Shown piece after piece: positions 1 through 64,000 of a stretch of DNA of 64,000 nucleotides (position 1 is the stretch's first letter; each line of letters starts with the position of its first letter). Made by a program: the position numbers and the translations under genes. The DNA comes from Flavobacteriales bacterium (GTDB lineage: Bacteria > Bacteroidota > Bacteroidia > Flavobacteriales_F > PHOS-HE28). The stretch covers positions 4,472 through 68,471 of the forward strand of contig JAHBUL010000014.1 of assembly GCA_019638085.1 (NCBI GenBank), written 5' to 3'. The notes under the pieces were generated by a model that saw nothing but the letters and a program-made list of their open reading frames with translations, was not told the origin of the DNA and searched no databases.

Positions 1-1832
1 GCAGAGGTCACACTATAGGTGAAGCTGCCGTCCGCGTCCGTAGCCGGGTTGAATGTGCCGGACATCCCGGTACCGTTGGCGGTAGTCCAACTCCCTCCCG
101 GTGTAGGAGTGCCGCCCAACATATCGATCAAGGCAAAGGAGGGCTGCGTGGGGCAGATGACGATGGAGGAATCCGCCCCTGGATCCGGTCCCGCATCAAA
201 GGTTATGGTTACACTATCGGTCACCGCGCAGTCTGCAAATCCTGCCGGATGCACCGTCACGAAGTATTCGGTCGTGGTGTCCACGGTGGCCACAGGTGAC
301 GCAATGCCGGGGTTCGAGAGGCCGGTCGTCGGCGTCCATGACCACACCAGACCAGTGGCGGAACCGGTCACTCCGGCTTGCAAGGTCATGGGGTCACCAC
401 AGCTTAAAGAGTCGTTTCCTGCGTTCACCACCAAGGCTGCGCCATCCACCACGGTGAAGGTGTCCACAGCGGTGCAACCCAGATCATCCTCCACGACGAT
501 GGAGTATGATCCTGCACAAATGCCGCTGGCGGTGGTGGCTGCAGTTCCCGCCAACGAATTGCTCCATGCATAACTGAACGGTGCCGCTCCACCGCTCACC
601 GTAACGGCGGCCGTGCCATTGCATGCGGAAGGGCAGATCGTCGCCACGGTGGTCACGTTAGCGGTCATCGTGTTATCCACCACGGGTATGGTCAGTATCA
701 GCGAGCTGGACTGGCCACACAGGTCCGGGTAGGTAAAGGTCAGTACAAGCTGTTCCGTCCCTTCAGACAAGAAATCCTCAAAGGCATCAATGTCGAAGGT
801 GATGGTTGATTGACCGACAGGAAAACTGAATATGGCCGGAACGGCAGTATGGTCCGTGCCGTTCGTGGTGGACCCCCCAACGGAAACCGCGACATCCATC
901 GTGGTCTGGGTATCGGAGCGGGTGAGTGTGAGCGTAGCTCCGGCACATCCTTCAACGAGTTGGCCTAAAGGGCTCTCCGTTTCAGCCTCCACGGTCAATG
1001 GATTCGGGCTGCTGAAGCTCCCCCCTTCCAAGAAGACACCACTATCCAATATGGGATCACCCGCATCGGCTATGGCGATCTTCAGGTGATAGGTCTGCCC
1101 GCACTGTACCGTGGCAAAAGCCGTTAAGGGCACCGTGAAGCCATCGAACTGGATATACTGTGGGTCACTGTTCCATGGAAAGCTAAAGCCGTCCCCGTTA
1201 TCCACATAATAGGCGGCGTTGCTGGTGGTGTTCACGTTATCGATGGCCACTGGCGTACTGGTGCCCGGGATCAGCGCGATGTTCATGGCGTTGTTCATGT
1301 ACGGACCGGTGATCCCAGGACCGCTGAGAAAGAAGCCGAACACATCATTGTATCCCGCGTTCACGAACTCCAAATATTCCTCCGAAGCGAAAACGTAGTT
1401 GAACGAGATCTCATCCCCCGAGGGCACCAGATCGAACTCCAGAACGGCCCCGTCAAACGTGAACGCACTGCTGATCTGGTCCAGATCGAAATCGCCGGGA
1501 CCACCGATCCCGGCCCCCGGCAGTGTTGCGCCATCCGACGTGTTGGGGCCCAATGCCACTGCGATATCGCCAGTACTGAGCAAGAGCCCTTGTGCGAGGC
1601 CCGCGTTGGATCCCACACCATTGAAGCTGCCGATCTGCATGTTGGAAAAACCGGCAGGCTGACCATTGAACGTGATGTTGCTCACGGTAACGCCCCCGCC
1701 CAGCAGCACATTTTCCACAAGGTATTGGACCGACACGGTATTATTAACCGTCAACTGCGCCTGTACCAGGGTTGAAAGACCGTACAGGAGGAACAAGGGG
1801 AGGATCCTACAAAGGGAAATACGGGGTCGCAT
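1..1832 (-). CDS. Large secreted cell-surface protein with SprB-type Ig-like repeats; only the N-terminal 610 codons are in the window and the gene continues beyond position 1
   Basis: Hand translation of the minus strand from ATG at 1832 gives a signal peptide (MRPRISLCRILPLFLLYGLSTLVQAQ) followed by an open frame. A checked segment near 541-660 reads NVTTVATICPSACNGTAAVTVSGGAAPFSYAWSN, a SprB repeat. No stop codon occurs before the window edge, which explains why it is missing from the ORF track. The plus-strand ORFs 19-573 etc. are shadows of it. Confidence 0.6.
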   Translation of the reverse strand, partial: MRPRISLCRILPLFLLYGLSTLVQAQLTVNNTVSVQYLVENVLLGGGVTVSNITFNGQPAGFSNMQIGSFNGVGSNAGLAQGLLLSTGDIAVALGPNTSDGATLPGAGIGGPGDFDLDQISSAFTFDGAVLEFDLVPSGDEISFNYVFASEEYLEFVNAGYNDVFGFFLSGPGITGPYMNNAMNIALIPGTSTPVAIDNVNTTSNAAYYVDNGDGFSFPWNSDPQYIQFDGFTVPLTAFATVQCGQTYHLKIAIADAGDPILDSGVFLEGGSFSSPNPLTVEAETESPLGQLVEGCAGATLTLTRSDTQTTMDVAVSVGGSTTNGTDHTAVPAIFSFPVGQSTITFDIDAFEDFLSEGTEQLVLTFTYPDLCGQSSSLILTIPVVDNTMTANVTTVATICPSACNGTAAVTVSGGAAPFSYAWSNSLAGTAATTASGICAGSYSIVVEDDLGCTAVDTFTVVDGAALVVNAGNDSLSCGDPMTLQAGVTGSATGLVWSWTPTTGLSNPGIASPVATVDTTTEYFVTVHPAGFADCAVTDSVTITFDAGPDPGADSSIVICPTQPSFALIDMLGGTPTPGGSWTTANGTGMSGTFNPATDADGSFTYSVTS

Positions 1833-1971
1833 GGCTTCCATGTTCTGTGCAACTAGCTTCACGGATTCGAAGCCGAAGCGTGCTTATTATGGAGACCAAA
1901 CTTATTTCGTGCGGGAAGGCCGCACAATCCCACATTAGGGGGATGCCTGTGAAGAGATCCGAAACAGGCTC

Positions 1972-3048
1972 CTAGGCCATCGCTCCCACTTGGCGGAGGT
2001 ACACCAAGTGTGACCAGAGCGCACTACGCAGCGTGGGAAACTCGCGATAGCGAACGTTGAATTCCGTGCATACTTCCTTCAAGCGCTTGTTCAGCGCGGG
2101 ATAGTGGATGTGGCTCACCTTCGGGAAGAGGTGATGCTCCACTTGGAAATTCAGACCGCCGAAAAGCCAATTCCACAGCTTGTTCCCGGTAGCAAAATTG
2201 GCGGTAGTGGCCAACTGGTGGATGGCCCATTCGTTCTCGATGCTTCCACCATCCACTTTGGGATCCACGAATTCAGCATGTTCCACCACGTGCGCCAATT
2301 GGAACACCACCGCAATGAAGAGTCCGGTAACGAACACCATCACACCGTAACCCACCAAGGTGGGAACCACACCGGCGAAGAACATGGGCAATACCAGGAA
2401 CACCGATATATAAGTCACCTTGGTGACCCAGAAGATGATGTGTTCCTTCCGGCTCATCGGTTTCATGTACGTATTGTCCGCGATCTTACCGGTGAAATAC
2501 TTCTTGATATCGTTGTAGAAGATCCAGAACAAATAGGTGAGCCCGTACAGCAAGAGGCCATAGATGTGTTGGAACCGATGGAACCAATGGCGGGGCTGCC
2601 CTTCATGCACGCGCACCCATGGCTTGATGTCAATATCGTCATCCATGCCCTCCACATTGGTGAAGGTGTGATGATTCACGTTGTGCTTCATCTTCCAGAA
2701 GTGAACACTTCCGCCCAAGAGATTGAGGGAGTGGCCCATCATTTCGTTCACCCACTTGTGTCGGCTATAGCTTCCATGGGCACCATCGTGCATCACGTTG
2801 AAGCCGACACTTGCGACTACAACGCCGAGCACGGCACATAGGCCCAAGGCGACAATGATGGAGGATGGCGTGAAGAAGACGAGCAGGATGTACAGGCCGA
2901 CCAAGGCCGTGAGCAGGATGGCGGTCTTCCAATACAAGCGACCATCGCCCGTTCGGCGTAGGTTGTTCTCCTTGAAATAGGCATCAGTGACCTCCCTCAA
3001 GCGAAGGAAGAATACAGGAGGGGTCTTGGCAAAAATGGGTTGAGACAT
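1972..3048 (-). CDS. Membrane fatty-acid desaturase (three histidine boxes)
   Basis: His boxes HDGAH, HNVNHH and QVEHHLFP, with multiple TM segments. The start is trimmed to the internal ATG (MSQPIFAKT...) at 3048 because the ORF-track N-terminus lacks desaturase features. Confidence 0.85.
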   Translation of the reverse strand: MSQPIFAKTPPVFFLRLREVTDAYFKENNLRRTGDGRLYWKTAILLTALVGLYILLVFFTPSSIIVALGLCAVLGVVVASVGFNVMHDGAHGSYSRHKWVNEMMGHSLNLLGGSVHFWKMKHNVNHHTFTNVEGMDDDIDIKPWVRVHEGQPRHWFHRFQHIYGLLLYGLTYLFWIFYNDIKKYFTGKIADNTYMKPMSRKEHIIFWVTKVTYISVFLVLPMFFAGVVPTLVGYGVMVFVTGLFIAVVFQLAHVVEHAEFVDPKVDGGSIENEWAIHQLATTANFATGNKLWNWLFGGLNFQVEHHLFPKVSHIHYPALNKRLKEVCTEFNVRYREFPTLRSALWSHLVYLRQVGAMA

Positions 3049-3301
3049 GGAATGGTCCGGAAGGGGAAGGGATATGCGGTAAAGGTACAAAGCCTGACAG
3101 CCCATTTCGCGTGTTACGGGGTATTGTTGGCAGTTCATGGCTCGGGCACTGAAAGAACAGCCCTCCAACAAATCTCACAGGGGCACTTGCAAATTCGCTG
3201 GATCCCACTAATTTCGCCCCGCTTTGGGCCGAATGTTCTTTGGCGAGAAACTTCAGCTGGGCAAAAACCTCAAAAAAACACTCACTCAGTCAGTCGAACT
3301 C

Positions 3302-3700
3302 ATGAACATTTACGTCGCCAACATTGCGTACTCAGTACAGGACCAGGACCTCCGCGAGCTTTTCGAAGCTCATGGCGAGGTGACCTCGGCCAAGATCATC
3401 ATGGACAAAGCCACCAACAGGAGCCGCGGCTTCGGTTTCGTGGAGATGTCCGACGACGATAGCGGACGTGCCGCGATCGAAGCGACCAACGGCAGCGCGT
3501 TCCATGGCCGTGACCTCGTTGTGAACGAAGCCCGTCCCCGCACCGAAGGTGCTGGCGACCGTGGTGGATACCGTGGTGGAAACGACGGCGGTGGCGGTGG
3601 ATATCGCGGTGGTGGCGATCGCGGTGGATACCGTGGTGGCAGCGACCGCGGTGGCAGCGACCGCGGAGATCGTGGCGGATACCGTCGCGACGAATACTAA
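3302..3700 (+). CDS. RRM-type RNA-binding protein with a C-terminal RGG/glycine-rich tail
   Basis: RNP-1 motif RGFGFVEM and RNP-2 NIYVANIAYSV. The C-terminus carries GGYRGG/DRGG repeats. Start is at the ATG at 3302 (MNIYVAN...). Confidence 0.85.
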   Translation: MNIYVANIAYSVQDQDLRELFEAHGEVTSAKIIMDKATNRSRGFGFVEMSDDDSGRAAIEATNGSAFHGRDLVVNEARPRTEGAGDRGGYRGGNDGGGGGYRGGGDRGGYRGGSDRGGSDRGDRGGYRRDEY

Positions 3701-3723
3701 GAAAGAACCTACTTTGCATCGAA

Positions 3724-3751
3724 AGCCCTCTGGTATGCCAGGGGGCTTTTT
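3724..3751 (+). terminator. Rho-independent terminator after the RRM gene
   Basis: GC hairpin gccctctgg/ccagggggc immediately followed by TTTTT, 24 nt after the stop. Confidence 0.5.
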
Positions 3752-3870
3752 CGTTGGTCAAGTACCCGAACGCCTTAGCACCTTCACCTGTGATCGCTGG
3801 CCAAAAAACGGTAATGTCACAGGCTGTGTCCGAGTTGCCGATGGCAAGTCCGGGTACCTTTGCGGCCCTC

Positions 3871-6360
3871 ATGCAGATCCGTGTTATTCTACTCTTGTTG
3901 TGTGCTTTGACCTCCGTCCAACTATTGGCCCAACGTGGTCCGGGCGGGTCCAGGTCCAACGGTCAAGTGTATGGTCGGTTGGTGGACGAAAACCGGAAGC
4001 CCGTCCCCTTCGCCAGTGTCAGCATCTTGCTGGGCGATAGTCTTGTAGGAGGCGCCTTGGTGAAGGAGAACGGTGATTTCGATGTACCAAGCCTTCCACT
4101 GGGCACCTTGCACCTGCGCATAGCAGCATTGGGCTATACCACGTTGGAGCAGGACTTCACCCTTACGCGCGAAACCCCCAGTCGCGATATGGGCAATCTG
4201 CATATTGCAGCGGATGCGGTGGTTCTCCAAGCGGCCGAGGTCACGAAGGAGCGTGCCACACAGGTGCTACAGGTGGACCGTAGGGTGTACAATGTGGAGA
4301 AGGACATCAGCATAGCGGGCGGCGATGCAACGGATGTGATGAAGAACATTCCGGGCCTGAGCGTGGATGTGGAAGGCAACGTGGAAATGCGCGGCAAGAG
4401 CCCGATCATTTATGTGGACGGACGGCCGACCACCCTGACGCTGGACCAGATACCCGCCTCAGACATCGAACGCGTGGAGGTGATCACCAATCCCAGTGTG
4501 ATCTTCGACGCGAGCTCCACGGGTGGTATTGTGAACGTGGTGATGAAGAAGACCGTGCGGCCCGGATACAGTGGACAACTTCAGGTGGGTCTGGGTACGG
4601 ACGAACGGTACAATGCGAGCGGCAGCCTACTGATGCGCCAAGGCCGTAGCTCCTTCAATCTCAGCCTCGGCTTTGGCCATGGCTCTCCTTTGGGTTCGGG
4701 GTACAGCAATCGGACAGACCTGGCGGACGGCATGCCGACGGGTTATTTCTTGCAGGACAATACCCGGACCAATGGACGCCTGCGCCAGAATGTACGAATG
4801 AGCTGGGACTATAAGCTGAACGTCCGCAATACGATCAGTCTCATGCAAGGCGTGTATTTCGGTGGTCGCAGTAGCATCGAAGACCAGACCTTCCAGAGCC
4901 TGGATGCAGCTCGGAACCTCATTGGCTCAGGCACTCAGCACAACACCACGGACGGGCATTATGCCAGCTATACCACGCGCGCAGGCTTCATGCGTACGAC
5001 CACTAAGCCCGGCAAGGAATGGAGCACGGATCTCACGTTGAACATCAGCGACCGCGCCTCCCCCTTCACCACCGAGCAGTTCAGCCAAGGAAGCGACATG
5101 ATCTTTCCCGGGCGTAGCTACCAGACGCGTGATGCCAAAGGGAACGATCAGGAATGGACGTGGCAAGCGGACGTATCGGATGCGTATGCCGACAACCGGA
5201 AGCTCGAGTGGGGTTTCAAGGCCAACTACGAGCAGAGCCGCTCCAGCATGGATGTGTCCTTCACGAACGATTCGATGCCCAATTTTCTGCGCGATACGTT
5301 GCTCAGTAATGCCTACCTGATCCAGACCTACGTGAATGCAGCCTATGTGAACTGGAGTGCGAAGCTCACATCGCATTGGTCGCTGCAAACCGGTCTGCGG
5401 TTTGAGCAGAACATCATGGATGCCGAACGCACCGACCGGGGGACTTCCTTCAGCTACAACTACCCCGACGGCTTGGGCGATCTGGGCCGCGTTCTTTTTC
5501 CCGCACTTTACCTGAGTCATAAATGGGATGCGCCGGATGGTAAGCTGCAACGCGAGCTACAGTTCAACGTTTCCCGTAAGGTCAGCCGGCCGAACCATTA
5601 CCAGATGATGCCTTTCATCATGTCCACCGATGCCCGGAGCTATCGGATCGGCAACCCGCTACTACTGCCGGAGATGAGCACCATTTTGGAGGTGAACCAC
5701 CTGCTACCCTTTGGCGATAAGGGCAATTGGCTTTCGTCCCTTTACGGCCGTTTCACCACGGACGTGATCACCAGCTACACCACACCGTTGGAAACCGACC
5801 CGAACATCCTGCTTTCCACGTACGTCAACGGTGATATGAACCAAGGCTTCGGCTGGGAGAATACGGTGAAGCTCACCCTGTGGGAAGGCTTGGAGGCTAC
5901 GGTGAACGGGAACATCCAATGGGTGCAGATCGGCCTTACGCAAAATGGGTCGCCATACACCAACACCGGTACCAACTTCGATGGTAAGGTGAACCTATCC
6001 CAGAAGCTGCCGAAGGGATTCTCGGTACAGGTGAACGCCGACTACACCGGGCCACGCGTGATCCCACAGGGACATACACTGGAGCGCTATTCCTTGGACA
6101 TCTCCGCACGGAAGGAATTGAGCAAAAGCATTTTCCTAACGGCTAGTGCAAACAACATTTTCGATTCGCGGGGCTGGGGTTCCTATACGGAGACGCCCTA
6201 CTTCACGCAGGAGAGCTACCGGAGTTGGGGGAACCGATCCTTCCGTATCTCGGCCACGTGGCGCTTCGGTAAACCGGATGCGCAGTTGTTCCGCAAAAAA
6301 TCCGGACCCATGGAACGCAGTGTGCCGAGCACTAGCGGCGGTGATGGTGGGGGGGAGTGA
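3871..6360 (+). CDS. Outer-membrane beta-barrel protein with an N-terminal carboxypeptidase-regulatory-like domain (TonB-dependent-receptor-like; OMP_b-brl_3 type)
   Basis: Signal peptide MQIRVILLLLCALTSVQLLAQ. A CarbopepD_reg-like stretch (GQVYGRLVDENRKPVPFASVSILL) is followed by a long beta-strand-rich region ending in an aromatic residue. Start is at the ATG at 3871. Confidence 0.7.
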   Translation: MQIRVILLLLCALTSVQLLAQRGPGGSRSNGQVYGRLVDENRKPVPFASVSILLGDSLVGGALVKENGDFDVPSLPLGTLHLRIAALGYTTLEQDFTLTRETPSRDMGNLHIAADAVVLQAAEVTKERATQVLQVDRRVYNVEKDISIAGGDATDVMKNIPGLSVDVEGNVEMRGKSPIIYVDGRPTTLTLDQIPASDIERVEVITNPSVIFDASSTGGIVNVVMKKTVRPGYSGQLQVGLGTDERYNASGSLLMRQGRSSFNLSLGFGHGSPLGSGYSNRTDLADGMPTGYFLQDNTRTNGRLRQNVRMSWDYKLNVRNTISLMQGVYFGGRSSIEDQTFQSLDAARNLIGSGTQHNTTDGHYASYTTRAGFMRTTTKPGKEWSTDLTLNISDRASPFTTEQFSQGSDMIFPGRSYQTRDAKGNDQEWTWQADVSDAYADNRKLEWGFKANYEQSRSSMDVSFTNDSMPNFLRDTLLSNAYLIQTYVNAAYVNWSAKLTSHWSLQTGLRFEQNIMDAERTDRGTSFSYNYPDGLGDLGRVLFPALYLSHKWDAPDGKLQRELQFNVSRKVSRPNHYQMMPFIMSTDARSYRIGNPLLLPEMSTILEVNHLLPFGDKGNWLSSLYGRFTTDVITSYTTPLETDPNILLSTYVNGDMNQGFGWENTVKLTLWEGLEATVNGNIQWVQIGLTQNGSPYTNTGTNFDGKVNLSQKLPKGFSVQVNADYTGPRVIPQGHTLERYSLDISARKELSKSIFLTASANNIFDSRGWGSYTETPYFTQESYRSWGNRSFRISATWRFGKPDAQLFRKKSGPMERSVPSTSGGDGGGE

Positions 6361-6550
6361 TCCTCCACTGGACAAAGAGGTTTACCGCAAAGACGCCACG
6401 AGCGCAATGGATACCAAGAACCGCAGCATTTGATGTTTGCTCCGGATGCATGGCACATACGCAGCTGCTCGTAGACCTCAGGCTGTGCGACCTTGGCACC
6501 TTCCGGTAATACCATTTCGCAATAAAAGATCAACCGAACTCTGCCGCATA

Positions 6551-7525
6551 CTATAGCGGCATCACCTCGAACTTCGGGGAGCCGCGCAACCCTTGTTCAT
6601 CGTAGTAGTCGACGAAGTGCAGCTTGAAGAATTGACCGTCGAGATCCTGTACGATATACACTTGGTTGCTGTACACCTCGTACGTGCCGGTATCAAAGGA
6701 ATAGTCCTTCCAGTCGTAGCCGATGATGTCCTCGTCAGTGCTGAACGGATGAGCGATGGTATCGTTGAGCGACACGCTGGTAAAATCCCCATTCACTTGG
6801 GTCACCCGTGCACCGCTATAACCGTTCACCGTGCCGGTCACCAAATAGGCCAAATAGGGGTCAGGTGCATAGAACTGCTCGGTGTACTGGGTGAACACCA
6901 TGTCATAGCTACCAAACGGCGGAGCTATGGTAACCGTGCTCCCACTGTTGATGCTGAAGTGTGCATAAGGGCGGGCAGGGTCCTTCTGCAGGGTATGGTG
7001 CTGTACATCGGAGCCATCCATGCGGGCAATGCTGAACGCGTATGAGGTGGCATTCACACCGGTCAATTGCAGCTTGCGCAAACCCACCGGCAAACCATTA
7101 GTACCATAGCCGAGATCAAGGATGAATACGGGGAGCTCGCTGCGCCAGTCCTTGAGGGCCACACTGTCGGATCGTCCGTTAGGCAGGTCGATCTTCCATG
7201 TATTTCCGAATCCCGTGGTATCGCTTGGCTGGCTGATATCGGGCTCCATGGCACGATGGGAGCGCATCAAGCGGGCGTAGTTCAACCTCACCTGCCAGCC
7301 ATCCGGGGCGCTCTCGAAGGCGAGATCCCAATCCATCTTGCTGTTCTGTGCCACCACGCTGTAACTGCTGAGGTCGAACCAGAGTTGTTGGTCATAGGCA
7401 GGTCCAACCCGGGCCACACATTCCACGGCATAGCGAGGCTGCTTCGGCACGGGGATCTCGTCCTTCACGCATCCGCTGAAAGCGAGTGCCAACAACACCA
7501 GTCCTATCGTTCCGGAACCTTTCAT
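6551..7525 (-). CDS. HmuY-like heme-binding surface lipoprotein (lipobox LALAFSGC)
   Basis: Lipoprotein signal peptide. It shares the WDLAFE and C-terminal ...DW.xY......YxV....FK..F blocks with the 13740-14981 paralog, a HmuY-family signature. It overlaps the upstream TonB receptor gene by 4 nt. Confidence 0.6.
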   Translation of the reverse strand: MKGSGTIGLVLLALAFSGCVKDEIPVPKQPRYAVECVARVGPAYDQQLWFDLSSYSVVAQNSKMDWDLAFESAPDGWQVRLNYARLMRSHRAMEPDISQPSDTTGFGNTWKIDLPNGRSDSVALKDWRSELPVFILDLGYGTNGLPVGLRKLQLTGVNATSYAFSIARMDGSDVQHHTLQKDPARPYAHFSINSGSTVTIAPPFGSYDMVFTQYTEQFYAPDPYLAYLVTGTVNGYSGARVTQVNGDFTSVSLNDTIAHPFSTDEDIIGYDWKDYSFDTGTYEVYSNQVYIVQDLDGQFFKLHFVDYYDEQGLRGSPKFEVMPL

Positions 7526-9804
7526 AACCGTGTTTCCTTGCTCTTCCCGATGAGGTCCAACGCCAAGCGCACGAAGAGCGTACGGCCGGTGGCGAGCGGT
7601 ACACTTCCGGAACCCGCACCACTATGGGCCCCGCCGTTGCCCAGCGAAGCATTCAGATCGGTGATATTGCCGATGTTCTTGCAACCGATCTGTGCTATTA
7701 GTCGCCTATTGCAGAGTTGCTTGGACACTGACGCATCGGCCATCAGGTAGGATGCGATGCGACCGCGGCCGAGACTGCCATCATCCGTGTAGATATAGCT
7801 CTGCTGCTCGCCTTGGTATTTGGTGAAGAGGTTGATGCTCCACCCCTGCTTTCGCCAATGGCGAGTGGCCTGCAGGTTTACCGCAGGTGAATATTCGTAG
7901 GGGTTGCTACCGATCCGAACACCCACGGTATCGTAGCGCCCCGTGATGGATGTGCCCGCACCGATGGACCAGTGACCGGACTCCCATCCAAGACTGAAGC
8001 TGCCACCGAGCGTGCGGTACTCTCCCACGTTGATGTAGCCATAAAGTGTGCTGCCTTCCTCGGCCAAGGTGATCAGGTTGTGCACCCGGTCATGGAAGCC
8101 GGCGATCTCACCACGCAGCACCCCTTTCTCCAACGCCTTGCGGTAACTGAGCGAGAGGGAGTAGTTATTGGAGGATTCCGCGATCAGATCGGGATTGCCG
8201 TGGATATCATGGTTCACGTCCACGAAATAGAGGTAGAGTTCCTTGAGGGAAGGTGCACGGAAGCCCTCGGCATAGGATCCGCGCAGAGTGAGTGCGGTGT
8301 CCAACTGGAACCGCACATCCACGGAAGGCACCAGTGGTGCATCGTACTGGGTATTGTACGCATAGCGGAATCCCGGCCGGATGATCATGCGGTCCACGGG
8401 TTTCCACTGGGCGCTGACGAACGCGGCATAATCGCCGATCTCCTGATCGGTGCCATCCGCGATACGTTCCCCGGCCCCGGTCTCCAAGTTGAGGTCCATG
8501 CCTACTTCATATCCAAGCCGGGCACTGTCCTTCATGTTTGAGAACGTGCCCCTGATGTTGGTAAGCGTGAAGCGCGAATCATCAGCCTCTCCGGGCACAG
8601 GCCGGGTTTCCATGTTGGTGAGGTCGCGGATCCACATGCTGCGCGTGCGCTGGTAGCGATCGTGCGCCACCAACCCATGGATGCGCTTTCCGTTGCCCAG
8701 GTCGCCGGTCGTGAAGAGCGCATTATCCAACCGTTGGGTGAGGTATTCCGAATCGAATGCGCTTTCATCATAGGGTGCCCGGGGCAAGCCGCGATCGATG
8801 ATGAGGTCCTGCATGAACTCACCCTTGTAATTCAGCGTCCAATTATCATTCAAGGAGTAGCGATAGTTCAACCTTCCGAAATACTGCTCCCTTGGCTTCC
8901 AAGGCTGGTAGCGCGTGGAATCGGCCTCATGCTTCGCAAAATCGTACGTGCTGCTCTGCTCGGGGCTCCATCCCCCGAAATAGTTCCTACCCAACGTGAT
9001 CAACAGGTCGCTTTTTCCGAAGCGCTTGCCGGCAGCCACGGAAAGATTGAGCCTTCCAACCTGCTCCACATAAGAGATAGCCTTCAGCGACGAGGTGTTG
9101 CCACTGTTCTTGCGGGTGATCAGGTTGATGGTACCCGCCAAGGCATTGGTACCGTAGCTCACGCTGAGCGGACCTTCCAATATCTCCACACGATCGATAC
9201 CACTCAGGTCGATCTGGGTAAGGTCGAGATTTCCATCTTGCCGTCCTATGATGGGCACGCCGTCCACGAGGATCTTCACGTTCTCTCCACCCAAGCCACG
9301 CATGCTCAGCGATGTACCCAGCACATTGTCCTGCGAAAGCCGCATGTTCAATTCCTGGCCCAGCACATCTCCGAGGTTCTGTGCCGCCATCCGCTGTATC
9401 TGTTCCGCATTGATCACGTGCATACGTTGCACGGCCCGGTCGGTACTGGTGGGCTTGTACTGGCCCGTTACCACCAGTTCATCCAGGTTGAAGAATTGTG
9501 CCCTTTGCAAAGAGTAGGTACATGGAGATAGGTTGTAGACGGTATCGATCACCGGATCATAGCCGATGAAATCGATCCGGATGGCCAAGCCCCCTTGCAC
9601 ATCAGCGGCTTGCGCCGGAATGGTGATGGTCCCGTCGGGGCCTGAGACCACAACGCCTTTCGCCGTGGTCTTCAGAACATCCCATTGCACATGTGCGTAA
9701 GGCACGGCCTCCTTGGTGTCCGCCTCCCGTACCGTTAGCGGAACTTGCGCACATACGGCAGCCGAGCTGCTCAGGGCGAGGAGGGCTGCTAGGGTGCGGA
9801 TCAT
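7522..9804 (-). CDS. TonB-dependent outer-membrane receptor, HmuR-like heme receptor by context
   Basis: Signal peptide, a CarbopepD_reg-like N-domain, a TonB plug (DELVVTGQYKPTS ... RVEILEGPLSVSYGTNALAGTINLITRK) and a long beta-barrel ending in a C-terminal aromatic. The gene sits inside the heme operon. Confidence 0.85.
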   Translation of the reverse strand: MIRTLAALLALSSSAAVCAQVPLTVREADTKEAVPYAHVQWDVLKTTAKGVVVSGPDGTITIPAQAADVQGGLAIRIDFIGYDPVIDTVYNLSPCTYSLQRAQFFNLDELVVTGQYKPTSTDRAVQRMHVINAEQIQRMAAQNLGDVLGQELNMRLSQDNVLGTSLSMRGLGGENVKILVDGVPIIGRQDGNLDLTQIDLSGIDRVEILEGPLSVSYGTNALAGTINLITRKNSGNTSSLKAISYVEQVGRLNLSVAAGKRFGKSDLLITLGRNYFGGWSPEQSSTYDFAKHEADSTRYQPWKPREQYFGRLNYRYSLNDNWTLNYKGEFMQDLIIDRGLPRAPYDESAFDSEYLTQRLDNALFTTGDLGNGKRIHGLVAHDRYQRTRSMWIRDLTNMETRPVPGEADDSRFTLTNIRGTFSNMKDSARLGYEVGMDLNLETGAGERIADGTDQEIGDYAAFVSAQWKPVDRMIIRPGFRYAYNTQYDAPLVPSVDVRFQLDTALTLRGSYAEGFRAPSLKELYLYFVDVNHDIHGNPDLIAESSNNYSLSLSYRKALEKGVLRGEIAGFHDRVHNLITLAEEGSTLYGYINVGEYRTLGGSFSLGWESGHWSIGAGTSITGRYDTVGVRIGSNPYEYSPAVNLQATRHWRKQGWSINLFTKYQGEQQSYIYTDDGSLGRGRIASYLMADASVSKQLCNRRLIAQIGCKNIGNITDLNASLGNGGAHSGAGSGSVPLATGRTLFVRLALDLIGKSKETRL

Positions 9805-9830
9805 GGATGACTACGGAGTTGTGGGACTGA

Positions 9831-10898
9831 TCAGGCGATGCGTAGCTCGTTCTCCACTTCTTTCACCAGGCCCGCCCACTCAGGAAGTTCGGGGATGCCG
9901 GGCTTGCGCTTTCCGAAGAACTGCACCACCAACACACCGTTCTTGTCGAAGCATTCGATGGCGGTTACCATGCCATCCACGCTCGGCTTGCGCACCACCC
10001 AGCTCTCGGTGATCGCTCCTTCGCGCACGTGCATGTTGAAATCGGGATCTATCACATTGAACCATTCGGGCACATCCACCAGATTCGTTACGGTACCGGT
10101 ATGGATCTGGATCATTCCCTTGTTGCCAATGAAGACCATGATGGGAAACTGCTGCTTGGCTGCACGCGTCACGATCTCCCGCATGGCGTTGTTGCTCAGC
10201 TTGGTGCTGAATCCTTCGGGCGCCAATCGCAGGGCTTGTGTGCGGCTAACGTGGTATTTGCGCGTCATGCCATAGAAGTCGTGCGTATCCTTCATTGCTT
10301 TCCACTCGGCACGGAAGCCTTCGGCATCGATCTCGGCATCGGGCTTCTCCGTCGGCTCCTCAGGCCAGGGCTTCACTGCTTGCACTTTGCTCTGGTCATC
10401 ATTGCGGTACTGCTCGATCAAGCCTTCAAAAGCGGTCACATTGCTTTCCGGCAACAGGTAGACCTTGTGTACGGCCTCCCCATCCTTGGCGAAGAACTGC
10501 AAGCTGCGGCGCGGGCCATTCTTGCCATCTTCCACCACGGCGAAGGCCGAGTTCCAAGGCCCCCAGAAGATGCGCAGATCGATATCCTCGCCCACGAACA
10601 GTCCCACGTGCTGCTCGGTGAGGGACGGGTTCAGGTATTCCCCGTTGCGCTCATGCACGGCATCATTGTTTCGTGAAAGGGCCATTACGCGCCCCAGCTT
10701 AGGGATCTCCGCCATCAGCCCACGAAAGTCCGGAAGTAGCCGCGTAACTCCGTCACCGATTCGTAATACCAGCAATTCCACTTCGCTTACCCCCAATTCG
10801 GTGGCAGCATTGCGGATGCGTGTCTTCGGCTTGGCGGCCATGAGTTCATCAAAACGTTGTTGCAGATCGGCGTTGGTCACGGTCGTGGTTTCCATCAT
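9831..10898 (-). CDS. hemS: HemS/ChuS/HmuS-family hemin-degrading or heme-chaperone protein
   Basis: About 355 aa with the two-repeat architecture typical of ChuS/HemS/ShuS. It lies immediately downstream of the ABC importer genes. Confidence 0.7.
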   Translation of the reverse strand: MMETTTVTNADLQQRFDELMAAKPKTRIRNAATELGVSEVELLVLRIGDGVTRLLPDFRGLMAEIPKLGRVMALSRNNDAVHERNGEYLNPSLTEQHVGLFVGEDIDLRIFWGPWNSAFAVVEDGKNGPRRSLQFFAKDGEAVHKVYLLPESNVTAFEGLIEQYRNDDQSKVQAVKPWPEEPTEKPDAEIDAEGFRAEWKAMKDTHDFYGMTRKYHVSRTQALRLAPEGFSTKLSNNAMREIVTRAAKQQFPIMVFIGNKGMIQIHTGTVTNLVDVPEWFNVIDPDFNMHVREGAITESWVVRKPSVDGMVTAIECFDKNGVLVVQFFGKRKPGIPELPEWAGLVKEVENELRIA

Positions 10899-10938
10899 TT
10901 TTGTCGGGTTGATGCCGGGTCGGGAAGATCTTCCGTTC

Positions 10939-11832
10939 CTAGCGGTCGTGTGTGTTTTGATGCGCGAGATCCCGCGCGTTTACAGGAGAAAAATCCCGGG
11001 TCCCCGGGTAAGTGTCCACGGTGCTTTCCAGCTCGCCCTTGCGGAATGATCCATCGAAAAACACCAGCGGGCATGAATGGCAAGGATGCGGCATCACTTG
11101 GGCGTTCAATCCATAGGCCTCGGTAAGGATGGGCGCGGTGAGCACCTCGTCCGGTGCGCCGGAAGCAGTAATGCGAGAGGCCTTCATCAGGATGATGCGA
11201 TCAGCATACTGAGCCGCCATGTTCACATCGTGCAGCACGGCCAGCACGCAATGGCCTTCCTTGGCGAAGGACCGGGCGGCGTGCATCAGCGCGTGTTGGT
11301 GGCGGATATCGAGGTCGTTCAGCGGCTCATCCAGCAGGAGAATGCGTGTGCCGGGTGCCGCATTGTCCACCTGGGTGAAGGCGCGTGCGATATGTGTGCG
11401 CTGCTGTTCGCCTCCCGAAGTGGTGTCGAGCACTCGGGCGCGCAAGGGATCCAGCAATGCGGTTTGCACGGCGCGGTCCACTGCTTCCAGATCACTGGCG
11501 GCCGGGGTATTACCATAGTATGGGTAACGCCCCATGCGCACCACCTCTTCCACGGTGAAGGCAAGGCCCATGGCATTGTGTTGGCCGAGCACGGATCGGC
11601 TCTTTGCCAGTTCCTGCGGATCCCTGTCCTGCATAGCAGCACCGTTCCATTGGATACTTCCTTGCTGAAGTGGAAGGTCTCCAGCGAGCAGCCGCAGAAG
11701 TGTGCTTTTGCCTGCCCCGTTCGGGCCCAGCAGCACAACCAGTTCACCGGGTTCCACAGCGAAGGTCACATCGTGCAACAAGCACTTGCGATCGCGCTGG
11801 GCGTGCCATGTAAGTTGATGGACCTTCAACAT
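10939..11832 (-). CDS. hmuV: Hemin ABC transporter ATP-binding protein (HmuV/FecE family) with a ~40-aa C-terminal extension
   Basis: Walker A GPNGAGKST, an ABC signature and Walker B ILLLDEP. The C-terminal extension contains HPCHSCP, a Cys-Pro motif. Confidence 0.85.
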   Translation of the reverse strand: MLKVHQLTWHAQRDRKCLLHDVTFAVEPGELVVLLGPNGAGKSTLLRLLAGDLPLQQGSIQWNGAAMQDRDPQELAKSRSVLGQHNAMGLAFTVEEVVRMGRYPYYGNTPAASDLEAVDRAVQTALLDPLRARVLDTTSGGEQQRTHIARAFTQVDNAAPGTRILLLDEPLNDLDIRHQHALMHAARSFAKEGHCVLAVLHDVNMAAQYADRIILMKASRITASGAPDEVLTAPILTEAYGLNAQVMPHPCHSCPLVFFDGSFRKGELESTVDTYPGTRDFSPVNARDLAHQNTHDR

Positions 11833-11833
11833 T

Positions 11834-12880
11834 TCAGGCGAATTGCAGGTTGCGTTTGCCGCGGATCAGGAGATAGAGGAAAACAGGCGCACCACACAAG
11901 GCCGTGATCACGCCAATAGGTACTTCGGCAGGTGCGGCCACGGTGCGTGCAATGGTATCGGCCAATACGAGCAGCACGGCACCTCCCAGTGCGGAGGCGG
12001 GCAGTAGGAAGCGATTATCAGCCCCTCCGGCCAAGCGCAGCATGTGCGGCACCACCAATCCCACAAAGCCGATCACGCCACACAACGCCACCGTGGCCCC
12101 CACCATCAGGGCGGTGCAAAGCACCACGCGGCGCTTCATCGCCTCGGCATTCACCCCGATGTGGCGGGCTTGGTCCTCGCCAAGCGCCAGCGCGTTCAAC
12201 GGCTTGTGCATCCGGAGCAGGATGATCAATGGGATGGGCACGGCGATCAGCAGCACCCATACGGCATTGAGGTCTGCGCCGCCCAAGCTGCCGAGCATCC
12301 AGAACACGATGCTGCGCAATTGGGCATCGTTGGCGGTGAAGGTGAGCAGGCCGGTGAGTGCTCCGGTGAGCGCGGCAATGGCCACCCCGGCCAGCAGCAT
12401 GGCGGCCACGTTGGTACGGCGTCCTTCGCGCGCAATGCCGAAAACAAGAAAGGTGGTGCCCACGGCACCGGCAAAGGCCGCCAATGGTAGGGCCAGGGTA
12501 CTGGCCCATCCTCCGAAGACCACGTTGGCCCAATGCGTCATCACGATGGCCACTGCCGCCATCAACGCGGCACCGGAGGAGATACCGATGATGGAAGGGT
12601 CCGCCAGCGGGTTGCGGAAGAGTGCCTGCATGGCGGTACCACCTGCTGCCAGTGCGGCACCTGCCAGCAGTGCCACCATGATGCGGGGCATGCGAACGAC
12701 CATCAGCACGGCCTGTTGCATATCGGTGTGTTCGCCCCAGGAAAAACCCAGGCCAGCGGCAATGGACGAGAGGAAGGCACCGGGTGCGATGTGGACCGCA
12801 CCTGCTTGTACAGCCACCAGTACCGCAAGGATCAGCAAGGTCCAGAGGACCGCGATGATGATGCGCTGCTTGACGCTCAT
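11834..12880 (-). CDS. hmuU: Hemin/siderophore ABC permease (FecCD family)
   Basis: About 348 aa, polytopic and Gly/Ala-rich FecCD-type. It overlaps hmuT by 4 nt. Confidence 0.85.
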   Translation of the reverse strand: MSVKQRIIIAVLWTLLILAVLVAVQAGAVHIAPGAFLSSIAAGLGFSWGEHTDMQQAVLMVVRMPRIMVALLAGAALAAGGTAMQALFRNPLADPSIIGISSGAALMAAVAIVMTHWANVVFGGWASTLALPLAAFAGAVGTTFLVFGIAREGRRTNVAAMLLAGVAIAALTGALTGLLTFTANDAQLRSIVFWMLGSLGGADLNAVWVLLIAVPIPLIILLRMHKPLNALALGEDQARHIGVNAEAMKRRVVLCTALMVGATVALCGVIGFVGLVVPHMLRLAGGADNRFLLPASALGGAVLLVLADTIARTVAAPAEVPIGVITALCGAPVFLYLLIRGKRNLQFA

Positions 12881-13734
12881 GGCATGGTTGCCGCGCGGAG
12901 GTCTTTGTTCAATTCGGTCACGGCTTCGCCCACTCGCGGGCCGAATCCGGCCATTACCACGGGTTGCAGTGTTATGAATGCTTGATCGCGGCCTGCGCTG
13001 GTGCTGGCCATTCCCGGCACACGCATCAGCGCCTCATTTCCTTGCAGGTGTTCCTGACCGGTATTGAAGAGCAGCACCACATCCGGATCAGCAGCCACTA
13101 AGGCTTCGGGGGTCAGGGGTTTGAAGTCCGAGAAGCCGGAGATGGCATTGGTACCCCCGGCCAGCCCGATCAATGCTTGGATCGGCGTTCCCTCACCCGC
13201 CACCAGCAAGGTGCCCGCACCGCGAGCGTAAATGAAGAGGACCTTGGGAGCCGGCTGCAATGGCACTACAGCCGCAAGGCCCTCTTCGATGGCATCCACG
13301 ATCTTACGGGACTCCACAGTACGATGCAGCGAATCAGCGATCCGGATGATCAATTCCTTTGTGCCGGCAATGTTGTTTCGGGGCGCGAAGAGCATCAATC
13401 GGATGCCAGCTTGGCGGATCTGGCCCTCCACGGCAGGGTCCAACTGCCCCTCGTTCGCCAGCACCAGGTCCGGCGAAAGCGATAGGATGCCTTCCGCCCG
13501 GATGGACCGGTCGTGCCCCAGCTTCGGCAAGGCATTCACGGCCTCCGGATACTTGCTCGTCACGTCCGTCCCGACGATACGATCTTCCAGCCCGATGGCG
13601 GCGACGATCTCAGTAAGCGTACCGTTCAGAGTAATGATCCGCTGCGGCTCTACCTGTACTGTGGCTGTTTCTACAGTAGGAGCCGTGCAACCGGTCGCCA
13701 AGGCGAGCAGAAATAACCCAAGAAGCGCGCGCAT
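12877..13734 (-). CDS. hmuT: Periplasmic heme-binding lipoprotein of the ABC importer (HmuT/ChuT-like, class III substrate-binding protein)
   Basis: Lipobox LALATGC. The size (~285 aa) and context fit a HmuT/TroA-fold binding protein. Confidence 0.75.
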   Translation of the reverse strand: MRALLGLFLLALATGCTAPTVETATVQVEPQRIITLNGTLTEIVAAIGLEDRIVGTDVTSKYPEAVNALPKLGHDRSIRAEGILSLSPDLVLANEGQLDPAVEGQIRQAGIRLMLFAPRNNIAGTKELIIRIADSLHRTVESRKIVDAIEEGLAAVVPLQPAPKVLFIYARGAGTLLVAGEGTPIQALIGLAGGTNAISGFSDFKPLTPEALVAADPDVVLLFNTGQEHLQGNEALMRVPGMASTSAGRDQAFITLQPVVMAGFGPRVGEAVTELNKDLRAATMP

Positions 13735-13739
13735 CCGGG

Positions 13740-14981
13740 TTAGTCGATCACCAGCTTAGCGGTGGTATTTAAGTGGTTGGCCTCAATGCGGATCACATAC
13801 ACTCCCTTGGAGAGAGCGCTTACGTCGAGGCTGCGGTTGCTGAGGCCGGTAAGTCCGCTCCAGTGCTGTTCCAGCATTTGCTGGCCCGTGGTATTGAACA
13901 CGCGGACGGTGCCTTCGGAAGCGGGAATGTCCACGATCACTTGAGCTTGTCCATTGCTGACCGGGTTCGGATATACCAGCAGGGTGCCTTGTTGCACAAC
14001 ATTTTCCCCGATCCCCACAGTGCTAACCATCTCTTGGGTGAAGGTCATGTTTCCGTTCCCGCTGCCACCGTAGCCGGTGAAGATCACCTTCCAGATGTTG
14101 CCGGGTATGTCCTTCACGAAGTAGGTGCGATCAGCGGCGATGGTATAGACACCTTGGCCCATATCATAGGTTTTCCAGTCGGAGCCGATGATGTTCATAT
14201 GCGTACTGAACGTACCGGGGAACCATTCGGCATCAGCCGTAGGTACTCCATCTACTTGCAGCGCGGTCACGTTCTTGTTCTGGAGCACCCCGCTCACCGG
14301 ATAGGCCGTGGGAACAAAGCCGGTGTACTTGGTAAAGAGCAGGTCCCAATTCACGGTGAGCGGCTCACGGTCCAGCGTGGAATTGGAAGCGAAGGAGTAA
14401 TAACCGAAGTTCTTACCGGTGAATCCGGACTTGGTCAGTGTAGCATCATGGCTGTCCGTACCGTCCAAATTGGCATAGGTGAAGTCATACACGCCATTGG
14501 CCAAGGAGTTGATGCGGAGCTTCCTCCACGTGCTGTCCGGGGACATGATCGCATAGATGCGCGTTCCTGCGATCACGTGTGTAGCTTGGTTGTAGTTGCC
14601 CCAGCCCACGTTGAATCCTTGTGGATCATCCAAATTATTGCCATGGTTCAATGCACTTACGGTCCATGCAGTGTCGGCATTTTCCACACGTGTCCAGTTG
14701 TCCACGTCCACCGTCACCAAGTTATCCCACTGGGCAATGGCCGTGGGAGTTTCATATACCACCAAGCCCTTGGCCGTGTTCACGCGAATGGAGGATGAAA
14801 AACCCACCATTTCAAAGGCCAAGTCCCATTCTGCCAAGGGCGCACTGTCCACTTCTCCGTTCAGGAGGCTGTACCACACCTGCTCACTATTGGCCGCAGC
14901 GGTGGAAACGGTTACCGATGTTTGGGCCTGCATGGGCGCTATCAGGAGCACAGTGAAGAGCGTGAGGAGTATTTTTTTCAT
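13740..14981 (-). CDS. HmuY-like domain protein fused to a T9SS C-terminal sorting domain (candidate secreted or surface hemophore)
   Basis: Signal peptide MKKILLTLFTVLLIAPMQAQ with the ATG at 14981. The N-terminal ~300 aa align block-wise with the 6551-7525 lipoprotein (EWDLAFE; IGSDWKTYDMGQGVYTIAADRTYFVKDIPGNIWKVIF). The C-terminus (LLVYPNPVSNGQAQV...GVYVIRIEANHLNTTAKLVID) is a Por_Secre_tail/T9SS type-A C-terminal domain. It is the first gene of the operon. Confidence 0.65.
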   Translation of the reverse strand: MKKILLTLFTVLLIAPMQAQTSVTVSTAAANSEQVWYSLLNGEVDSAPLAEWDLAFEMVGFSSSIRVNTAKGLVVYETPTAIAQWDNLVTVDVDNWTRVENADTAWTVSALNHGNNLDDPQGFNVGWGNYNQATHVIAGTRIYAIMSPDSTWRKLRINSLANGVYDFTYANLDGTDSHDATLTKSGFTGKNFGYYSFASNSTLDREPLTVNWDLLFTKYTGFVPTAYPVSGVLQNKNVTALQVDGVPTADAEWFPGTFSTHMNIIGSDWKTYDMGQGVYTIAADRTYFVKDIPGNIWKVIFTGYGGSGNGNMTFTQEMVSTVGIGENVVQQGTLLVYPNPVSNGQAQVIVDIPASEGTVRVFNTTGQQMLEQHWSGLTGLSNRSLDVSALSKGVYVIRIEANHLNTTAKLVID

Positions 14982-15155
14982 GATGCCGCAAAGGACCGGA
15001 CCAAGTGGTGGTTCCACCATACCCTGATCGTGGTATTCAGCCTCCCACTTTGTCATGGAAGTGTCCAGTGAAACGCTCCTCCGGACCCCCAAGAGCTGTG
15101 AACGTCGGCAAACGCGCAGATGCATTCCTTAACATTGTGCTTCCGCCCATCGAAC

Positions 15156-16520
15156 ATGCGCCGCCGTACCCTTGGAACCCTTGTCCTACTGGGCTTTATG
15201 AGCCTGGCGGGCGTGGTGTTCACACAAGTGATGTGGCTGAAGCGTGCCCAACAGTACGAGCATGAGCAGGTGGCCTTGCAACAGCAACAACAGCAGCAGT
15301 TGGACAAGCAGTTCAACGACCGGGTCACCATAGCGCTCACCGAGGTCACGGAGCGGATCCTTTCCATCACCAAGGACCCCAGCGACCTCTTCGATGCCGT
15401 GAAGCAGGAACGGCCCAACTATTTCGCTGTCACCATCAATGACACCATCCACCCCTACTTACTGGAAGCCTTGCTGGAGCAGGAGTTCAAGCGGCGCAAC
15501 ATCAACGACGATTTCGAGTACGGGATCTACGATTGCTTCACCGACAGCATCGTGTACGGCAACTACGTAAGCCTGAGCGACAGCGTGCGCACCGATAGTG
15601 CACGGCACAGCCAGCTGCTCAAGTTGGACAAGGACGGGCACTACTTCGGGGTCTATTTCCCACGCCGGACCAGCTCCCTTTGGACGCCAGGTCGTGAAGG
15701 GACCATCAATTGGATCTATCCGGCCGTGGTCTCCTTCATCATGTTCGCCTTCTTTGCGTACAGCATGTGGGTGATCCTCCGCCAGAAGCGCTTGGGCGAG
15801 ATGAAAAACGACTTCATCGGCAATATGACCCACGAACTGAAGACGCCGATCAGCACCATAGCGCTCAGCAGTGAAGTGCTCTCCGATCCGGAGATCATCA
15901 AGGAACCCGAACGCCTACGGAACTACGCACGGATCATCCACACCGAGAACGAACGGCTGCGGCAACAAGTGGAACGTGTTCTTCAGCTAGCCACCTTGGA
16001 TAATGGCGGTAGCGATCTGCACATGGAAGCATTGGACATCCATGAACTTCTGGAGGATACGCGGAATTCCTTCACAGTACTGCTCCAGGAACGTTTCGGC
16101 ACTTCCTCCATGAACCTGCAGGCCACCGATCACTTCGTAAAAGGCGATCGCATCCATGTGGGCAACATCCTGTTCAACCTAGTGGACAATGCCGTGAAGT
16201 ATTCCAAGGATAAACCCGTAGTGGAGATCAGTACCCGCAATGAGCATGGCAACCTGCTGATCACCGTATCGGACAAGGGCATCGGCATGCGCAAGGAGGA
16301 CCTCCGCAACATCTTCGAACGATTCTTCCGGATCCATACGGGGAATGTCCATGATGTGAAGGGATTCGGACTTGGCCTGCATTATGTAGCGGAAATGGTG
16401 CGCGCCCATGGTGGCAAGGTTCATGTGGAAAGCACCTATGGACAGGGAAGCACCTTTACACTTGTATTCCCGGCGATACGAAAACCGGAAAATCAAAAGC
16501 CAGATGAAGAACGAGACTGA
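15156..16520 (+). CDS. Sensor histidine kinase (HisKA + HATPase), divergent from the heme operon
   Basis: H-box HELKTPISTI plus N/G1/G2 boxes (NLVDNAVKYS, DKGIGM, GFGLGL). It has an N-terminal TM segment and a poly-Q linker (QQQQQQQ). The first in-frame start is at 15120 and the second at 15156. Confidence 0.8.
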   Translation: MRRRTLGTLVLLGFMSLAGVVFTQVMWLKRAQQYEHEQVALQQQQQQQLDKQFNDRVTIALTEVTERILSITKDPSDLFDAVKQERPNYFAVTINDTIHPYLLEALLEQEFKRRNINDDFEYGIYDCFTDSIVYGNYVSLSDSVRTDSARHSQLLKLDKDGHYFGVYFPRRTSSLWTPGREGTINWIYPAVVSFIMFAFFAYSMWVILRQKRLGEMKNDFIGNMTHELKTPISTIALSSEVLSDPEIIKEPERLRNYARIIHTENERLRQQVERVLQLATLDNGGSDLHMEALDIHELLEDTRNSFTVLLQERFGTSSMNLQATDHFVKGDRIHVGNILFNLVDNAVKYSKDKPVVEISTRNEHGNLLITVSDKGIGMRKEDLRNIFERFFRIHTGNVHDVKGFGLGLHYVAEMVRAHGGKVHVESTYGQGSTFTLVFPAIRKPENQKPDEERD

Positions 16521-17217
16521 ACCGGGGGCCAAAGGAACCCTGCTGCTGGTGGAAGATGACGAGAACCTGGGCTTCGTTGTGCAGGACTCGTTGAGACGAC
16601 GCGGCTATGCCGTGCATTTATTCCGTGATGGCAAGGAGGGCCTACAGCATTTCAACCGGAATAAGTATGACCTCTGCCTGTTGGATGTCATGCTTCCCCA
16701 TAAGGATGGCCTGAGCCTGGCAGAGGATATCCGCCTTACCGACAACCGCACGCCCATCATCTTCCTAACGGCCAAAAGCCAGACCGAGGACCGCATCGCC
16801 GGTTTCAAGGCCGGTGGCGACGACTATATCACCAAGCCTTTCAGCCAAGAGGAGCTTGTGTTGCGCATAGAAGCCATCCTGCGGCGCACACAGAACAAAG
16901 GGCAGGATCAACGTGATCGCGATGTGTTCCACCTCGGCGATTTCGTCTTCGACGATAAGAACAAGACACTCACCCACCCGGAAGAAACGCGACGCCTCAC
17001 CAAGAAGGAAGCAGCGGTGCTCCGGCTGTTGAGCATGCATCAGGACCAAGTGCTTCCCCGAGAGCTGTTACTGAACATGGTCTGGGGTGATGACAGTTAT
17101 TTTCTTGGGCGCAGCCTCGATGTGTTCATCAGCCGCCTTCGGAAATACCTGCGCTACGACGAGAAGGTGCGCATTGTGAATGTACACGGCGTGGGTTTCA
17201 AGATGCAGGTGGATTAG
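16504..17217 (+). CDS. OmpR-family response regulator (REC + winged-helix)
   Basis: LLLVEDDENL...D52-like LLDVMLP...KPF. The C-terminus has an OmpR winged helix. The ATG at 16504 overlaps the HK stop by 17 nt. Confidence 0.85.
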   Translation: MKNETEPGAKGTLLLVEDDENLGFVVQDSLRRRGYAVHLFRDGKEGLQHFNRNKYDLCLLDVMLPHKDGLSLAEDIRLTDNRTPIIFLTAKSQTEDRIAGFKAGGDDYITKPFSQEELVLRIEAILRRTQNKGQDQRDRDVFHLGDFVFDDKNKTLTHPEETRRLTKKEAAVLRLLSMHQDQVLPRELLLNMVWGDDSYFLGRSLDVFISRLRKYLRYDEKVRIVNVHGVGFKMQVD

Positions 17218-17352
17218 ATCTGCGAAAAGACCAGGGTGCCAGCCATACGGCGGGAACGAATTCCGGGAATCACTGCTGGAGCGAGCTGGAGGAGCAGCGA
17301 CGACGCACGTTCTTCAACGCACGCCGCCACCGTCCCTACCCTGACCTGTCGC

Positions 17353-17808
17353 TCAGTTCCCGCTGAGCACTTTCTTCACCGCAGCGGCGACGGCACTTCC
17401 ATCCGCCTTACCTGCGATCTTTTCGTTCACTGCCTTCATGGCCCGCCCCATGTCCGCCATGCTGGTGGCTCCGATGTCAGCCAAAGCAATCTTCACGATG
17501 GCGTTCATTTCTGCTTCACTCAACCGCGCGGGCAGGTATGCCTCGATGATCTTGGCCTGTGCATCGTCCTCGGCGGCCAGGTCCTCGCGGCCCTGCTCGT
17601 GGTAGATGGATGCGGCCTCAGTGCGTTGCTTGTGCAGCTTCTGCAGGATCTTCATGGCCGCATCGTCGCTAACCGCGTGCCCGCCTCCCTCCTTGGTCAG
17701 TTCCAACAGGAGCGCGCTCTTGATGGCACGCAGTACGTTCAAGCGGTCCTTGTCCCGTGCCAGCATGGCGGCCTTGATATCGGCGTCTATGCGCTGCTGA
17801 AGTTCCAT
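17353..17808 (-). CDS. GatB/YqeY domain protein
   Basis: A 151-aa protein with the typical YqeY architecture (…AMLARDKDRLNVLRAIKSAL…EAYLP). Confidence 0.8.
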   Translation of the reverse strand: MELQQRIDADIKAAMLARDKDRLNVLRAIKSALLLELTKEGGGHAVSDDAAMKILQKLHKQRTEAASIYHEQGREDLAAEDDAQAKIIEAYLPARLSEAEMNAIVKIALADIGATSMADMGRAMKAVNEKIAGKADGSAVAAAVKKVLSGN

Positions 17809-17954
17809 GGTGATCAGAAAATTAGACGATCAGATGAACAGAAAACCTTGCTTCGCCGAAGCGGCTATGCGAAGGCGCATGGAATGCCTTCCGATACATA
17901 CCGGAACACTTACGAGGCAGTTGCATCACGGATCATCTGATCTACTGGTCGGAT

Positions 17955-19550
17955 TCAGTCGACGTTATCGTGCAGGAACGGATTGTTCCGGCGCAGTTCC
18001 ACTTGGCGCTCACCCATTTCGTTGCTGCCTTCGCTGAGGGTGTATCGGCTCACGTTGCTATCGGTACTATGTGGTGTTTCACTCAGCAGCACATTGCGAC
18101 GCTTGTAGGCTGGCTCCCGTTCCATTTCAGCCAATCCGTTGGGGGTCCGCAGGCGCATGTTCACCTCACGCATATGGGCCAAACGATCCTCTGCGCGGGC
18201 CTGATGTTCTGCTGGTGAGAGATGGGCATGGGTCGGCTCATGGCCAGCGCTCCCATGAGCTACCGGTGGTTGGTGTTCATTGTCATGACCTTGCGGATGA
18301 CCTTCATTCAGGTCATGTACCACCTTCTGCTCTTCCTCGGGTTCCGGGCTGGGTTCCACGCGGGAACGTTCCATCTGGACCGGCTCCTCGAACTGAAGCC
18401 GGGACTGCTCTTTCACCGGTGCTTCCACCTGCTTGATATAGGGTTCCACACTAGGGGCTTCAGGTGCTTTTGCCGAAGGCACCGACATCTGCACCGGATT
18501 GGTGATCGGCGAGGTGATCATGGTCGGCAATTCGCTGTTCAGATCGGTCACCTTTTTCTCGGGCACGCGCTGCTCCAAGGTGGAGGTGAGCTCGTTCTGG
18601 CTGAAGCCCGTGGCGATGACGGTAACGCGGATCTTCTCTCCCAAAGCCTCATCGGTGCAATAGCCCCAGATCACATCGGCGGTGCTGCCAGCGGCATCCT
18701 GTATGTGGTCGGTGATCTCGGTCATCTCGTCCATGGAGATGGTCTTGGTACCGAGCCCTACATTGAGCAACACATACTTGGCACCTTTGATATCGTTGTC
18801 GTTGAGCAAAGGTGAAGCAAGTGCATCCTCAGCGGCACGAATGGCACGATCCTCTCCCTCGGCCTCGGCCATGCCCAGGATGGCCACGCCGCTGCCGGTC
18901 ATAACAGTGCGCACGTCCTCGAAATCCACGTTCACGGTTCCGGTCTTGGTGATGATCTCGGCAATGCCACGTGCAGCAGTGGTAAGCACGTTGTCGGCAT
19001 GGGCGAAGGCCTCGCTGATGTCGAGGTTACCGTAAAGGTCGCGCAGGCGATCGTTGTTGATCACCAGCAAGGTATCCACAGCTTGGCGCATCTCTTCAAT
19101 GCCTTCGGCGGCCTGGTTCTTCCGCTTGCGACCCTCCCATTGGAAAGGCATGGTGACAATACCCACGGTGAGGATGCCCATGTCCCGAGCGATACGCGCG
19201 ATCACGGGTGCGGCACCGGTTCCGGTGCCACCGCCCATGCCAGCGGTAACAAAGAGCATCTTGGTGCGGCTGCTGAGGAGTTCACGGATCTCCTCGATGC
19301 TTTCCTGCGCGGCAGCGTTACCACGTTCTGGGATGCTGCCTGCACCCAAGCCTTCGGTAAGGGCTGCACCAAGCTGAAGCTTCACCGGGATCGGGCTCAT
19401 ATCGAGTGCTTGCTTGTCGGTATTGCAAATGATGAAATCAACACCCACGATGCCTTGGGTGTGCATATGGTTCACGGCATTGCTACCGCCTCCACCCACA
19501 CCGATCACTTTGATGATGGAGGAGAGTTCGGTGGGAAGGTCGAATTTCAT
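17955..19550 (-). CDS. ftsZ: Cell division protein FtsZ with a long C-terminal linker
   Basis: GVGGGGSNAV, the T7 loop and the NTDKQAL motif. A ~200-aa C-terminal low-complexity linker ends in NNPFLHDNVD. Confidence 0.95.
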   Translation of the reverse strand: MKFDLPTELSSIIKVIGVGGGGSNAVNHMHTQGIVGVDFIICNTDKQALDMSPIPVKLQLGAALTEGLGAGSIPERGNAAAQESIEEIRELLSSRTKMLFVTAGMGGGTGTGAAPVIARIARDMGILTVGIVTMPFQWEGRKRKNQAAEGIEEMRQAVDTLLVINNDRLRDLYGNLDISEAFAHADNVLTTAARGIAEIITKTGTVNVDFEDVRTVMTGSGVAILGMAEAEGEDRAIRAAEDALASPLLNDNDIKGAKYVLLNVGLGTKTISMDEMTEITDHIQDAAGSTADVIWGYCTDEALGEKIRVTVIATGFSQNELTSTLEQRVPEKKVTDLNSELPTMITSPITNPVQMSVPSAKAPEAPSVEPYIKQVEAPVKEQSRLQFEEPVQMERSRVEPSPEPEEEQKVVHDLNEGHPQGHDNEHQPPVAHGSAGHEPTHAHLSPAEHQARAEDRLAHMREVNMRLRTPNGLAEMEREPAYKRRNVLLSETPHSTDSNVSRYTLSEGSNEMGERQVELRRNNPFLHDNVD

Positions 19551-19601
19551 GGGATCAGGGTTTTCAGGGGTTCAGGGTTCAATGGGTCAAAGGGTCGCGG
19601 G

Positions 19602-20894
19602 TCAGGCTTCGTCGTCGCGGAAAATGTCGGATGCACCTTTCAGCACTTGGTCGAAAAAGTTCCCGACCTTGAACTTGTGGCTGTGGCTCTTCACCTTAGG
19701 TGGGGCTTCCTCATGTTTGGTCTTGCGCCGTTCGATGTACTCGAATCCACGCAGTACGAGTCCCACACCGGTGGCGAACAGGGGGCTGGTCACATCATCC
19801 ACCTTGCTGGTGGCGAGGTGCTCGTTGGGATATCCGATGCGCGTGCTCATGCCTGTGACATACTCGGTGAGCTGACGCAGGTGCTTCAATTGCGCACCAC
19901 CGCCGGTGAGGACGATGCCGCCACTGAGCTGCTTCTCCAAGCCACTGTTCTTGATCTCGAAGTAGACATGGTCGAGGATCTCCTCCATCCGGCTCTGGAT
20001 GATGTTGGCCAAGTTCTTCAGGCTGATCTCCTTGGGATCACGACCACGGAGCCCAGGGATGCAGACCACCTCGTTCTCCTTGTTCTCCGAGGCAAGTGCG
20101 CTACCAAAGCGGCTCTTCAACAGCTCGGCCTGATCGCGAAGGATGGCGCAACCCATCTTGATGTCGTCGGTGATCACATTGCCGCCGAAGGGGATCACGG
20201 CCGTATGGCGAATGATGTGATCACTGAAGATGGCAATGTCGGTGGTTCCTCCACCGATATCCACCAGCACCACGCCCGCCTCCTTCTCTTCGGCGCTGAG
20301 CACGGCATCCGCGCTGGCGAGGGGTTCGAGGATCAACTCGGTAACATCGAGGTTGGCGCGTGCCACGCACTTGTTGATGTTGCGCGCGGCGGTGACCTGC
20401 CCCGTGATGATGTGGAAGTTGGCTTCCAGTCGCACGCCGCTCATGCCGATGGGATCCTTTATTCCCTGCTCGCTATCCACGATGTATTCCTGTGGCAGCA
20501 CGTGGATGATCTCCTCGCCCGGCACCATGGCCAGCTTGTACATATCGTCGATCAGCTGATCGATGTCGAGCTGTCGGATCTCCTCCTCGAGGCTTTGGCG
20601 GGTGATCATGCCTCGGTGATGCATGCTCCGGATATGCTGCCCGGCGATGCCCACGTTCACGGTAGTGATCTCCACTCCAGCACTGTTCTCCGCTTCCTCA
20701 ACGGCGGCTCGAATGCTCTCCACGGTGCGCTGGATATTGGTGACCACGCCACGGTTCACACCGTCGCTGCGGCTCTTCCCCATACCCATGATCTCGAGCT
20801 TTCCTTGCTCATTCCGTCGGCCTACGATGCAGGCGATCTTGGTGGTGCCTATGTCCAGGCCTGCGACTATTTCCTCGTTGTGCTCCATGTTCAT
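19602..20894 (-). CDS. ftsA: Cell division protein FtsA
   Basis: Actin-fold motifs (VAGLDIGTTKIACIVG; DIGGGTTDIAIF). Start is at ATG 20894 (MNMEHNEEIV), 40 nt after the ftsQ stop. Confidence 0.9.
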   Translation of the reverse strand: MNMEHNEEIVAGLDIGTTKIACIVGRRNEQGKLEIMGMGKSRSDGVNRGVVTNIQRTVESIRAAVEEAENSAGVEITTVNVGIAGQHIRSMHHRGMITRQSLEEEIRQLDIDQLIDDMYKLAMVPGEEIIHVLPQEYIVDSEQGIKDPIGMSGVRLEANFHIITGQVTAARNINKCVARANLDVTELILEPLASADAVLSAEEKEAGVVLVDIGGGTTDIAIFSDHIIRHTAVIPFGGNVITDDIKMGCAILRDQAELLKSRFGSALASENKENEVVCIPGLRGRDPKEISLKNLANIIQSRMEEILDHVYFEIKNSGLEKQLSGGIVLTGGGAQLKHLRQLTEYVTGMSTRIGYPNEHLATSKVDDVTSPLFATGVGLVLRGFEYIERRKTKHEEAPPKVKSHSHKFKVGNFFDQVLKGASDIFRDDEA

Positions 20895-20934
20895 TTTCTC
20901 GTTCGGGGGGGGCGGTGGTGCCGGGGTTTCCGGC

Positions 20935-21741
20935 TCAGTAATGGGTTCGTTTGGTGCAGACCACTTGATCGTCAAAGCGCAGGTCGATGGTGCTGTAGCG
21001 GCGCCAGTCGGTCTGCGGTATGCCTTCGGCGAAGAACATGCGCAGCTTGGTCAAGCGCTGCTGAAAATGGGTGCCGTCGCCGATGCGCACTCGCATCATG
21101 CCCACGGTGGGTATCAGCGTGATATCGCCATTGGCATCCACAACCGCTTGGCAGAACAAGGCGTTCCAGAGCGGGTCGGCGATGATGGTTTGTGCGAGGG
21201 CGTGGATGGCACGGCTGTGCGTATGAAGGGCCAGGCTGTCATTGCCGAAGGCCACGTTCACAGGGGCGCGTTCGGCGAAGGGTTCAGCGAGTTGTCCGGT
21301 GACCACCATCACGCGTGCCGTGTAATTCCGGTTCAGCGGCATGGTCCAGCCTTCCTTGTCGATGTAGAAGCCTGAGCCGTCGGCGTTCACTACGCGGACG
21401 ATCGGCTCGCGTTGGCGGACCTTCACTTTCAGGATGCCATCCATGGTGTGGTACACATCGGCCTCCGCCACACATGGGATGGCTCGCAGGCGCTGCTCGA
21501 TGCCGGTCTCATCCACCTTGTTGATGGGTGTACCGATCACGGGGCCGGCTCCTTTGATCACTTCCTGTTTGAGCGCTTCGGAGTCGATGAAGTGCATGCC
21601 GCTGGACATGTCCATTTCCACCTCAATATCCCTTACGGGGAGGCTGCCTCCACTGCGCTCCACGAAGCCCAGCGCGGCGAGCACGGCACATCCGGCAACG
21701 ACCTTCGCCGCGATCCGTAGGATATGCTTCGTTCTGTTCAT
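20935..21741 (-). CDS. ftsQ: Cell division protein FtsQ (TM + POTRA)
   Basis: Single N-terminal TM followed by a POTRA-like domain. Its position between murC and ftsA and the 4-nt overlap with murC support the call. Confidence 0.75.
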   Translation of the reverse strand: MNRTKHILRIAAKVVAGCAVLAALGFVERSGGSLPVRDIEVEMDMSSGMHFIDSEALKQEVIKGAGPVIGTPINKVDETGIEQRLRAIPCVAEADVYHTMDGILKVKVRQREPIVRVVNADGSGFYIDKEGWTMPLNRNYTARVMVVTGQLAEPFAERAPVNVAFGNDSLALHTHSRAIHALAQTIIADPLWNALFCQAVVDANGDITLIPTVGMMRVRIGDGTHFQQRLTKLRMFFAEGIPQTDWRRYSTIDLRFDDQVVCTKRTHY

Positions 21742-23117
21742 TCTTGTCGATTCACCATTGCCGCGATGGCCGGGACCAGCCTATCGATGTCACCTGCGCC
21801 AAGGGTCAGCAAGATGTCCACATTCCGCCCCTCCAACAGCGGTATCAATCGCTCCTTTGTACACACCTCGGTGTTAGTGAGCTGTACCTGTTCACCCAGC
21901 CATTGCGAGGTAATACCGGGCAGCGGTTCCTCCCGGGCGGGGTATATCTCGAGGAGAATAAGCTCGTCCACTTTGGCCAGGCTACGCGCAAAATCGGCTG
22001 CCAGGTCCCGCGTGCGGCTGTAGAGGTGTGGCTGAAATACCGCAGTGATGGTACGGCCGGGATAGAGCTCACGCACGCTGCCGATGCAGGCATCCAACTC
22101 GGTGGGGTGGTGTGCGTAATCATCAATGAGGACGCTCTTTTCCGTTCGTGCCCGCACCTCAAAACGCCTGCGTACTCCGAGGAATGTGGCCAACCCTTTC
22201 CGCAGGGCGTGCGGTTCCACGCCTGCATGCAAGGCCATGGAGGCGGCGGCCACGGCGTTCTCCACATTGTGCCTTCCCGGCATACCCAAAGTGAGGTCGC
22301 GCAGCACTTGCCCACCCGCCACCAGGTCGAAATGGTACGCACCATCGCGTACGACAACATGCTCCGCGTGTGGCCCATCCACTGCATCGAGCCCATAGGG
22401 GATCGCATCGCGGAGCACCGTGGCATGCTCCTTCAGGCGTTCCAGAACACGTTCGTGAACCAACATCCGACCTTTTACCAACGCGGCAAACTCCGCATAG
22501 GCCTGGTACATCGCCTCGGCCGTACCATAGATGTCCAAGTGGTCCGGGTCCATGGCGGTGATGATCGCCTCATCCGGGTGAAGGGCGAGAAAGCTTCGAT
22601 CATACTCATCAGCTTCCACCACGTTCAGCACGGCCTTGGAGTTCAGTAGAACGTTGGTATCGTAGTTGGCACTGATACCGCCAAGGAATGCGTTGCATGG
22701 AATTCCTCCGGAAGTGAGCAAGTGGGCGAGCATGGTGCTCACCGTGGTCTTTCCGTGCGTACCGGCCACGGCCATGGTCCGTCGGTCACGGGTCACCAAG
22801 CCCAGTACCTCGCTGCGCTTTTTGATGACCGCTCCTCGTTCCTTCCAGAAAGCGATCAACGGATTGGTCATCGGCACGGCAGGTGTTCGCACCACCATTA
22901 TACGCGTAGCATCCGCCTCGCGGAATTCCTGGGGAATATTCCGTGGGTCCGTACTATAGCTCACATCGATCCCCTCATGCGCCAGTTGCGCAGCGATCTC
23001 ATTCGGGGTCTTATCGTACCCGGCCACTGTGGCACCTTGGCGCCGGAAATACCGCGCGAGGCCGCTCATGCCGATGCCGCCGATGCCAATGAAGTAGAGC
23101 AATTCCGGGCGTTCCAT
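21738..23117 (-). CDS. murC: UDP-N-acetylmuramate--L-alanine ligase
   Basis: IGIGGIGMSGLA, the Mur ligase P-loop GTHGKTT and the central and C-terminal Mur ligase domains. Confidence 0.9.
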   Translation of the reverse strand: MERPELLYFIGIGGIGMSGLARYFRRQGATVAGYDKTPNEIAAQLAHEGIDVSYSTDPRNIPQEFREADATRIMVVRTPAVPMTNPLIAFWKERGAVIKKRSEVLGLVTRDRRTMAVAGTHGKTTVSTMLAHLLTSGGIPCNAFLGGISANYDTNVLLNSKAVLNVVEADEYDRSFLALHPDEAIITAMDPDHLDIYGTAEAMYQAYAEFAALVKGRMLVHERVLERLKEHATVLRDAIPYGLDAVDGPHAEHVVVRDGAYHFDLVAGGQVLRDLTLGMPGRHNVENAVAAASMALHAGVEPHALRKGLATFLGVRRRFEVRARTEKSVLIDDYAHHPTELDACIGSVRELYPGRTITAVFQPHLYSRTRDLAADFARSLAKVDELILLEIYPAREEPLPGITSQWLGEQVQLTNTEVCTKERLIPLLEGRNVDILLTLGAGDIDRLVPAIAAMVNRQE

Positions 23118-23118
23118 T

Positions 23119-24255
23119 TCAAGCTGCCGTTTTGATCGTTGTTGCTGAAGGCAAGGCCAAGCGGATCACTTCCGCCGCGATGGCCTCTGCCGCGTTGCTC
23201 ATCCCGAGGTCTTCCATGGCCAAGCGCAATCGGTCGCGCTCGCCGGGATCGGCGACCAAGCGCAGGATCTCTGATCCGAGTTTCTCATTGGCTTCGGCAT
23301 CCTTCACCAGGATCGCTGCTCCCCGATCGGAAAGTGCGCGCGCATTGCCCGTCTGGTGATCTTCTGCTGCGGTGGGAAGTGGTACCAGGATGCTGGGCAA
23401 GCGGGTGAGGCAGAGTTCGCTCACGCTGATGGCACCTGCCCGGGCCACCACCACATCGGCCACTGCATAGGCCAGATCCATGCGGGTGATGAACTCGTGG
23501 ACATGTGCATCGGCAAAGCCGGCATTGCTCACAGCCTCCACGGCTTGCGCGTGAAAGGGTGTACCGGTCTGCCAGATCAGTTGCACACCTTGGTCCCGCA
23601 GTTGGGGCAAGGCGGCAGCGATGCCGTGGTTGATGCCGCGCGCACCCAAACTTCCGCCGGTCACCAACACTACCGGAGCACCTTCCCGGAGTTGGAAATG
23701 CTCCATGCCCCGTGGACGTTTTCCGGTCAGGCGGACCATGTCCTGCCGGACCGGGTTGCCGGTAAGGCGGATCTTTTCCGCTGGGAAATAGCGGTCCATA
23801 CCCGGGTATGCGACACAGATGATATTGGCCCGCTTCGCCAGCATGCGGTTGGTGGCACCGGCATGGCTGTTCTGTTCCTGTATGAGCGTGGGTACCTTGG
23901 CGCGTTGGGCCGCGGCCAGCACAGGTCCGCTGGCGTAGCCGCCCACGCCCACGGCCACATGCGGCTGAAAGGTGCGTACAATGCGGCGCGCCTTCCACAT
24001 GCTCTGGATCACGCGCCAAGGCAAGCCTACGTTCTTCCACAATGCCTTGCGCTGGAAGCCGCGGATGGGGAGTCCCGTGATCTCGTATCCGGCGGCAGGC
24101 ACCTTCTCCATCTCCATCTTCCCTTCGGCACCCACGAAGAGGAAGCGCGTATCGGGCGCCTTGTCCTTCACGGCGTTCGCAATGGCGATGGCCGGGAAGA
24201 TGTGCCCTCCCGTACCTCCTCCGCTGATCAACACCTTAAGCGGCTGCTGCGGCAT
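23119..24255 (-). CDS. murG: UDP-GlcNAc:lipid I N-acetylglucosaminyltransferase MurG
   Basis: KVLISGGGTGGHIFPA. The ORF-track start at 24315 is a GTG, so the ATG at 24255 (MPQQPLKVLISGGG) was chosen. It overlaps the ftsW stop by 20 nt. Confidence 0.9.
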   Translation of the reverse strand: MPQQPLKVLISGGGTGGHIFPAIAIANAVKDKAPDTRFLFVGAEGKMEMEKVPAAGYEITGLPIRGFQRKALWKNVGLPWRVIQSMWKARRIVRTFQPHVAVGVGGYASGPVLAAAQRAKVPTLIQEQNSHAGATNRMLAKRANIICVAYPGMDRYFPAEKIRLTGNPVRQDMVRLTGKRPRGMEHFQLREGAPVVLVTGGSLGARGINHGIAAALPQLRDQGVQLIWQTGTPFHAQAVEAVSNAGFADAHVHEFITRMDLAYAVADVVVARAGAISVSELCLTRLPSILVPLPTAAEDHQTGNARALSDRGAAILVKDAEANEKLGSEILRLVADPGERDRLRLAMEDLGMSNAAEAIAAEVIRLALPSATTIKTAA

Positions 24256-25438
24256 GATCACGGGTTTTCGTGGTACGGTTGGCAGCCTGCTCCCCGGCAG
24301 GTTGGTCATATACACTGCGGCTAACGCTGAGGATGATCCCGAGGGAAAGGCAGGTGAACCACATGCTTGTTCCGCCCATGCTCACCAAGGGCAGCGGCTG
24401 TCCGGTCACGGGCACCAGGTTCACCCCCACGGCCATGTTCACCAAAGCTTGTAGTACCAGGCTTAGCGCCAAGCCCACCGCTACGAGCGCACCGAATGGT
24501 TTTTCGCACCTGTTGGCAATACGCATGGCGCGCGAGAGCAGGATAAGGTAGAGCAACAACACCCCCATGCCGCCAATGATCGACCCATACTCTTCGATGA
24601 TGAAAGCATAGATCATATCGCTTTCGGGGTGTGGCATGAAGTTCCGCGAGGTACCCGTACCGGGACCGTTCGGCAGGAATCCGCCATGCACGATGGCGAT
24701 CTTGGCATTGTTCACTTGGTAGTTGGAGTCACGGTCGTCACCACCGTGGTTCACCAATCGGGATTGCCAGGTTTCCAAGCGGGGAAGGAGCTCCGGATTG
24801 GCCTTGGAGACCACGAGCAACAGGCCGAATACGGCCGCAGCGATGCCTCCAACGGATAGCATGTGGCGGATCGGTACCTGGCCGATGAACATCAGGATCA
24901 TGCAGGTACCGAAGAGGAGAGCGGCCGTGGAGAAGTTCGCTGGCAGGATGAATCCGCATACTGCTCCCACAGGAAGGATCAGTTTGAGGACCACTTCACG
25001 GAAGGTCCATTGCTCTTCGCGATGCCGGCCCAGCACGCGAGCCAAGTACACCATGATCACCACGCGGGCAAGGTCACTGGTCTGGAAGGTGATGCCAACC
25101 CCGGGAATGGCCAGCCAGCGCGATGCCCCGTTCACATTTGCTCCAACCAGCAGGGTAAGCAACAGCAGCCCGATGGTTGCGCCGAGCAGTATTTGCGAAA
25201 GTCTGGAATAGACGGTGTACTTGAGCTTGCTGGCGGCATACATGATGCCCCCACCGGCAATGAGCATCATACCATGTTTCACAAGGATGCGGAAGGTGCC
25301 GCCATCGTGCCGCCAACCCATCCACGAAGAGGCGCTATAGACCGCCAACAGGCTGGTCACGCCCAATAGCAGCGCCACCATCCAGATGGTGCGGTCGCCT
25401 TTGAGGTGATCATTGAAGAGGTTGTTCATCCGGTCCAT
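24236..25438 (-). CDS. ftsW: Lipid II flippase/peptidoglycan polymerase FtsW (SEDS family)
   Basis: A 400-aa polytopic SEDS protein sitting in the ftsW slot of the dcw cluster. Confidence 0.9.
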   Translation of the reverse strand: MDRMNNLFNDHLKGDRTIWMVALLLGVTSLLAVYSASSWMGWRHDGGTFRILVKHGMMLIAGGGIMYAASKLKYTVYSRLSQILLGATIGLLLLTLLVGANVNGASRWLAIPGVGITFQTSDLARVVIMVYLARVLGRHREEQWTFREVVLKLILPVGAVCGFILPANFSTAALLFGTCMILMFIGQVPIRHMLSVGGIAAAVFGLLLVVSKANPELLPRLETWQSRLVNHGGDDRDSNYQVNNAKIAIVHGGFLPNGPGTGTSRNFMPHPESDMIYAFIIEEYGSIIGGMGVLLLYLILLSRAMRIANRCEKPFGALVAVGLALSLVLQALVNMAVGVNLVPVTGQPLPLVSMGGTSMWFTCLSLGIILSVSRSVYDQPAGEQAANRTTKTRDHAAAAA

Positions 25439-25449
25439 CTATTTGATGA

Positions 25450-25965
25450 TCAGAGATCCGTTACGGCCCTTTTGAATTCAGCGGCACGTTCCTCGTGGTT
25501 GGCCGTGCCATTGCCGCTAGGGCAGGCCGGGCTGAAGAGCACCTTGCCACCGGGTACCGCTAATTCACGCGCGGCGAACACGGCGGTCCGCAGGTCATCC
25601 GTGTTATATACATGGCCCAGTTCGGCATTCAGGGCATCCACTTGGGCATCATCAGCCTTGCCGAAGAACACCAAGCCGTCCACATGCTCCTTCATGAAAT
25701 CCATCATCCGCTGGTCCAAGGCATCCACCATGGAAGCATCCGCCACCCACACCAGTGGCATACCCAGATCGATGATGGACAGCAACGTGGCATCCAGGAA
25801 AGTGCTCCGGCTATCATCCACATAATCCACACCGGCCACGGTGGCCACGGTGCGCAGGCTGTGCGGACCTTGGCGCAATTCGCCCAGTCCGTTGCCGCGC
25901 ATGGCGATCAGCAGTCGTGCCAATTCAGATGTTCCCGTGCTTTTCATCCTGGACTCAACGATCAA
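25450..25965 (-). CDS. Orphan MurD C-terminal-domain paralog (171 aa), translationally coupled to murD
   Basis: HSLRTVATVAGVDYVDDSRSTF aligns with murD's own [52 protein letters not shown] aligns with [31 protein letters not shown]. It contains only the C-terminal Mur-ligase domain, and the ATGA start/stop overlaps murD. Confidence 0.6.
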   Translation of the reverse strand: MIVESRMKSTGTSELARLLIAMRGNGLGELRQGPHSLRTVATVAGVDYVDDSRSTFLDATLLSIIDLGMPLVWVADASMVDALDQRMMDFMKEHVDGLVFFGKADDAQVDALNAELGHVYNTDDLRTAVFAARELAVPGGKVLFSPACPSGNGTANHEERAAEFKRAVTDL

Positions 25966-27296
25966 AGGGCCCGCACTGCAGATTTGAATTTGCGTCCGCG
26001 GTCCTCATAATTCTCGAAAAGATCGAAGCTGGCGCAGGCCGGGCTCAAAAGCACCACATCGCCGGGTTCACTCAATTCATAGCCGGTGTTCACCGCTTGT
26101 TCCGCGGAGGTTACGTCCACCATGTTCAGCACGATATCGCCGAAGGCCTTGTGGATCTTCTCATTGTCGGTACCGAGGCAGATGATCGCCTTCACCTTTT
26201 GGCGCACCAGGTCCCGCAGCTCGGAATAATCATTCCCCTTATCCACGCCACCCATCACCCAGATCACGGGCTTCTCCATGCTCTCCAAGGCGAACCATGT
26301 ACTGTTGATGTTGGTGGCTTTCGAGTCGTTGATGAACTCCACGCCGTTCACCAGACCCACGCGTTCCAAGCGGTGCTCCACGTTCTGGAAGTCACCGAAC
26401 GATTCGCGGACCACGTCCTTCCGCACTTCCAGCACCCGTGCCGCAATACCGGCGGCCAGTGAATTATAGACGTTGTGCTTGCCTTGTAGGGCGAGTTCCA
26501 GAATGCTCATGTCGAAGGTTGTTTGGTTGATGGTGATGTGGATGTTCTCGTTCTGTAGGTATCCGCCTTGCTCGATGGGCACGCGGATGGAAAAGGGCCA
26601 CTGCTGGGCCTTGATGGTGTGCCGTCTCAGTCCTTCGCGGGTCTGCGGATCGTCGGCACAGTAGATGAAATGATCTTCCTTCCCCTGGTTCATGGTGATG
26701 CGGAACTTGCTGTCCACGTAGTTCTCCATGCGGTTCTCGTACCGATCCAAGTGGTCGGGGGTGATGTTGGTAAGCACCGCGATGTGCGGCTTGAGCGTCC
26801 GTGTGCCATCGAGCTGGAAACTGCTGAGCTCGAGCACATAGATGTCGTGGCGTTCCTTGGCCACTTCCGCAGCGAAAGAGGTGCCCACATTCCCCGCCAG
26901 GCCCACGTTCATTCCGGCCTTTTTCAGGATATGGTGCAAGAGCAGCGTGGTGGTGGTCTTCCCGTTGCTGCCCGTGATGCCGATGATGGGTGCCTTCACA
27001 TGGCGCGCGGCGAACTCCACCTCGCCGATCATGGGCACGCCCTTGTCCCTGATAGCACGCACGATGGAGGCCGTGGTCGGTATTCCGGGGCTCTTCACCA
27101 CTTCGTCAGCATCCAGCACCTTGCTCACCGTATGCCCACCTTGCTCATAGGAGATCCCGGCTTGATCCAACCGTGCGCTGAACGCAGCAGGGATCAGGCC
27201 TGCATCGCTCACAAAAACAGGGATACCCAGCTTCGTGGCAAGCAGTGCAGCTCCTACTCCGCTCTCTTGTGCTCCAAGGACCACCAGCTTCTTCAT
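25962..27296 (-). CDS. murD: UDP-N-acetylmuramoylalanine--D-glutamate ligase
   Basis: A full-length 444-aa protein with [12 protein letters not shown] and a C-terminal SPACASFD motif. Confidence 0.9.
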
Positions 27297-28540
27297 CGCA
27301 GCTTGAGGGTTACGAGGGTGGTCACGGCGAGCATCACGCCCACGATGAGGAAGCGGGTCACGATCTTGCTTTCGTGGTAGCCGAGCTTCTGGTAGTGGTG
27401 ATGCAAGGGTGCCATCAGGAAGATCCGTCGGCCTTCACCATAGCGTTTACGCGTGTATTTGAACCATGAGACCTGCATCATCACGCTCAGGTTCTCCACC
27501 ACGAATACGCCACAGAGCACAGGGATCAGCAGCTCCTTGCGGACCAGGATCGCCAGCACGGCGATGACGCCGCCCAACATCAAGCTGCCGGTGTCACCCA
27601 TGAAGACCTGGGCCGGATAAGCATTGTACCAGAGGAAGCCGATGCAAGCCCCGAGCAAGGCCCCGATGAACACCACCAGTTCGCCGATGCCGGGGATATA
27701 CATCACATCGAGATACTGGGCGAAAACGATGTTACCGCCGATGTAGGTGAGCACCCCCAAGGCCAGCACGATGATCGCACTGGTGCCTGCGGCCAGTCCA
27801 TCGATGCCGTCGGTAATATTGGCCCCGTTGCTTACCGCAGTGATGATGAAGACCACCACCAGCACGTACAGTATCCACGTGTATTTGCGCGCCTCCCGCC
27901 CGAAGAGACCCATCACCGAGGAATAGTTCAGTTCATTCCCTTTCACGAATGGAATGGTGGTGTTCGGTTGGCGGCGATCGAGGAGGTAACGCACGTTCCC
28001 GTTCTCCTCGGTGAACGTGGTGACCTCCTCCGGCTCGAATTGGTCCGCGATCACTTGCGGTACTTCCACCTTGGTGCGGATGGAGGGGTGGAAATACACC
28101 GTAAGACCGATCACCAGGCCGATGCCCACTTGCCCGAAGACCTTGAAGATGCCGGCCAGACCACGCTTATCCTTTTTGAATACCTTGATGTAGTCGTCCA
28201 CGAAACCGATGGTGCCCAACCAGATGGTGGCCAACAGCATCAACAGGATGTAGATGTTGTCCAAGCGGGCGAAAAGCAATGTGGGGATGACGGTGGCGGC
28301 AATGATGATGAGACCGCCCATGGTGGGTGTGCCCTGCTTTTCCGTTTGGCCTTCCAGTCCGAGGTCACGGACGGTCTCCCCTACCTGCATGCGCTGCAGT
28401 AGGCGCACGATGCCCTTGCCGAACCACAGCGAGATCACCAACGAGATGATCAATGCCATGCCCGCGCGGAAGCTGATGTAATCGAACACACCGCTTCCGG
28501 GGAAATCCAATCCGAGCCCTTTGACCAAGTGGTACAGCAT
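27293..28540 (-). CDS. mraY: Phospho-N-acetylmuramoyl-pentapeptide transferase
   Basis: A polytopic MraY with the conserved DD..D and HHH motifs ([10 protein letters not shown]). Confidence 0.95.
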
Positions 28541-30003
28541 TATTTCCGCATCAGTTCAAGGGTTTCCTTCAGTACTTCCACGTCATCGAAATGGTGGCGT
28601 ACGCCATGCACTTCCTGATAGGTCTCATGGCCTTTCCCTGCCACCAGGACCACTTCGCCGGGGGATGCCATGGCCACGGCTTGGCGGATGGCCTCACGCC
28701 GATCGGTGTTGACAAATGCCCTGGAGAGGTCCGCAGGCAACAGTCCTTTGCGCATCTCTTCAATGATGTCCATCGGCTCCTCGTTCCGCGGATTGTCGTT
28801 GGTGAGGATGATGCTGCGGCTCATGGACGCGGCAATCGCGGCCATCAGCGGACGCTTCGTGCGGTCCCGGTCGCCACCGCAGCCCACTACCGTGATCACG
28901 CGATCACGATCGCCACAGACGGCATTGATGGTGGAGAGCACGTTCTTCAACGCGTCCGGCGTATGCGCATAGTCCACGATCCCGATCACTCCGGTGCTGC
29001 CACGGATCACTTGGAAGCGGCCAGGAGGCGGTTCCAGATCACTGAGTGCCGTAAGTACGTCCAATGCCTGAAATCCCAGTAATACGGCCGAGGAATACAC
29101 CGCCAGGATGTTGCTCGCATTGAACTCCCCCACCAAGCGGGAGAACATGTCGTGCCCGTCGATATTGAGCTGCAGGCCGATGAGTTGGTTCTCGATGATC
29201 CGCGCCTTGTGATCGGCCATGTTGCGCACGGCGAAAGAGCTTTTGGACGCTTTGGTATTCTGCACCATCACGGCGCTATGGGAATCATCCGCGTTCACCA
29301 AGGCGATCGCATCCGCAGGCAGCTCATCGAAGAAGGTCTTCTTCGCATGGATATATGCATCGAAGGTGCCGTGATAATCGAGGTGATCATGGGTGATGTT
29401 GGTGAACACGCCCAGCACGAAACGCAGGCCTGCAATACGCTGCTGTACCACGGCGTGGCTGCTCACTTCCATAACACAGTGCGAGATGCCGGCCTCCACC
29501 ATTTGTGCGAGCAGCTCATTCAAGCGAAGCGGGTCGGGCGTGGTATGGGTTGCTGCCACCACTTCGCTTCCGATGCGGATATCCACGGTGGAGATCAGGC
29601 CGCTCTTGTGCCCCAAGGCACGTAGTAGCTTGTACAGCAAAGTGGCCACACTCGTCTTCCCGTTCGTGCCGGTGATGCCGATCAGCTTGAGCTTACGGTC
29701 CGGATGATCATAGTAATTGCCCGCCATGATGGCCAAGGCATGCCGACTATCCGCAACTCGCACGTAGGTGATACCGGCGCGAAGCTGCTTGGGAAGATCC
29801 TCGCAGATGATGGCTGCTGCGCCACTGTCAATTGCGGTTTCGATAAAAGCATGCCCATCACTGGCAGTGCCGCGCACGGCTATGAATGCAGTGAAGGGAA
29901 CCACCTGTCGGCTATCGAAGGTGATGTGCTCGATGGCGGTATTGGTATCGCCCACCACCTGTTCCAAGTGGGTGCGGTAGAGTATGTCCTTGAGCAGTTT
30001 CAT
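28540..30003 (-). CDS. murE: UDP-MurNAc-L-Ala-D-Glu:meso-DAP ligase
   Basis: [10 protein letters not shown] and a DNPR-type motif ([11 protein letters not shown]). Confidence 0.9.
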
Positions 30004-32114
30004 GTGGCGAGTTCAAGGGTCACGGTGGAGCCCTTCAGGGGGCGTGTTCCGGGTGCAGGGGTTTGCCGCTTCACCATGCCGCTGCCGGTGAGGCGCACGC
30101 GTAGGCCGTGGTTCTCCAGGATGTACATGGCATCGCGCAAGCCCATGCCGATCACGTTGGGCATCATGCCGGTCCCCTCCGCAGGTACGGCACGCGGGGC
30201 CACCACCACGGCGCTATCCGTGGCTTGCGTGGCGGCCCATTCACCGTCCCCCTCAATACGCACGGGGATGTTCAGGCCGTCCAATACCGTAAGCAGATCG
30301 GCCCTGTTGCCACCAAAGGATACCGGCGTTTGGAACACGCTGTCGGTCTGGGCCACGGTGGTCTGCATCTCCAGCCGATTGCTGTAGATCTTGTCCGCGA
30401 TCTCGCGGAACACAGGCCCGGCCACCACGTTTCCGTATACGCCGCGCATGCTGGGGGAGCTCACTACCACTATACACGTATACTGCGGCGCACCAGCCGG
30501 GAAGTAGCCTACGAATGAGGCTTGGTAACTCACGCCGTTCACCTTGTACCCCGCCTTGTTGGAAGCGATCTGGGCAGTGCCTGTCTTTCCCGCGATGCGG
30601 AAGTGGGCCGAACGCAGGTTCACGGCGGTACCGGAATCCACCACTCCTTCCAGCACACTGCGGATCTTCTGCAACGTGCCGTCGGAGCAAATACGTTCAT
30701 TGAGCGTTACGGGCGGAAAACGTTCGATCACCTTTCCATTCCTGGTGATGGAGCGAACGAATTGTGGTTGCACCATGCGCCCGTTATTGGCGATGGCATT
30801 ATAGAAGGTGAGCATGCGCAGCGGAGTTCCGCTCACCTCGTACCCGATGCTCATCCATGGTAGGCTGGTACCGCTCCAGAGCTTTTTGTCTTCGGGCCCC
30901 CGCAGCACGGGCATGCCTTCACCCGGAATACGGATACCCAAGGGAGAACCGAAGCCAAGCCCTCGGAGCCCTTCCACAAAACGTTTCGGGTCCCCCTTGT
31001 ACGCATTGTCAATGGCCTGTGAGATCCCTGTGTTACTACTGACCTCCAACGCTCTCCGCAAGCTGATCAGCCCATAACCTGCTTCATGGGAGTCCCGCAT
31101 CCAGCGGTCGTAGAACTTGTGCTTCCCGCCCCGGGTATCCACGATCTGGTCCAGCGATGCAAGCCCGTCCTCCATGGCCACCATCAGTGCGGCGATCTTG
31201 AAGGTGCTGCCCGGTTCCGTGCTGGCCCCTACCGCATAATTGTAATCCTCGGCGTAGCTGCTATCCTTCTGGATGGTGAGGTTGCTGATGGCCTTGATGT
31301 ACCCGGTCCGGGTCTCCATCACGACCACACAGCCATGGTGTGCACCGTTCTTTCTCAGTTGGGCAGCGAGCGCGGCATCCGCCACGTCCTGCAAGTTCAT
31401 ATCGATGGTGGTATGTACATCGCTTCCCGGTATGGGATCCTGCCCTTCTCCTCCATCCACCGGCATCCACACACCACCCGTCAGGCGGCGCTCCAATCGC
31501 TTGCCACGTATGCCTTGCAACCATTCCGCATAGCCGGCCTCCAAACCGATCGCCGTGCTGTCCTTCAGCAGATAGCCTACGGTGCGCGAGGCCAGTCGCC
31601 CAAAGGGGCGAATGCGCACCATGTGCTTGTCCGCAATGAATCCGCTGCGGTTGCGCCCCAACCTGAACAACGGCATCCGGCGCAGGCTCTGCAACTGCTC
31701 GTGATCGCAGCGCCGCTTGATCAGATGGTAGCGCTCTCCACGTGCGTAGGCATCCACCAAGCTCCGGCGGTAATCCTGCATGGAGCGATCGCCGAACAGC
31801 TCGGAAAGCTCCCAACTGAGTGAATCCACATTGGCCGCAAACACCTCTTTGGTAAGGCCATCGGCCCGCATGTCCATACGGATCTCATACTCCGGAACGC
31901 TGGTGGCCAACAAGCGATCATCGTCGCTGAAGATGTGCCCGCGCTCGGACTGGACGCTGCGCATGGCAGTGGCCACGTTCACCGCCTTGGCACGCCACTT
32001 ATCGCCTTCCATGATCTGGATAGTGAAAAGCTTCACCGCGATGGCAGCGCCGAACAGCATCAGCACCGCATACACCAAGGTGATGCGCAGGCGGAGTTTT
32101 TCGGGCTCGTTCAT
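30000..32114 (-). CDS. ftsI: Penicillin-binding protein 3 / FtsI transpeptidase with a C-terminal PASTA-like domain
   Basis: N-terminal TM, a dimerisation domain and the transpeptidase motifs STFK, SSN and KTGT. The C-terminal ~60 aa (MPNVIGMGLRDAMYILENHGLRVRLTGSGMVKRQTPAPGTRPLKGSTVTLEL) fit the PASTA consensus. Confidence 0.9.
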   Translation of the reverse strand: MNEPEKLRLRITLVYAVLMLFGAAIAVKLFTIQIMEGDKWRAKAVNVATAMRSVQSERGHIFSDDDRLLATSVPEYEIRMDMRADGLTKEVFAANVDSLSWELSELFGDRSMQDYRRSLVDAYARGERYHLIKRRCDHEQLQSLRRMPLFRLGRNRSGFIADKHMVRIRPFGRLASRTVGYLLKDSTAIGLEAGYAEWLQGIRGKRLERRLTGGVWMPVDGGEGQDPIPGSDVHTTIDMNLQDVADAALAAQLRKNGAHHGCVVVMETRTGYIKAISNLTIQKDSSYAEDYNYAVGASTEPGSTFKIAALMVAMEDGLASLDQIVDTRGGKHKFYDRWMRDSHEAGYGLISLRRALEVSSNTGISQAIDNAYKGDPKRFVEGLRGLGFGSPLGIRIPGEGMPVLRGPEDKKLWSGTSLPWMSIGYEVSGTPLRMLTFYNAIANNGRMVQPQFVRSITRNGKVIERFPPVTLNERICSDGTLQKIRSVLEGVVDSGTAVNLRSAHFRIAGKTGTAQIASNKAGYKVNGVSYQASFVGYFPAGAPQYTCIVVVSSPSMRGVYGNVVAGPVFREIADKIYSNRLEMQTTVAQTDSVFQTPVSFGGNRADLLTVLDGLNIPVRIEGDGEWAATQATDSAVVVAPRAVPAEGTGMMPNVIGMGLRDAMYILENHGLRVRLTGSGMVKRQTPAPGTRPLKGSTVTLELAT

Positions 32115-32521
32115 GGCCTGGTGCGTTGTGCTTCCAATTCCTTCTTGTCCACGGTGATCCGCAATGGCGGTTCCCGGCTTTCACGCAGGCCCATATCACC
32201 GATATCATCCGCCACTTGGCTTTGCCGCTCGGAACGCTCCAGATGGCTGCGCACGGTGATGTACTCCGAGCGCATCTCCTTCAGCTCACTACTGGTGCGG
32301 TCCAGTTCGCGCACGGTGCGCTCGGTCCAATAACCGTAGCCGATGTACGAGAGCATCAACCCGGCCACGAACAGGAGGAAGGGCATATTGGACAACACCT
32401 TCTCCCGCGTGAGGAAGGTTCCGTTCAACACGTTCACCAACCCGCGTGAGAACGTGCGGCGGCGGCGTGGCTTCTTGTCCTTCACCTTTTTCTCCGGTAT
32501 GTCCTTCTTACGCTTGTTCAC
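32111..32521 (-). CDS. ftsL: Cell division protein FtsL-like (single TM + coiled coil)
   Basis: A 136-aa protein with a basic N-terminus, one TM (FLLFVAGLMLSYIGYGYW) and a coiled coil. It sits between rsmH and ftsI. Confidence 0.65.
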   Translation of the reverse strand: MNKRKKDIPEKKVKDKKPRRRRTFSRGLVNVLNGTFLTREKVLSNMPFLLFVAGLMLSYIGYGYWTERTVRELDRTSSELKEMRSEYITVRSHLERSERQSQVADDIGDMGLRESREPPLRITVDKKELEAQRTRP

Positions 32522-33432
32522 TGCCGTACTGCTGTTCGGAGCCGCGCACTGCGCGCCCGCGGATTTTCCAATTGCTCTTTTTCAGAAGGCTGCACCGCCT
32601 TGCTCTGTGTGGGTTTGAAGGGCCGAAGGCTGTTGCCGAACAGGTCCTTCTCTTCCTTCCCTTGCAGGTGACCCGCACGCATCCAATTCTTCACCAGGCG
32701 ATCTTCCAAGCTGTGATAGCTCATCACCACCAACCTTCCGCCGGGCTTGACCACCTCCGCGCTCACCTCCAACAGGCGCTCCAACGAGGCCAGTTCATCA
32801 TTCACGGCGATACGCAGCGCTTGGAAGACCTGGGCCAGAAAGCCATGCTCCTCGCCTCGGCGTGCCATGGGACGCAGGATCTCCACCAGCTGGAACGTGG
32901 TCGAGATCCGTTCCTGCGTGCGGGCCTGCACCAAGCGGCGGGCGACCTTGTGGGCATTATGCACCTCACCATAGGTGTTCAGTAGATCCGTGAGCGCTCG
33001 TTCATCCAAGCTGTTCACCAGGTCCGCTGCCGTGCGCTTCGCCTGCTGGTTCATCCGCATGTCCAGCGGGGCATCGAACCGGAAGCTGAAGCCACGCTCA
33101 GCTGTATCGAACTGGTGGCTGCTTACTCCTAGATCAGCCAGAAGCCCGTCGACAGGGAGCTTTCCAAGGAAGCGTAGATGGTTGGCCACCCACCGGAAAT
33201 CCGATGCCACTAGAGTGAAACGGGGATCATCAGGAGCGTTACTGCGTGCGTCAGCATCCCGATCGAACGCGACCAACGACCCTTCGGGGCCCAACTGAGC
33301 GAGGATGGCCCTGCTGTGGCCGCCACCACCGAACGTCACATCCACATAAGTGCCGTCGGGGCGGATGGCGAGGGCATCAAGACACTCTTGCAGGAGAACA
33401 GGCTCATGGTATGTGAGGTGTTGCCCCGTCAT
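32518..33432 (-). CDS. rsmH: 16S rRNA (cytosine1402-N4)-methyltransferase RsmH/MraW
   Basis: HEPVLLQE...YVDVTFGGGGHS SAM motif. The annotated start overlaps mraZ by 29 nt. Confidence 0.9.
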   Translation of the reverse strand: MTGQHLTYHEPVLLQECLDALAIRPDGTYVDVTFGGGGHSRAILAQLGPEGSLVAFDRDADARSNAPDDPRFTLVASDFRWVANHLRFLGKLPVDGLLADLGVSSHQFDTAERGFSFRFDAPLDMRMNQQAKRTAADLVNSLDERALTDLLNTYGEVHNAHKVARRLVQARTQERISTTFQLVEILRPMARRGEEHGFLAQVFQALRIAVNDELASLERLLEVSAEVVKPGGRLVVMSYHSLEDRLVKNWMRAGHLQGKEEKDLFGNSLRPFKPTQSKAVQPSEKEQLENPRARSARLRTAVRQ

Positions 33433-33880
33433 TTCCCAAACTGCCCATTACGTCCTCCGCCAGTGCAGAGAGGTCCACTTTTTCGCGGCGCATCTGCGCA
33501 TAGCCCGCCTTGCTCCATACTTCCACGCGATCGCCCAAGCCCACGAGCTTGAGATCCTTGGCCAGCTTGGGGTCGTCCATCAAAGCCTTGGGCAACAGCA
33601 ATCGGCCGCTGCCATCCAGTTCCAGATGGGTGGCGCCGGCGGTGAATCGCCGGATGAATTCCATGTTCTTCTCCACGAAGCGGTTCAACCGGCCCAGCAT
33701 GCGATTGGTGTCGTCCCAGACCTGTTGCGGGTAGAGCACCAAGCAAGGCCGGAACACATCGCGATTGATCACGAAGCCGCGCGAGAGCGAATCGGCCAAC
33801 TGCTTCTTCAACCCGGCAGGGAGCACCAAACGCCCCTTGGCGTCCAGTCGCACATCGTATTCGCCGAGTAGGTTGAGCAT
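33404..33880 (-). CDS. mraZ: Transcriptional regulator MraZ
   Basis: Two MraZ repeats containing DxxxR motifs (DAKGRLVLP; DGSGRLLLP). It is the first gene of the dcw cluster. Confidence 0.9.
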   Translation of the reverse strand: MLNLLGEYDVRLDAKGRLVLPAGLKKQLADSLSRGFVINRDVFRPCLVLYPQQVWDDTNRMLGRLNRFVEKNMEFIRRFTAGATHLELDGSGRLLLPKALMDDPKLAKDLKLVGLGDRVEVWSKAGYAQMRREKVDLSALAEDVMGSLGNDGATPHIP

Positions 33881-33925
33881 TGGTGATCATCGTGGGTGCC
33901 GCTGGCTGCGAAAGTAGGACCATTG

Positions 33926-33965
33926 CCCCACTTTGCCCCATATAACCCCACTTTGTTCAAAACTA
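33926..33965 (-). promoter_or_regulatory. dcw (Pmra) promoter -7 box plus three 10-bp-phased MraZ-operator-like direct repeats
   Basis: On the minus strand TAGTTTTG (plus 33958-33965) matches the Bacteroidota -7 consensus TAnnTTTG. Directly downstream are CAAAGTGGGG / TTATATGGGG / CAAAGTGGGG, seen as plus-strand CCCCA at 33926, 33936 and 33946. This reproduces the (G/A)TGGG x3 at 10-bp spacing known for MraZ operators. Confidence 0.5.
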
Positions 33966-34212
33966 TTGTCCGACAAAGCTAGTTCATCGCATGCAAACAA
34001 CACGTATGGTCCTGATAATAGTGGAATTTCTGGAAGTGGCGCAAAGTGGAGCAGAATCCCGGAAATGAACCTGATCGGCCCATTGTGGAAAACCTTCCAT
34101 CCAAGCGCGTTGATGCTTGATCCGCGCCCATTCCACCCTTTCGCATAGGGCATCCCCTGCTACGAGCCACACACTTTCCTCCGGCCATCCATCGTGTACT
34201 GGCGCTGTGCCC

Positions 34213-34220
34213 TACATTTG
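34213..34220 (+). promoter_or_regulatory. Bacteroidota-type -7 promoter element for the hydrolase gene
   Basis: TACATTTG is an exact match to TAnnTTTG, and the ATG follows 18 nt downstream. Confidence 0.4.
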
Positions 34221-34237
34221 GGCATCCACGAGCAAGC

Positions 34238-34999
34238 ATGGCGCAAGAGCTGAAGGAGGCAGGGGAGTTCAGGTACATCGACGCGGGCGAAGGCCCACCA
34301 CTGCTGTTCCTGCATGGTTTGTTCGGGGCACTCAGCAACTTCGAGGAGACGATCGCCTATTTCTCGGATCGGTACCGGGTGATCATGCCCATCCTGCCGC
34401 TCTACTCCCTGCCCATGCTGAATACCAACGTGAAAGCACTGGCCGGTTTCCTGGACCGATTCGTGAAGCATTTGGGCCTGAAGGACCTCAACCTGCTGGG
34501 CAATTCACTCGGTGGCCATGTAGCCTTGGTCTATTGCAGCTTACACGCGGAAAACGTGCGGACATTGACCTTGACCGGCAGCAGCGGGCTCTATGAGAAT
34601 GCCTTTGGCGGCGGCTTTCCCCGGCGCGAGGACAAGGAGTTCATCCGCAGGAAAGTGGCCCTCACTTTCCACGATCCCAAATTCGCAACGGAGGAACTGG
34701 TGGAGGAATGTTTTGTGACCGTGAACGACCGGGCGAAACTGATCCGCATCCTCTCACTGGCCAAGAGCGCGATCCGCCACAACATGGCCGGGGAGCTCCC
34801 GAAAATGAAGATGCCGGTTTGTCTGATCTGGGGCAAGCAGGACACCATCACTCCGCCCCATGTGGCCGAGGAGTTCAACGCACTGATCCCCAATAGTGAA
34901 CTATTCTGGATCGATGAGTGCGGCCATGCCGCCATGATGGAAAAGCCTGCCGAGTTCAACGGCATCATGGACCGTTGGCTTGAGAAGACACTTCGGTGA
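34238..34999 (+). CDS. Alpha/beta-fold hydrolase
   Basis: HG-box LLFLHGLFG and nucleophile elbow GNSLGG. The catalytic His lies near the C-terminus (CGHAAMMEKP). Confidence 0.8.
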   Translation: MAQELKEAGEFRYIDAGEGPPLLFLHGLFGALSNFEETIAYFSDRYRVIMPILPLYSLPMLNTNVKALAGFLDRFVKHLGLKDLNLLGNSLGGHVALVYCSLHAENVRTLTLTGSSGLYENAFGGGFPRREDKEFIRRKVALTFHDPKFATEELVEECFVTVNDRAKLIRILSLAKSAIRHNMAGELPKMKMPVCLIWGKQDTITPPHVAEEFNALIPNSELFWIDECGHAAMMEKPAEFNGIMDRWLEKTLR

Positions 35000-35014
35000 T
35001 GGGTCTCAAGTGTA

Positions 35015-35034
35015 CAGTTGTCGGTTGCCAGTTA
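35015..35034 (+). repeat. Copy of a short GTTGTCNGTTGCC-type repeat, 15 nt after the hydrolase stop
   Basis: cagttgtcggttgccagtta. Family members occur at 35206-35234 (inverted), 35867-35896 and 36086-36107. Confidence 0.5.
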
Positions 35035-35205
35035 CCAGCGTTTCGTTCGGCATTTGGTCCGTTGTGGCAAGGGCTTGAGGATGGGGCCGTTCATTGTTTT
35101 CCATCCCCAAGCCTCGAAGCCTCTCACGGCCTGGAGTAACGCCCCCTTCTCCCAAGGAAAAGGGAAGGGGATGAGAGCGGTAGCCCCCAATTAGGACAGC
35201 CCTGA

Positions 35206-35234
35206 AAACTGACAACGAACAACTGACAACTGCC
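35206..35234 (-). repeat. Inverted copy of the same repeat family, ending 5 nt before the engB ATG
   Basis: The plus strand reads aaactgacaacgaacaactgacaactgcc, the reverse complement of GGCAGTTGTCAGTTGTTCGTTGTCAGTTT. Confidence 0.5.
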
Positions 35235-35238
35235 TAAA

Positions 35239-35859
35239 ATGGAAAACCTCAGGGCCGAGCACCTCGGTAGTGGCCGGGAAGCGGAGCATTGGCCAAAGCC
35301 GAACCTGCCGGAATATGCATTTATCGGGCGAAGCAACGTGGGCAAGAGTTCCTTGATCAACATGCTGGTGGGCATCCATCGCTTGGCCCGTGTAAGCGGC
35401 ACGCCGGGCCGAACCCGCAATGTGGAGCACTTTCGCGTAGAGCCACCAAAAGGAAAAGGGCAAGCTTGGATGCTCGCCGATCTTCCGGGGTACGGCTTCG
35501 CCAAGACCAGCAAAGCCGAACGCGCAACATGGCAGGTGATGATCCGGAACTACCTGCGCGAAAGGGAGAACCTGCAATGCGTCTTCCTGCTGGTGGATGT
35601 GCGGCACGAACCGCAGCAGAACGACCTGGACATGATCCAGTGGCTGGGTGAGGAAGGCATACCGTTCGTTATCCTCTTCACTAAAAGCGACAAGCTCAAG
35701 CAGCCGTCCATCGTACGAAATGTGGCACATCTGAAACGGACGTTGAAGAAGACCTGGGAGACGCTCCCCCACCTCATTATCACCTCAGCCGAGTCCGGTA
35801 AGGGTCGCGAAGAGGTACTGGAATTCATCACCGATGTGAATTCGCGATGGGGTTCTTAG
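35239..35859 (+). CDS. engB: Ribosome-biogenesis GTPase EngB/YihA/YsxC
   Basis: G1 GRSNVGKSS, G3 DLPGYG and G4 TKSDK. The length of 206 aa fits the family. Confidence 0.85.
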   Translation: MENLRAEHLGSGREAEHWPKPNLPEYAFIGRSNVGKSSLINMLVGIHRLARVSGTPGRTRNVEHFRVEPPKGKGQAWMLADLPGYGFAKTSKAERATWQVMIRNYLRERENLQCVFLLVDVRHEPQQNDLDMIQWLGEEGIPFVILFTKSDKLKQPSIVRNVAHLKRTLKKTWETLPHLIITSAESGKGREEVLEFITDVNSRWGS

Positions 35860-35866
35860 GGCGTAG

Positions 35867-35896
35867 TTGTCAGTTGCCGGTTGTCCGTTGTCAGGC
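35867..35896 (+). repeat. Repeat-family copy 8 nt after the engB stop
   Basis: gttgtcagttgccggttgtccgttgtcagg. Confidence 0.5.
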
Positions 35897-36085
35897 GTTC
35901 TTGGCCAGTTTCCGAACGCTTTTCAATTCCTCTCATCCAGCTGAGCCGGTCCACGCTTGAAGCCCGGATCCAGCGAGGTAGGCGCTTGCAGTGTCCAGCT
36001 TACAACCAGCATCACCTATGCCCCAGGGGTGTTGAAAGCACAGTGACCTGTGTTGGCCATTGGGCCCGAAGTCGGACCTGGCAAT

Positions 36086-36107
36086 GGACAACCGGCACCG
36101 GACAACT
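36086..36107 (-). repeat. Repeat-family copy immediately 3' of gldC in the sense orientation of gldC
   Basis: The minus strand reads AGTTGTCCGGTGCCGGTTGTCC and abuts the gldC stop. Confidence 0.45.
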
Positions 36108-36441
36108 ATTTCTTCAGCTCCGGCAACATGTGCTCCGCGAAGTACGCTGCAAAATCCCGCATTTGCGCCGCCATCTTGTCCTCGCCAGTGGCCCGTTCGA
36201 AGGTATCGGCAAGCGTGAGGAAGTTCTGGTGAAAGAACGCCTTCATTTCGTCCGTGGTCATCTCCTTGGTCCACAGGTCGATGCGCATGGTGTTGAGCTC
36301 ATTCGCATCCCATAAGGAAAGCAACATGGCCTTGCTCACACCCAGGGATTCGGCATCCTCGGCCTCCCATTCAATGCGCTCGGGCACTTTGTTCTCATCC
36401 AGTTGCACGTGGATGCGGATCTCGGAAACTTTCTTGCTCAT
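36106..36441 (-). CDS. gldC: Gliding motility protein GldC
   Basis: MSKKVSEIRIHVQLDENKVPERIEWEAEDAE... matches the GldC N-terminal signature. The ~111-aa protein lies directly downstream of gldB, as in Flavobacterium johnsoniae. Start is at the ATG at 36441. Confidence 0.75.
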   Translation of the reverse strand: MSKKVSEIRIHVQLDENKVPERIEWEAEDAESLGVSKAMLLSLWDANELNTMRIDLWTKEMTTDEMKAFFHQNFLTLADTFERATGEDKMAAQMRDFAAYFAEHMLPELKK

Positions 36442-36464
36442 GGATAGGGGCCGTTGATCTGTAT

Positions 36465-37502
36465 TCAACGGGGTTTGTAGGTTTTGAGGATCGCCTGCGG
36501 ATCGCGCATGGCAAAAAGCTCGGCAAAGGTGGTCTTCGGATGGGCCTTCAGGTAACTGCTCACCATGCGATAGCCGATCCACTCGCCGATGTGGCCCGGG
36601 CTTTCACGCGGGAATCCAGGAGTGAACGGCCCATCGTTGAGGAAGCGGTCCACCTCCTTGGGGTCCTTGGAGTAGAGCAGTTCCTTCGCCACGATCTCTC
36701 TCCAGATATTGAATTCGTTGTCCTCGCACCATTTCAACTGCTGTGGTGTGAAGGCGAATTTGAGGCTGGCATCAGTTCCTGGCAGCAGATCATCTAATAA
36801 GGCCATCACCTTGCCGATCACCACCAAGTTGGTAAGCAGGTCCTCACCGCGGACGTCCCTGGTATAGTGTACTTGAAGCCAGCCCTTCACCACACTGGGC
36901 ACCAGCATCTCCGGGCGCATGCGCTCCTTGCGATATTGCGGGAACACATCGGGCGAGAGGTACTGCACCACCGGACTGCTGCGGCCAACGAACCATTCCA
37001 CCCCGAAGCCGAGTACACTATCCGTGGGCAACACCCCATAATTGAAGCCTGAATTAAAGGCGATGATGCGTGGGGTGAGGCTATCCGGGAAGAAGGCCTT
37101 CAGGCGACCGAAGGCCTCATTGAAATCCGCCTCCTGCTGCTCCATATCTCCTAATAGGCTATCCGCCGTCCGCTGCACAGCGCTCCAATCCGGGTCGTGC
37201 GTAAAGCTGATCAGGGCCATGGGTAGGCGCGGATCATTGAAGGGAGCGGCCTGAAGCACTTGTTCCACATACATCTTGTAGAACTCACCGTACTCGGCGT
37301 ACAACTTAAGGTTGAAATTCCCTGCGGTATCAGCCACCGATCGGAACAGATCCTGGTCCAAGCGCTCGATCCGGATATGTGGATCCACTGACTCGGGTAG
37401 GTCCCTACGGCCCTCATTCCCTCCGCACCCCAATAGGACAAGGAGAACAAAACACCCCACAATACTGTTTCCGTGGCCGAAGCCGATCTTACCTTTGGCC
37501 AT
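36465..37502 (-). CDS. gldB: Gliding motility lipoprotein GldB
   Basis: A ~345-aa lipoprotein (lipobox LLGC) immediately upstream of gldC. Size and organisation match the gldB-gldC operon. Confidence 0.7.
   Translation of the reverse strand: MAKGKIGFGHGNSIVGCFVLLVLLGCGGNEGRRDLPESVDPHIRIERLDQDLFRSVADTAGNFNLKLYAEYGEFYKMYVEQVLQAAPFNDPRLPMALISFTHDPDWSAVQRTADSLLGDMEQQEADFNEAFGRLKAFFPDSLTPRIIAFNSGFNYGVLPTDSVLGFGVEWFVGRSSPVVQYLSPDVFPQYRKERMRPEMLVPSVVKGWLQVHYTRDVRGEDLLTNLVVIGKVMALLDDLLPGTDASLKFAFTPQQLKWCEDNEFNIWREIVAKELLYSKDPKEVDRFLNDGPFTPGFPRESPGHIGEWIGYRMVSSYLKAHPKTTFAELFAMRDPQAILKTYKPR
37490..37497 (+). promoter_or_regulatory. -7 promoter element (TACCTTTG) for the outer-membrane beta-barrel protein gene
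   Basis: Matches TAnnTTTG, 27 nt upstream of ATG 37525. It overlaps the divergent gldB start codon. Confidence 0.4.
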
Positions 37503-37524
37503 TACTCAACTTGCGCACAAACCT

Positions 37525-38238
37525 ATGAAGAAGGTCTACGTTACGCTCCTCGCCCTATTGTTCGGGGCCTCACATCTTTTCGCCCAAAGCGACAACTCTG
37601 TCCGTATGGGCATCAAACTCGCCCCGAACCTGGCATGGGTGCGCTCGGATACGAAAGGCTTGGAGAGCGATGGTACGATAGTCGGCTATAGCTTCGGCCT
37701 GATGATGGAGTTCCCGTTCGGTGCGAATGGAAACTATCGTTTTGCATCGGGCCTGTTCTTGAACAACATCGGGGGCAAGTCCACCTATTCCACCGCCACC
37801 CCAGCTGATACTACCGGACTGACGGCGAACATTTTGAGGAACTCAACAGTGAATCTGCGATACATTGAAGTACCGGTCACCATGAAGATGATGACGAATG
37901 AGATAGGGTACATGCGCTATTATGGCCAGCTCGGAGTAGACCTAGGGGTGAATATTCGCGCGAAATCCGATGCGGAAACGGTGACCACCACTGGTGGGTC
38001 CGTCCGTTCAACGACCGAGGATGACATCGATGTGAAGGAATCGGTGAATGCCTTCAAGGCGGGGCTGGTGATCGGTGGCGGATTGGAGTTCAACTTCAGC
38101 GGCAGCACGTCCGCCGTGGCAGGGATCACCTACCACAGTGGCTTCACTAACCTGTTCAAGAAGGACTCCTTCAACGGAGTGGACAATGCGAAGACGTTTG
38201 CCGACTACATCGAACTGACCTTAGGCGTATTCTTCTGA
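37525..38238 (+). CDS. Small outer-membrane beta-barrel protein (porin/PorT-like OMP_b-brl family)
   Basis: Signal peptide MKKVYVTLLALLFGASHLFAQ followed by ~215 aa of alternating beta-strand pattern ending in LTLGVFF, with an aromatic final residue. Confidence 0.65.
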   Translation: MKKVYVTLLALLFGASHLFAQSDNSVRMGIKLAPNLAWVRSDTKGLESDGTIVGYSFGLMMEFPFGANGNYRFASGLFLNNIGGKSTYSTATPADTTGLTANILRNSTVNLRYIEVPVTMKMMTNEIGYMRYYGQLGVDLGVNIRAKSDAETVTTTGGSVRSTTEDDIDVKESVNAFKAGLVIGGGLEFNFSGSTSAVAGITYHSGFTNLFKKDSFNGVDNAKTFADYIELTLGVFF

Positions 38239-38255
38239 CCTACTTTGGTATTGAA

Positions 38256-38298
38256 AGCCCCGCTCCTGATCGAACAGCCGGAGCGGGGCTTTTCTTTG
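38256..38298 (+). terminator. Rho-independent terminator
   Basis: An 11-bp perfect stem, agccccgctcc...ggagcggggct, followed by TTTTCTTTG, 18 nt after the stop. Confidence 0.65.
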
Positions 38299-38336
38299 CA
38301 CCGCGCCTTGGCCCACTATGCTTCGGCGAACAAAGC

Positions 38337-39137
38337 ATGTTGAACCTCGAAGGAACCATAGCGCACATCACCAACTGGCTACGGGAGTATTGCGTGGCGA
38401 ACAGGCAGCAAGGCTTCGTCCTCGGTATCAGCGGCGGCATCGATAGCGCCATCACCAGTACACTATGCGCTCGAACGGGTTTGCCTTTACTCTGTGTGGA
38501 GATGCCGATCCACCAGCACGCCTCCCACGAGGGCAGGGCGCAGGACCACATTGCTTGGCTGCTCGAACGTCATCCCAACGTCAGGACCGAGCGCGTGCAG
38601 CTCACGCAGGTATTCGACACCCTGGTGAATGAGCTTCCGATCCAGCAGGAAACTGCTGGGCGCTCCCTCGCCCTGGCCAATACCCGCGCGCGTTTGCGGA
38701 TGACCACCTTATACTACCTCGCCGGCATTCACCGCTACCTGGTAGCCGGCACGGGCAACAAGATCGAGGACTTCGGGGTGGGCTTCTACACCAAGTATGG
38801 CGATGGCGGCGTGGACCTTTCGCCCATTGCCGATCTCACCAAGACCGAGGTCTTCGCCATAGCGCAGGAACTTGGCATCATTGAAAGCATTCTAGTTGCA
38901 AAACCCAGCGACGGCCTCTTCGCGGATGACCGCAGCGACGCGGATCAATTGGGAGCCAGCTACCCGGAACTGGAATGGGCGATGGCCTTGCGTACTTCAG
39001 GTACTTCCGTGAACGCCGATGAACTCACTGAACGCCAACGCGAGGTACTGAAGATCTACGATCGGCTGCATGCAGCGAATGCGCACAAGTGGTTGCCGAT
39101 ACCGGTGTGTATGATACCGGCGGGGTTGCGGATGTGA
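38337..39137 (+). CDS. nadE: NH3-dependent NAD+ synthetase
   Basis: PP-loop SGGIDS, a 266-aa NadE-type length, and a C-terminus typical of the family. Confidence 0.9.
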   Translation: MLNLEGTIAHITNWLREYCVANRQQGFVLGISGGIDSAITSTLCARTGLPLLCVEMPIHQHASHEGRAQDHIAWLLERHPNVRTERVQLTQVFDTLVNELPIQQETAGRSLALANTRARLRMTTLYYLAGIHRYLVAGTGNKIEDFGVGFYTKYGDGGVDLSPIADLTKTEVFAIAQELGIIESILVAKPSDGLFADDRSDADQLGASYPELEWAMALRTSGTSVNADELTERQREVLKIYDRLHAANAHKWLPIPVCMIPAGLRM

Positions 39138-39296
39138 AGTTCCGCCGGGTGATCCGGACTTCGCTGCTCTTATCGTAAAAGAGATCGGCGAGGTCTTGCT
39201 CTGGCAGTGCCATTTAAGACGTGTTCTTCACAAGGTAGTAGTCGTTCGCCTCTCTCAAGTATCCATCCGCCGACTGGAGGTCGATGGGCCTTGAGC

Positions 39297-39347
39297 TCAC
39301 ACGATCGTCCACACGTTCTACCCGCGCAGTAGCGCATCGAGGTCGCC
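39297..39347 (-). pseudogene. Degenerate 51-bp duplicate of the korB 3' end (47/51 identical to 39719-39769) carrying an in-frame stop
   Basis: Copy A reads tcacacgatcgtccacacgttctacccgcgcagtagcgcatcgaggtcgcc and copy B reads tcacgcgatcgtccacacgttctccccgcggagcagcgcatcgaggtcgcc. Copy A translates to GDLDALLRG*NVWTIV*. Confidence 0.6.
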
Positions 39348-39368
39348 ATAGAATTACTCATGGATACA

Positions 39369-39734
39369 TCAAGGCATCGGTAATCCGAGTCTCATCAACA
39401 AGATCATTCCCAAACCTGCGATCAGCAATTCGATCAAAAGCCCCGCAACGGCAAGTATCAGCAGAAGCACGTTACCCCACGCCTTAGCACGCGCATGGAC
39501 CACCCCATGGAAAGCAGTGATTCCAATCGAGAAGGTCACCACCGCTAAAACGGTCAACATGAAAAACACGGCAGGCAGTAGCCGCCAGCGCATGTTCTGG
39601 AACGGAATGGCAAATAAGCCTATGGCACTGACTATGAAGACTGATACACAGATCGCGACATTTAAAGAAAATATCAACCATAATGGCTTAGAAAAGCACC
39701 ATCGAAGGGCTCTCTTCATCACGCGATCGTCCAC
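39369..39734 (-). CDS. Hypothetical small membrane protein (4 predicted TM helices) on a lower-GC insert between the direct repeats
   Basis: A 121-aa hydrophobic ORF whose local GC is clearly lower than its surroundings. An alternative start exists at 39719. No recognisable family. Confidence 0.4.
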   Translation of the reverse strand: MDDRVMKRALRWCFSKPLWLIFSLNVAICVSVFIVSAIGLFAIPFQNMRWRLLPAVFFMLTVLAVVTFSIGITAFHGVVHARAKAWGNVLLLILAVAGLLIELLIAGLGMILLMRLGLPMP

Positions 39735-40753
39735 ACGTTCTCCCCGCGGAGCAGCGCATCGAGGTCGCCCTCACCTTTCTTCTGCTTGGCCAGCGCTACT
39801 TGGGCGTTCATCTTCGTTTCGTGCGTGTGGCGGTCGTTCACGTAGAACACGCCGAAGGGCCGGGGTAGCGCATCCTTCTCACGCGGATCATCGAAGAGGC
39901 GGACAAGAATACTGGCCTTGAAGGAGTCGCGCTCATCGTGGATCCAAAGGTCATCCGCAGCTGCTTCACCTGCTGCCAGGTCGACCACCACGGGCGTCAT
40001 ACCATCCAGCTTGATGCCTTTGGTACCGTTACCAAAGAGCAGGGGCTTGCCGTGTTCCACGAAGACGGTGTGTGCGGCTTTGCTCGCTTTCTCGGTGAAT
40101 ATCTCGAAAGCGCCGTCGTTGAAAACATTGCAGTTCTGGTAGATCTCCAGCAGGCTGGTCCCGCGATGGGCGTCGGCACGCAACAGCATCTCACGCAAGT
40201 GCTTCGGGTCACGGTCCATGCCGCGGGCTATGAAAGTGGCATCGGCGCCCTTGCACAGGGCGAGCGGATTGAACGGATGGTCCGTACTGCCCATCGGTGT
40301 GCTTTTCGAGATCGCGCCCTCCGGTGAGGTAGGCGAGTACTGGCCCTTGGTGAGGCCATAGATCTCGTTGTTGAAGAGCAACACGTTGAGGTCCACGTTG
40401 CGGCGCAACATGTGGATCAGGTGGTTGCCGCCGATGCTGAGCGAATCGCCGTCGCCGGTGATCAACCATACGCTGAGGTCGGGCTGCACGCTGCGCATGC
40501 CGCTGGCGATCGCCGGTGCGCGGCCATGGATGCTGTGCATGCCGAACGTGTCCAAGTAGTACGGGAAGCGGGACGAGCAGCCGATGCCGCTGATGAAGAC
40601 GATCTCTTCCTTCGCGCGACCGTGTACCGCAAGCACGCTCTCTACTTGTTTCAGGATGGAATAATCGCCACAGCCGGGACACCAGCGCACTTGCTGGTCG
40701 CTGCTGTAGTCGATCTTTTTCGGCGCCGGGGCCGCTGGTTGCAGAGTGCTCAT
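39719..40753 (-). CDS. korB: 2-oxoglutarate:ferredoxin oxidoreductase beta subunit (TPP-binding)
   Basis: CPGCGD Cys motif and TPP motif GDGD...N. It overlaps korA by 4 nt. Confidence 0.9.
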   Translation of the reverse strand: MSTLQPAAPAPKKIDYSSDQQVRWCPGCGDYSILKQVESVLAVHGRAKEEIVFISGIGCSSRFPYYLDTFGMHSIHGRAPAIASGMRSVQPDLSVWLITGDGDSLSIGGNHLIHMLRRNVDLNVLLFNNEIYGLTKGQYSPTSPEGAISKSTPMGSTDHPFNPLALCKGADATFIARGMDRDPKHLREMLLRADAHRGTSLLEIYQNCNVFNDGAFEIFTEKASKAAHTVFVEHGKPLLFGNGTKGIKLDGMTPVVVDLAAGEAAADDLWIHDERDSFKASILVRLFDDPREKDALPRPFGVFYVNDRHTHETKMNAQVALAKQKKGEGDLDALLRGENVWTIA

Positions 40754-42636
40754 TTCTTCAACAGGTTCAAAGCGGCCACACGGATCTCCTCGGCAGTGAA
40801 GGGCATGCCTTGCACCTTGTTCAAGCCTTGTGCATCCACGAGGTATTCAGCGCGCATCAACTGGCGCAATTGGCCACTGTTCATTTCGGGCACCAGCACT
40901 TTATCATACTTCTTCAGCAAGCCGCGCAAGCCATTATTGAACGGGAACATGTGCCGCAAGTGTACATGCGCCACGCTGTGCCCTTCCTGCTGCAACTCCA
41001 ACGCGGCAGTACGAATGGCACCGTAGGTGGATCCCCAGCCGACGATCAGCAGGTCACCTGTTCCGGGACCGCTGTCCAAGCGGATCGGGCGATAGGTATC
41101 GGCGATGCGCTGTACCTTCTCAGCGCGCAACTTCACCATCAGTTCGTGGTTCTGCGGGTCGTAGCTGATGTTGCCCGTTTTGTCTTCCTTTTCGATGCCG
41201 CCAATGCGATGTTGCAAGCCCTTCATGCCGGGCACTGCCCACGGACGCACGCCGCGTTCATCGCGGGCGTATGGCATAAAGGCCTCGGCATCCTCCGTTT
41301 CGCGTGGTTTAGCGTACGGCGGTGTGATCGGGCGTAGATCCTTTGCTTCCGGAAAGCGCCATGGCTCCGCACCGTTGGCGATGTATCCATCGCTGAGCAG
41401 GATCACCGGCGTCATGTGTTCCACGGCCAGCTTCACGGCTTCGTACACCATCTCGAAGCAATCGGTGGGGCTGCTCGCAGCGATCACGGGTATCGGAGCC
41501 TCACCGTTGCGGCCGAAGATCGCTTGCCAGAGATCGGCCTGTTCCGTTTTAGTAGGCAGCCCGGTGCTGGGGCCACCACGCTGTACGTTCACCACCACCA
41601 GCGGGATCTCCAGCATGAACGCCAGTCCGAGCGCTTCGCCTTTCAATGCGATACCGGGTCCGCTGCTGGCCGTAGCGCCAAGCGCACCACCATAGCTGGC
41701 ACCGATGGCCGAGCAGATGGCAGCGATCTCGTCCTCAGCTTGGAAGGTCTTCACGCCGAAATGCTTGTTACGGGATAGCTCATGCAGAATATCGCTCGCC
41801 GGTGTGATGGGGTAGCTACCGTAGAACAGCTCCAGCCCGGCTTTCTGAGCTGCAGCGATGAGACCGATGGCGATCCCTTGGTTGCCGGTGATGTTGCGGT
41901 AATTACCCTTGGGCATCGGTGCGGGCTTCACCTCGTACCGGGTGGTGAACGTCTCGCTGGTGTCCCCGTAGTTATAGCCCGCCTGCAGCACTTTCAGGTT
42001 CGCTTCCAACAGCTCCGGCTTGTTCTTGAACTTCGCTTCCAGGAATTTCTTCGTGCGTTCCAACGATCGGCTGTACATCCAGTTGATGAAACCGAGCACG
42101 AACATGTTCTTGCTGCGGTCCTTCTCCTTCATGCCGAGGGAAGTGCCTTCCAGTGCGAGCCGCGTCAGCTTGGTGATGTCCACCGTGTGCAGGACGTAGT
42201 TGTCCAGCGAGCCATCCGTCAACGGGTTCTCCTCATCGGGATAGCCTGCGAGCCGCAGGTTCTTCGGATCGAAACCGTCACTGTTGGCAATGATGGTGCC
42301 GCCATGCTTGAGCTTTGCGAGGTTGGATCTCAGGGCAGCCGAGTTCATCACCACCAGCACGTCACAGACATCACCGGGGGTGAAAACGTCCACGCTGCCG
42401 AAGTGCAATTGGTAGCCGCTTACGCCAGCAAGTGTTCCCTGCGGTGCGCGGATCTCCGCCGGGTAGTTCGGAAAAGTGCTCACATCGTTGCCGAAGAGTG
42501 CGTTGGTGTCGGTGAATTGGGTTCCAGTGAGCTGAATGCCGTCACCGCTGTCCCCGGCGAAGAGGATCACCACTTTCTCGCGGGCCTCAATGACCTTCGG
42601 ACGGGGTGTAGGTATCGTGTCCATAATTGGGTGCAA
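40750..42636 (-). CDS. korA: 2-oxoglutarate:ferredoxin oxidoreductase alpha subunit
   Basis: A 628-aa protein with a KorA/PorA-type fused gamma-alpha architecture (GDSGDGIQ...; ...AICSAIGASYGGALGATASSGPG). Confidence 0.9.
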   Translation of the reverse strand: MHPIMDTIPTPRPKVIEAREKVVILFAGDSGDGIQLTGTQFTDTNALFGNDVSTFPNYPAEIRAPQGTLAGVSGYQLHFGSVDVFTPGDVCDVLVVMNSAALRSNLAKLKHGGTIIANSDGFDPKNLRLAGYPDEENPLTDGSLDNYVLHTVDITKLTRLALEGTSLGMKEKDRSKNMFVLGFINWMYSRSLERTKKFLEAKFKNKPELLEANLKVLQAGYNYGDTSETFTTRYEVKPAPMPKGNYRNITGNQGIAIGLIAAAQKAGLELFYGSYPITPASDILHELSRNKHFGVKTFQAEDEIAAICSAIGASYGGALGATASSGPGIALKGEALGLAFMLEIPLVVVNVQRGGPSTGLPTKTEQADLWQAIFGRNGEAPIPVIAASSPTDCFEMVYEAVKLAVEHMTPVILLSDGYIANGAEPWRFPEAKDLRPITPPYAKPRETEDAEAFMPYARDERGVRPWAVPGMKGLQHRIGGIEKEDKTGNISYDPQNHELMVKLRAEKVQRIADTYRPIRLDSGPGTGDLLIVGWGSTYGAIRTAALELQQEGHSVAHVHLRHMFPFNNGLRGLLKKYDKVLVPEMNSGQLRQLMRAEYLVDAQGLNKVQGMPFTAEEIRVAALNLLKK

Positions 42637-42812
42637 AGGTACGGGGCCCTTGTCGCGCTCTCCTGATGTGGATCAGTTCGGCCGTGGGCGTGCATCTCCC
42701 ATTGCCATGGTACGGCGCTGTTCGGTGCTTCCGGGTACTGCCAGCAGCTGCGACCCTCCCGGCCCTTACGCAGCCGCCGCCTTACTTTGTCCGCTCGCTT
42801 TCTCTCAAGGAC

Positions 42813-43631
42813 ATGAACAAGAACAACACCTCTCTTCCGGCCTTAGGCCTCGTGCTTTTGTTGGCATTGGGTTGTAACCCCACCTCCCGCACGGTAGTAG
42901 CTCCGGTCGCTGCGGATGCGCCGGCACGCTTGGCGCAGCAGAATGTGGACGCCGTGATCTACCAGCACTACTCCGCCGAAGTACACCGGCTTTTCGAGCA
43001 GGGTTATGAGTTGGCCAAGATCCGCTTGGATGCCAATCTGGAACGGCCGCACACTTTGCCCCCTGCGGTGATCGTGGATATCGATGAAACAGTGCTGGAC
43101 AACAGCCCCTATCAAGTGACCAACGCTGCCATGGGTCGCACCTATTCCCCAGCTACTTGGAAGGCCTGGACCGCGAAGGGCAGTGCGAAGGCCCTGCCTG
43201 GTGCATTGGAATTCCTGAACTATGCTACTACCAAGGGCTGCGCGGTCTTCTACATTTCCAATCGTGAAATTGATGAGACGGATGCCACCATGCGCAACTT
43301 GATCCAGGAGGGCTTCCCCATGGTGGACAGTGCCCACGTGCTCCTCATGCACGGCACCAGCGATAAAACGATACGTCGGGCCGAGGTGGCCAAGAACCAC
43401 TACATCGCGCTGCTGGCAGGCGATCAGCTCACCGATTTCGACGAGAGCTTCAAAAACCGATCGGTCGGGGACGGCAAGCCAAACGTGGATGCGCTGCGCG
43501 ACACACTGGAGCGGTACTTCATCATGCTACCGAACCCCATGTACGGTGTTTGGCTGGATGCCGTGAGCGGACGTCCACTGGAAGGGAAGCCCGGCAACAA
43601 GGAGACCCTGTTGAAGAAGAACGCCTACTGA
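42813..43631 (+). CDS. Class C acid phosphatase / 5'-nucleotidase, lipoprotein e(P4) family (HAD superfamily)
   Basis: Lipobox LLLALGC and the DDDD-family motif VVDIDETVLDNSPY...YISNR...GD. Start is at the ATG at 42813. Confidence 0.8.
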   Translation: MNKNNTSLPALGLVLLLALGCNPTSRTVVAPVAADAPARLAQQNVDAVIYQHYSAEVHRLFEQGYELAKIRLDANLERPHTLPPAVIVDIDETVLDNSPYQVTNAAMGRTYSPATWKAWTAKGSAKALPGALEFLNYATTKGCAVFYISNREIDETDATMRNLIQEGFPMVDSAHVLLMHGTSDKTIRRAEVAKNHYIALLAGDQLTDFDESFKNRSVGDGKPNVDALRDTLERYFIMLPNPMYGVWLDAVSGRPLEGKPGNKETLLKKNAY

Positions 43632-44083
43632 TGCGCGCCGTGATACAGCGGGTCTCAGAGGCCGCCGTGCATATCGCCGGGAACGAGACCGCACGGATCG
43701 GAAAAGGTTACTTGGTATTGCTCGGCATCGAGGTGGGTGACACCCCCGAAGAACTCGAATGGACCTGCGGAAAAGTAGCGCGCATGCGGCTCTTCCCGGA
43801 TGATGAAGGAGTGATGAACCTCGACATCAATGAGGCGAAGGGCGAAGTACTCCTAGTGAGCCAGTTCACCCTGCAGGCCAGTACCCGAAAAGGCAACCGA
43901 CCGAGCTATATCCGTGCGGCCCGCCCCGAAGAGGCCACACCGCTCTACCTCCGGGCGAAACAATTGTTCAGCATGCTGGTGTACGGGCGCGTAAAGACCG
44001 GTGAGTTCGGATCGGACATGCAGGTATCGCTTGTGAACGATGGCCCGGTGACCATTGTAATTGATAGCCGTTTGAAGGAATGA
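43631..44083 (+). CDS. dtd: D-aminoacyl-tRNA deacylase
   Basis: MRAVIQRVSEA...SQFTL...NGPVT. The TGATG overlap with the upstream gene indicates translational coupling. Confidence 0.9.
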   Translation: MRAVIQRVSEAAVHIAGNETARIGKGYLVLLGIEVGDTPEELEWTCGKVARMRLFPDDEGVMNLDINEAKGEVLLVSQFTLQASTRKGNRPSYIRAARPEEATPLYLRAKQLFSMLVYGRVKTGEFGSDMQVSLVNDGPVTIVIDSRLKE

Positions 44084-44436
44084 ACGACACGCAACGACCA
44101 ACCGACCAAGGCGAGATCTCTGTTTTGCAACGCGAAGTGGATCAATGGATAACCCGTGTGGGCGTACGCTACTTCAACGAGCTGACCAACATGGCCATCC
44201 TGAGCGAGGAGGTGGGCGAGGTGGCCCGCATCATGGCGCGCCGATATGGCGAGCAAAGCGAGAAGGAAAGTGATAAAGAAAAAGACCTCGGCGAGGAACT
44301 GGCGGACGTGATGTTCGTGGTGTTATGCTTGGCCAACCAGACGGGCACGCACCTGCAGGGCGCTTGGCGAAAGAAGATGACGGACCGCACAGAGCGGGAT
44401 GCGGAGCGCCACAAGGAGAACCCGAAGTTGAAGTAG
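44080..44436 (+). CDS. MazG-like nucleotide pyrophosphohydrolase (single-domain)
   Basis: A 118-aa protein with the EEVGE...E..D MazG signature (EEVGEVARIMARRYGE; EELADVMFVVLCLAN). Confidence 0.7.
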   Translation: MNDTQRPTDQGEISVLQREVDQWITRVGVRYFNELTNMAILSEEVGEVARIMARRYGEQSEKESDKEKDLGEELADVMFVVLCLANQTGTHLQGAWRKKMTDRTERDAERHKENPKLK

Positions 44437-44441
44437 CTCCT

Positions 44442-45707
44442 TCAGATCACTTTCAAAACGTGCACAAGAGCGCTTTCAGCAGCGCCCGTACGCTCCTGCA
44501 CATACCGTGATGCCGCTTCCGAGGCACTGTGCAAAAGGCTTGGATCCGCGATCCAGCGGTGGAGTGCGGCTTTCAATTCCTCCGCCGTTTTCACCTCCAC
44601 CCCCGCCCCCACGTCGATCAAAGCCTGCGCCTCCGGAAATTTATCATGATCCGGTCCGAAGATCACCGGCACACCCCAGGCTGCGGCTTCCAACAAGCTG
44701 TGGATGCCATCGGTGAAGCCGCCGCCCACGTATGCGATGTTGCCATATCGGTAGAGCCTTGCCAGTAGGCCCATGCGATCCACCAGAAGGGTGCCTTGTT
44801 GCTCCTTTCCCAGCGTGGCTGCCACGTTTCCCTCAGGACTCTGCTCGATCTCTGCCCAACGTGCCAAAGGCTTCGGAAACAGTCGTTCTGAATGCATCAG
44901 TTGCTCCTCGTGTAGTTCGTGCGGTACAACGATGCACTTCGGGGCTGAGGTCCCCATACTGTTCAAGGCGGAGGCCAGCAGCTTTTCATCGGTTGGCCAT
45001 GTGCTTCCGCAGACCAGCACAGGGCCATTGCCCGCGAATGCTTTTGCCAAAGGCAGTTCCTCCCCTTGCGCAACGATCTCAGCGACACGATCGAATCGGG
45101 TATCGCCGCCGACCGAAACATGATCCAGATCGAGGCCGAGGAGCAGGTTCCGTGAATCCTCGTTCTGCGTGAAAATGTGCGAAAAGAAGGAGAGCATCAT
45201 CCGCCATGCCCCCCCATACCAATGGAAGAAGGGCTGGTCCTTGCGGAAGAGGGCCGACACCAAGAACGTGGGAACACCACTGCCTTGGAGCGCCTTTAGG
45301 TGATGGAACCAGAACTCGTACTTCACGAAGATCGCGACCTTTGGAGCAAGTAAACGTTGCAACCGTTCCGCGTTGCGCGCAGTGTCCGGTGGCAGGTATT
45401 CCACCACGGTGGCCAATGGGTGATCCTTCCGCGCCTCATGGCCGCTAGGGCTGAAAAAGGTGAGCAGAACAGGAAGTTCCGGACGTTCCCTTTTGATCGC
45501 TTCCAGCACTGGCCTGCCTTGCTCGAACTCACCCACACTGGCGCAATGCATCCACAGGCAGCCCTGCAGCTTCGGAGCAGCCTGTTCCAATCGCTCCCAA
45601 AGGCCCTCGCGCCCTTTCACCCAGGCCGCAGCTTTCGGTTTCCAGAGGGCGGCAAAACGGACCGCCGTGTGGTACGCCCCGGTGCCCAGGTCGTAGAGGA
45701 ACGGCAT
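44442..45707 (-). CDS. waaA: 3-deoxy-D-manno-octulosonic acid (Kdo) transferase
   Basis: Alignable to E. coli KdtA (HCASVGE..; E.W P; GGS..E.GGHN.LE.AA.G.PV). Start is at ATG 45707 (MPFLYDLG) with a TGATG overlap with the upstream gene. Confidence 0.85.
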   Translation of the reverse strand: MPFLYDLGTGAYHTAVRFAALWKPKAAAWVKGREGLWERLEQAAPKLQGCLWMHCASVGEFEQGRPVLEAIKRERPELPVLLTFFSPSGHEARKDHPLATVVEYLPPDTARNAERLQRLLAPKVAIFVKYEFWFHHLKALQGSGVPTFLVSALFRKDQPFFHWYGGAWRMMLSFFSHIFTQNEDSRNLLLGLDLDHVSVGGDTRFDRVAEIVAQGEELPLAKAFAGNGPVLVCGSTWPTDEKLLASALNSMGTSAPKCIVVPHELHEEQLMHSERLFPKPLARWAEIEQSPEGNVAATLGKEQQGTLLVDRMGLLARLYRYGNIAYVGGGFTDGIHSLLEAAAWGVPVIFGPDHDKFPEAQALIDVGAGVEVKTAEELKAALHRWIADPSLLHSASEAASRYVQERTGAAESALVHVLKVI

Positions 45708-46465
45708 CAGCGATAGTACTGTCGGTCGTCGCGGGCCTTGTAGATCGGCAGCGTCCAACCGAACCGCAGCCCATTCAGCCCGTCGTAGTGTGTATCGGTA
45801 TCTGCCTTGCCTGTATCGAAATTATAAGGCCGCAAAGACTCTGTGAACCCGATGTTCACTTCAAAACCCACCATGAAATTGATGAACCGGTTATTGCTGA
45901 GATGTTGGTATCCGGCAAAGAACATCGCCATCGGGCCTGCTGCCAAGCGATCATATCCTTTCAGATATTCATCTTCCAATGCTGGCACAAAATCATTCTG
46001 GCTCTGGATCAGCAGCTTGTGCCGCATATAACCCCCACCCAGTTTCAGCAGGATCCCGCTGTTGGGATTGGGGCCTGCAACAGGGATCACCTTGCCGGCG
46101 AATGCCACCACTGTATAGCCTCGTTCGAACAACAAGATCTTCGCGGGATCACCATCCTGGTTCACGATCACACCATTGGAAGTGGTCATCGCCCGCAAGA
46201 TGCTCCGGTCGTTCACCTTGTTCCCGAACATGAATGAGCCTTCCAGCCCCACGGAGTAGTTGCTCTTGAACTTCACCGAGACACTCAACCCCAAGTTATT
46301 GTTCGCCCCGAAGCGTTCACCGAGATCCCCATTTGGAAGCTGATAGGCATAGCTAAGCGTGATGGGCACGATCCGGATGGATGTATCCTGAATGCCGCCT
46401 TGGGCGAAGGAACCCGCTGACATGAGCACGGCCAGGACCGGAAAGAAGAATCGACATCTGTTCAT
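45707..46465 (-). CDS. Hypothetical signal-peptide protein, probably outer-membrane or periplasmic
   Basis: Signal peptide MNRCRFFFPVLAVLMSAGSFAQ with the ATG at 46465. No recognisable family. Confidence 0.5.
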   Translation of the reverse strand: MNRCRFFFPVLAVLMSAGSFAQGGIQDTSIRIVPITLSYAYQLPNGDLGERFGANNNLGLSVSVKFKSNYSVGLEGSFMFGNKVNDRSILRAMTTSNGVIVNQDGDPAKILLFERGYTVVAFAGKVIPVAGPNPNSGILLKLGGGYMRHKLLIQSQNDFVPALEDEYLKGYDRLAAGPMAMFFAGYQHLSNNRFINFMVGFEVNIGFTESLRPYNFDTGKADTDTHYDGLNGLRFGWTLPIYKARDDRQYYR

Positions 46466-46615
46466 CGGAGGCGAAGGTAGCGGCGCTCTAGTTGAGGCGG
46501 AATATAGCATGGAGAAAGGGAGCACATAGCGGCATGGGTACCGTACAAGGTGCATATTACCTTCGCGCCTTCCTTGCCGGAAACCCGGCTACCTCAGTAC
46601 AACATTAAACGTTCC

Positions 46616-47740
46616 ATGAAGCCCATCCAAATGGTCGACCTGCTCGGCCAATATGAAAAGATAAAGCCTGAGGTGGATGCCGCCCTGTTGGACGTGATCG
46701 CAAGCACTGCTTTCATCAACGGGCCGGAGGTGAAGGCATTTGAGAAGGAACTCGCCGCATACTTGGGCGTGAAACATGTGATCGCTTGCGGCAATGGCAC
46801 CGATGCGCTGCAGGTGGCCATGATGGCCTTGGGGCTGAAACCCGGTGATGAGGTGATCACCGCTTCGTTCACCTTCGTTGCCACTGTGGAGGTGCTGGCC
46901 CTGCTCGGCCTCGTGCCGGTCTTTGCGGATGTGCTGCCAGGGACCTTCAACTTGGACCCCGCCGATGTGGCCCGCAAAGTGACCCCGCGTACCAAGGCCA
47001 TTGTGCCGGTACACCTGTTCGGGCAGTCGGCGGATATGGATGCCATGCTCGCCATCGCCCGGGAATATGACCTGCGCGTGGTGGAGGATGCCTGCCAGTC
47101 CATCGGTGCGGACCATAGTGGTGCCAACGGAAAACGCAAGTCCGGAACGATCGGTGACATCGGCGTCACCAGCTTCTTCCCCAGCAAGAATTTGGGATGC
47201 TTTGGAGATGGTGGTGCGCTCTTCACGAACGATGATGAACTCGCCCACCGGATACGCCGGGTATGCAACCATGGGAGCGAACAACGCTACTACCATGAGG
47301 TGATCGGGGTGAACAGTCGGCTGGATTCGGTGCAAGCGGCGGTGCTCCGCATCAAATTGCGCCACCTGAATGCGTATGCAAAGGCCCGCAATGCCGCCGC
47401 CGCTGCCTATGACAATGCCTTCTCCCGCGTCAACGACATCACCATTCCTGAACGCAGTACATTCAGCAACCACGTGTTCCATCAATACACGTTGCGGGTC
47501 GCAAACGGCAAACGGGATGCCCTACGAAAGCATCTGGAAGCGGCAGGAATCCCGGCCATGGTCTACTATCCGGTACCCTGTCATCTACAAAATGCGTACA
47601 AGAGCGATCGTTTCCCGGTTGGGTCACTTCCGGTCACTGAGCAGCTCACCGAGGAAGTGATCTCCCTTCCGATGAGCACCGAACTGGACCCGGAACAACT
47701 CGAACACATCACCCGAGCGGTGACGAATTTCCTTAACTAA
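46616..47740 (+). CDS. DegT/DnrJ/EryC1/StrS-family PLP-dependent sugar aminotransferase (WbpE/ArnB-like)
   Basis: Typical N-terminus MKPIQMVDLLGQYEKIKPEVDAALLDVIASTAFINGPEVKAFE and a PLP-lysine region SFFPSKNLG. Confidence 0.85.
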   Translation: MKPIQMVDLLGQYEKIKPEVDAALLDVIASTAFINGPEVKAFEKELAAYLGVKHVIACGNGTDALQVAMMALGLKPGDEVITASFTFVATVEVLALLGLVPVFADVLPGTFNLDPADVARKVTPRTKAIVPVHLFGQSADMDAMLAIAREYDLRVVEDACQSIGADHSGANGKRKSGTIGDIGVTSFFPSKNLGCFGDGGALFTNDDELAHRIRRVCNHGSEQRYYHEVIGVNSRLDSVQAAVLRIKLRHLNAYAKARNAAAAAYDNAFSRVNDITIPERSTFSNHVFHQYTLRVANGKRDALRKHLEAAGIPAMVYYPVPCHLQNAYKSDRFPVGSLPVTEQLTEEVISLPMSTELDPEQLEHITRAVTNFLN

Positions 47741-47787
47741 AAAGCCCCACGGGTGGCTGCGGTCTTTCATGCCGCGAAACCTATAGA

Positions 47788-49125
47788 ATGAACATGAACA
47801 TAGCAGTAGTAGGAACCGGATATGTTGGCCTTGTTACCGGTACATGTTTCGCCGAAACAGGCAACCATGTGATCTGTGTGGATATCGACGAGGAAAAGGT
47901 AAAGAAGCTCAAGGACGGCCAAGTGCCCATCTACGAGCCGCATTTGGATGTCCTTTTCGAACGCAATATCCGCCAAGGCCGCTTATCCTTCACCACGGAC
48001 CTGAAGGAGGCGGTGGACAAGGCACAGATCATTTTCCTTGCGCTGCCCACCCCCCCGGGTGAGGATGGGAGTGCCGACCTGAAGTACGTATTGGGCGTGG
48101 CCAAGGAACTGGGCAAGATCATAACGGATTACAAGGTGATCGTGGACAAGAGCACGGTACCTGTGGGAACGGCGGAGAAGGTCCGTTCTGCGGTGGCCGA
48201 GCATGCCAAGGTGCCCTTCGATGTAGTGAGCAATCCCGAATTTCTACGGGAGGGATTCGCCGTGGACGACTTTCTGAAGCCCGACCGGGTAGTGGTGGGC
48301 ACCAGCAGCGCCCGCGCCCAGAAAGTGATGGAGGACCTGTACAAGCCGTTCGTGCGGCAGGGCAACCCGATCATTTTCATGGACGAACGCAGTGCCGAAC
48401 TCACCAAGTATGCCGCCAACGCTTTCCTCGCCGTGAAGATCACCTTCATGAACGAGATCGCGAACTTCTGTGAAGCCGTAGGTGCCGACGTGGACAAGGT
48501 GCGCATCGGCATTGGCAGCGACAGCCGGATCGGCAAGCGCTTCCTGTTCCCTGGTATCGGCTATGGGGGCTCCTGCTTCCCGAAGGATGTGCAAGCCCTG
48601 GCCAAGAGCGGTGAGGATGCGGGCTACCGCTTCCAGATCATCGAGAGTGTGATGAGGGTGAACGAGCTCCAGAAGACCACCTTGGTGGACAAGATCAAAG
48701 CGCATTATGGAAAGGACCTTCGCGGCAAGCATTTCGCCATGTGGGGCTTGGCCTTCAAGCCGGATACCGATGATATCCGCGAAGCACCCGCGTTGTACAT
48801 GATCGAAGCATTGGTGGAGGCCGGCGCCACAATTACGGCGTTCGACCCGGAGGCGATGGACAATGTGCGCAAGACCATCGGCGACAAAGTGAAGTATGCT
48901 ACCGATGAATACGCCGCACTGGAAAATGCCGACGCCCTTCTGATCGCTACCGAATGGGCCCTTTTCCGCACCCCGAACGTGGAGCGGATGGAGAAGTTGA
49001 TGAAGGAGAAGGTGATCTTCGATGGACGCAACCTCTACGACCTGGACGAAATGAAGGAATTGGGCTATTACTATGTCAGCATAGGCAGACAGCCAATGAA
49101 TGCACCGATCAAAACAAAGGTCTGA
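47788..49125 (+). CDS. ugd: UDP-glucose 6-dehydrogenase
   Basis: NAD-binding N-terminus [14 protein letters not shown] and catalytic-Cys region GGSCFPKD. Confidence 0.9.
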
Positions 49126-49213
49126 CATGGTCAGGAAAAGCCCTCTCAAATTGGCAAAGGCAAGCACCAAGCGCTCCACGGGCAAAGGGAAGGCTGCTAC
49201 CAAGGGAGCCCGG

Positions 49214-50224
49214 ATGAAGATGGTGAAGCCTGCGGAAAAAGAGCGGGTGCTGATCACCGGTGCCGCCGGCTTCCTGGGTTCACACCTCTGCGACAGGTTC
49301 ATCAAGGAAGGCTATCACGTGATCGCCATGGACAACTTGATCACCGGCCGCCTGAAGAACATCGAACACCTCTTCCAACGATCGGATTTCGAGTTCTACC
49401 ACCACGATGTCTCCAAGTATGTACATGTGCCGGGCAAACTGAAATACATCCTTCATTTCGCTTCACCCGCCAGCCCGATCGACTACTTGAAGATCCCGAT
49501 CCAGACGCTCAAGGTGAGTTCCTTGGGTACGCACAATCTGCTCGGCCTCGCCTTGGCAAAAAAGGCGCGGATCTTGGTGGCCAGCACCAGTGAGGTCTAT
49601 GGCGATCCGCAGGTACATCCCCAAACGGAGGACTACTGGGGCCATGTGAACACCGTGGGTCCACGCGGCGTGTACGACGAAGCCAAACGCTTCCAGGAAG
49701 CCCTCACCATGGCCTACCACACCTATCACGGTCTGGAGACACGTATTGTACGCATCTTCAACACCTATGGTCCGCGCATGCGGCTCAATGATGGTCGTGT
49801 GCTACCAGCCTTCATTGGCCAAGCTTTGCGCGGTGAAGACCTCACCATATTCGGCAAGGGAAACCAGACCCGCAGCTTCTGCTATGTGGACGATCTGATC
49901 GATGGCATATACCGCCTGCTCAAGAGTGATTACCCGGGCCCTGTGAACGTTGGTAATCCGGCAGAGATCACTATCAAGCAGTTCGCACAGGAGATCGTGA
50001 AGCTTACCGGGACCAAACAAAAGCTGGTGTACAAGCCGCTGCCGCAAGACGATCCCATGCAACGCCGCCCGGACATCACCTTGGCCAAAAAGCTGCTGAA
50101 GTGGGAGCCGAAGGTCTCACGCGCCGAAGGCTTGAAGATCACTTACGACTACTTCAAAGGCCTTTCCAAGGACGAACTGCACGAGAAGGAGCACAACACT
50201 TTCGAGGGGTACGTGCGCAAGTGA
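49214..50224 (+). CDS. UDP-glucuronate decarboxylase (UDP-xylose synthase), SDR family
   Basis: [14 protein letters not shown], the catalytic YDEAKR (YxxxK) and HPQTEDYWG. An alternative upstream ATG at 49127 would add a 29-aa basic N-terminal extension. Confidence 0.85.
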
Positions 50225-50413
50225 CAGGTTATCCACCGATTACACTGATTACGCCGATTTTTGGTTCAGTGGCCTCGTTGCGCATTTGATCGGCTCATCT
50301 CCTCCATCGATGTGATCGGCGAACTCAGTGGAGAACATCAGCAAGCCGTGAACGAGAATCCCAACACCAATCGGTGAAATCGGCGTAACCGGTGGAAAGA
50401 ACAAATCCGTGGA

Positions 50414-51220
50414 ATGAAGTTGCGTGTAGCCGGCGTGCCCGAGCCTTACAACCTGCCCTGGCACCTGGCGATGGAAAAGCGCCTGTTCGCTGCAGCGGGA
50501 ATTGAGCTGGACTGGCATGTGGTGCATGAAGGCACGGGCCGCATGTGCCAGATGCTCCACGATGGAGAGTTGGACATGGCCGTGCTGGTCACCGAGGGCG
50601 CGCAGCGCGATGTACTCGTTGGTGGCCCGCACCGCATTGTGAGCACTTTCGTGGAAAGCGCGTTGCCATGGGGCGTTCACGTGCCTGCTTCCTCCGGCCT
50701 GCTGGCTGCTGACCTCAAAGGCGTTCCCTATGCCATCAGTCGCCCGGGCAGCGGCAGTCACATCATGGCCATGCTCCACGCTGAAAAGCTCGGTTGGCGC
50801 CCCTTGGACGAGGATCTGGAAGTGGTCCACAATATGGCTGGTGCAGCCAAGCGCTTGCAGCAGGACCCACCGGCGATCTTCCTATGGGAGCGCTATGTCA
50901 CACATCAATACGTGGACGCGGGCATCATGCGCTGCGTGGACGTGATACGCGCACCATGGCCCGGCTTCGTCATCACCGCCCGTAAGGATTTTTTTGAGCA
51001 ACATGCCGAAGTGATCGAGCAGTCGCTGGCGATCCTGCGCAGCGAGGCGGAAGCGTTGAAGGACGGACCGCACACAGCGGAACTGGTGATGCAGAACGCC
51101 GGATTCAGTGAAGAGTTGGCCCATGAGTGGCTGCAGCATGCACGTTGGAAGGTTGCTCCACCGGAAGCGGGAGCCTTCGACAACCTCACCGCTACGCTGC
51201 GGCAGTTGGGACTGGTATAG
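50414..51220 (+). CDS. Periplasmic-binding-protein-fold cytoplasmic protein (NMT1/THI5- or MqnA/MqnD-like); function uncertain
   Basis: No signal peptide. The N-terminus LRVAGVPEPYNLPWHL resembles the MqnA and NMT1 family starts. Confidence 0.4.
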   Translation: MKLRVAGVPEPYNLPWHLAMEKRLFAAAGIELDWHVVHEGTGRMCQMLHDGELDMAVLVTEGAQRDVLVGGPHRIVSTFVESALPWGVHVPASSGLLAADLKGVPYAISRPGSGSHIMAMLHAEKLGWRPLDEDLEVVHNMAGAAKRLQQDPPAIFLWERYVTHQYVDAGIMRCVDVIRAPWPGFVITARKDFFEQHAEVIEQSLAILRSEAEALKDGPHTAELVMQNAGFSEELAHEWLQHARWKVAPPEAGAFDNLTATLRQLGLV

Positions 51221-51327
51221 GTCCATCAAGGAGCGCAGCAAGCGCAGCTCCAGCAAGGTCCCAGCAGCCATTGCTCCATCAAGGACTCACGGAGTGGACC
51301 TCAATGCCAGAGAATGCCTGCACGATC

Positions 51328-51948
51328 CTACCCTCTTCCCGCGAGCCAGGTCCACACCCCGGCCACCACCAGCACCATGCCCACCGCACGGAACACCAGG
51401 ACCATGGTCTTCCCCGCCATGCGTTCCCGCATATGTCCACCCAAACGGATCAGCAGCAGCAACAGGATCATGGCGCCAATGAAGGCACCGAGACTAAAAC
51501 CGACCAGTGCGCCCCAGCCATGGATCTTTAACCCCATGGCCTCCATGCCCAAGCGCACACCGCACCAGAACAGCGCCAGTTGGGGATTCATCAACCCCAG
51601 TAGGAGGCCCTTTCCGAACCCGCTTCGTTTTGGCAATTCCTCGGCGGCATGTAACGGCCGCATGAAGAAGAGGAAGTAGCCCCCCAGCACCACGAGCACC
51701 ACCCCGGTGATGATCCCCGCCGAAATACCGAAACGCGATGTGAAAGCCAACACCCTATCTGCGGCAAGGAAGGCCAGAGCCGCATAAAGAAACTCTGGAA
51801 GCGCGCCACCGAACGCGGTGTTGCGCGCCACCACCGGGCCGTGCCGCAGGGTAGCCGCCAGCACGGCAGTGTTGACCAAGCCCGCCTGCAGCGAACCGAT
51901 AAAACTGGCCACAGTGGCCACCAGCAAGGCAAGCAGGGCTTCCGTCAT
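51328..51948 (-). CDS. LysE/RhtB-family amino-acid exporter
   Basis: A 206-aa protein with 6 TM segments and a LysE-type N-terminus MTEALLALLVATVASFIGSLQAGLVNTAV. The upstream 132 codons in the ORF track were rejected. Confidence 0.75.
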   Translation of the reverse strand: MTEALLALLVATVASFIGSLQAGLVNTAVLAATLRHGPVVARNTAFGGALPEFLYAALAFLAADRVLAFTSRFGISAGIITGVVLVVLGGYFLFFMRPLHAAEELPKRSGFGKGLLLGLMNPQLALFWCGVRLGMEAMGLKIHGWGALVGFSLGAFIGAMILLLLLIRLGGHMRERMAGKTMVLVFRAVGMVLVVAGVWTWLAGRG

Positions 51949-52147
51949 GGACGGCGGCAAGGTAGCGCCGGGCAATTTTGCTCGAACCTCTTCAAGGCAT
52001 TGAAACAAGGATCGTATGCCCCATCTCGGGAAAGTCGAATCCCACTTGGAGGCCATCGATGGACTTGAAGAAGTATCAAAGATCAACTGTGTTGGCCCGG
52101 AACCATCAGGCTTTCCCGGGCAAGGCGTTACTTTCGCGCTCCTTTCC

Positions 52148-52723
52148 ATGAGCGAATACACCGCCCACCCTACCGCCGTGATCGACGAGGGCTGCACCAT
52201 CGGCGCAGGCACCCGGATCTGGCACTTCAGCCACATCATGCCGGGCTGCACCATTGGCCGGAACTGCAACATTGGGCAGAACGTGGTGGTGAGCCCGCAG
52301 GTGAAGCTCGGCGACAACGTGAAGGTGCAGAACAACGTGAGCATCTACACCGGCGTGGAATGCGAGGATGACGTTTTCCTCGGTCCCAGTTGCGTGTTCA
52401 CCAACGTGATCAATCCGCGCAGTGCGGTGAACCGGCGCGGGGAGTACCTGCGCACCTTGGTGAAGAAGGGTGCCACCATCGGAGCTAATGCCACGATCGT
52501 TTGCGGACACGATATCGGTCGCTATGCCTTTATTGCCGCCGGTGCCGTGGTGACCAAGGAGGTGCCCGATCATGCGTTGGTGATGGGAAATCCTGCCCGC
52601 CGCACAGGCTGGATGAGCGAATTTGGGCACAAGCTGAATTTCGATGCGAGCGGCAATGCGACCTGCCCGGAAAGCGGCCAGCGCTATACCCTGAAGGATG
52701 ATCAAGTCCAACGAAGCACATGA
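52148..52723 (+). CDS. Hexapeptide-repeat sugar N-acetyltransferase (WbpD/PglD-like)
   Basis: Closely parallels WbpD: [25 protein letters not shown]...[10 protein letters not shown]...[20 protein letters not shown]. It is a left-handed beta-helix protein. Start is at the ATG at 52148. Confidence 0.8.
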
Positions 52724-53754
52724 CATCCGAAGAAAAGAAGGTGAAATTCGCGGTGGTGGGCTGCGGCCATATCGGTAAGCGGCATGCGGAGATGATCTCA
52801 CGCAATCCGGAGAGCCAATTGGTGGCCCTGTGCGACGTGAAGCCCAAGGAAGCACTGGGCCTTGATGCTTTTGATGTTCCCTACTTCACCGATGCAGCGG
52901 CCATGTTGGATGCCGTGCCGGAGATCGAGGTGGTGAACATTTGCACGCCGAATGGTCTCCATGCGCCCTTGAGCCTGCTCGCACTCGACCGCGGAAAGCA
53001 CGTGGTGTGCGAGAAGCCGATGGGCCTCACCAAGGCCAGTTGCGAAGCCGTCCTCTCCAAGGCCCTCCAGAAACACCGGCATGTGTTCGGTGTGATGCAG
53101 AACCGCTACAGTCCCCCCAGCGAATGGATGAAGGAAATGGTGGAGGAAAAGCGCCTCGGTGACATCTTTCTGGTGCAGGTGAACTGCTACTGGAACCGCG
53201 ATGAGCGCTACTACAAGAAGGATGGTTGGAAAGGCACCGCCGATCTGGATGGCGGTACGCTCTTCACGCAGTTCAGCCACTTTGTGGACATCATGTACTG
53301 GCTTTTTGGCGACATCACCGACATCCAAGGTCGATTCGCGGATTTCAACCACAAGGACCTCACCGCTTTCGAGGACAGTGGCTTAGTAAGCTTCCGATTC
53401 CTGAACGGCGGTTTGGGTTGCCTGAATTATTCCACCAGTGTGTGGGACAAGAACCTCGAGAGCAGCATCACCGTGATCGGCAGCAAGGGCAGCATCAAGA
53501 TCGGGGGGCAGTACATGGACCAAGTGGAAGTGTGCCATGTTCAGGATTACACCATGCCGGAACTGCCACCCACCAATCCGGCCAACGACTACGGTGCCTA
53601 CAAGGGCAGCGCCAGCAACCACCACTACATCATCGAGAACGTGGTGGACACCTTGAAAGGCAGGAAATCCATGACCACCAATGCACTTGAAGGCATGAAG
53701 GTGATCGATATCATTGAACGCATTTACCAAAAGAGGGATGAGCGACCTGTATGA
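52720..53754 (+). CDS. Gfo/Idh/MocA-family NAD-dependent sugar oxidoreductase (WbpB-like UDP-GlcNAcA 3-dehydrogenase candidate)
   Basis: Rossmann-fold N-terminus [14 protein letters not shown] and an EKP motif (VVCEKPMG). Confidence 0.8.
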
Positions 53755-55036
53755 ACGACTGAAGCGGAAGGAGGCCAAGATGGCCGTGATCGGACTGGGT
53801 TACGTGGGACTTCCCATCGCGTTGGCCTTCGCACGTAAGATCAAGGTGGTAGGCTTCGATATCAACGCCGAGCGCGTGGAAATGATGCGCCGAGGCGAGG
53901 ATCCCAGCGAGGAGCTGTCAAAGGAGGCATTCGACGGTGTCGATATTCATTTCACGGCCGACATCAACGACCTGAAGGAGGTGGAGTTCTATATTGTAGC
54001 CGTACCCACCCCGATCGACCAGCAGAACATTCCGGACCTGACCCCGCTCCTTTCGGCAACGCGCACCGTGGGTAAAGTGTTGAAGAAAGGGGACCACGTG
54101 GTTTTTGAGAGCACCGTGTACCCGGGCTGTACCGAGGAGGATTGCGTGCCGGTGCTGGAGGAACTAAGCGGCCTCACCTACATTACGGATTTCAAGGTGG
54201 GCTATTCCCCGGAGCGGATCAATCCGGGTGACAAGGTGCATACCTTGGAAAACATCGTGAAAGTGACCAGTGGTTGCGATGCGGAGAGTGCTGAGACCGT
54301 GGCCAAAGTGTACGAAATGGTAGTGGCGGCCGGTGTCCATCGGGCCTCCAGCATCAAGGTGGCCGAAGCCGCGAAGATCATCGAGAACACCCAGCGCGAT
54401 GTGAACATCGCCCTCACGAACGAGCTGTCCATCATCTTCAACCGGATGGGCATCAACACTTTCGATGTACTGGAGGCGGCAGGTACCAAATGGAATTTCC
54501 TCCGCTTCCAACCCGGCCTGGTTGGTGGCCACTGCATCGGTGTGGATCCATACTACCTCGTGTTCAAAGCCAAGGAACTGGGATATCACGCGCAGATCAT
54601 CGATAGCGGTCGTTTCGTGAACGACAGCATGGGTGGCTATGTAGCCAAGCAGACAGTGAAGAAGATCATTGCCACGGGTACCAACCCAACCGACTCCCGC
54701 GTGTTGGTAATGGGTGCCACCTTCAAGGAAAACGTGAGCGACATCCGCAACAGCAAGGTGGCTGATGTGGTGAAGGAGCTGAAGAGCTTCAGCGTGCAGG
54801 TGGACGTGGCCGACCCACACGCTGACAGCGACCACGTGAAGAATGAGTACGGCTATGGCCTCGTGCCCTCGGTCAATGGCCCGTACGATGCCATCATCGT
54901 AGCGGTGAACCATGCTGAATACGCCGACTACGACGAACAATGGTTCCGTGGCCATCTCAAGCCAAATGGTATCTTGGTGGACCTGAAGGGTACTTACCGC
55001 AAAAGTGTGAAGGACCTGAACTACTGGAGCCTTTGA
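53738..55036 (+). CDS. UDP-N-acetyl-D-glucosamine (or ManNAc) 6-dehydrogenase (WbpA/WecC-like)
   Basis: MAVIGLGYVGLP and a GGHCIGVDP catalytic Cys. The ORF-track start is TTG at 53714, so the ATG at 53738 was chosen. Confidence 0.85.
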   Translation: MSDLYERLKRKEAKMAVIGLGYVGLPIALAFARKIKVVGFDINAERVEMMRRGEDPSEELSKEAFDGVDIHFTADINDLKEVEFYIVAVPTPIDQQNIPDLTPLLSATRTVGKVLKKGDHVVFESTVYPGCTEEDCVPVLEELSGLTYITDFKVGYSPERINPGDKVHTLENIVKVTSGCDAESAETVAKVYEMVVAAGVHRASSIKVAEAAKIIENTQRDVNIALTNELSIIFNRMGINTFDVLEAAGTKWNFLRFQPGLVGGHCIGVDPYYLVFKAKELGYHAQIIDSGRFVNDSMGGYVAKQTVKKIIATGTNPTDSRVLVMGATFKENVSDIRNSKVADVVKELKSFSVQVDVADPHADSDHVKNEYGYGLVPSVNGPYDAIIVAVNHAEYADYDEQWFRGHLKPNGILVDLKGTYRKSVKDLNYWSL

Positions 55037-55161
55037 TCATGGGCATGGAAGCTCCCGTTCCACAGGATGACAAGCAACGACCGAACGATCGCACCTTCGT
55101 TTTCCGCGCTCCGGAGGAACTGGATGGTCGACCCGCCCAAAAACGAATTGCCACGAACAAC

Positions 55162-56220
55162 ATGCAATCCAGAACGATCCTGATCACCGGCGGTGCCGGC
55201 TTTATCGGCAGCCATCTGATCCGGCTGTTCGTGAACAAGTATCCGCACTATCGCATCGTAAACCTGGATGCGCTCACCTATGCGGGGAATTTGGAGAATC
55301 TGCGCGATGTGGAACAGGCGACGAATTACAGCTTCATCAAAGCGGATATCCGCGATGCGGATGTTCTGAGCCAACTCTTCGCCGAACACAACTTCGACAG
55401 TGTGATCCACTTGGCCGCGGAAAGCCATGTGGACCGTAGCATCAGCGACCCCATGGCCTTCGTACAGACCAATGTGATCGGCACAGTGAACCTGCTGAAC
55501 GTGGCCAAGACAGCTTGGAAAGGAAAGTTTGAAGGGAAGCGATTCTACCATGTAAGCACCGATGAGGTCTATGGATCGTTGCACGATGGTGGCTTTTTCA
55601 CGGAGGAAACCTCGTACGACCCTAAAAGTCCGTACAGTGCCAGCAAAGGAGCCAGTGATCACTTTGTACGTGCCTACGGGAACACGTACAACTTGCCCTT
55701 CGTGATCAGCAACTGTAGCAACAACTACGGCAGCCATCAATTCCCGGAGAAGCTGATCCCGTTGATGATCCACAACCTACGCGAAGGCAAGCCCTTGCCC
55801 GTATATGGGAAGGGGGAGAACGTGCGGGACTGGCTCTGGGTGGAGGACCATGCGCGCGCCATCGATGTGGTGTTCCACGAAGGCAAGGACGGTGAGACCT
55901 ACAACATCGGTGGGCACAACGAGTGGAAGAACATTGACCTGATCCATGTGTTGTGTTCCGTAATGGATAAGAAACTTGGCCGTACAGCTGGTGAAAGCGC
56001 CAAACAGATCACCTACGTTACCGACCGTGCCGGTCACGACCTGCGCTACGCCATTGATGCCTCCAAGATCGATCGCGAGCTGGGTTGGAAGCCGAGCATC
56101 ACCTTCGAACATGGCTTGGAACAGACCGTGGATTGGTACCTTGCAAATGACCAATGGTTGCGGGACGTCACCACCGGTGCGTACCGCGAATACTACGATG
56201 AGCAGTACGCCAAACGTTGA
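55162..56220 (+). CDS. rfbB: dTDP-glucose 4,6-dehydratase
   Basis: ILITGGAGFIGSHL, the catalytic YSASKGASD (YxxxK) and NCSNNYGSHQFPEKLIP. It is 352 aa from the ATG at 55162. Confidence 0.9.
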   Translation: MQSRTILITGGAGFIGSHLIRLFVNKYPHYRIVNLDALTYAGNLENLRDVEQATNYSFIKADIRDADVLSQLFAEHNFDSVIHLAAESHVDRSISDPMAFVQTNVIGTVNLLNVAKTAWKGKFEGKRFYHVSTDEVYGSLHDGGFFTEETSYDPKSPYSASKGASDHFVRAYGNTYNLPFVISNCSNNYGSHQFPEKLIPLMIHNLREGKPLPVYGKGENVRDWLWVEDHARAIDVVFHEGKDGETYNIGGHNEWKNIDLIHVLCSVMDKKLGRTAGESAKQITYVTDRAGHDLRYAIDASKIDRELGWKPSITFEHGLEQTVDWYLANDQWLRDVTTGAYREYYDEQYAKR

Positions 56221-56969
56221 TGGGCATCCTGGGGAATCTCTTTGGTAAAGGGCGGCAGGCCCTGCCGCCGGTGGATCTGGGTATACTGAAATGTGATGTG
56301 CATTCGCATTTCATCCCCGGTATCGATGATGGCGCTCCCACCATTGAGGCCAGCATGGAACTGCTCCGCGCCATGCACGAGCTGGGCTACCAAAAAGTGA
56401 TCACAACCCCGCACAGCATGGCGGACGGCTATAAGAATCCGCCGGAGGTGATCCTGGGCGGCTTGGAAAAAGTGCGGCGCGCCGTAAAGGAAGAGAAGCT
56501 TTCGATCGAAGTGGATGCCGCTGCGGAATACTACCTGGATCATGCGCTACAGGAGAAGATCGCTGCTCAACAACTGCTCACCTTCGGTACGGACATGGTG
56601 CTCTTCGAGCTACCGTTCATCAGCGAACCGGCCGTTCTGTTGAGCATCGTATTCGAGATGCAGACCCAAGGCTACCGACCTGTTCTGGCCCATCCGGAGC
56701 GCTATCAGTTCTGGCATACCGACATGGGCATGATGGAGAAACTGAAGGACCGCAAAGTGCTGTTCCAGCTGAACATCATCGCCTTGGCCGGGGCGTACGG
56801 GCCAGCAGTAAAAAAGGCCGCGGAAAAGATCGCCGACAAGGGTTGGTATGAGCTCGTGGGCAGCGATTGCCACAGCATGAAGCACATTGAAGCGATGCAA
56901 GCCGCACGGACCGAGCCCTATTTGCACAAGCTGATCGACAACGGGAAGCTATTGAACGCGGGGTTATAG
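56220..56969 (+). CDS. PHP-domain Mn-dependent protein-tyrosine phosphatase (CpsB/CapC/YwqE-like)
   Basis: N-terminal DVHSHFIPGIDDG and a C-terminal His-rich PHP motif (AHPERY; DCHS). TGATG overlap with rfbB. Confidence 0.75.
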   Translation: MGILGNLFGKGRQALPPVDLGILKCDVHSHFIPGIDDGAPTIEASMELLRAMHELGYQKVITTPHSMADGYKNPPEVILGGLEKVRRAVKEEKLSIEVDAAAEYYLDHALQEKIAAQQLLTFGTDMVLFELPFISEPAVLLSIVFEMQTQGYRPVLAHPERYQFWHTDMGMMEKLKDRKVLFQLNIIALAGAYGPAVKKAAEKIADKGWYELVGSDCHSMKHIEAMQAARTEPYLHKLIDNGKLLNAGL

Positions 56970-57362
56970 GGGCGGTTCCTGGGCCTTCTTGGAGGTGCCC
57001 CAAAGCAAGGAGATCGAGCACGCTTCGATTCCCGCGACCAAGGAAATGGTCGCGCGCTTGTAGTGGTGAACACCACCCTCTTCGGTGCGTTCATGCAGAA
57101 TTACGGGTGTTCACGCACCGGCCTGTCCAAGCCTCGAGTTTGGCCCAAGTCCAATGCGGGGGACTCCACCTCATCGGTAGTGGAAAGGCAACCGGATCAG
57201 CGAGTTTCGCCGGGACTTTGGAGCGCGGCACCAGTGTACAGCCTACACATTTCGCCGAATCCACGTGTTAATGTTTTGTCAATGTCAGACAGGGGCATAG
57301 GCGGCATAACAGACCTTCACAATCGCTAACATACATCTCTAGTCCACCCACCCCACCGCCCA

Positions 57363-58715
57363 ATGGAACACACTTATCCTACATCCGTCAGGAAATTCGC
57401 CATCAAGTCCCGCCATGCGGTCTTTCTTCTAGCCCTTGGGGCCGTCTGCGTCGCACTTCCTTCCAATGCCGCCGATTCCCTGCACGTCACCGTGCAAGTG
57501 AGCAACTACAGCGGTTACCAGGTCAGCTGCTTCGGCATGAAGGATGGCTGGATCGACCTGACCGTGACCGGCGGCGAGGCGCCATATACCTTCAAGTGGA
57601 GCAATGGGTCCGGCGCGGAAGACCAAACCGGACTGGCACCCGGCTATTACAAGGTGGACGTGATGGACCAGGCAGAGCAACTACGCACCTTGGAATTGAC
57701 CTTGGAGCAGCCCCTGCCGATGAAGTTGGACGTGGACCTGTATGAATACCCCAACGGATACAACGTGAGCTGTTACGATTGCTTCAATGGCAACGCTGCG
57801 GTGGTGATGCTCGGGGGAGCGGCCCCGTTCACGGTGACATGGAGCGACGGGCCGGTCGGAGCCGTACGGTATAACCTCGGCCCCAAGGACTATAAGATCA
57901 CCGTGGCCGATGCCAACGGCTGCGAGGGAGCCAACACCACCATTATCCTGCGTGGACCGGACCGCAGCGACTGGAGCATGGGCGGCAATGCCAACACCAC
58001 GCCGGGGCCGCACTTTATCGGCACGCCGGACAACAAGGACGTCGTCTTCAAAAGCAATGGGCAGGAACGGCTCCGGTTGAAGAGCAACGGCGAGATCGGC
58101 CTCTGGGGTGCTGACACCACATTCGGGCCGCTCTATCGCGACCTCGACGGGACACTGAAGATCGGTGGAGGGCCTGACCTTCCGGTACTGGACCGCTGCT
58201 CCCCGCTGGTCTATACTCCGTTCTGGAAAACAACGGGCAACTTCCTTGCACCGTGCCCCGGAGACCCGCTCCCGAAGCTCGGGACCTTGAACGATGCCAA
58301 CCTGCGGATCGTCACCAATGGGCAGACCCGCATCTTCATCAATGCCGACGGCCGTGTAGGGGTGGGCACTACGCCGCCACAGGGTCCGCCAGGCAATTAC
58401 CGCCTCTTCGTGGAGAACGGCATCGCCACGCGCGATGTGCTGGTGAAGCACGGCACCTGGCCGGATTTCGTCTTCCAGCCCGGCCATGCCTTGATGCCCT
58501 TGCCGGAACTCCGCGCCTATCTCCAGGCGAACCGGCACTTGCCGGGCCTGCCTTCGGCTGCACAAGTAGAAGCCCGGCAAGGCGTGGAGCTGGGAGACAT
58601 GCAGCGTAAACTGGTGCAGGTGGTGGAGGAACAGGCCCTCTACATCCTGCAGTTGGAGGAACAGCAGGCCCGATTGGTGCGCAGACTTGATGCTTTGGAG
58701 CACGCCCAACACTGA
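57363..58715 (+). CDS. Secreted tail-fibre-like protein containing SprB-type repeats and a conserved C-terminal phage-tail-fibre/intramolecular-chaperone-like coiled-coil domain
   Basis: Signal peptide. SprB repeats are present (CFGMKDGWIDLTVTGGEAPYTFKWSNG; CYDCFNGNAAVVMLGGAAPFTVTWSDG). The C-terminal block WPDFVFQPGHALMPLPELRAYLQANRHLPGLPSAAQVE...GVELGDMQRKLVQVVEEQALYILQLEEQQARL fits the Bacteroidota 'tail fiber domain-containing protein' C-terminal consensus. Confidence 0.6.
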   Translation: MEHTYPTSVRKFAIKSRHAVFLLALGAVCVALPSNAADSLHVTVQVSNYSGYQVSCFGMKDGWIDLTVTGGEAPYTFKWSNGSGAEDQTGLAPGYYKVDVMDQAEQLRTLELTLEQPLPMKLDVDLYEYPNGYNVSCYDCFNGNAAVVMLGGAAPFTVTWSDGPVGAVRYNLGPKDYKITVADANGCEGANTTIILRGPDRSDWSMGGNANTTPGPHFIGTPDNKDVVFKSNGQERLRLKSNGEIGLWGADTTFGPLYRDLDGTLKIGGGPDLPVLDRCSPLVYTPFWKTTGNFLAPCPGDPLPKLGTLNDANLRIVTNGQTRIFINADGRVGVGTTPPQGPPGNYRLFVENGIATRDVLVKHGTWPDFVFQPGHALMPLPELRAYLQANRHLPGLPSAAQVEARQGVELGDMQRKLVQVVEEQALYILQLEEQQARLVRRLDALEHAQH

Positions 58716-58719
58716 GGCC

Positions 58720-61695
58720 ATGCGGACTTGCACCCCTTTGCTCCAAGCAGCACTGCTCACGCTGCTCCTGTCTTGCCCGGTGATGGGACAAGTGGCCTAC
58801 CCGCCTCATGTGGTGCAGAATGTGAACTGGACCAGCGGCACGCACCATGTGGGCGTGTCCCCGCAACTGCTTTCCCCTGGTTCGCCAGGCCAGCCCGTGA
58901 CCATCAGTGGAGATGCCGTAGGCGAATTCGTTTCCGGCACCGCCGTGCGGTTGGCCAAGGGGTTCCATGCGGGCACCTTCACCGGGAACGGATATTTCCA
59001 TGCCTGGATTGACGAGAGCCTTGCGCCCGGCCCTGTCGCAGTGATCGCACCTGACCCCGACACCCACGTGCAGGGCAATGTGCTGCACGTGAACAAATGG
59101 GAAAAGCTGGAGATCGGGCTGCAATTGCCGCAGGACTACCAGGATGCCATCGACCGCTTCTTCGCGCATTACTATGCCGACCCGAACGACCCGTATGTAG
59201 CCACGCCCGGCAACGTGGACCCCGCGCACGACCTGAACCCCTACGCGGATGATTCGCTTCAATTGGTGATGACCCTCACCCGGCCCGATGGTTCGCAAAC
59301 ACTCAAATGGGGCTTCTTCATGCGGGAGGCGGAGTGGGGGAGCAATGCCCCAGCCGCCCTCCTAGTGGCGAACACCGATGGCCCGCTCCATCCCTATCAC
59401 ATCCGCTTCCGTATGGCACCGGACATGGAAGGGGAATGGCAGTTCACCCTCTCCATCACTGCCCCGCATACGTTTGACCTGGCCGGTGCCCCATTGGCCC
59501 CGTTGCAGTTCACGGGCTACGCCTTCACTTGCGACCCGCCGCTGCCGGACAATCACGGCCCCCTGCGCGTGAACGAAGCGAACCGGCGCACCTTGCAATT
59601 TGAAGATGGCACAGCATTCTTTGGCTTGGGCACGAACATGGCCGACACACGTATTTCAACGCCGGGAGTGCGTACCTTTTGCCAACGTGATTTCTACTAC
59701 ATGCAGGAAGCTATGGAGGATCTACATGAAGTGGGGGGCAACTTCATGCGTATGTATTTAATGCGGAACATCTTTGCACCTGAATGGGTGAACCTTGGCA
59801 TATATGATGCCTTCAAATCACCGGATCCATGCAGCATGCCATCGGCAACACCAACGGTATGGGGCAACTGCCAATATCAATGTTGGGCGTTTGATCAATT
59901 CCTTGACAAAGCCCGAGCAAGCAACATTTATGTTCAACTTTGCATCGACCCTTATCCTCCGATAACGGTTTATGAGAACTTTATATGGGGAAACCATGCT
60001 TACATGATTAATTTCGTGGAGCCGTACCCACAGGCACCGCCCATGAACAAATATGATCTGAAGCGGTTTTTCTTCAAGGATGGAGATCCTGCACAAACCG
60101 CGAGTGGCGTATTCTACTACTGGAAGCGCAAGTACAAGTACATAATGTCCCGTTGGGGATACTCGGTGAACATAGCGGCCATCGAACCATTCAACGAGAT
60201 CGACCAGATGCTCTCTTATCAGACGGTTACAATGGACGCGATCTGCGATGAGAACGATGGGACATGGAATACCGATCCTGCCCTGCCAGCCACCATCAAC
60301 CAATGGATAACGGACATCGCGGAGTACGTGAGAGGGCCAGTGGACCTGGACAATCCCGTGACCTCGCCACTAGGCGAGGACAAGAAGCTCTTTCTAATGA
60401 GCTATACCGATGCGGCCTCGGCAACCGACACAGAGCATTATCTGCACCTTACCAACCCACAGGTGGACTTGATGAGCGTACACAAGTACGCATGGCCCAA
60501 CCCGCAATACGATCAGGGCCAGCCCGACTCCTGGATGAAATATGCCTTCGACCATGTGCAGGACTTTTGGAGTGCATACCCCTCCAATAACGCCCCGCTG
60601 AACGAACGCAAGCCATTCACCCAGGGGGAGATGAACTATTGGAATGAAATGCAGGTCGGTGGCTGGAAGAACCACATTGAAAAAATTTTCCACAACTACG
60701 ATGTCTCCTTCCACAACGAGCTGTGGTCATCCGCCTTCAGTGGCAAGTTCGCTGCGGGCACCACCTGGCTCTGGGAAAGGGTCTTTTGGTGGCCTGATGC
60801 GTTGCCGCAGCCGCCAAATGATCTAGGCAATGAACACCAACAGATAAATTTCTCGAATGTTCTGGGTGCTACCAATACATTAGACATTGGTATTCCGGAT
60901 ACCCCAATTCCCGTCGTCAACAGAAAGCTGCACCATCACTTCCGACCGCTTGCCGATCTGCTGGCACACCCCAGTTGGCAGGGCTACGACTTCTTCAATG
61001 GCGACTACACCGCGCACAAGGTGTTTGATGAAACCGGTGTGAACGAGCTGGAGGCCTACTACCTGAAGGATGTGACCAACACCGTGGCCATCGGTTGGGT
61101 ACACAATCGCAACGCCTGGGTGATGAACAGCTATTATGTGACAAGCAGCGTTCAGAATTTCCTCGACTGCGACGCGCCAAGCGGGCAGTCCATCGCCCTT
61201 TCTGGTTTCGAGCCGCAAGCGGATTATTTCGTCACTTGGTTCCCCACGCGCACGAACAGCACGGTGCATCCGCCGGGCATGCAAGTGGCATCAGACGGTA
61301 CAGGTAGCATTACGCTAGACCTCACCGACCAGTTCGGCGGCACGTACGGCAACTACTTGGATACCCTTCGCGCCGACTACGCCTTCATCATCACTCCGGA
61401 GCCGTTCGTGAAGAGCCTGCCGGTACCTCACATGAGCGAGAAACCGCTCATAGAGCCTGGTTGGGACTTCACCATCTACCCCAATCCGGCACGAGATGAA
61501 CTGTTCCTTCGGCTGCCGGATGATGCACCTACGGACATGATCCTTCACGACCTTGCCGGAAGGCAGATATACGCGCGAAGCCGTGTTAGCGGCCCATTAC
61601 TGCGTCTTCCCATCAGTCAGTTGGCCAGCGGCGTGTATTTCATCCGGGTCTCTGATGGCGTCAACTCGAAGGTGAAAAAACTGATCATCCACTGA
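58720..61695 (+). CDS. Large secreted protein with a T9SS C-terminal sorting domain; the central region is possibly a TIM-barrel glycoside-hydrolase-like domain (uncertain)
   Basis: Signal peptide MRTCTPLLQAALLTLLLSCPVMGQ. The C-terminus (IYPNPARDELFLRL...LASGVYFIRVSDG...KKLIIH) is a T9SS type-A C-terminal domain. The central part carries a Trp/Tyr-rich carbohydrate-active-like region. Confidence 0.55.
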   Translation: MRTCTPLLQAALLTLLLSCPVMGQVAYPPHVVQNVNWTSGTHHVGVSPQLLSPGSPGQPVTISGDAVGEFVSGTAVRLAKGFHAGTFTGNGYFHAWIDESLAPGPVAVIAPDPDTHVQGNVLHVNKWEKLEIGLQLPQDYQDAIDRFFAHYYADPNDPYVATPGNVDPAHDLNPYADDSLQLVMTLTRPDGSQTLKWGFFMREAEWGSNAPAALLVANTDGPLHPYHIRFRMAPDMEGEWQFTLSITAPHTFDLAGAPLAPLQFTGYAFTCDPPLPDNHGPLRVNEANRRTLQFEDGTAFFGLGTNMADTRISTPGVRTFCQRDFYYMQEAMEDLHEVGGNFMRMYLMRNIFAPEWVNLGIYDAFKSPDPCSMPSATPTVWGNCQYQCWAFDQFLDKARASNIYVQLCIDPYPPITVYENFIWGNHAYMINFVEPYPQAPPMNKYDLKRFFFKDGDPAQTASGVFYYWKRKYKYIMSRWGYSVNIAAIEPFNEIDQMLSYQTVTMDAICDENDGTWNTDPALPATINQWITDIAEYVRGPVDLDNPVTSPLGEDKKLFLMSYTDAASATDTEHYLHLTNPQVDLMSVHKYAWPNPQYDQGQPDSWMKYAFDHVQDFWSAYPSNNAPLNERKPFTQGEMNYWNEMQVGGWKNHIEKIFHNYDVSFHNELWSSAFSGKFAAGTTWLWERVFWWPDALPQPPNDLGNEHQQINFSNVLGATNTLDIGIPDTPIPVVNRKLHHHFRPLADLLAHPSWQGYDFFNGDYTAHKVFDETGVNELEAYYLKDVTNTVAIGWVHNRNAWVMNSYYVTSSVQNFLDCDAPSGQSIALSGFEPQADYFVTWFPTRTNSTVHPPGMQVASDGTGSITLDLTDQFGGTYGNYLDTLRADYAFIITPEPFVKSLPVPHMSEKPLIEPGWDFTIYPNPARDELFLRLPDDAPTDMILHDLAGRQIYARSRVSGPLLRLPISQLASGVYFIRVSDGVNSKVKKLIIH

Positions 61696-61698
61696 GCC

Positions 61699-63309
61699 AT
61701 GATGAGATTGACACTCATTCTCTTGTTTTGCATTCAGTTGGGCTGTGTCCTAGCGCAACCTAGCTATGAAAAAATATATTCGGGGGGTGCAGCCGGAAAA
61801 TTCAACTTAATCGAACTGGGTAGCGGGAATATCATGACCATATTAGTGAATTCATCGAGTGTCAATATCACTGGAACATCAATCGCTGATAGCGAAGGTT
61901 TGATCATACATAGCCATGCCTATACTATTGATACATTTTTGGTGATGCAATCTGTGAAGCGATATGCGGCTAACGAATTCTATTTTGCAGGTGGCTACTG
62001 GAAGGATAGTTGTATGTCCACGGGGACCAGGAGAACATACCCCGTGATTGGCCGGATGGATTCTTTAGGCAACATCCTGTCTGTTCAGCATTATGCGCTA
62101 AATGCACCGGAGTGCTCCAATATGGCGGGTGATCTCCATGTATTAAGTGGGGGTGGCGTTATCGCTTGGGGTACTCGTGACTATAGATTCTTCGCACTGA
62201 AGGTTGATGCCGCTGGGGAGCCGGCATGGGCCAAACGCTTCAGTCATAAAGCCGCTTTCCAGTTCATCAAAGAGCTGCCCGGCGGCGATCTGCTGGCAGG
62301 CATCAACATGGACACGGCCGGGGCGGTGGTGGCGCGCATGGACGCCGAAGGCAATTTCCTTTGGTGCAAGAGCTACATACGTCCCAGAGGGATGGTCCAC
62401 GATGCGGTGATCGAATCCGATGATTCGTTCATCATCACCGGTTTTACGGACAGCACGGCTTCCACCAACTCGCTCCAGCCGTACCCTCCTTCGTACCACC
62501 CGCATCTGTTCATGATGAAGCTGAATGGGGAGGGGGAGGTGCAGTGGTGCAAAGGATATGACAGCGAACCGAATCTATGGTATTCACGCAATCCATCACG
62601 TATCGTCAGATCCCTTGATGGCAACTATGCCGTGTTGGCAACTTTAGGCCAACCGCAGCACAACTTCCCACTCCGGCCCTTCCTGATGAAGACCGATCTG
62701 AACGGCGACACGCTTTGGACCCGCTCGGTAGGCGCGAACGATTATGCCTATTCCACCATGGACCTGCTGGCCCATTCGGACGGGGGCTACGTGATGAGTG
62801 GCAGTATCTTGGGGAATCTCCCTGCTATGCAAACCGGATTGCCGTACATCTTCAAGGCGGATTCCTTGGGGCACTTTTCCTGCCAAGATCAGGCGCACCC
62901 CGTTCAGGTGCTGGACCTCTTCCCCACCGACAGTAGCTTCGTGCTCACCTCGGTGGATGGTGCCACGGTTCACCCCGCCTTCGTGAACGATACCCTTTTT
63001 GATCCCATCGCCGTGTACGATGCCTGTATCGTCACCAGTGTCCCCGCTCCCTTGCAGAGCAAAGCACGCAGGGTGAGTATCCGCCCCAACCCTACCACGG
63101 GAAGCTTCACCGTAGAGTTCACCGATCCGCTTGCAGCGGACAGCTTCTATTCCGTGTATGATGCCGTGGGCAAGCTGCTCTTCCAGCGGCCGTTGGCCAC
63201 GGGGCAGGAGAGCGAGGAAATCGACCTTTCCCGCTTCGGGAAAGGCACTTATCTGGTGCGCATCACCAGTCGGGTCGGGGTTTGCAATGAGCGGGTGGTG
63301 GTGCAATGA
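61699..63309 (+). CDS. Secreted repeat (beta-propeller-like) protein with a T9SS C-terminal sorting domain
   Basis: Signal peptide MMRLTLILLFCIQLGCVLAQ. Recurrent ~45-aa units of G..W.K.Y...D character are present. The C-terminus (VSIRPNPTTGSFTVEF...GKGTYLVRITS...ERVVVQ) is a T9SS C-terminal domain. Confidence 0.55.
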   Translation: MMRLTLILLFCIQLGCVLAQPSYEKIYSGGAAGKFNLIELGSGNIMTILVNSSSVNITGTSIADSEGLIIHSHAYTIDTFLVMQSVKRYAANEFYFAGGYWKDSCMSTGTRRTYPVIGRMDSLGNILSVQHYALNAPECSNMAGDLHVLSGGGVIAWGTRDYRFFALKVDAAGEPAWAKRFSHKAAFQFIKELPGGDLLAGINMDTAGAVVARMDAEGNFLWCKSYIRPRGMVHDAVIESDDSFIITGFTDSTASTNSLQPYPPSYHPHLFMMKLNGEGEVQWCKGYDSEPNLWYSRNPSRIVRSLDGNYAVLATLGQPQHNFPLRPFLMKTDLNGDTLWTRSVGANDYAYSTMDLLAHSDGGYVMSGSILGNLPAMQTGLPYIFKADSLGHFSCQDQAHPVQVLDLFPTDSSFVLTSVDGATVHPAFVNDTLFDPIAVYDACIVTSVPAPLQSKARRVSIRPNPTTGSFTVEFTDPLAADSFYSVYDAVGKLLFQRPLATGQESEEIDLSRFGKGTYLVRITSRVGVCNERVVVQ

Positions 63310-63346
63310 AGCGCATTGGGCGTACGATCACCACTGCCTCCCTCCC

Positions 63347-64000
63347 TCACGCCGCACTGGTCGCCACCGCCCGGTCCACCTTCTTGAACAGGCCTTGCAG
63401 CACGTTGCCGGGGCCGCATTCGATGATGTGGTCGGCGCCGTCGGCGAGCATGTTGCGCATGATCTGCGTCCAGCGCACAGGGGCGGTAAGCTGAGCGATC
63501 AAGTTGGCCTTGATGCGGGCGGGATCCTTGCGGCCAATGGCATCCACGTTCTGGTAGATGGGGCAGCGCGGGTCAACGATCGGTGTGAAGGCGATGGCCG
63601 TAGCAAGCTCCGCGCGTGCGGGTTCCATCAACGGGCTGTGGAAAGCACCACCGACCGGCAATATCAAGGCACGTTTCGCACCGGCTGCTTTCAGTGCCTC
63701 GCAGGCCTCATTCACGGCTTCCAGCGTACCGCTGATGACCAACTGGCCGGGGCAGTTGTAGTTGGCCGGCACTACGATGCCGGATATGGATGCACAGATC
63801 TCCTCCACTTTTTCATCCTCCATACCCAGGATGGCGGCCATCGTACCGGGCCGGGCCTCACAGGCCTTTTGCATCGCGTTCGCCCGCGCGGCCACAAGCT
63901 TCAAACCATCGCTGAACTCCATGGCACCTGCTGCCACCAACGCACTGAACTCTCCGAGGGAATGCCCGGCAACCATGTCCGGTTGGAAAGCATCACCCAT
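63347..64000 (-). CDS. fabD: Malonyl-CoA:ACP transacylase, C-terminal ~217 codons; the N-terminus lies beyond the window end
   Basis: Active-site GHSLGEFSAL and ...GPGNVL. The M at 64000 in the ORF track coincides with the window edge, and the family needs ~80 more N-terminal residues. Confidence 0.9.
   Translation of the reverse strand: MGDAFQPDMVAGHSLGEFSALVAAGAMEFSDGLKLVAARANAMQKACEARPGTMAAILGMEDEKVEEICASISGIVVPANYNCPGQLVISGTLEAVNEACEALKAAGAKRALILPVGGAFHSPLMEPARAELATAIAFTPIVDPRCPIYQNVDAIGRKDPARIKANLIAQLTAPVRWTQIMRNMLADGADHIIECGPGNVLQGLFKKVDRAVATSAA

Follow-up and report, generated by a model that had tools for sequence, protein, structure and literature searches.

The hmuYRSTUV locus of Porphyromonas gingivalis encodes a CobN-like HmuS, an ATPase-like HmuT and a MotA/TolQ/ExbB-like HmuU, and has no HemS (PMC12094164). 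Its HmuS is a CobN-like dechelatase and its HmuV is an orphan (PMC12094164, PMC12583661). In Flavobacterium psychrophilum, experiments have shown heme binding and heme use for HfpY and HfpR, and iron scarcity induces both; HfpY is very divergent yet binds heme 1:1, and the genes hfpR-THC0290_1813-hfpY make one iron-regulated transcript in addition to separate hfpY transcripts (PMC9331221). [quoted passage not shown] A hemin cluster annotated in Elizabethkingia comprises hmuTUV, hmuS/HemS, a SAM methyltransferase and an iron-regulated protein (PMC5602931, PMC4494045, PMC4026382), and the hemin ABC genes of this genus are strongly induced by peroxide stress alongside iron-uptake genes (PMC4494045).

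As listed in Table 1, it was found by ORF analysis that seven co-oriented genes form one block on the minus strand (6551-14981) of a 64-kb stretch of DNA from an uncultured Flavobacteriales bacterium with a fairly high GC content (~57%). This stretch is referred to as the window. The gene order from 5′ to 3′ is HmuY1, HmuT, HmuU, HmuV, HemS, TonB-dependent receptor, and HmuY2, and the junctions computed from the ORF coordinates are, in this order, +5, -4 (an overlap), +1, +40, +26, and -4 nt. The seven genes are a real, conserved operon, which is probably transcribed as one unit. Judging from the sequences, this is quite probably a heme acquisition operon that encodes a complete path for heme from the cell exterior into the cytoplasm. 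A sequence-only reading of the same DNA had described seven co-oriented genes with gaps of 0-40 nt or overlaps, in agreement with the computed junctions. It had also placed the operon at 6551-15125; the gene set holds, while the 5′ limit must be moved, as the first gene begins at 14981. The rejected start at 15125 (13740-15125, a 461-aa ORF) is over-extended. Since the signal peptide MKKILLTLFTVLLIAPMQAQ starts at Met49 of that ORF, the homologs are 413-414 aa in length, and the supposed extension contains a conserved promoter-like region, HmuY1 was assigned to 13740-14981.

Table 1. Features of the heme-uptake locus and its upstream region (positions in the window)
Feature	Position	Strand	Basis
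HmuY1, secreted HmuY-like protein, 413 aa	13740..14981	-	Pfam, NCBIfam, AlphaFold, Foldseek
HmuY1 C-terminal sorting domain (~residues 333-413)	~13743-13985	-	T9SS type A
HmuT, heme-type cluster-A periplasmic binding protein, predicted lipoprotein	12877..13734	-	Peripla_BP_2, PDB relatives
HmuU, FecCD-family ABC permease	11834..12880	-	Pfam FecCD
HmuV, ABC ATPase	10939..11832	-	ABC_tran, NF010068
HemS/PhuS/ChuS-type predicted cytoplasmic heme-binding or heme-degrading protein	9831..10898	-	tandem HemS/ChuX domains
TonB-dependent outer-membrane receptor, putative heme receptor (HmuR/HfpR-like)	7522..9804	-	Plug + barrel
HmuY2, 324-aa HmuY-like lipoprotein in two halves, predicted surface-exposed	6551..7525	-	Pfam HmuY
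18-bp palindrome ATACC-NN-GATC-NN-GGTAT, candidate operator	15019..15036		conservation
TCCTTTG, candidate Bacteroidota -7 promoter box	14989..14995	-	conservation
Two-component system, divergent from the operon, possible regulator	15156..17217	+	Pfam
HisKA/HATPase sensor kinase	15156-16520	+	Pfam
OmpR-type response regulator (ORF; true start probably near 16530)	16408-17217	+	Pfam

Like the Hmu system of P. gingivalis, this operon encodes an HmuY-family protein and a TonB-dependent receptor at the outer membrane, and HmuY2 resembles the P. gingivalis HmuY in being a predicted lipoprotein with the HmuY fold (PMC12094164). On the other hand, a binding-protein-dependent ABC importer and a HemS/PhuS protein replace HmuSTUV here, and there are two ~300-aa HmuY-like proteins in two apparent halves, one of which is a T9SS cargo. 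The order is Y-R in P. gingivalis, whereas here Y1 comes first and the receptor-Y2 pair last. No CobN-like HmuS or MotA/TolQ/ExbB-like HmuU domain was found among the seven products by Pfam. Thus, the contrast that had been drawn with the Porphyromonas locus, namely another inner-membrane module and no HemS there, is correct (PMC12094164). The F. psychrophilum Hfp system is likewise from Flavobacteriales and has an HmuY-family gene after the receptor gene; it differs in having a single HmuY-like protein, an operon without an ABC importer or HemS, and a DoxX-family gene that separates the receptor from hfpY. The F. columnare HmuY has, by its described architecture, the same domains as HmuY1, although it was described as a lone gene. 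In Elizabethkingia (Weeksellaceae), another Bacteroidota case of the ABC and HemS block, the HmuY gene and the hemin receptor were described at separate loci, not in one operon. The proteobacterial loci (Pseudomonas phuR/phuSTUVW, Yersinia hemRSTUV/hmuRSTUV, Shigella shu, and E. coli chu) share the pathway logic, which leads from a TonB receptor via a binding protein to a FecCD permease with its ATPase and then to a cytoplasmic HemS/PhuS/ChuS. They differ in gene order and in that the present receptor is not close to HemR or ShuA, the HmuT is a predicted lipoprotein in which His replaces the ligand Tyr, and the surface hemophores would be of the Bacteroidota HmuY type, sorted by T9SS and by a lipoprotein export signal. 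In summary, the parts of the operon are already known in Bacteroidota, from the T9SS-secreted HmuY of F. columnare and the hmuTUV-hmuS genes of Elizabethkingia, and they are recombined here in a combination not yet studied experimentally.

Both HmuY-like proteins matched the Pfam HmuY family (PF14064, cut-off 27 bits), HmuY1 with 29.0 bits and HmuY2 with 57.4 bits, and their C-terminal halves alone scored 29.6 and 41.1 bits, respectively. In HmuY1, a Sec signal peptide is followed by a two-part HmuY-like stretch of ~300 aa and then by a T9SS type A C-terminal sorting domain (CTD) matching Por_Secre_tail PF18962 (49.8 bits) and TIGR04183 (46.6 bits, cut-off 23); the protein is a T9SS cargo and not a lipoprotein. 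Its AlphaFold model (pLDDT 90.8) has the all-beta HmuY fold and matched HmuY-family structures with a Foldseek probability of 1.0, and Foldseek matched the modelled CTD to that of NucA in the T9SS translocon structure 8glk_D (TM-score 0.79). HmuY2, whose gene overlaps the receptor gene by 4 nt, has an invariant lipobox Cys in the sequence C19-V-K-D-E-I (family consensus G-C-x-K-E-E). The export signal of surface-exposed Bacteroidota lipoproteins is C-X-K-(D/E)2-X after the lipobox Cys (PMC5080379), and the HmuY2 sequence conforms to it. Thus, the profiles and the sorting signals agree with the earlier description of two HmuY paralogs, a T9SS-sorted one at the 5′ end and a lipoprotein at the 3′ end. 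Neither paralog is a single-domain lipoprotein of ~190-220 aa, the characterised form of HmuY. Both have an HmuY-like region of ~300 aa and are ~1.6 times as long as the characterised HmuY proteins, with an additional N-terminal half, and hhalign related Y1_N to Y1_C with 85.5% probability and Y2_C to Y1_N with 93.6%. By these comparisons both paralogs look like two HmuY-like halves.

[quoted passage not shown] The profile-to-PDB alignments of HmuY1 and HmuY2 span the first and last strands only and miss the ligand loops, and the P. gingivalis His pair was untraceable in them. The N-terminal half of HmuY1 contains an invariant His135, and Met occupies position 274 of the HmuY1 family consensus, while no invariant His was found in HmuY2 among the aligned homologs. 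Is it then possible that these long proteins are not hemophores at all? With heme still as the substrate, they may be lids associated with the receptor, or hemoprotein-docking adhesins, that coordinate no heme of their own, with the receptor taking heme directly. The variability of the ligands within the family, the heme binding of the divergent HfpY (PMC9331221), the clear presence of the HmuY fold, and the strict co-occurrence of Y1, receptor and Y2 in at least 42 loci make this unlikely, even though the missing ligand pair, the extra N-terminal half, the low full-length TM-scores of the long HmuY-like proteins to solved HmuY structures, and the F. columnare mutant without a phenotype (PMC9618737) would all be in its favour. 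A hemophore-like role of both proteins is thus the preferred reading.

The same seven-gene order was found in five Flavobacteriales MAGs (L001-L005; protein identity 65-91%), in the distant loci L011 and L014, and in nine of the 58 classifiable dereplicated metagenome loci (~16%). Because of this repetition, the order is beyond chance. In 42 of the 58 loci, a Y1-receptor-Y2 set occurs without the ABC/HemS block, and the block, when present, always lies between Y1 and the receptor. Since most relatives carry Y1-receptor-Y2 only, the form with the ABC/HemS block is a recurring but less common version of the Y1-receptor-Y2 module, which is widespread. The nucleotide composition showed no sign of a recent import of the operon, and MAGs of Flavobacteriales and Chitinophagales contain many HemS and HmuTUV homologs. 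The gene-neighbourhood comparison that had been proposed thus showed the arrangement recurring in relatives and metagenomes. It also changes two statements of the sequence-only reading: a different solution to heme uptake in Bacteroidota is right as a contrast with Porphyromonas but not as something unique, given the recurrence and the published parts, and "proteobacterial-type" is apt for the import module only by analogy with characterised systems.

The palindrome listed in Table 1 has its nearer edge ~38 nt and its upstream edge ~55 nt from the Y1 start codon and is the sole match in the window, even allowing two mismatches. In L001-L005 and L015 it is conserved relative to the Y1 start (-53 to -56), and it also precedes hemS genes that begin a unit of their own: at -53 in L010 and, for the stand-alone hemS of L012/L013, at -66. 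Since the palindrome directly precedes hemS in L010, hemS can have its own control site. The Bacteroidota -7 box has the consensus TAnnTTTG. The candidate box lies ~7 nt before the ATG, which would imply a very short leader; the block GGTCCTTTGC around it is kept in L001-L005, L010 and L015, with TATATTTG at the equivalent place in L014 and TATCTTTG in L011. Scans not built for Bacteroidota promoters showed no excess over chance of sigma-70 promoters or of terminator-like sites (4 found, 6.9 expected). No Fur-box-like sequence was recognised, and a search of the operon and its upstream region gave no match to a cobalamin riboswitch or to any further Rfam family. In L001-L005, L007, L015 and L016 the two-component system keeps its synteny with the Y1 gene, with or without the ABC/HemS block; it does not adjoin the L011 and L014 loci.

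These data also bear on whether the seven genes are one transcription unit, or whether the ABC/HemS block and the outer-membrane genes are expressed and regulated independently. The tight junctions with two 4-nt overlaps, the single palindrome copy upstream of Y1, a number of terminator-like sites no higher than chance, and the constant gene order across distant lineages render independent units quite improbable. Independence would be in line with the absence of the block from most related loci, the occurrence of hemS or TUV-hemS alone (L006 and L012/13), the palindrome just 5′ of hemS in L010, the 40-nt and 26-nt gaps that flank hemS, and the separate hfpY transcripts of F. psychrophilum (PMC9331221). 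A single transcription unit is therefore assumed below.

All the families named beforehand for the seven products were recovered by Pfam and NCBIfam profile searches, and neither of the HmuY-like proteins nor the 355-aa HemS fell into an unrelated family. The classical binding-protein-dependent ABC importer was matched in each of its components: HmuT by Peripla_BP_2 (105 bits), HmuU, whose gene overlaps hmuT by 4 nt, by FecCD (304.7 bits), and HmuV by ABC_tran and by the equivalog NF010068, "heme ABC transporter ATP-binding protein" (280.6 bits, cut-off 261). Thus, a heme-type ATPase, a FecCD permease and a cluster-A binding protein are encoded together, as in ABC heme importers. The best PDB relatives of HmuT are all heme-binding: RhuT (1.6e-48), BhuT, Y. 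pestis HmuT (6e-44), PhuT, ShuT, and HutB. The conserved heme-ligating Tyr (G-Y-x-R) is absent from HmuT; in the alignments with RhuT, BhuT and Y. pestis HmuT, G-H74-D-R stands at its place, and His74 is invariant in nine Bacteroidota homologs. HmuT is predicted to be a lipoprotein at Cys16, and its C16-T-A-P-T has no surface-export signal. The HemS/ChuS heme-degrading or heme-chaperone family of the fifth product was confirmed by PF05171 HemS/ChuX (244.5 bits in two stretches) and by full-length PDB matches to PhuS 4mf9 (8.7e-92), HemS 2j0p (1.7e-69) and ChuS 4cdp (2e-60). As in this family, tandem HemS/ChuX domains are combined with a proximal His and an Arg: His206 aligns to the first His of the PhuS HHFH segment and to the HemS His, and Arg109 aligns to the conserved Arg of the D-L-R motif.

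The TonB-dependent receptor that had been read from the sequence was recognised by its Plug and TonB_dep_Rec barrel domains (Pfam). Its top NCBIfam matches are the TonB-hemin and hemoglobin/transferrin subfamilies, both under the curated cut-offs (TIGR01785, 125.1 vs 316.85 bits; TIGR01786, 120.5 vs 323.75 bits), and the solved structures closest to it in sequence are CirA and BtuB, which are not heme receptors. In the motif F515-R-A-P ... H532 ... N537-P-D-L, the FRAP (515-518) and His532 are invariant in 11 receptor sequences compared among these loci, while the NPDL is kept in close relatives only. The plug His129 is not conserved, being Arg or Glu in four of ten other loci.

His is a common heme ligand. 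It is very improbable that the substrate is another tetrapyrrole (a corrinoid, a non-iron metalloporphyrin, or protoporphyrin), for HmuV exceeds a heme-specific equivalog cut-off, the matches of HmuT to heme-binding proteins range from 1e-48 to 1e-25 but that to BtuF reaches only 2e-7, a HemS/PhuS protein with the heme-ligand His is encoded within the operon, no cobalamin riboswitch was detected at the operon, and the His in HmuT may itself serve as a ligand; these points stand against the sub-cut-off BtuC models as the top NCBIfam matches of HmuU (283 bits), the TonB-B12 match of the receptor (116 bits), the weak BtuF match, the missing ligand Tyr of the best-matching solved heme-binding proteins, and the lack of aligned heme ligands in the HmuY proteins.

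Most likely, then, as far as the encoded proteins indicate, the operon serves the capture of heme at the surface of the cell and its transport into the cytoplasm. Transcription would start from a promoter ~10 nt upstream of HmuY1, and the 18-bp palindromic operator would overlap the upstream part of this promoter; control is probably exerted by heme or iron via a dimeric regulator, and the adjacent two-component system may contribute. HmuY1 would be exported across the inner membrane through Sec and across the outer one through T9SS, and may then be released or surface-attached as a hemophore-like heme scavenger. HmuY2, a predicted surface lipoprotein beside the receptor, would hand heme to the receptor, and the receptor would bring it into the periplasm. 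There, the periplasm-facing HmuT may bind heme, probably via His74, and deliver it to the HmuU2V2 importer. The HemS/PhuS-type protein may bind cytoplasmic heme via His206 and either degrade it for iron or pass it to other proteins. In evolutionary terms, the locus may be a widespread Y1-receptor-Y2 outer-membrane module with the four-gene TUV-HemS block, inner-membrane and cytoplasmic, located between Y1 and the receptor.

A wider proposal is tentative and somewhat doubtful. Y1-receptor-Y2 may constitute a type of outer-membrane heme capture system so far unrecognised, present in aerobic, environmental members of the Flavobacteriales and Chitinophagales. In it, a secreted and an anchored tandem-domain HmuY-like protein would act as hemophores that pass heme in two steps to a single receptor, and a His-ligated HmuT/ABC importer and HemS would be optional additions. 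A dedicated regulator of ATACC-N8-GGTAT would govern all of these genes, including the stand-alone hemS, as an undescribed Bacteroidota heme regulon.

No current model is overturned by this locus. Knowledge of heme uptake in Bacteroidota comes almost entirely from anaerobic oral and gut species that use HmuY/HmuR and the HmuS dechelatase. The present locus indicates a combination of HmuY-type surface capture with a classical ABC/HemS route in aerobic Flavobacteriales that are uncultured and in many cases come from activated sludge and freshwater; the inner block is present in some close relatives and absent from others. The double-domain HmuY-like proteins and the His-for-Tyr heme-binding protein are concrete, cheap targets for biochemistry, and the candidate operator sequence could help to predict which genes of these genomes respond to heme.

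Profile searches with Pfam and NCBIfam placed all seven products of the minus-strand operon in the families that the sequence-only reading had named for them (see the table). The tight packing of seven co-oriented genes was also borne out; the ORF coordinates give junctions of +5, -4 (overlap), +1, +40, +26, and -4 (overlap) nt in the order of transcription. The ORFs do fill the proposed span of 6551-15125, but the first gene does not start at 15125. The signal peptide of HmuY1, MKKILLTLFTVLLIAPMQAQ, begins at Met49 of the first ORF, the HmuY1 homologs are 413-414 aa long, and a conserved promoter-like region lies inside the extension. Thus, the first ORF reaches too far in the 5′ direction, and the gene begins at 14981. 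HmuV has 297 aa, with a tail of about 35 residues past the match to the heme ATPase model, which ends at residue 259. This tail is poorly conserved: tblastn alignments in relatives end at residues 271-295. HmuY2 is 99% identical to P0001, a protein of an NCBI Flavobacteriales MAG, and hence a close relative is present among the deposited MAGs. A search for proteins identical in sequence to HemS gave no match.

Features of the heme-acquisition operon and its surroundings in the window
Feature	Position	Strand	Description
HmuY1	13740-14981	-	HmuY-like, T9SS-sorted; HmuY 29.0 bits (cut-off 27), Por_Secre_tail 49.8, TIGR04183 46.6 (cut-off 23)
HmuT	12877-13734	-	periplasmic binding protein; Peripla_BP_2 105 bits
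HmuT His74 codon	~13513-13515	-	in place of the ligand Tyr
HmuU	11834-12880	-	ABC permease; FecCD 305 bits
HmuV	10939-11832	-	ABC ATPase; NF010068 heme ATPase 280.6 bits (cut-off 261)
HemS	9831-10898	-	heme-binding/degrading protein; two HemS/ChuX domains, 244 bits
Receptor	7522-9804	-	TonB-dependent receptor; Plug + barrel
HmuY2	6551-7525	-	HmuY-like lipoprotein; HmuY 57.4 bits
Putative promoter	~14989-15036		
Palindrome	15019-15036		18 bp, candidate operator
Sensor kinase and OmpR-type response regulator	15156-17217	+	divergent from the first gene
Receptor-like gene	3754-6360	+	868 aa; CarboxypepD_reg, Plug, OMP_b-brl_3; convergent on the last operon gene
FtsZ	17955-19550	-	

Homology between the two HmuY paralogs spans their entire length (hhalign 99.9%). 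The HmuY1 model (pLDDT 90.8) matched HmuY-family structures with a Foldseek probability of 1.0, while its C-terminal sorting domain (CTD) matches the domains of type IX secretion system (T9SS) cargo, with a TM of 0.79 to the NucA CTD. HmuY2 (pLDDT of the predicted model, 91.8) has an invariant Cys19 followed by V-K-D-E. The optimal lipoprotein export signal of Bacteroidota is C-X-K-(D/E)2-X (PMC5080379), and since Cys19 and the next residues match this signal, HmuY2 is predicted to be surface-exposed. Both paralogs have an unusually long HmuY-like region, of about 300 aa, where characterised proteins have about 190 aa. The C-terminal halves alone exceed the Pfam HmuY threshold (HmuY2, 41.1 bits; HmuY1, 29.6 bits); of the N-terminal halves, that of HmuY2 is sub-threshold at 21 bits and that of HmuY1 gave no match. 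By hhalign, the N-terminal half of HmuY1 aligned with its own C-terminal half at 85.5% and with the C-terminal half of HmuY2 at 93.6%. On these profile comparisons, the HmuY-like domain is probably tandem-duplicated in both paralogs (moderate confidence). When the His134 and His166 ligands of P. gingivalis were sought by profile-to-PDB alignment, with the C-terminal domain by itself as well as with the whole proteins, only the terminal strands aligned, and no heme ligand was assigned in either paralog.

Along its whole length, HemS aligned with PhuS of Pseudomonas (8.7e-92), HemS of Yersinia (1.7e-69), and ChuS of E. coli (2e-60), and it retains His206 as the proximal His and Arg109 as the conserved Arg. 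The closest solved relatives of HmuT (RhuT, BhuT, Y. pestis HmuT, PhuT, ShuT, and HutB) are all heme-binding, and BtuF is a far weaker match than these proteins. In the alignments with three of them (RhuT, BhuT, and Y. pestis HmuT), HmuT has His74 in place of the ligand Tyr, changing G-Y-x-R to G-H-D-R. This His74 is invariant in nine Bacteroidota homologs, including those of the distant loci L006, L011, and L014. HmuT has a lipobox Cys16 and lacks the surface-export signal.

The top NCBIfam matches of the receptor are hemin and hemoglobin receptor subfamilies, at scores well below cut-off, and its closest solved relatives by sequence are CirA and BtuB. It has F-R-A-P (515-518) and N-P-D-L (537-540) motifs and an invariant His532, while the plug His129 is not conserved. 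Given the sub-cut-off scores, these nearest relatives, and the non-conserved His129, the heme-receptor assignment draws mainly on gene context, which suggests heme as the substrate. In L014, a Cofac_haem_bdg (PF04187) gene lies right after HmuY2 (L014:14311-15165), and this heme-related neighbour supports the substrate assignment.

Is this gene order common in other genomes? A gene-neighbourhood comparison, as the sequence-only reading had proposed, recovered it repeatedly. With HemS as the query, a genome scan recovered the complete seven-gene order in five Flavobacteriales MAGs (L001-L005; 65-91% identity) and a Flavobacteriaceae MAG that has TUV-HemS alone. The distant loci L011 (whose HemS is labelled Chitinophagales) and L014 also have the seven-gene order. 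The layout is Y1-HemS-small ORF-receptor-Y2 in L010 and Y1-receptor-Y2 in L007, L008/9, L015, and L016, and hemS stands alone in L012/13. The small ORF between hemS and the receptor gene encodes 105-108 aa in L010 (L010:11076-11393) and L011 (L011:11065-11391, DUF6686); the window has a 26-nt gap there. In a metagenome census with the HmuY1 alignment as query, the best 80 loci gave 68 after dereplication, 58 of which were classifiable with profiles built from this clade. Y1-receptor-Y2 accounts for 42 of the 58, followed by Y1-T-U-V-HemS-receptor-Y2 (9/58; four complete, five ending at a contig end), Y1-HemS-receptor-Y2 (4/58), and receptor-Y2-Y1 (3/58). These layout counts indicate that the conserved core is a trio, made up of a receptor and two HmuY-like proteins. 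The seven-gene form of the window recurs as a minority layout, and the inner block always occupies the same slot. Ten of the 42 Y1-receptor-Y2 loci have about 1-3 kb between Y1 and the receptor, which was counted as an extra gene. Between Y1 and the cognate receptor, L007 has a further TonB-dependent receptor gene that is unrelated (L007:5443-7656); a gap at the same slot is cited for L025, L051, L061, L064, L065, and L091.

Neighbor-joining trees of Y1, the receptor, Y2, and HemS, which are rough (midpoint-rooted, without support values), place seven-gene loci in both the outgroup and the crown clade and three-gene loci between them. L010 keeps hemS alone of the TUV-HemS block, at the same position. 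This tree placement and the L010 intermediate favour an old seven-gene layout with repeated loss of TUV-HemS; gain of the block is the less favoured alternative. Recent horizontal import from Proteobacteria was rejected in view of an unremarkable composition (GC 0.54-0.64 across the operon versus 0.53-0.60 in the flanks), the Bacteroidota origin of every named protein in the top 120 HemS relatives, and the position beside the ftsZ/dcw cluster, which recurs in L015 and L016.

In the window, FtsZ near the operon is followed by large co-oriented ORFs to ~32000. The same flank is found in L015 and L016 with FtsA and FtsZ, and L016 additionally has Mur ligase and MurG genes. Thus, the operon lies in a housekeeping neighbourhood, not an island. 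L007, L015, and L016 share the response regulator-kinase/Y1 neighbourhood of the window but have no ABC/HemS block. The kinase/regulator pair is syntenic with Y1 in L001-L005 and these three loci, with or without the block, and is absent beside the distant seven-gene loci L011 and L014. The first 113 nt of the response regulator ORF lie within the kinase gene, so the regulator probably starts near 16530. The convergent receptor-like gene is syntenic with the operon in L001-L003, L005, L007, L015, and L016.

When the sequence upstream of the operon was aligned with that of related loci, the palindrome ATACC-NN-GATC-NN-GGTAT emerged, which occurs just once in the window. Relative to the Y1 start, its position is -53 to -56 in L001-L005 and L015; in L010 it precedes hemS, at -53 (L010:9948), and in L012/L013 it precedes the stand-alone hemS, at -66 (L012:9935, L013:9935). 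No copy was found upstream of the convergent receptor-like gene. Because it is conserved before both Y1 and these hemS genes, the palindrome looks like a candidate operator of a heme-related regulon. A conserved TCCTTTG block follows about 23 nt after it; in AT-richer loci, this position reads TATATTTG (L014) and TATCTTTG (L011). Read with these variants, the block fits the Bacteroidota -7 box. Scans for sigma-70 promoters and intrinsic terminators, which are ill-suited to Bacteroidota promoters, found fewer sites than they did in shuffled sequence, and neither end of the operon had one. An Rfam scan of the operon and leader (E<=1) gave only a chance snoRNA match and no family in the leader; thus, a riboswitch, including a cobalamin riboswitch, is not supported.

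Automatic annotation already gives each gene its correct name in public MAGs, and for every functional part there is a relative that has been characterised. HfpY of F. psychrophilum binds heme 1:1, and when iron is scarce, growth on heme or hemoglobin requires hfpR/hfpY (PMC9331221). The HmuY of F. columnare has the HmuY + Por_Secre_tail architecture of HmuY1 and is T9SS-secreted, and its deletion gave no phenotype (PMC9618737). In Elizabethkingia, a cluster is annotated as hmuTUV-hmuS(HemS), and peroxide stress strongly induces its ABC genes alongside iron-uptake genes (PMC5602931, PMC4494045, PMC4026382). The Phu, Hmu/Hem, Shu, and Chu loci of Proteobacteria follow the same logic of receptor, binding protein, ABC importer, and HemS, whereas the surface capture of the present operon is of the Bacteroidota HmuY type. 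The claimed contrast with the Porphyromonas hmu operon holds: its later genes encode a CobN-like dechelatase and MotA/TolQ/ExbB-like components (PMC12094164, PMC12583661), none of which was found by Pfam among the seven products. In the searchable literature, I found no description of the fused operon, the Y1-receptor-Y2 trio, double-domain HmuY-like proteins, or a His-type HmuT.

How might the operon work? I infer the steps that have no cited experimental precedent, including co-transcription, heme binding, and regulation. Under heme or iron limitation, the operon would be transcribed from the putative promoter. HmuY1, exported by Sec and T9SS, would scavenge heme outside the cell, and HmuY2, tethered to the cell surface next to the receptor, would hand heme to it. 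After TonB-driven uptake into the periplasm, HmuT may carry heme via His74 to HmuUV, and HemS may take the cytoplasmic heme via His206 for degradation or trafficking.

Follow-up and report, generated by a model that had tools for sequence, protein, structure and literature searches.

A tandem HmuY-like protein with a type IX secretion sorting domain, encoded first in a heme-uptake operon of a Flavobacteriales bacterium

The HmuY hemophores that have been studied are single-module lipoproteins, mostly from host-associated anaerobes and from one fish pathogen. A gene of a Flavobacteriales bacterium raises the question of how an HmuY-like protein that carries a C-terminal sorting domain (CTD) of the T9SS (type IX secretion system) might serve heme uptake. 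The gene lies in a 64-kb stretch of DNA, the whole of which was analysed and is referred to here as the window. It occupies positions 13740-14981 on the minus strand, with its ATG at 14981 and its stop codon at 13740-13742, and encodes a protein of 413 amino acids whose N-terminus is MKKILLTLFTVLLIAPMQAQTSV. Three candidate starts (ATGs at 14981, 15056 and 15125) are available to the minus-strand open reading frame ending at 13740. The longer products, of 461 amino acids (ATG 15125) and 438 amino acids (ATG 15056, used by some gene callers, e.g., P0001), were rejected, since the stretch separating these starts from ATG 14981 carries non-triplet indels in the alignment of related loci and since the signal peptide would be buried in either of them.

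The protein begins with a predicted Sec signal peptide, MKKILLTLFTVLLIAPMQA (residues 1-19, positions 14925-14981, minus strand), recognized in the translation and with its cleavage site placed by inspection. In the leader, positive charge at the N-terminus is combined with a hydrophobic core and a conserved A-Q site, and cleavage is predicted before Gln20, so that the mature chain would start with QTSV. Both A19 and Q20 are almost invariant across the family. As the leader is of the signal-peptidase-I type on inspection and has neither a Cys nor a lipobox, the protein is not expected to be a lipoprotein; the lipobox Cys present in all characterised HmuY members is missing from it. At the opposite end, residues 336-413 (13743-13976, minus strand) make up a T9SS type A C-terminal sorting domain with the motifs YPNP...GVYVIRI...KLVID. 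The Pfam family Por_Secre_tail (PF18962) matches residues 336-412 of the 413 with 50.3 bits (cutoff 27), and the NCBIfam model TIGR04183 scores 46.6 bits (cutoff 23). The C-terminal peptide quoted in the first-pass annotation, LLVYPNPVSNGQAQV...VYVIRIEANHL...KLVID, was found in the translation. The Pfam HmuY family (PF14064) matches residues 33-314 with a marginal 29.7 bits (cutoff 27). The comparison with PF14064 and TIGR04183 thus bears out the first-pass annotation in its claim that an HmuY-like region and a Por_Secre_tail-type tail are joined in one protein, both models scoring above cutoff.

Since the Pfam HmuY score is barely over its threshold, the fusion might be suspected of being an artefact, produced by a mis-called reading frame, a chimeric assembly or a decayed sorting tail. 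Against this, both parts fold with high confidence. A full-length AF2 model, built on 32 homologues, reached a mean pLDDT of 88.6, with disorder confined to the leader and to residues 323-329. In the model, the HmuY region adopts the all-beta HmuY fold and the CTD an Ig-like beta-sandwich fold, and both assignments hold at the level of predicted structure. Searches of PDB sequences were less informative: HmuY 3h8t was matched no better than E 0.022 and 0.28, and its relationship to the protein is therefore not established by sequence alone. The structures 8glk_D and 8glj_D were also matched in the profile search of PDB sequences.

The HmuY region is about 300 residues long, compared with about 190 for the HmuY proteins already known, and it consists of two complete HmuY-like modules that arose by tandem duplication. 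In a profile-profile alignment (hhalign), residues 20-159 matched residues 160-322 with E 1.5e-5 and a probability of 79%. The motifs recur from one half to the other, VWYSL pairing with GYYSF, EWDLAFE with NWDLLFTKY, and GWGNY...RIYAI...WRKLRINSL with DWKTY...TYFVKD...IWKVIFTGY. Nearly the whole of an HmuY profile is covered by each half, the C-terminal one scoring E 1.9e-5 and the N-terminal one E 3e-3. This profile was derived from six characterised proteins (HmuY, Bvu, Tfo, PinA, PinO and HfpY), whose sequences were rebuilt from a supplementary text alignment (PMC9331221). The single PF14064 alignment joins the N-terminal motif of the first module to the C-terminal motif of the second. Module 1 spans residues 20-176 (14454-14924, minus strand) with the motifs VWYSL, EWDLAFE and GWGNYNQATH; module 2 spans residues 177-322 (14016-14453, minus strand) with GYYSF, NWDLLFTKY, DWKTYDM and YFVKDIPGNIWKVIFTGY. 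A flexible linker between cargo and sorting domain follows (residues 323-335; 13977-14015, minus strand), with pLDDT below 50 at residues 323-329. Based on the alignment of the two halves, the motif pairs and the extension of each half along the HmuY profile, it is almost certain that the protein is organised as signal peptide, HmuY module 1, HmuY module 2, linker and T9SS type A CTD. The "HmuY-like domain" of the earlier description stands as regards the family and has to be replaced by two tandem modules as regards number. A full-text literature search of incomplete coverage found no description of tandem HmuY domains.

The same architecture is widespread. A word-indexed search retrieved 729 homologues, and among the best 120 of these almost all carry both Pfam domains; where NCBI has given a name to members of this set, it is "T9SS type A sorting domain-containing protein". 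When residues 20-322 served as the query of an exhaustive phmmer search, 1,687 cluster representatives were recovered at E ≤1e-3, of which 544 reached E ≤1e-30, mostly 395-435 amino acids in length. In 116 diverse representatives, 31-48% identical, Por_Secre_tail was detected in 113 and Pfam HmuY in 96. This retention suggests that the sorting tail is under selection, and it also speaks against a decayed tail. Given that hundreds of genomes and metagenomes, independent of one another, show the full-length architecture, and that a protein identical to the 13740-14981 product lies on an independent contig, the artefact explanation is effectively refuted and its probability close to nil. Carriers belong to the Flavobacteriales, Salibacteraceae, Saprospiraceae, Chitinophagaceae/Chitinophagales and other Bacteroidia, and most are metagenome-assembled genomes (MAGs); Nemorincola caseinilytica is a cultured carrier among the matches. 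The organism from which the window comes, an uncultured Flavobacteriales relative, has a G+C content of about 57%, and its best match among genomes shows 70% identity.

The gene opens a run of seven heme-uptake genes on the minus strand, separated by gaps of -4 to +40 nucleotides. Its promoter-proximal place in a heme operon, as proposed in the first-pass annotation, is thereby confirmed, and the lipoprotein paralogue comes last. The second gene (12877-13734) encodes a periplasmic substrate-binding protein (Peripla_BP_2, PF01497, 105 bits), the third (11834-12880) a FecCD/BtuC-type ABC permease (PF01032, 304.7 bits), and the fourth (10939-11832) a heme ABC transporter ATP-binding protein that scores 280.6 bits on the equivalog model NF010068 (cutoff 261). 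They are followed by a HemS/ChuX-type cytoplasmic heme-binding or heme-degrading protein (gene 5, 9831-10898; PF05171, 244.5 bits; PF06228, 185.5 bits) and a TonB-dependent outer-membrane receptor with Plug and beta-barrel domains (gene 6, 7522-9804; PF00593 and PF07715). Heme is supported as the substrate by the passage of the ATPase over its heme-specific equivalog cutoff and by the presence of HemS/ChuX in the same operon. The subfamilies closest to the receptor are heme/hemoglobin receptors, TIGR01785 scoring 125 bits, which is under its cutoff. Models for B12 uptake were also matched, in both cases under cutoff, with 283 bits for the permease (BtuC) and 116 bits for the receptor (TonB-B12).

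The B12 scores belong to an alternative in which the HmuY fold binds a ligand other than heme (protoporphyrin IX, a corrinoid or another tetrapyrrole), or binds none and acts as an accessory to the receptor or to ligand extraction. The HmuY homologues BfrA, BfrB and BfrC differ in ligand, and some homologues, such as BfrB and BfrC of Bacteroides fragilis, are not known to bind heme. The residues available for coordination bear on the same question. In HmuY of Porphyromonas gingivalis, the ligands are His134 and His166, the latter within W161-LEFS-H166. Three residues of the present protein were considered as candidates. His135 (codon at 14577-14579, minus strand, in module 1) closes the motif GWGxY(N/S/D)xxTH in a hairpin loop corresponding to the His166 loop of HmuY, and it is kept by every one of the 154 homologues compared, whose identity ranges from 26 to 100%. 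His113 of module 1, close to the position equivalent to His134, is a His in 77 of the 154. Met274 of module 2, at the same offset from a conserved Trp as HmuY His166, is Met in 77 of them and Phe in 48. A HmuY-like bis-His site formed by His113 and His135 was rejected, and so was one based on Met in module 2, as His113 and Met274 are each kept in half of the 154 homologues. The His/His or Met/Met ligand pair for which the first-pass annotation had advised inspection is accordingly not conserved among the 154 homologues, and only His135 is invariant among these candidates, a result that favors the alternative of a non-heme ligand. Conversely, an invariant His in a loop equivalent to that of a known ligand is what would be expected of a heme binder, and the heme-specific ATPase, the HemS/ChuX protein and the receptor subfamilies point the same way, so that a non-heme role appears improbable. 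The protein presumably binds heme, and His135, by its invariance and position, is the most likely axial iron ligand of the secreted form. Tyr37, Tyr130, Tyr194, Lys190 and Lys270 are invariant as well.

The last gene of the operon (gene 7, 6551-7525, minus strand) encodes the lipoprotein paralogue, which scores 57.4 bits on PF14064. It has a lipobox, AFSG followed by Cys19 and then by V-K-D-E. In a BLASTP alignment with the CTD protein, it shows 25% identity over both modules (E 2e-19), and the alignment of the two families by hhalign (E 7e-39) places a deletion precisely at the GWGxYNxxTH loop. The paralogue had been regarded as a conventional lipoprotein. The lipobox agrees with a lipoprotein; the qualifier does not hold, because the protein aligns over its full length with the double unit of the CTD protein and hence departs from the conventional single-module HmuY. 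Its family has no invariant His: the hairpin bearing His135 is missing, and Met87 is 94% conserved. In the lipobox region of the family, 32 of 33 sequences have the Cys, with K/R, D/E and E coming after it, and about 30 of the 33 show the pattern C-x-K-(D/E)-E at this position. A surface-export signal of Bacteroidota lipoproteins is said to have been described by Lauber and co-workers in 2016, and we take the C-x-K-(D/E)-E pattern to be this signal. The match suggests that the paralogue is exposed on the cell surface.

Whether the CTD protein itself ends up free or fixed is a separate matter. In P. gingivalis, a PorU-type sortase joins CTD cargo covalently to a surface glycolipid. By analogy, the double HmuY could be a fixed surface heme receptor, linked to glycolipid by such a sortase and acting as an antenna beside the TonB-dependent receptor. 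The architecture and the synteny with the receptor are equally compatible with this surface-bound role, and both fates, anchoring and release, occur among type A CTD cargo (PMC10202324). On the other hand, a second anchored copy would be redundant in an operon that already encodes a putative surface lipoprotein with the C-x-K-[DE]-E pattern. Furthermore, the Flavobacterium columnare counterpart is described as a T9SS-secreted, extracellular heme-binding protein (PMC9618737), which suggests release. A fixed antenna is thus a rather unlikely role for the protein, and a secreted one is preferred.

Export of the secreted protein would depend on T9SS. The same 64-kb window encodes GldB, an SprB-repeat protein and two further CTD proteins, which make a gliding/T9SS lifestyle of the host likely. 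The genes gldKLMN, sprA, porU and porV were sought in the window alone, and none was found there.

The genomic neighbourhood was compared in 38 loci drawn from Flavobacteriales, Saprospiraceae, Chitinophagaceae and Bacteroidia MAGs. In about 30 of the 38, the genes for the receptor and for both HmuY forms, CTD and lipoprotein, are clustered, and the receptor adjoins HmuY genes in nearly all related loci. Flavobacteriales-type loci have the order CTD-receptor-lipoprotein, and several Bacteroidia and Saprospiraceae loci have receptor-lipoprotein-CTD. Because the three genes are kept together despite this varying order, the trio can be considered a functional unit under selection. Only the window and five loci (L002, L003, L005, L008 and L034) have the ABC/HemS cassette placed between CTD gene and receptor, and the cassette is therefore best seen as an optional insertion.

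Upstream of the operon, a divergent intergenic control region (14982-15155) contains blocks conserved in a MAFFT alignment of 12 loci, namely CACAATGTTAAG, TTCACAGCTCTTGG and ACACTTCCATGACAAAG, together with GGTCCTTTGCG directly 5' of the ATG. The palindrome ATACCnnGATCnnGGTAT at 15019-15036, another of the conserved blocks, is unique in the window; at least one match was obtained in 12 of 100 shuffles. An Rfam scan of the intergenic region gave no match, and a scan for sigma-70 promoters and terminators yielded fewer sites than shuffles did, being uninformative for a Bacteroidota genome. On the plus strand, the region is followed by a histidine kinase of 454 amino acids (15156-16520; HisKA and HATPase_c) and an OmpR-type response regulator of 237 amino acids (16504-17217; Response_reg and Trans_reg_C). 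The position of this divergent kinase/regulator pair is retained in most Flavobacteriales-type loci (within L001-L023). The two-component system (15156-17217) is a candidate regulator and likely controls the heme operon. In P. gingivalis, hemin acquisition genes are controlled by the HaeSR two-component system (PMC3764172).

Taken together, the gene probably encodes a secreted, hemophore-like double-HmuY protein that serves the heme uptake of its operon. In the proposed mechanism, Sec would export the precursor and signal peptidase I would remove the leader before Gln20. T9SS would then recognise the CTD and move the protein across the outer membrane. The tail would next be removed, and the mature protein, about 33 kDa in mass, would either be released or stay on the surface. 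The protein would capture heme, most probably with His135 as the axial iron ligand, and bring it to the cell surface for uptake by the TonB-dependent receptor and its double-HmuY lipoprotein partner. The periplasmic binding protein and the FecCD/ABC transporter would import the heme, HemS/ChuX would process it, and the divergent two-component system would be the likely regulator. The weakest steps of this scheme are heme binding, the choice between release and anchoring, and the relay to the paralogue.

A hand-over of heme from the secreted form to the lipoprotein can be conceived as a relay of two tiers, of a kind not known to have been described, in which a released double HmuY passes heme to an anchored paralogue docked on the receptor. 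This is put forward tentatively, as a possible but doubtful extension of the scheme. If true, it would amount to the scavenging of distant heme with a coordination unlike the His/His or Met/Met sites, and the doubled HmuY would either offer two sites for binding or combine a module for binding with one for docking. More generally, free-living Bacteroidota of several orders appear to use the T9SS route and the doubled HmuY fold commonly. The locus offers a large family, one residue to mutate (His135) and a relay model, open to testing, of how heme may be captured outside animal hosts.

The delivery of an HmuY protein by T9SS was implicitly presented in the first-pass annotation as new. This is not supported, since such a protein has been published in F. 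columnare, since the domain pair is found in hundreds of database proteins, and since HBP35 is a known example of hemin-binding T9SS cargo. Nothing is overturned by the present locus in this respect. Three features were not found in earlier descriptions, namely an HmuY fold present twice, an invariant His that stands alone and the conserved pairing of a secreted with an anchored form. The F. columnare protein, C6N29_01035, was reported to contain HmuY_like (pfam14064) and Por_Secre_tail (TIGR04183, pfam18962) domains (Conrad et al. 2022, PMC9618737). That article calls it T9SS-secreted, with reference to the secretome work of Thunes et al. 2022. Its deletion caused no defect in growth or virulence, in vitro or in fish (PMC9618737). 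As judged by the listed domains, it resembles the 13740-14981 protein in having the same Pfam pair, and both are predicted extracellular heme binders. It was not among the best 120 matches of the family-profile search. Unlike the present gene, it is listed apart from C6N29_01845-01855, which encode an iron ABC transporter, and no such operon was described (PMC9618737). In P. gingivalis, HBP35 is a hemin-binding T9SS cargo exported via its C-terminal domain; it differs from the 13740-14981 protein in not belonging to the HmuY family and, as judged by the titles of papers cited in a review, in having thioredoxin activity and being glycosylated.

The characterised Hmu operons of P. gingivalis and other Bacteroidetes comprise, besides the hemophore and a TonB-dependent receptor, four proteins described as uncharacterised, among them a putative CobN/Mg-chelatase (PMC9331221). 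The window operon differs from them in including an ABC transporter and HemS. HmuY of P. gingivalis (PDB 3H8T) and its characterised homologues Tfo, PinO/PinA, Bvu and BfrA-C have a length of about 190-220 amino acids and are lipoproteins with one module, whereas the 13740-14981 protein has two modules, a T9SS tail and no lipid anchor. The ligand pairs of the known HmuY proteins, His134/His166 in HmuY and Met/Met in Tfo, are not conserved in its family. A further point of comparison is HfpY of Flavobacterium psychrophilum, a distant HmuY-family member encoded with the receptor HfpR, which binds heme 1:1 with a Soret band at 398 nm and supports growth on hemoglobin (PMC9331221). HfpY is a single-module lipoprotein of 214 amino acids with no sorting domain. 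Its hairpin GWYNYNGATN is very similar to the GWGNYNQATH hairpin of module 1, with Asn at the position that is occupied by His135 in the secreted double-HmuY protein.

Lying between the divergently transcribed HmuY-CTD and histidine kinase genes, the intergenic region 14982-15155 includes several blocks that are kept among relatives which have diverged elsewhere. These blocks comprise CACAATGTTAAG, TTCACAGCTCTTGG, and ACACTTCCATGACAAAG, the perfect palindrome ATACCCTGATCGTGGTAT at 15019-15036, and GGTCCTTTGCG, located about 6 nt upstream of the HmuY-CTD ATG. Among the relatives' loci compared, the palindrome is absent from L011 and L013. The blocks are probably regulator and promoter sites. 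Gene callers have often chosen an upstream ATG at 15056 as the start of the HmuY-CTD gene, leading to products of 438-443 aa, as in the database homologues P0001, P0002, P0004, and P0005. This ATG falls within the conserved non-coding motif CCATGACAAAG; therefore, the database entries that begin there probably carry a wrong start, which hides the signal peptide.

In L014, the locus of a single metagenome-assembled genome (MAG), the HmuY-CTD gene is found in two adjoining copies (L014:8508-9761 and L014:10034-11197). Database proteins of about double length have also been found, namely P0122 (990 aa), P0128 (759 aa), P0131 (880 aa), P0149 (752 aa), and P0270 (735 aa). In four of these five, two separate stretches match the double-HmuY query, which suggests that the double-length proteins may hold four HmuY modules.

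Within the heme operon, a four-gene cassette encoding a binding protein, a permease, an ATPase, and HemS/ChuX occupies 9831-13734. Of the loci L001-L038, only L002, L003, L005, L008, and L034 resemble the window in having the cassette flanked by the HmuY-CTD and receptor genes, and it is absent at the same position in close relatives, e.g., L001 and L004. The cassette resembles a module that is either mobile or optional.

A second outer-membrane receptor-like gene (3754-6360, +), with CarboxypepD_reg, Plug, and OMP_b-brl_3 domains, is convergent with the heme operon's end. The heme locus is also adjoined by a dcw (division and cell-wall) gene cluster (17955-33432, -), whose members are ftsZ, murC, murG, ftsW, murD, mraY, murE, a PASTA-containing PBP, and mraW. 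Two adjoining genes at 39719-42636 (-) encode a 2-oxoacid:ferredoxin oxidoreductase (POR_N/POR and TPP_enzyme_C).

An SprB-repeat protein is encoded at 57363-58715 (+); after it come the genes for two large proteins of 1002 and 536 aa, the three together spanning 57363-63309 (+). The sole Pfam match of each large protein is a Por_Secre_tail CTD, and both are additional predicted T9SS cargo. The gene for the gliding-motility lipoprotein GldB (36465-37502, -; PF25594, 265 bits) supports a gliding/T9SS lifestyle of the organism.

Follow-up and report, generated by a model that had tools for sequence, protein, structure and literature searches.

A separate gene between murD and ftsW, here termed gene X, encodes a stand-alone and diverged paralog of the MurD C-terminal domain in a 64-kb stretch of Flavobacteriales DNA (hereafter, the window). 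Our analysis reveals that X is a real, selectively maintained accessory gene of the cell-wall and division cluster and not a leftover. It is a domain-only, catalytically dead paralog of a well-known enzyme, and forms an extra component of a highly conserved operon. At a probability of roughly 40%, we read its product as a non-catalytic pseudo-domain that would dock on the Mur machinery through putative protein contacts. The dcw cluster is among the most conserved and best-studied gene arrays of bacteria, and the Mur ligases are antibiotic targets; no dcw cluster with a stand-alone gene for the MurD C-domain is described in the literature searched.

Genomic setting of gene X

The Bacteroidota-type dcw cluster of the window spans positions 17955-33941, and the genes treated here are all encoded on the minus strand (Table 1). 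The order is an ORF at the mraZ position, rsmH, Bacteroidetes-type ftsL, ftsI, murE, mraY, murD and X, followed by ftsW, murG, murC, an ORF at the ftsQ position, ftsA and ftsZ. The murD gene is complete and canonical. Its product matches the NCBIfam model TIGR01087 over positions 2-440 of 441 (408 bits, E 6e-122), Pfam assigns the domains Mur_ligase_M, Mur_ligase_C and MurD-like_N, and the catalytic motifs, SPACASFD among them, are intact. All three domains are thus recovered by Pfam and NCBIfam, in agreement with the initial annotation that the adjacent murD keeps its own C-domain. The murF and ddl genes are absent from the cluster, as they are from the related Bacteroidota loci seen, and the gene at the ftsQ position of related loci (266-269 aa) has no Pfam match, like its counterpart here. 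The window as a whole has a GC content of 57.6% and contains 0 tRNA genes and 0 Rfam families at gathering score.

The longest ORF at the X locus (25450-25965, minus strand) encodes 171 aa from a TTG codon. This ORF and its overlap with the murD stop had been annotated initially and are real; the overlap reads TTGA, however, and not ATGA as first given. The start was also probably placed too early, as homologs and independent gene calls favor the ATG at 25947, 18 nt further in and 14 nt past the murD stop, which yields a protein of 165 aa. The GC and GC3 values of X (0.59 and 0.69) are in line with those of the neighboring genes. Co-transcription of murD, X and ftsW is likely, because the genes are separated by only 14 nt (murD to X) and 11 nt (X to ftsW) and the minus strand of 23000-31000 lacks any terminator-like site. 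Rfam, tRNA and promoter/terminator scans returned nothing relevant to the X locus.

Table 1. Coordinates of X, of its sequence elements and of related or neighboring genes (window positions, unless a locus is named)
Feature	Coordinates	Strand	Description	Basis
mraZ-position ORF	33429-33941	minus		no Pfam match at E<=1e-5
murE	28540-30003	minus
mraY	27293-28540	minus
murD	25962..27296	minus	444 aa, full length: N-terminal, central ATP-binding and C-terminal domains	TIGR01087 and Pfam
spacer	25948..25961	minus	murD stop to X start, 14 nt	sequence
gene X	25450..25947	minus	stand-alone MurD C-domain paralog, 165 aa + stop	ATG at 25947
X H29-S-L-R32	25852..25863	minus	equivalent to MurD hinge H301-R302-F-E304	alignment, column conservation
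X D44-D-S-R-S-T-F50	25798..25818	minus	equivalent to MurD N316-D317-S-K319-A-T321-N322 loop	column analysis
X W67-D78 (WVADASMVDALD)	25714..25749	minus	at the place of the MurD GGxDKGxDY loop	alignment, columns
X L119-R-T-A-V-F-A-A-R-E-L-A130	25558..25593	minus	near-invariant helix specific to X1	column analysis
X S139-P-A-C-P-S-G-N-G-T-A-N-H-E-E-R154	25486..25533	minus	equivalent to MurD S410-R425, D-Glu gamma-carboxylate loop	alignment, columns
ftsW	24236..25438	minus	400 aa; begins 11 nt past X stop	Pfam FTSW_RODA_SPOVE, E 3e-64
murG	23119-24315	minus
murC	21738-23117	minus
ftsQ-position ORF	20935-21741	minus		no Pfam match at E<=1e-5
P0170	L092/L093 4001-4549		182-aa MurD C-domain gene
P0155	L094 4001-4549		182-aa MurD C-domain gene
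P0417	L095 5001-5549		182-aa MurD C-domain gene

X is a MurD C-domain in sequence and predicted fold

X aligns with residues 300-444 of the adjacent MurD over 145 gapless columns, with 27% identity and 50% positives (BLASTP E 2e-18), and chance is far too small to explain this similarity. The alignment includes the motif pairs HSLRTVATVAGVDYVDDSRSTF with its MurD counterpart and LFSPACPSG with LLSPACASF. TIGR01087 likewise places residues 29-169 of X on model positions 300-440 of 441 (E 5.6e-21), which bears out the initial placement of the likeness in MurD residues ~290-444 only. The score of 75.1 bits lies below the equivalog cut-off of this model for EC 6.3.2.9 (211.95). The Pfam domain Mur_ligase_C (PF02875) scores only 15.3 bits against the product (E 0.037), under the gathering cut-off of 28.4 bits, while neither Mur_ligase_M nor MurD_N was found in X by Pfam. 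Hereafter X1 denotes the type found in the window and X2 a second, more MurD-like stand-alone set; a precomputed PF02875 match exists for about half of the X1 list and for nearly all X2 relatives.

Profile and structure searches lead to the same family. The X family profile retrieved only MurD chains from the PDB, the best being P. aeruginosa MurD (E 8.6e-22), and matched residues 291-434 of E. coli MurD at E 4e-13. The AlphaFold2 model, built with 38 family sequences, shows an alternation of strands and helices (pLDDT 83.5, pTM 0.81), and its best 32 Foldseek matches are all MurD C-domains (probability 1.00, TM to query 0.56-0.68), followed by weaker matches to the C-domains of MurE, MurF, Mpl and MurT. 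On this model, X is predicted to adopt the Rossmann-like alpha/beta fold of a Mur ligase C-domain. BLASTP, TIGR01087 and the modeled fold therefore concur with the initial annotation of a stand-alone, diverged MurD C-domain paralog between murD and ftsW. The first ~28 residues of X correspond to the final helix of the central domain in MurD, with the MurD alignment beginning at about residue 300, and such a helix relic is expected after a partial tandem duplication of the 3' part of murD.

Members of the family carry domain-level or transferred names in the databases, namely 'glutamate ligase domain-containing protein', 'hypothetical protein' and 'cyanophycin synthetase' at NCBI and 'UDP-N-acetylmuramoylalanine--D-glutamate ligase' at JGI. 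The names 'MurD', 'cyanophycin synthetase' and 'hypothetical' are misleading for these genes.

Conservation, synteny and selection

X had been called an orphan, and instead belongs to a large family. A protein search with X returned 186 clusters, down to 44% identity; the 120 of them that were listed are mostly stand-alone proteins of 157-194 aa from Flavobacteriales MAGs, with 44-99% identity. A scan that took a single genome for each GTDB species found relatives in at least 115 species-level genomes. Loci were retrieved for 80 of the 115 genomes, all of them MAGs (labeled Flavobacteriales, Bacteroidota, Cryomorphaceae and similar), and the order full-length murD, X, ftsW is present in 80/80. 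In these loci murD encodes 442-458 aa where complete, and X encodes 158-177 aa from an ATG that typically lies ~20 nt beyond the murD stop. The X ORF is intact in 79/80 loci, L063 being the exception. An identical X protein recurs on 23 or more contigs, and 31 collection blocks index it. In the X-less genomes that hold the closest MurDs (58% and 52% identity), murD is directly followed by ftsW, and this adjacency in the nearest X-less clusters indicates that X is a lineage-specific insertion into the ancestral order.

The dN/dS of X (Nei-Gojobori) ranges from 0.15 to 0.26, as compared with about 0.06-0.12 for murD and ftsW. The medians are 0.257 for X (66 pairs), 0.123 for murD and 0.114 for ftsW at the same dS, which extends up to ~1.5. 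X is thus under purifying selection that is about twofold relaxed relative to its neighbors.

These data bear directly on whether X is merely a dead remnant of a partial duplication or a piece of murD split off by a frameshift. Its position and truncation point match a partial tandem duplication, and its rate of evolution is about double that of the adjacent genes, yet the constant-length, intact ATG-start ORF in 79/80 loci and the dN/dS of 0.15-0.26 refute such a reading, to which we attach next to no credence. In addition, the motifs of X are invariant across 38-119 sequences, murD is complete without X, X has its own ATG, its frame relative to murD varies among loci, and the identical protein recurs in at least 23 contigs. 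X is accordingly neither a pseudogene nor a frameshifted part of murD, and all three findings initially named as grounds for refutation are contradicted by these data. The initial suggestion of a remnant of partial tandem duplication holds for the origin of the gene and fails for its present state.

X lies in the murD frame, with only the murD stop and a short spacer between them, in 16/84 loci (L009, L016-L018, L035, L050, L052, L056, L064, L066-L068, L073, L079, L081 and L082); chance would give a larger share, one-third, and so there is no hint of selected read-through. The 569-aa ORF of L063, which appears to fuse X to FtsW (4440-4470), results from a 1-nt deletion in a long-read MAG. Restoring one base yields ...VRDLSIT-stop, ftsW of the same MAG is also frameshifted, and the rest of the sequence matches its relatives. 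A second long-read MAG, L096, likewise has indel errors within its dcw cluster, where mraY and murD are each split into pieces (2948-5549). On the low-coverage contig L097 (cov 1.2), an identical X is followed by short unrelated ORFs and ftsW is missing (1499-2498), probably the result of a chimeric or erroneous assembly. The 379-aa protein P0186 was rejected as an X fusion, being a true MurD fragment, with GGTDKGNEY intact, joined to unrelated sequence.

Residues lost, kept and gained

In MurD, the contacts to ADP include Arg302 and Asp317 (PMC9780078, PMC4816537), and Arg302, in the hinge loop 294-304, serves as a 'handle' for C-domain closure (PMC4816537). D-Glu is bound by Thr321, Lys348, Ser415, Leu416 and Phe422, with Lys348 as the ligand of the alpha-carboxylate (PMC9780078). 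We compared these positions by column across 119 X1, 132 X2, 81 cognate MurD and 45 other MurD sequences (E. coli MurD numbering).

Gly345 and Asp417, each conserved in 100% of MurDs, are not conserved in X2 or X1, and the same applies to Lys348 (88-93% in MurD), Gly349 (87-100%) and Asn350 (71-100%). By comparison, His301, Asp317, Ser318, Thr321, Ser410-Pro411, Arg425-Gly426 and Phe429, at 98-100% in MurD, remain at 81-100% in X2 and X1. Three further positions separate the two types. Arg302 is present in 100% of MurDs and 97% of X2 but replaced in X1 (Ser in 48%); Lys319 is present in 100% and 98%, respectively, and is Arg in 61% of X1; Asn322, at 93-100% in MurD, is Asp in 95% of X2 and Phe in 93% of X1.

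In the window, X has Ser for Arg302, next to the hinge His that is kept in 92% of X1. Its NDSxxT-type loop carries Lys319 to Arg and Asn322 to Phe exchanges, with the equivalents of Asp317 and Thr321 kept at 98-99%. All of Gly345, Lys348, Gly349 and Asn350 are lost from the W67-D78 region, and with them the whole GGxDKG loop, so that the set of D-Glu residues is broken although Thr321 and Ser415 are kept. In S139-R154, Ser415 and Arg425 are retained and Asp417 is gone; position 416 has changed from Leu/Phe to Gly, and position 422 is His in the X of the window and Tyr in 61% of the family. This loop has become a near-invariant PSGxGFAN motif in X1; residues 144-148 of the remodeled loop are modeled at low pLDDT. 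The second gain of X1 is the L-R-T-A-V-F-x-A-R-E-L-A helix, whose R120, A122, F124 and E128 are invariant; the matching MurD helix is variable.

X cannot be a ligase: the UDP-binding N-domain and the ATP-binding central domain are both missing, as are the Lys348 loop and Asp417 of the D-Glu pocket. As judged from the residue columns, this pocket is dismantled, and the side of the C-domain that shuts onto the ATP site in the central domain has been preserved, most clearly in X2. This pattern would be compatible with the 'regulator or decoy' initially proposed.

The retained pocket residues raise the alternative that X senses or buffers a small molecule, such as D-Glu, a nucleotide or UDP-MurNAc-peptide, and relays metabolite status to the division machinery. 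The equivalents of Thr321, Ser415, Asn421, Tyr/Phe422 and Arg425 are kept, and the glycine-rich PSGxGFAN loop of X1 is a new conserved element at the former D-Glu site. We consider this role unlikely, given the loss of Lys348 and Asp417, the low confidence at which the loop is predicted and its only moderate conservation in X2; moreover, MurD binds ATP and UMA mainly through its other two domains and not through the C-domain (PMC9780078).

Origin of X and other C-domain-only MurD genes

When 1.8 billion representative proteins were searched with a profile, the matches graded continuously from X-like proteins into MurD, and X2 came to light among them. X2 comprises proteins of 162-176 aa from Salibacteraceae and other Flavobacteriales MAGs (P0268-P0380), which NCBI names 'glutamate ligase domain-containing protein [Salibacteraceae]' or 'hypothetical protein [Flavobacteriales]' and which are ~29% identical to the type of the window. 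The single X2 member checked for its context, P0135 (L085/L086 5001-5519), lies between full-length murD and ftsW. X1 and X2 share their position, approximately the same N-terminal truncation, the loss of the GGxDKG loop and the change of Leu409 to Phe. We define the stand-alone MurD-C family (X1 and X2) by a length of 160-180 aa, an own ATG, the order murD-X-ftsW, loss of GGxDKG and Leu409 to Phe, and X of the window shows every one of these features. In profile-profile comparison X2 is the best partner of X1, though weakly favored, and X2 is itself nearer to MurD than to X1; in a neighbor-joining tree, eight general MurDs fall among the descendants of the most recent common ancestor of X1 and X2. 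A single origin of both types, with acceleration in X1, is plausible. The probable source of X is a murD gene whose 3' part was duplicated in tandem in the ancestor of a sub-clade within the Flavobacteriales.

Some other Bacteroidota, known here from metagenome contigs, carry a 182-aa MurD C-domain gene of a different arrangement. In the dcw clusters of P0170, P0155 and P0417, the order is ftsI, murE, mraY, the 182-aa gene, ftsW, murG and murC, with the mraY stop only 1-33 nt ahead of the 182-aa gene, too close to accommodate the rest of murD, and tblastn found no remnant of the MurD N-terminal or central domain in the retrieved flanks. P0417 and its relatives have fully intact C-domain catalytic motifs and a decayed relic of the central-domain HNxYN motif, while P0170 and P0155 also carry degenerate C-domain motifs. 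These genes could be a split MurD. They are relevant to X, since they suggest that a MurD C-domain can be maintained, and may even work, as a polypeptide of its own.

Several divergent 182-aa proteins, P0170, P0155 and P0417 among them, start precisely at the Met that corresponds to MurD Met263 (window 26508-26510), a conserved internal residue of Bacteroidota MurD. Among the database entries P0381-P0497, 51 of the 86 examined 182-aa proteins have the Met263 start with all motifs intact; these motif-intact entries most likely stem from gene calls that are truncated or broken by a frameshift, and they inflate the apparent counts of C-domain-only proteins. One of them, P0462 (182 aa, on a 3.75-Mb contig), was rejected as a stand-alone gene, as both mraY and murD are broken by indels in that assembly.

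The 182-aa genes with intact catalytic motifs (P0417, L095), together with the hinge and ATP-facing residues kept in X2, would be in line with X acting as an alternative C-domain in trans, either changing the amino acid that is added or serving a Mur-type ligase encoded elsewhere that lacks its own C-domain. Such a partner gene was not found, and the 64-kb window contains no Mur-ligase fragment other than X. The pocket of X2 is degraded rather than re-specified, and the adjacent MurD is fully canonical. We therefore regard an alternative C-domain as very unlikely.

Proposed docking of X on the Mur machinery

In the reading that we favor, X would dock in trans on MurD, at its N-terminal and central module, or else on a different protein of the Mur pathway, for example MurG. 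The docking face would comprise the hinge His301, Asp317, Ser318, Thr321, the SPAC strand and Arg425-Gly426, with Arg302 and Lys319 in addition in the slower-evolving branch. Once docked, X may act as a non-productive lid or tether and thereby modulate precursor synthesis, or organize it beside the membrane steps. In an exploratory mirror-tree analysis of 66 genomes, whose distances are non-independent and carry no attachable significance, the partial correlation of X distances was 0.37 with MurD N-terminal plus central domains and 0.40 with MurG, as compared with 0.05 for FtsW and -0.13 for the MurD C-domain. These values weakly support docking on the MurD N-terminal and central module or on MurG.

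Several points argue against this mode of docking or narrow it. Free X would have to compete with the tethered C-domain of MurD, which is kinetically unfavorable unless the affinity is high. In X1, ATP-facing docking may no longer be suitable, as Arg302 is lost, Lys319 is changed to Arg and Asn322 to Phe. In X2, the MurD residues that are kept could partly reflect slow divergence.

The neighborhood of X admits a second possible, though doubtful, role, that of an adaptor to the membrane steps. X would mimic the MurD C-domain and bind FtsW (or MraY/MurG), coupling precursor synthesis to the SEDS polymerase, and would thus do in trans what natural MurD-FtsW fusions achieve by a covalent link. Such chimeras occur in Proteobacteria and Actinobacteria (PMC10214165). 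X is directly upstream of ftsW in 80/80 loci, other Bacteroidota keep a C-domain-only MurD gene beside ftsW without an adjacent murD, and the partial correlation with MurG (0.40) would also suit an adaptor. The near-zero correlation with FtsW (~0.05) does not, the only locus where X seems fused to FtsW, L063, owes this to a 1-nt indel in a long-read MAG, and a copy of the 3' end of murD made by tandem duplication would lie next to ftsW by default.

A bolder combination of these ideas, which we hold to be quite unlikely, is that X is a catalytically dead second copy turned into a trans-acting lid or checkpoint subunit, which gates MurD or changes its addition in step with FtsW/MurG. MurD C-domains would then work as separate polypeptides in Bacteroidota, including the 182-aa genes that replace murD, where the enzyme would be either split or relocated. 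If true, X would be a previously unrecognized protein component of the conserved dcw module.

X spans a clade of environmental, uncultured Flavobacteriales, which would imply a layer of organization or regulation of precursor synthesis that is absent from model organisms. X could also serve as a natural tool for two open questions, complex formation among Mur ligases and the way in which the mobile MurD C-domain contacts its partners. X and the 182-aa genes together suggest that the MurD C-domain can act as an independent module.

Comparison with known systems

Our comparison with canonical MurD reveals that X shares the C-domain fold, the hinge His, the NDSxxT loop, the SPAC strand and the C-terminal ERG..F helix, and that its sequence homology is specific to MurD among the Mur ligases. 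The obvious differences are that X is a separate polypeptide of 165 aa without the N-terminal and central domains, that the Lys348 loop and Asp417 are lost and that, in the branch of the window, Arg302 is lost as well and Lys319, Asn322 and Leu409 are changed to Arg, Phe and Phe, respectively. Foldseek also matched the X model to chains 8qma_O, 8ras_Q and 8r6s_Q (E 4e-4 to 6e-3), which we take to be the MurE-like subunit of the plastid-encoded RNA polymerase. In both cases a Mur-ligase-derived fold has outlasted ligase function; the plastid subunit, however, is a much larger paralog of MurE in a eukaryotic organelle and belongs to an unrelated partner complex.

MurD2/MurL is another system in which a MurD paralog alters the D-Glu step (PMC8788868). 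Unlike the domain-only X, MurD2 is a full-length, active ligase that adds L-Glu and is paired with an epimerase. The system is known from Xanthomonadales, some Alphaproteobacteria and rare actinobacteria, with none reported in Bacteroidota (PMC8788868), and its different architecture and taxa led us to reject a relationship with X. The MurD-FtsW chimeras of Proteobacteria and Actinobacteria (PMC10214165) resemble the locus of the window in that a MurD C-domain is placed next to FtsW, a link that is covalent in the chimeras and genetic in X. The chimeras contain a full-length, presumably active MurD, whereas X is an extra, degenerate C-domain made as a separate protein, set off from ftsW in the window by its stop codon and the 11-nt spacer, beside a murD that is separate too.

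Follow-up and report, generated by a model that had tools for sequence, protein, structure and literature searches.

A duplicated korB 3' end flanks a small orphan open reading frame in one Flavobacteriales species

Genomic islands and prophages that occupy the 3' ends of genes carry a replacement 3' end in attP. In the model for Rhs tips, incoming DNA with a homologous anchor displaces the 3' end of the resident gene (Jackson et al., 2009, PMC2935791), and the same process has been modelled for T6SS effector-immunity arrays (Kirchberger et al., 2017, PMC5361080). The mechanisms proposed for these loci are homologous recombination with circular intermediates and homology-facilitated illegitimate recombination (PMC2935791, PMC5361080). 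In E. coli, a single crossover of circles with truncated homology generates duplications of 109-950 bp that flank the insert (Amarir-Bouhram et al., 2011, PMC3240628). We analyzed a stretch of 64,000 nucleotides (the window) from one Flavobacteriales species in which the end of korB adjoins an orphan gene for a small membrane protein, and we compared its arrangement (Table 1) with those of the known systems.

Table 1. Coordinates of the features at the korB end
Feature	Position	Strand	Description
korA	40750..42624	-	POR/POR_N domains; 4-nt overlap with korB
korB	39719..40753	-	2-oxoacid:ferredoxin oxidoreductase beta subunit; 344 aa, intact; from the ORF list
F51, repeat copy 1	39719..39769	-	Functional last 16 codons of korB plus TGA, GDLDALLRGENVWTIA*
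Orphan ORF	39369..39719	-	116 aa plus stop; three predicted hydrophobic helices
Spacer	39348..39368	-	21 nt, from the ORF stop codon to the second korB tail
psi51, repeat copy 2	39297..39347	-	Putatively displaced, decaying korB tail, GDLDALLRG*NVWTIV*
Gap, psi51 to nadE stop	39138..39296	.	159 nt; putative DUF433 relic on the plus strand
nadE (NAD synthase)	38337..39137	+	Convergent with korB; bounds the variable gap on its right-hand side

The korB product matches Pfam TPP_enzyme_C (1.7e-26), and the exact protein is held at NCBI as MBX2983485.1 under the name 2-oxoacid:ferredoxin oxidoreductase subunit beta. NadE matches Pfam NAD_synthase (2.8e-45). For korA we chose the ATG at 42624 as the start codon, which gives a product of 624 aa. 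Among lineages that share the korB / nadE-OMP-gldB synteny, the nearest are L082/L094, L110, and L112; amino acid identity with L112 is 93% for korA and 77% for nadE.

The original prediction described a repeat of the last 51 nt of korB with four mismatches and an acquired in-frame stop codon, and we found it as described: the two copies align without gaps at 47 of 51 positions, and psi51 carries a GAG to TAG change in frame. The copies are separated by 371 nt (422 nt from start to start). The chance of at least 47 matches in 51 is 1.2e-23 per pair, so that about 2e-14 such pairs would be expected in the 64-kb window, and the repeat remains significant in a direct alignment. No other long repeat of high identity occurs in the window except a low-complexity Gly/Arg-coding array. 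Its boundaries are sharp at both ends, and one of them falls exactly at the korB stop codon. Local alignments of the 30-60 nt on either side revealed no significant homology beyond the 51 nt (p 0.08-0.98), and a GCCC(T/A)TCGA match that follows both stop codons was set aside as chance level. When the korB tails of 13 relatives were compared with their own downstream DNA, the best scores were only 22-30 of 51, and the repeat was not found in relatives independently of the insert.

The two copies have fared differently. In gene orientation the four mismatches are G/A, C/G, G/T, and C/T. Three changes are private to psi51, namely CTA, TAG, and GTG (synonymous, nonsense, and missense A to V, respectively), and one further SNP occurs in psi51 in a conspecific assembly. 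F51 has a single derived change, a synonymous CTC at a codon where psi51 retains the ancestral CTG and all relatives have CTG or TTG. Decay is thus restricted to psi51, and the F51 copy is functional. We interpret psi51 as the displaced korB tail, a decaying "fossil" copy of the end of a functional gene, and the interval that it occupies should be annotated as a korB pseudogene fragment. Once the private changes are removed the copies are 1-2 nt apart, which indicates that the tails of donor and recipient hardly differed when the event took place.

The DNA between the copies has a different character. Its GC content is 47.7%, compared with a window mean of 57.6%; this value ranks among the lowest 1.1% for windows of 371 nt and bears out the AT-richness noted earlier. 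Its codon usage is atypical as well: GC3 is 0.58 (2nd percentile), and the codon adaptation index (CAI) is 0.42, which is 5 SD lower than that of the genes in the window (0.68 +/- 0.05). Nothing similar to the insert was found elsewhere in the 64-kb window or among 0.79 Mb of sequence from related loci.

These properties bear on a local origin of the insert, in which a tandem duplication or a template switch at the korB end would have made the second tail and the genome's own DNA between the tails would have evolved into a new ORF. The near-identity of the tails at the time of the event would fit an intragenomic source, and the first ~35 nt past each stop codon are marginally alike, and also marginally like the DNA downstream of korB in L082 (p 0.045-0.08). 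Against this, a duplication that continued past the stop codon should have diverged about as much as psi51, by roughly 8-16%, and not by ~40%. The insert has no significant similarity to the sequence downstream of psi51 (Smith-Waterman score 10 for the adjacent 371 nt, compared with 10.3 +/- 1.3 in shuffles) or to any other part of the window, and its GC content differs widely from that of local intergenic and genic DNA. We rejected a tandem duplication because the insert is unlike the downstream 371 nt, and the same comparison fails to uphold the suggestion of a duplication-seeded new gene; we regard a local origin as improbable. A comparison of the intergenic flanks with those of relatives, which could tell which copy is in situ, was not significant, with marginal values in restricted tests (p 0.045-0.16).

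We also considered whether the duplication is false. The sequence probably comes from a metagenome-assembled genome, and assemblers can be misled by conserved gene ends. However, the same structure is present in 12 independent assemblies from different samples, at 99.6-99.8% identity; these come from different runs and assemblers and agree base for base apart from scattered SNPs, and the two copies differ consistently at the same four positions. An assembly artefact or chimera therefore has a negligible probability, and the shared structure likewise argues against a recent event. No empty site was found (0 of 12 conspecific assemblies), and neither of the two KorB products predicted from excision occurs among 15 billion proteins. 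The insertion appears to be old, judging by the three private changes in psi51 and by the fixation of the structure in the 12 assemblies.

Comparison of the region between korB and nadE showed that both the ORF and the second korB tail are missing from L082/L094, L110, and L112 (23-26 of 51 at best), these insert-free lineages being other species and not an isogenic empty site. In their place the gap holds a DUF433/DUF5615 toxin-antitoxin pair, and across lineages the gap after korB contains differing cargo, including toxin-antitoxin pairs and an ECF-sigma/TonB_C module. The toxin-antitoxin pair diverges between L112 and L110 at about the rate of its flanks and so looks ancestral; we rejected it as mobile cargo because divergence in step with the flanks is not cassette-like. 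A different signal is seen in L110. Over 2981 nt of korAB it is 99.97% identical to L109, but from ~5 nt past the korB stop codon it is 99-100% identical to L082, although the korB genes of L110 and L082 are only ~82% alike. Recombination breakpoints at the korB end thus occur elsewhere in the clade.

Part of the ancestral content may persist in the present genome. A tblastn search matched the plus strand at ~39130-39237 to the C-terminal half of the DUF433 antitoxin (30.6% identity across 36 aa, with E 0.003 for a small search space; p = 0.013 in a six-frame shuffle test), and the strand and order are those expected from relatives; Pfam does not recognize the segment. These data weakly suggest that the gap holds a relic of the DUF433 antitoxin gene that is found there in relatives. 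The minus strand of the gap was also considered as a RAYT-like N-terminal remnant (9 of 19 identities to an ORF downstream of korB in L002, pairwise E 1e-3), but neither sequence had a hit in Pfam or NCBIfam. The RAYT-like reading was set aside in favor of the DUF433 relic on the opposite strand, which is itself weak.

The insert carries a single minus-strand ORF without a family match. The start codon lies exactly at the insert boundary, and the ORF extends from the first base of the insert to 21 nt short of its end. The 121-aa ORF of the original prediction exists only if a GTG inside korB is taken as the start; from the ATG at 39719 the product is 116 aa, which is the call made by NCBI (P0122) and the product annotated by PGAP, and other gene callers choose Met43 or a later start. 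In place of the four transmembrane segments claimed, three hydrophobic helices are predicted. The product has a GRAVY value of 1.42, and its AlphaFold2 single-sequence model (pLDDT 68.5) places helices at residues 11-37, 43-77, and 82-110. The absence of a recognizable family was upheld, with no significant match in Pfam (best E 0.26), NCBIfam (best E 5.8), or PHROGs and PADLOC (no hits). A tblastn search against plasmids and phages returned nothing usable, and the best Foldseek match in the PDB had an E value of 2.0, from a model of pLDDT 68. In searches that covered 5.8 billion proteins, 1.84 billion HMMER-scored representatives, JGI metagenomes, IMG/VR, phages, and plasmids, the only matches were the ORF's own copy in conspecific assemblies. 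The 116-aa ORF should remain annotated as a "hypothetical protein."

The position of the ORF suggests how it could be expressed. Its ATG and the korB stop codon share one base (TGATG), an overlap that places the ORF for co-transcription with korAB and for stop-start-coupled translation. The case for expression or selection is thin: the population has only two SNPs in the ORF, the CAI is low, and the gene callers disagree on the start. The ORF may be a young or newly captured gene that was added to the korAB operon by one 3'-end displacement, is expressed by stop-start coupling, and is selected in one species, a possibility that we regard as less likely than not. A wider version of this captured-gene reading, based on the lineage-varying cargo and on the L110 breakpoint, is that the conserved korB tail may be a recurrent recombination anchor in the clade. 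The ORF could also have originated de novo from imported non-genic DNA.

Alternatively, the insert may be a neutral repair scar, in which recombination or repair, by the same or a similar mechanism, captured 371 bp of filler or junk DNA and the T-rich, 116-codon frame is fortuitous and encodes no functional protein. Consistent with this, the ORF has no homologues at all, its CAI is very low and its GC3 low, the gene callers differ on its start, and the insert can be read through without a stop in an antisense frame as well. When the insert was shuffled, 2.9% of the shuffles contained an open frame of 116 codons or more; this low frequency is a coding signal, but a fortuitous frame of this length is not overwhelmingly improbable. 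T-rich sequence readily encodes helix-like hydrophobic stretches. The population SNPs are uninformative about selection, there being only two, one synonymous and one L to V. Other features fit a fortuitous frame less well: the frame fills the insert to within 21 nt of its end, with its ATG exactly on the korB stop codon, and it has stayed intact while the adjacent psi51 gained three changes, including a stop, within its 51 nt. Further coding signals are the PGAP call, the presence of T at 52% of second codon positions, and a GC content that differs by codon position (0.48/0.40/0.58; chi-square p = 0.015), the order GC3 > GC1 > GC2 being as expected if the ORF were a gene of this genome. On balance we consider a neutral scar with a meaningless frame doubtful.

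The original prediction proposed that foreign DNA had inserted at the end of korB in an att-like manner. A lineage-specific insertion of atypical DNA is borne out, but the site-specific part of the claim is not. An integrative element, as a remnant or in miniature, would make the two copies attL and attR at the korB 3' end, with most of the element deleted later or with a cassette that was mobilized in trans. An intact gene with a replacement 3' end, followed by cargo and a displaced native 3' end, is indeed the architecture of 3'-end islands, and different lineages have different cargo after korB. However, the cargo is only 371 bp. No integrase, transposase, excisionase, other recombinase, or reverse transcriptase family is present in the annotation of the flanking genes up to 10 kb to each side; the ends of the insert match as inverted repeats at 14 of 38 positions, which is chance level; no inverted repeats were found in the insert region; and the fold of 39130-39400 (z -0.62 relative to shuffles) shows no significant hairpin or attC-like structure. 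An Rfam search over 38000-41000 gave no match at E <= 1, and with the lack of a fold signal this led us to reject an RNA element. Moreover, the other cargos in the gap have no duplicated korB tail, the toxin-antitoxin pair looks vertically inherited, and the assemblies and protein collections contained no empty site and no excision-type KorB allele. Site-specific (att) integration at korB is therefore unlikely, and an integrative element of the kind outlined is highly improbable.

Several other kinds of element were rejected on similar grounds. A transposon with a target-site duplication does not fit, because there are no terminal inverted repeats, there is no transposase within 10 kb, and the duplication is 51 bp and not 2-15 bp. 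For a diversity-generating retroelement, no reverse transcriptase is found within 10 kb, and the mismatches between the copies extend beyond adenines and so are not adenine-specific. An integron gene cassette is excluded by the absence of an attC hairpin (z = -0.62), of an inverted repeat, and of an integrase within 10 kb.

The reading that we favor, with modest confidence, is that the locus is a fixed lineage-specific scar of homology-dependent insertion-duplication or 3'-end displacement and not a mobile element. The ancestor would have had korA-korB convergent with the DUF433/DUF5615 toxin-antitoxin pair and nadE. One homology-dependent event would then have placed a 422-bp unit at the korB end, consisting of 371 bp of atypical DNA and a second 51-bp korB tail. 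This could have been a Campbell-type single crossover, at the shared korB tail, with incoming DNA that was either a small circle or partly degraded. It could also have been homology-facilitated illegitimate recombination, a process that occurs in transformable bacteria, with one end of the incoming DNA anchored in korB and the other end joined 51 bp before the resident stop codon. Either route would leave an intact korB, then a new cistron, and then the displaced old korB tail, which, free of selection, would since have acquired the TAG stop and two other private changes. In this account the repeat and its boundaries, the decay of one copy, the orphan status of the ORF, the fixation in the population, and the absence from relatives are observed, whereas the mechanism of recombination, the direction of displacement, and the expression of the ORF are inferences.

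Some of the expected traces of such an event were not recovered. No other genome in the collections searched has korB followed by this ORF, as a donor would, and the 371 bp has no relative in any of these collections. The search for a pre-insertion allele within the species was likewise negative: when JGI metagenomes were scanned for the korB tail pattern, only two contigs were returned, both from other lineages. The event is therefore reconstructed from lineages in which KorB is only 93-95% identical. Sliding identity against eight relatives revealed no mosaic breakpoint inside korB. The missing donor, allele, and breakpoint are points against the proposed event, as is the length of the repeat, 51 bp being short for a RecA-dependent crossover.

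If the favored reading is correct, the locus shows cleanly how homology-anchored insertion has occurred in nature at a site other than a toxin locus, with the housekeeping gene intact, a new cistron in the operon, and a relative date provided by the decay of the fossil tail. It would be a useful test case for the entry of ORFans into operons and for whether expression follows. If the captured-gene reading also holds, it would be a rare, datable, and boundary-defined addition of an ORFan to a housekeeping operon. The locus reveals no new mechanism or system; the event is of an ordinary kind, and both candidate mechanisms of recombination have been documented (PMC3240628, PMC2935791, PMC5361080).

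The locus resembles the Rhs and T6SS loci in that new downstream DNA appears to have been acquired through a homologous anchor, the resident 3' end would have been pushed downstream to persist as an orphaned, non-functional fragment, and no dedicated recombinase appears to be involved. It differs from them in that the anchor is a housekeeping oxidoreductase and not a polymorphic toxin, the replaced korB tail encodes the same amino acids and so leaves KorB unchanged, a single displacement is seen and not an array, and the cargo is one orphan membrane-protein ORF and not an effector-immunity pair. It shares with 3'-end islands and prophages an intact target gene, cargo, and a direct repeat formed by the displaced native 3' end, but it has no integrase within 10 kb, its cargo is only 371 bp, and no excision polymorphism or related element was found. 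As in E. coli insertion-duplication, the topology is that of foreign DNA between direct repeats of a shared segment: the anchor gene is repeated, the insert is unrelated, one copy is decaying, and relatives have no insert. Here, unlike in the E. coli experiments, the shared segment is only 51 bp, the event would be natural and ancient, and a donor with korB adjoining the cargo was not found in any collection searched. Finally, the ORF is like other small membrane-protein ORFans in being short and hydrophobic, with atypical codons and no homologues, and in being confined to one species-level population. Unlike typical ORFans, it overlaps a central-metabolism operon in a stop-start arrangement, and the duplicated tail marks the bounds of its insertion and gives its relative age.

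The korB reading frame ends in ...GDLDALLRGENVWTIA-TGA, and its final 51 nt (F51; 16 codons plus TGA) recur downstream as a second copy (psi51). The original prediction of such a repeat, 371 bp apart with four mismatches, was borne out: the copies are identical at 47 of 51 positions in a direct, ungapped alignment, they lie 422 nt apart from start to start (371 nt between them), and about 2e-14 such pairs are expected by chance at the base composition of the window. The downstream copy also contains the predicted in-frame stop (GDLDALLRG*NVWTIV*). As an empirical control, we compared the korB tail (51 nt) at each of 13 related loci with the downstream DNA of that locus, and the best matches reached only 22–30 of 51. 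Both ends of the repeat are sharp, as alignments extended 30–60 nt past either end were no better than shuffles. This is the sole long, high-identity repeat in the 64 kb besides a Gly/Arg-coding low-complexity array.

Features of the korB locus and other elements in the window
Feature	Coordinates or extent	Strand	Remarks
Tandem array	3410-3670		Gly/Arg/Asp/Tyr-coding; six overlapping 48-nt copies
~31-nt element, three copies	35201-35231, 35864-35895, 36077-36108		rich in TTGTCAG/TTGTCCG motifs
nadE	38337-39137	convergent with korB	NAD_synthase
Possible DUF433 relic	39130-39237	+	next to nadE
ORF start in gap	39138-39213	-	FYDKSSEVRITRRN
Gap, psi51 to nadE stop codon	159 nt		between psi51 and convergent nadE
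psi51	39297-39347	-	second copy of korB tail
Spacer, ORF end to psi51	21 nt	-	spacer sequence
ORF, 116 codons	ends 39369	-	ATG shares A of korB TGA (TGATG)
Antisense frame	39370-39921	+	no start codon before 39517
F51	39719-39769	-	last 51 nt of korB
korB	39719-40753	-	TPP_enzyme_C; NCBI name 2-oxoacid:ferredoxin oxidoreductase beta subunit
korA	to 40750	-	4-nt overlap with korB
-7 motif match	42634-42641	-	TACCTTTG, 9 nt upstream of korA ATG

Other elements were also seen. The tandem array follows a GFGFV-type motif and looks like the RGG-like tail of an RRM-type RNA-binding protein. In the spacer that separates gldC from a convergent GTPase gene, two copies of the ~31-nt element lie in inverted orientation, 88% complementary and 181 nt from each other, and the element could be a REP- or MITE-like repeat. 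The motif upstream of korA matches TAnnTTTG, the Bacteroidota -7 promoter consensus.

The ORF cluster is present on 41 contigs, and we aligned 12 independent assemblies of the population (L001, L096-L106). The order korA-korB-ORF-psi51-nadE-OMP-gldB was found in all 12, at 99.6–99.8% identity, and the four differences between F51 and psi51 are conserved across them. Because 12 independent assemblies share the structure, it is fixed and an assembly artefact is ruled out. In the conspecific contig L096 (ENA ERZ2606016, coverage 1.9x), korB is split into two ORFs and alignment to the window opens 11 gaps; assembly errors at low coverage are the most likely cause, not a real pseudogene. Recombination between the copies is predicted to yield a KorB ending ...TIV or truncated at ...LLRG, and neither, in either of two KorB backgrounds, occurs among 15 billion proteins. 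We infer that, if the insert were deleted by a crossover within the repeat's first 27 nt, korB would acquire the TAG and lose its conserved tail, which may favor retention of the insert.

The insert carries a minus-strand frame that runs from its first base to 21 nt short of its end. The length of 121 aa proposed earlier requires a GTG start inside korB; the NCBI pipeline annotates 116 aa (P0122, its version of the product; MBX2983484.1, "hypothetical protein," Flavobacteriales MAG), and other gene callers start at Met43 or later. In place of the four transmembrane segments proposed, the product (GRAVY 1.42) has three hydrophobic segments, and single-sequence AlphaFold2 modeling predicts three long helices (11-37, 43-77, and 82-110; mean pLDDT 68.5). 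These features favor coding, as do the extent of the frame, the rarity of open frames reaching 116 codons or more in shuffles of the insert (2.9%), the heterogeneous GC content by codon position (0.48/0.40/0.58; p = 0.015), and the presence of T at 52% of second positions. Codon usage is atypical (CAI 0.42, vs 0.68 +/- 0.05 among long ORFs of the window; GC3 0.58, the 2nd percentile of gene windows), and a young or foreign gene and a non-gene would both fit this. The low CAI and GC3 and the sparse SNPs (two within the ORF across the population, one synonymous and one L->V) argue either against coding or for a young or foreign gene. The antisense frame, which is stop-free over the whole insert into the korB tail and has no family matches, is probably a shadow of the minus-strand ORF.

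The ORF was rightly described as having no recognizable family: Pfam, NCBIfam, PHROGs, and PADLOC gave nothing, and Foldseek of the model against the PDB gave nothing below E = 2. Its sole match, both among 5.8 billion clustered proteins and in an exhaustive HMMER scoring of 1.84 billion representatives, was the same ORF in conspecific assemblies. No relatives were found in JGI metagenome contigs or IMG/VR, or by tblastn against plasmids and phages, and an Rfam scan of the region was empty. At the DNA level, the insert had no match in the rest of the window or across 0.79 Mb of related loci.

We compared the nadE-korB region across relatives. The closest lineages (L082/L094 and L112, KorB 93–95% identical) and the recombinant locus L110 (KorB 84%) share the nadE, OMP, and gldB synteny of the window's right side; their korB-nadE gap contains neither the ORF nor a second korB tail but a DUF433/DUF5615 (PIN-like) toxin-antitoxin pair. 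Between L112 and L110 the divergence of this pair is similar to that of korAB and nadE, and the pair is therefore probably ancestral to the group. In L107/L108 the gap holds a TonB_C/ECF-sigma module, and relatives with ~85% KorB identity have unrelated genes after korB (YqeY/FtsZ, P-type ATPase, and others). The DNA immediately after korB varies among L082/L094, L110, L112, L107/L108, L109/L111, L084, and L090 (DUF433/DUF5615 pair, DUF2281/PIN pair, TonB_C/ECF-sigma module, YqeY/FtsZ, or P-type ATPase), and synteny breaks recurrently at the korB 3' end in related Flavobacteriales lineages.

L110 appears to have a recombination breakpoint at the korB end. Its korAB (499-3479) is 99.97% identical to that of L109 over 2981 nt, and from ~5 nt after the korB stop (3480-4226), across the toxin-antitoxin pair and into nadE, it matches L082 at 99–100% identity; the L110 and L082 korB genes are only ~82% identical. 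No more than 15 identical bases are common to the two parents at the joint, which would not suffice for a k-mer assembly chimera, and L110 looks like a genuine exchange. The left boundary of its recombinant block lies in the nifU-korA spacer; lineages seem to swap the korAB operon as a unit. In the region upstream of korA (42625-42700), the window differs from L112, L109, and L110: homology to L112 begins ~22 nt before the korA ATG, and acid phosphatase, Dtd, and MazG genes replace the relatives' mrp-nifU.

Directly past the nadE stop, a plus-strand frame shows similarity to the relatives' DUF433 protein at residues 37-72 (36 aa at 30.6% identity; p = 0.013 by six-frame shuffling), with the strand and order expected from the relatives. 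Because Pfam does not detect it, we treat it as only suggestive of a relic of the C-terminal half of the antitoxin gene; if it is real, psi51 and the 159-nt gap are the old resident locus. An ORF start in the same gap has weak similarity to a 77-aa ORF that follows korB in the related locus L002 (FFDDEDETVRTRRNLPHW; 3778-4011), which is flanked by REP-like palindromes (gtcaccg...cggtgac; hairpins near 3610-3633 and 4078-4100) and which we take to resemble the N terminus of a REP-associated tyrosine transposase. No Pfam or NCBIfam model matched either.

Comparison with the korB tails of relatives shows three changes private to psi51 (CTG->CTA, GAG->TAG, and GCG or GGG->GTG); where F51 has CTC, psi51 keeps the CTG of all relatives. 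Without the private changes the copies are 1–2 nt apart; the tails were therefore almost identical at the time of the event, and so the korB-homologous part came either from this genome itself or from a very close relative. With three neutral changes in 51 nt, against ~0.3–0.5% diversity among present strains, the event long predates the common ancestor of the population.

The original interpretation is partly supported: the evidence favors an insertion restricted to this lineage and made by recombination at the end of korB, but not att-like site-specific insertion or local duplication. No recombinase or transposase family was found within 10 kb on either side, and there are no terminal inverted repeats, which disfavors a site-specific element or a transposon with target-site duplication. 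An integron cassette is disfavored by the lack of a recombinase in the same interval and of a hairpin or other significant structure, and a DGR by mismatches that are not adenine-specific. A tandem duplication that later diverged is disfavored because the insert has no similarity to the downstream DNA. Homology-dependent insertion remains, and two routes can be proposed; no donor was found. A small circular or partly degraded molecule carrying the korB tail and 371 bp could have integrated by a single crossover; such events in E. coli gave 109–950 bp duplications flanking the insert (PMC3240628). Alternatively, homology-facilitated illegitimate recombination could have joined the non-homologous end 51 bp before the resident stop. 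By either route, one repeat boundary would fall exactly at the stop codon because homology between two korB-bearing molecules ends there. The second route corresponds to "3'-end displacement," which has been put forward as a model for Rhs tips and for T6SS effector-immunity arrays (PMC2935791, PMC5361080). The structure is a recombination scar of a known kind, unusual only in having a housekeeping anchor gene and a coupled ORF that is a complete orphan.
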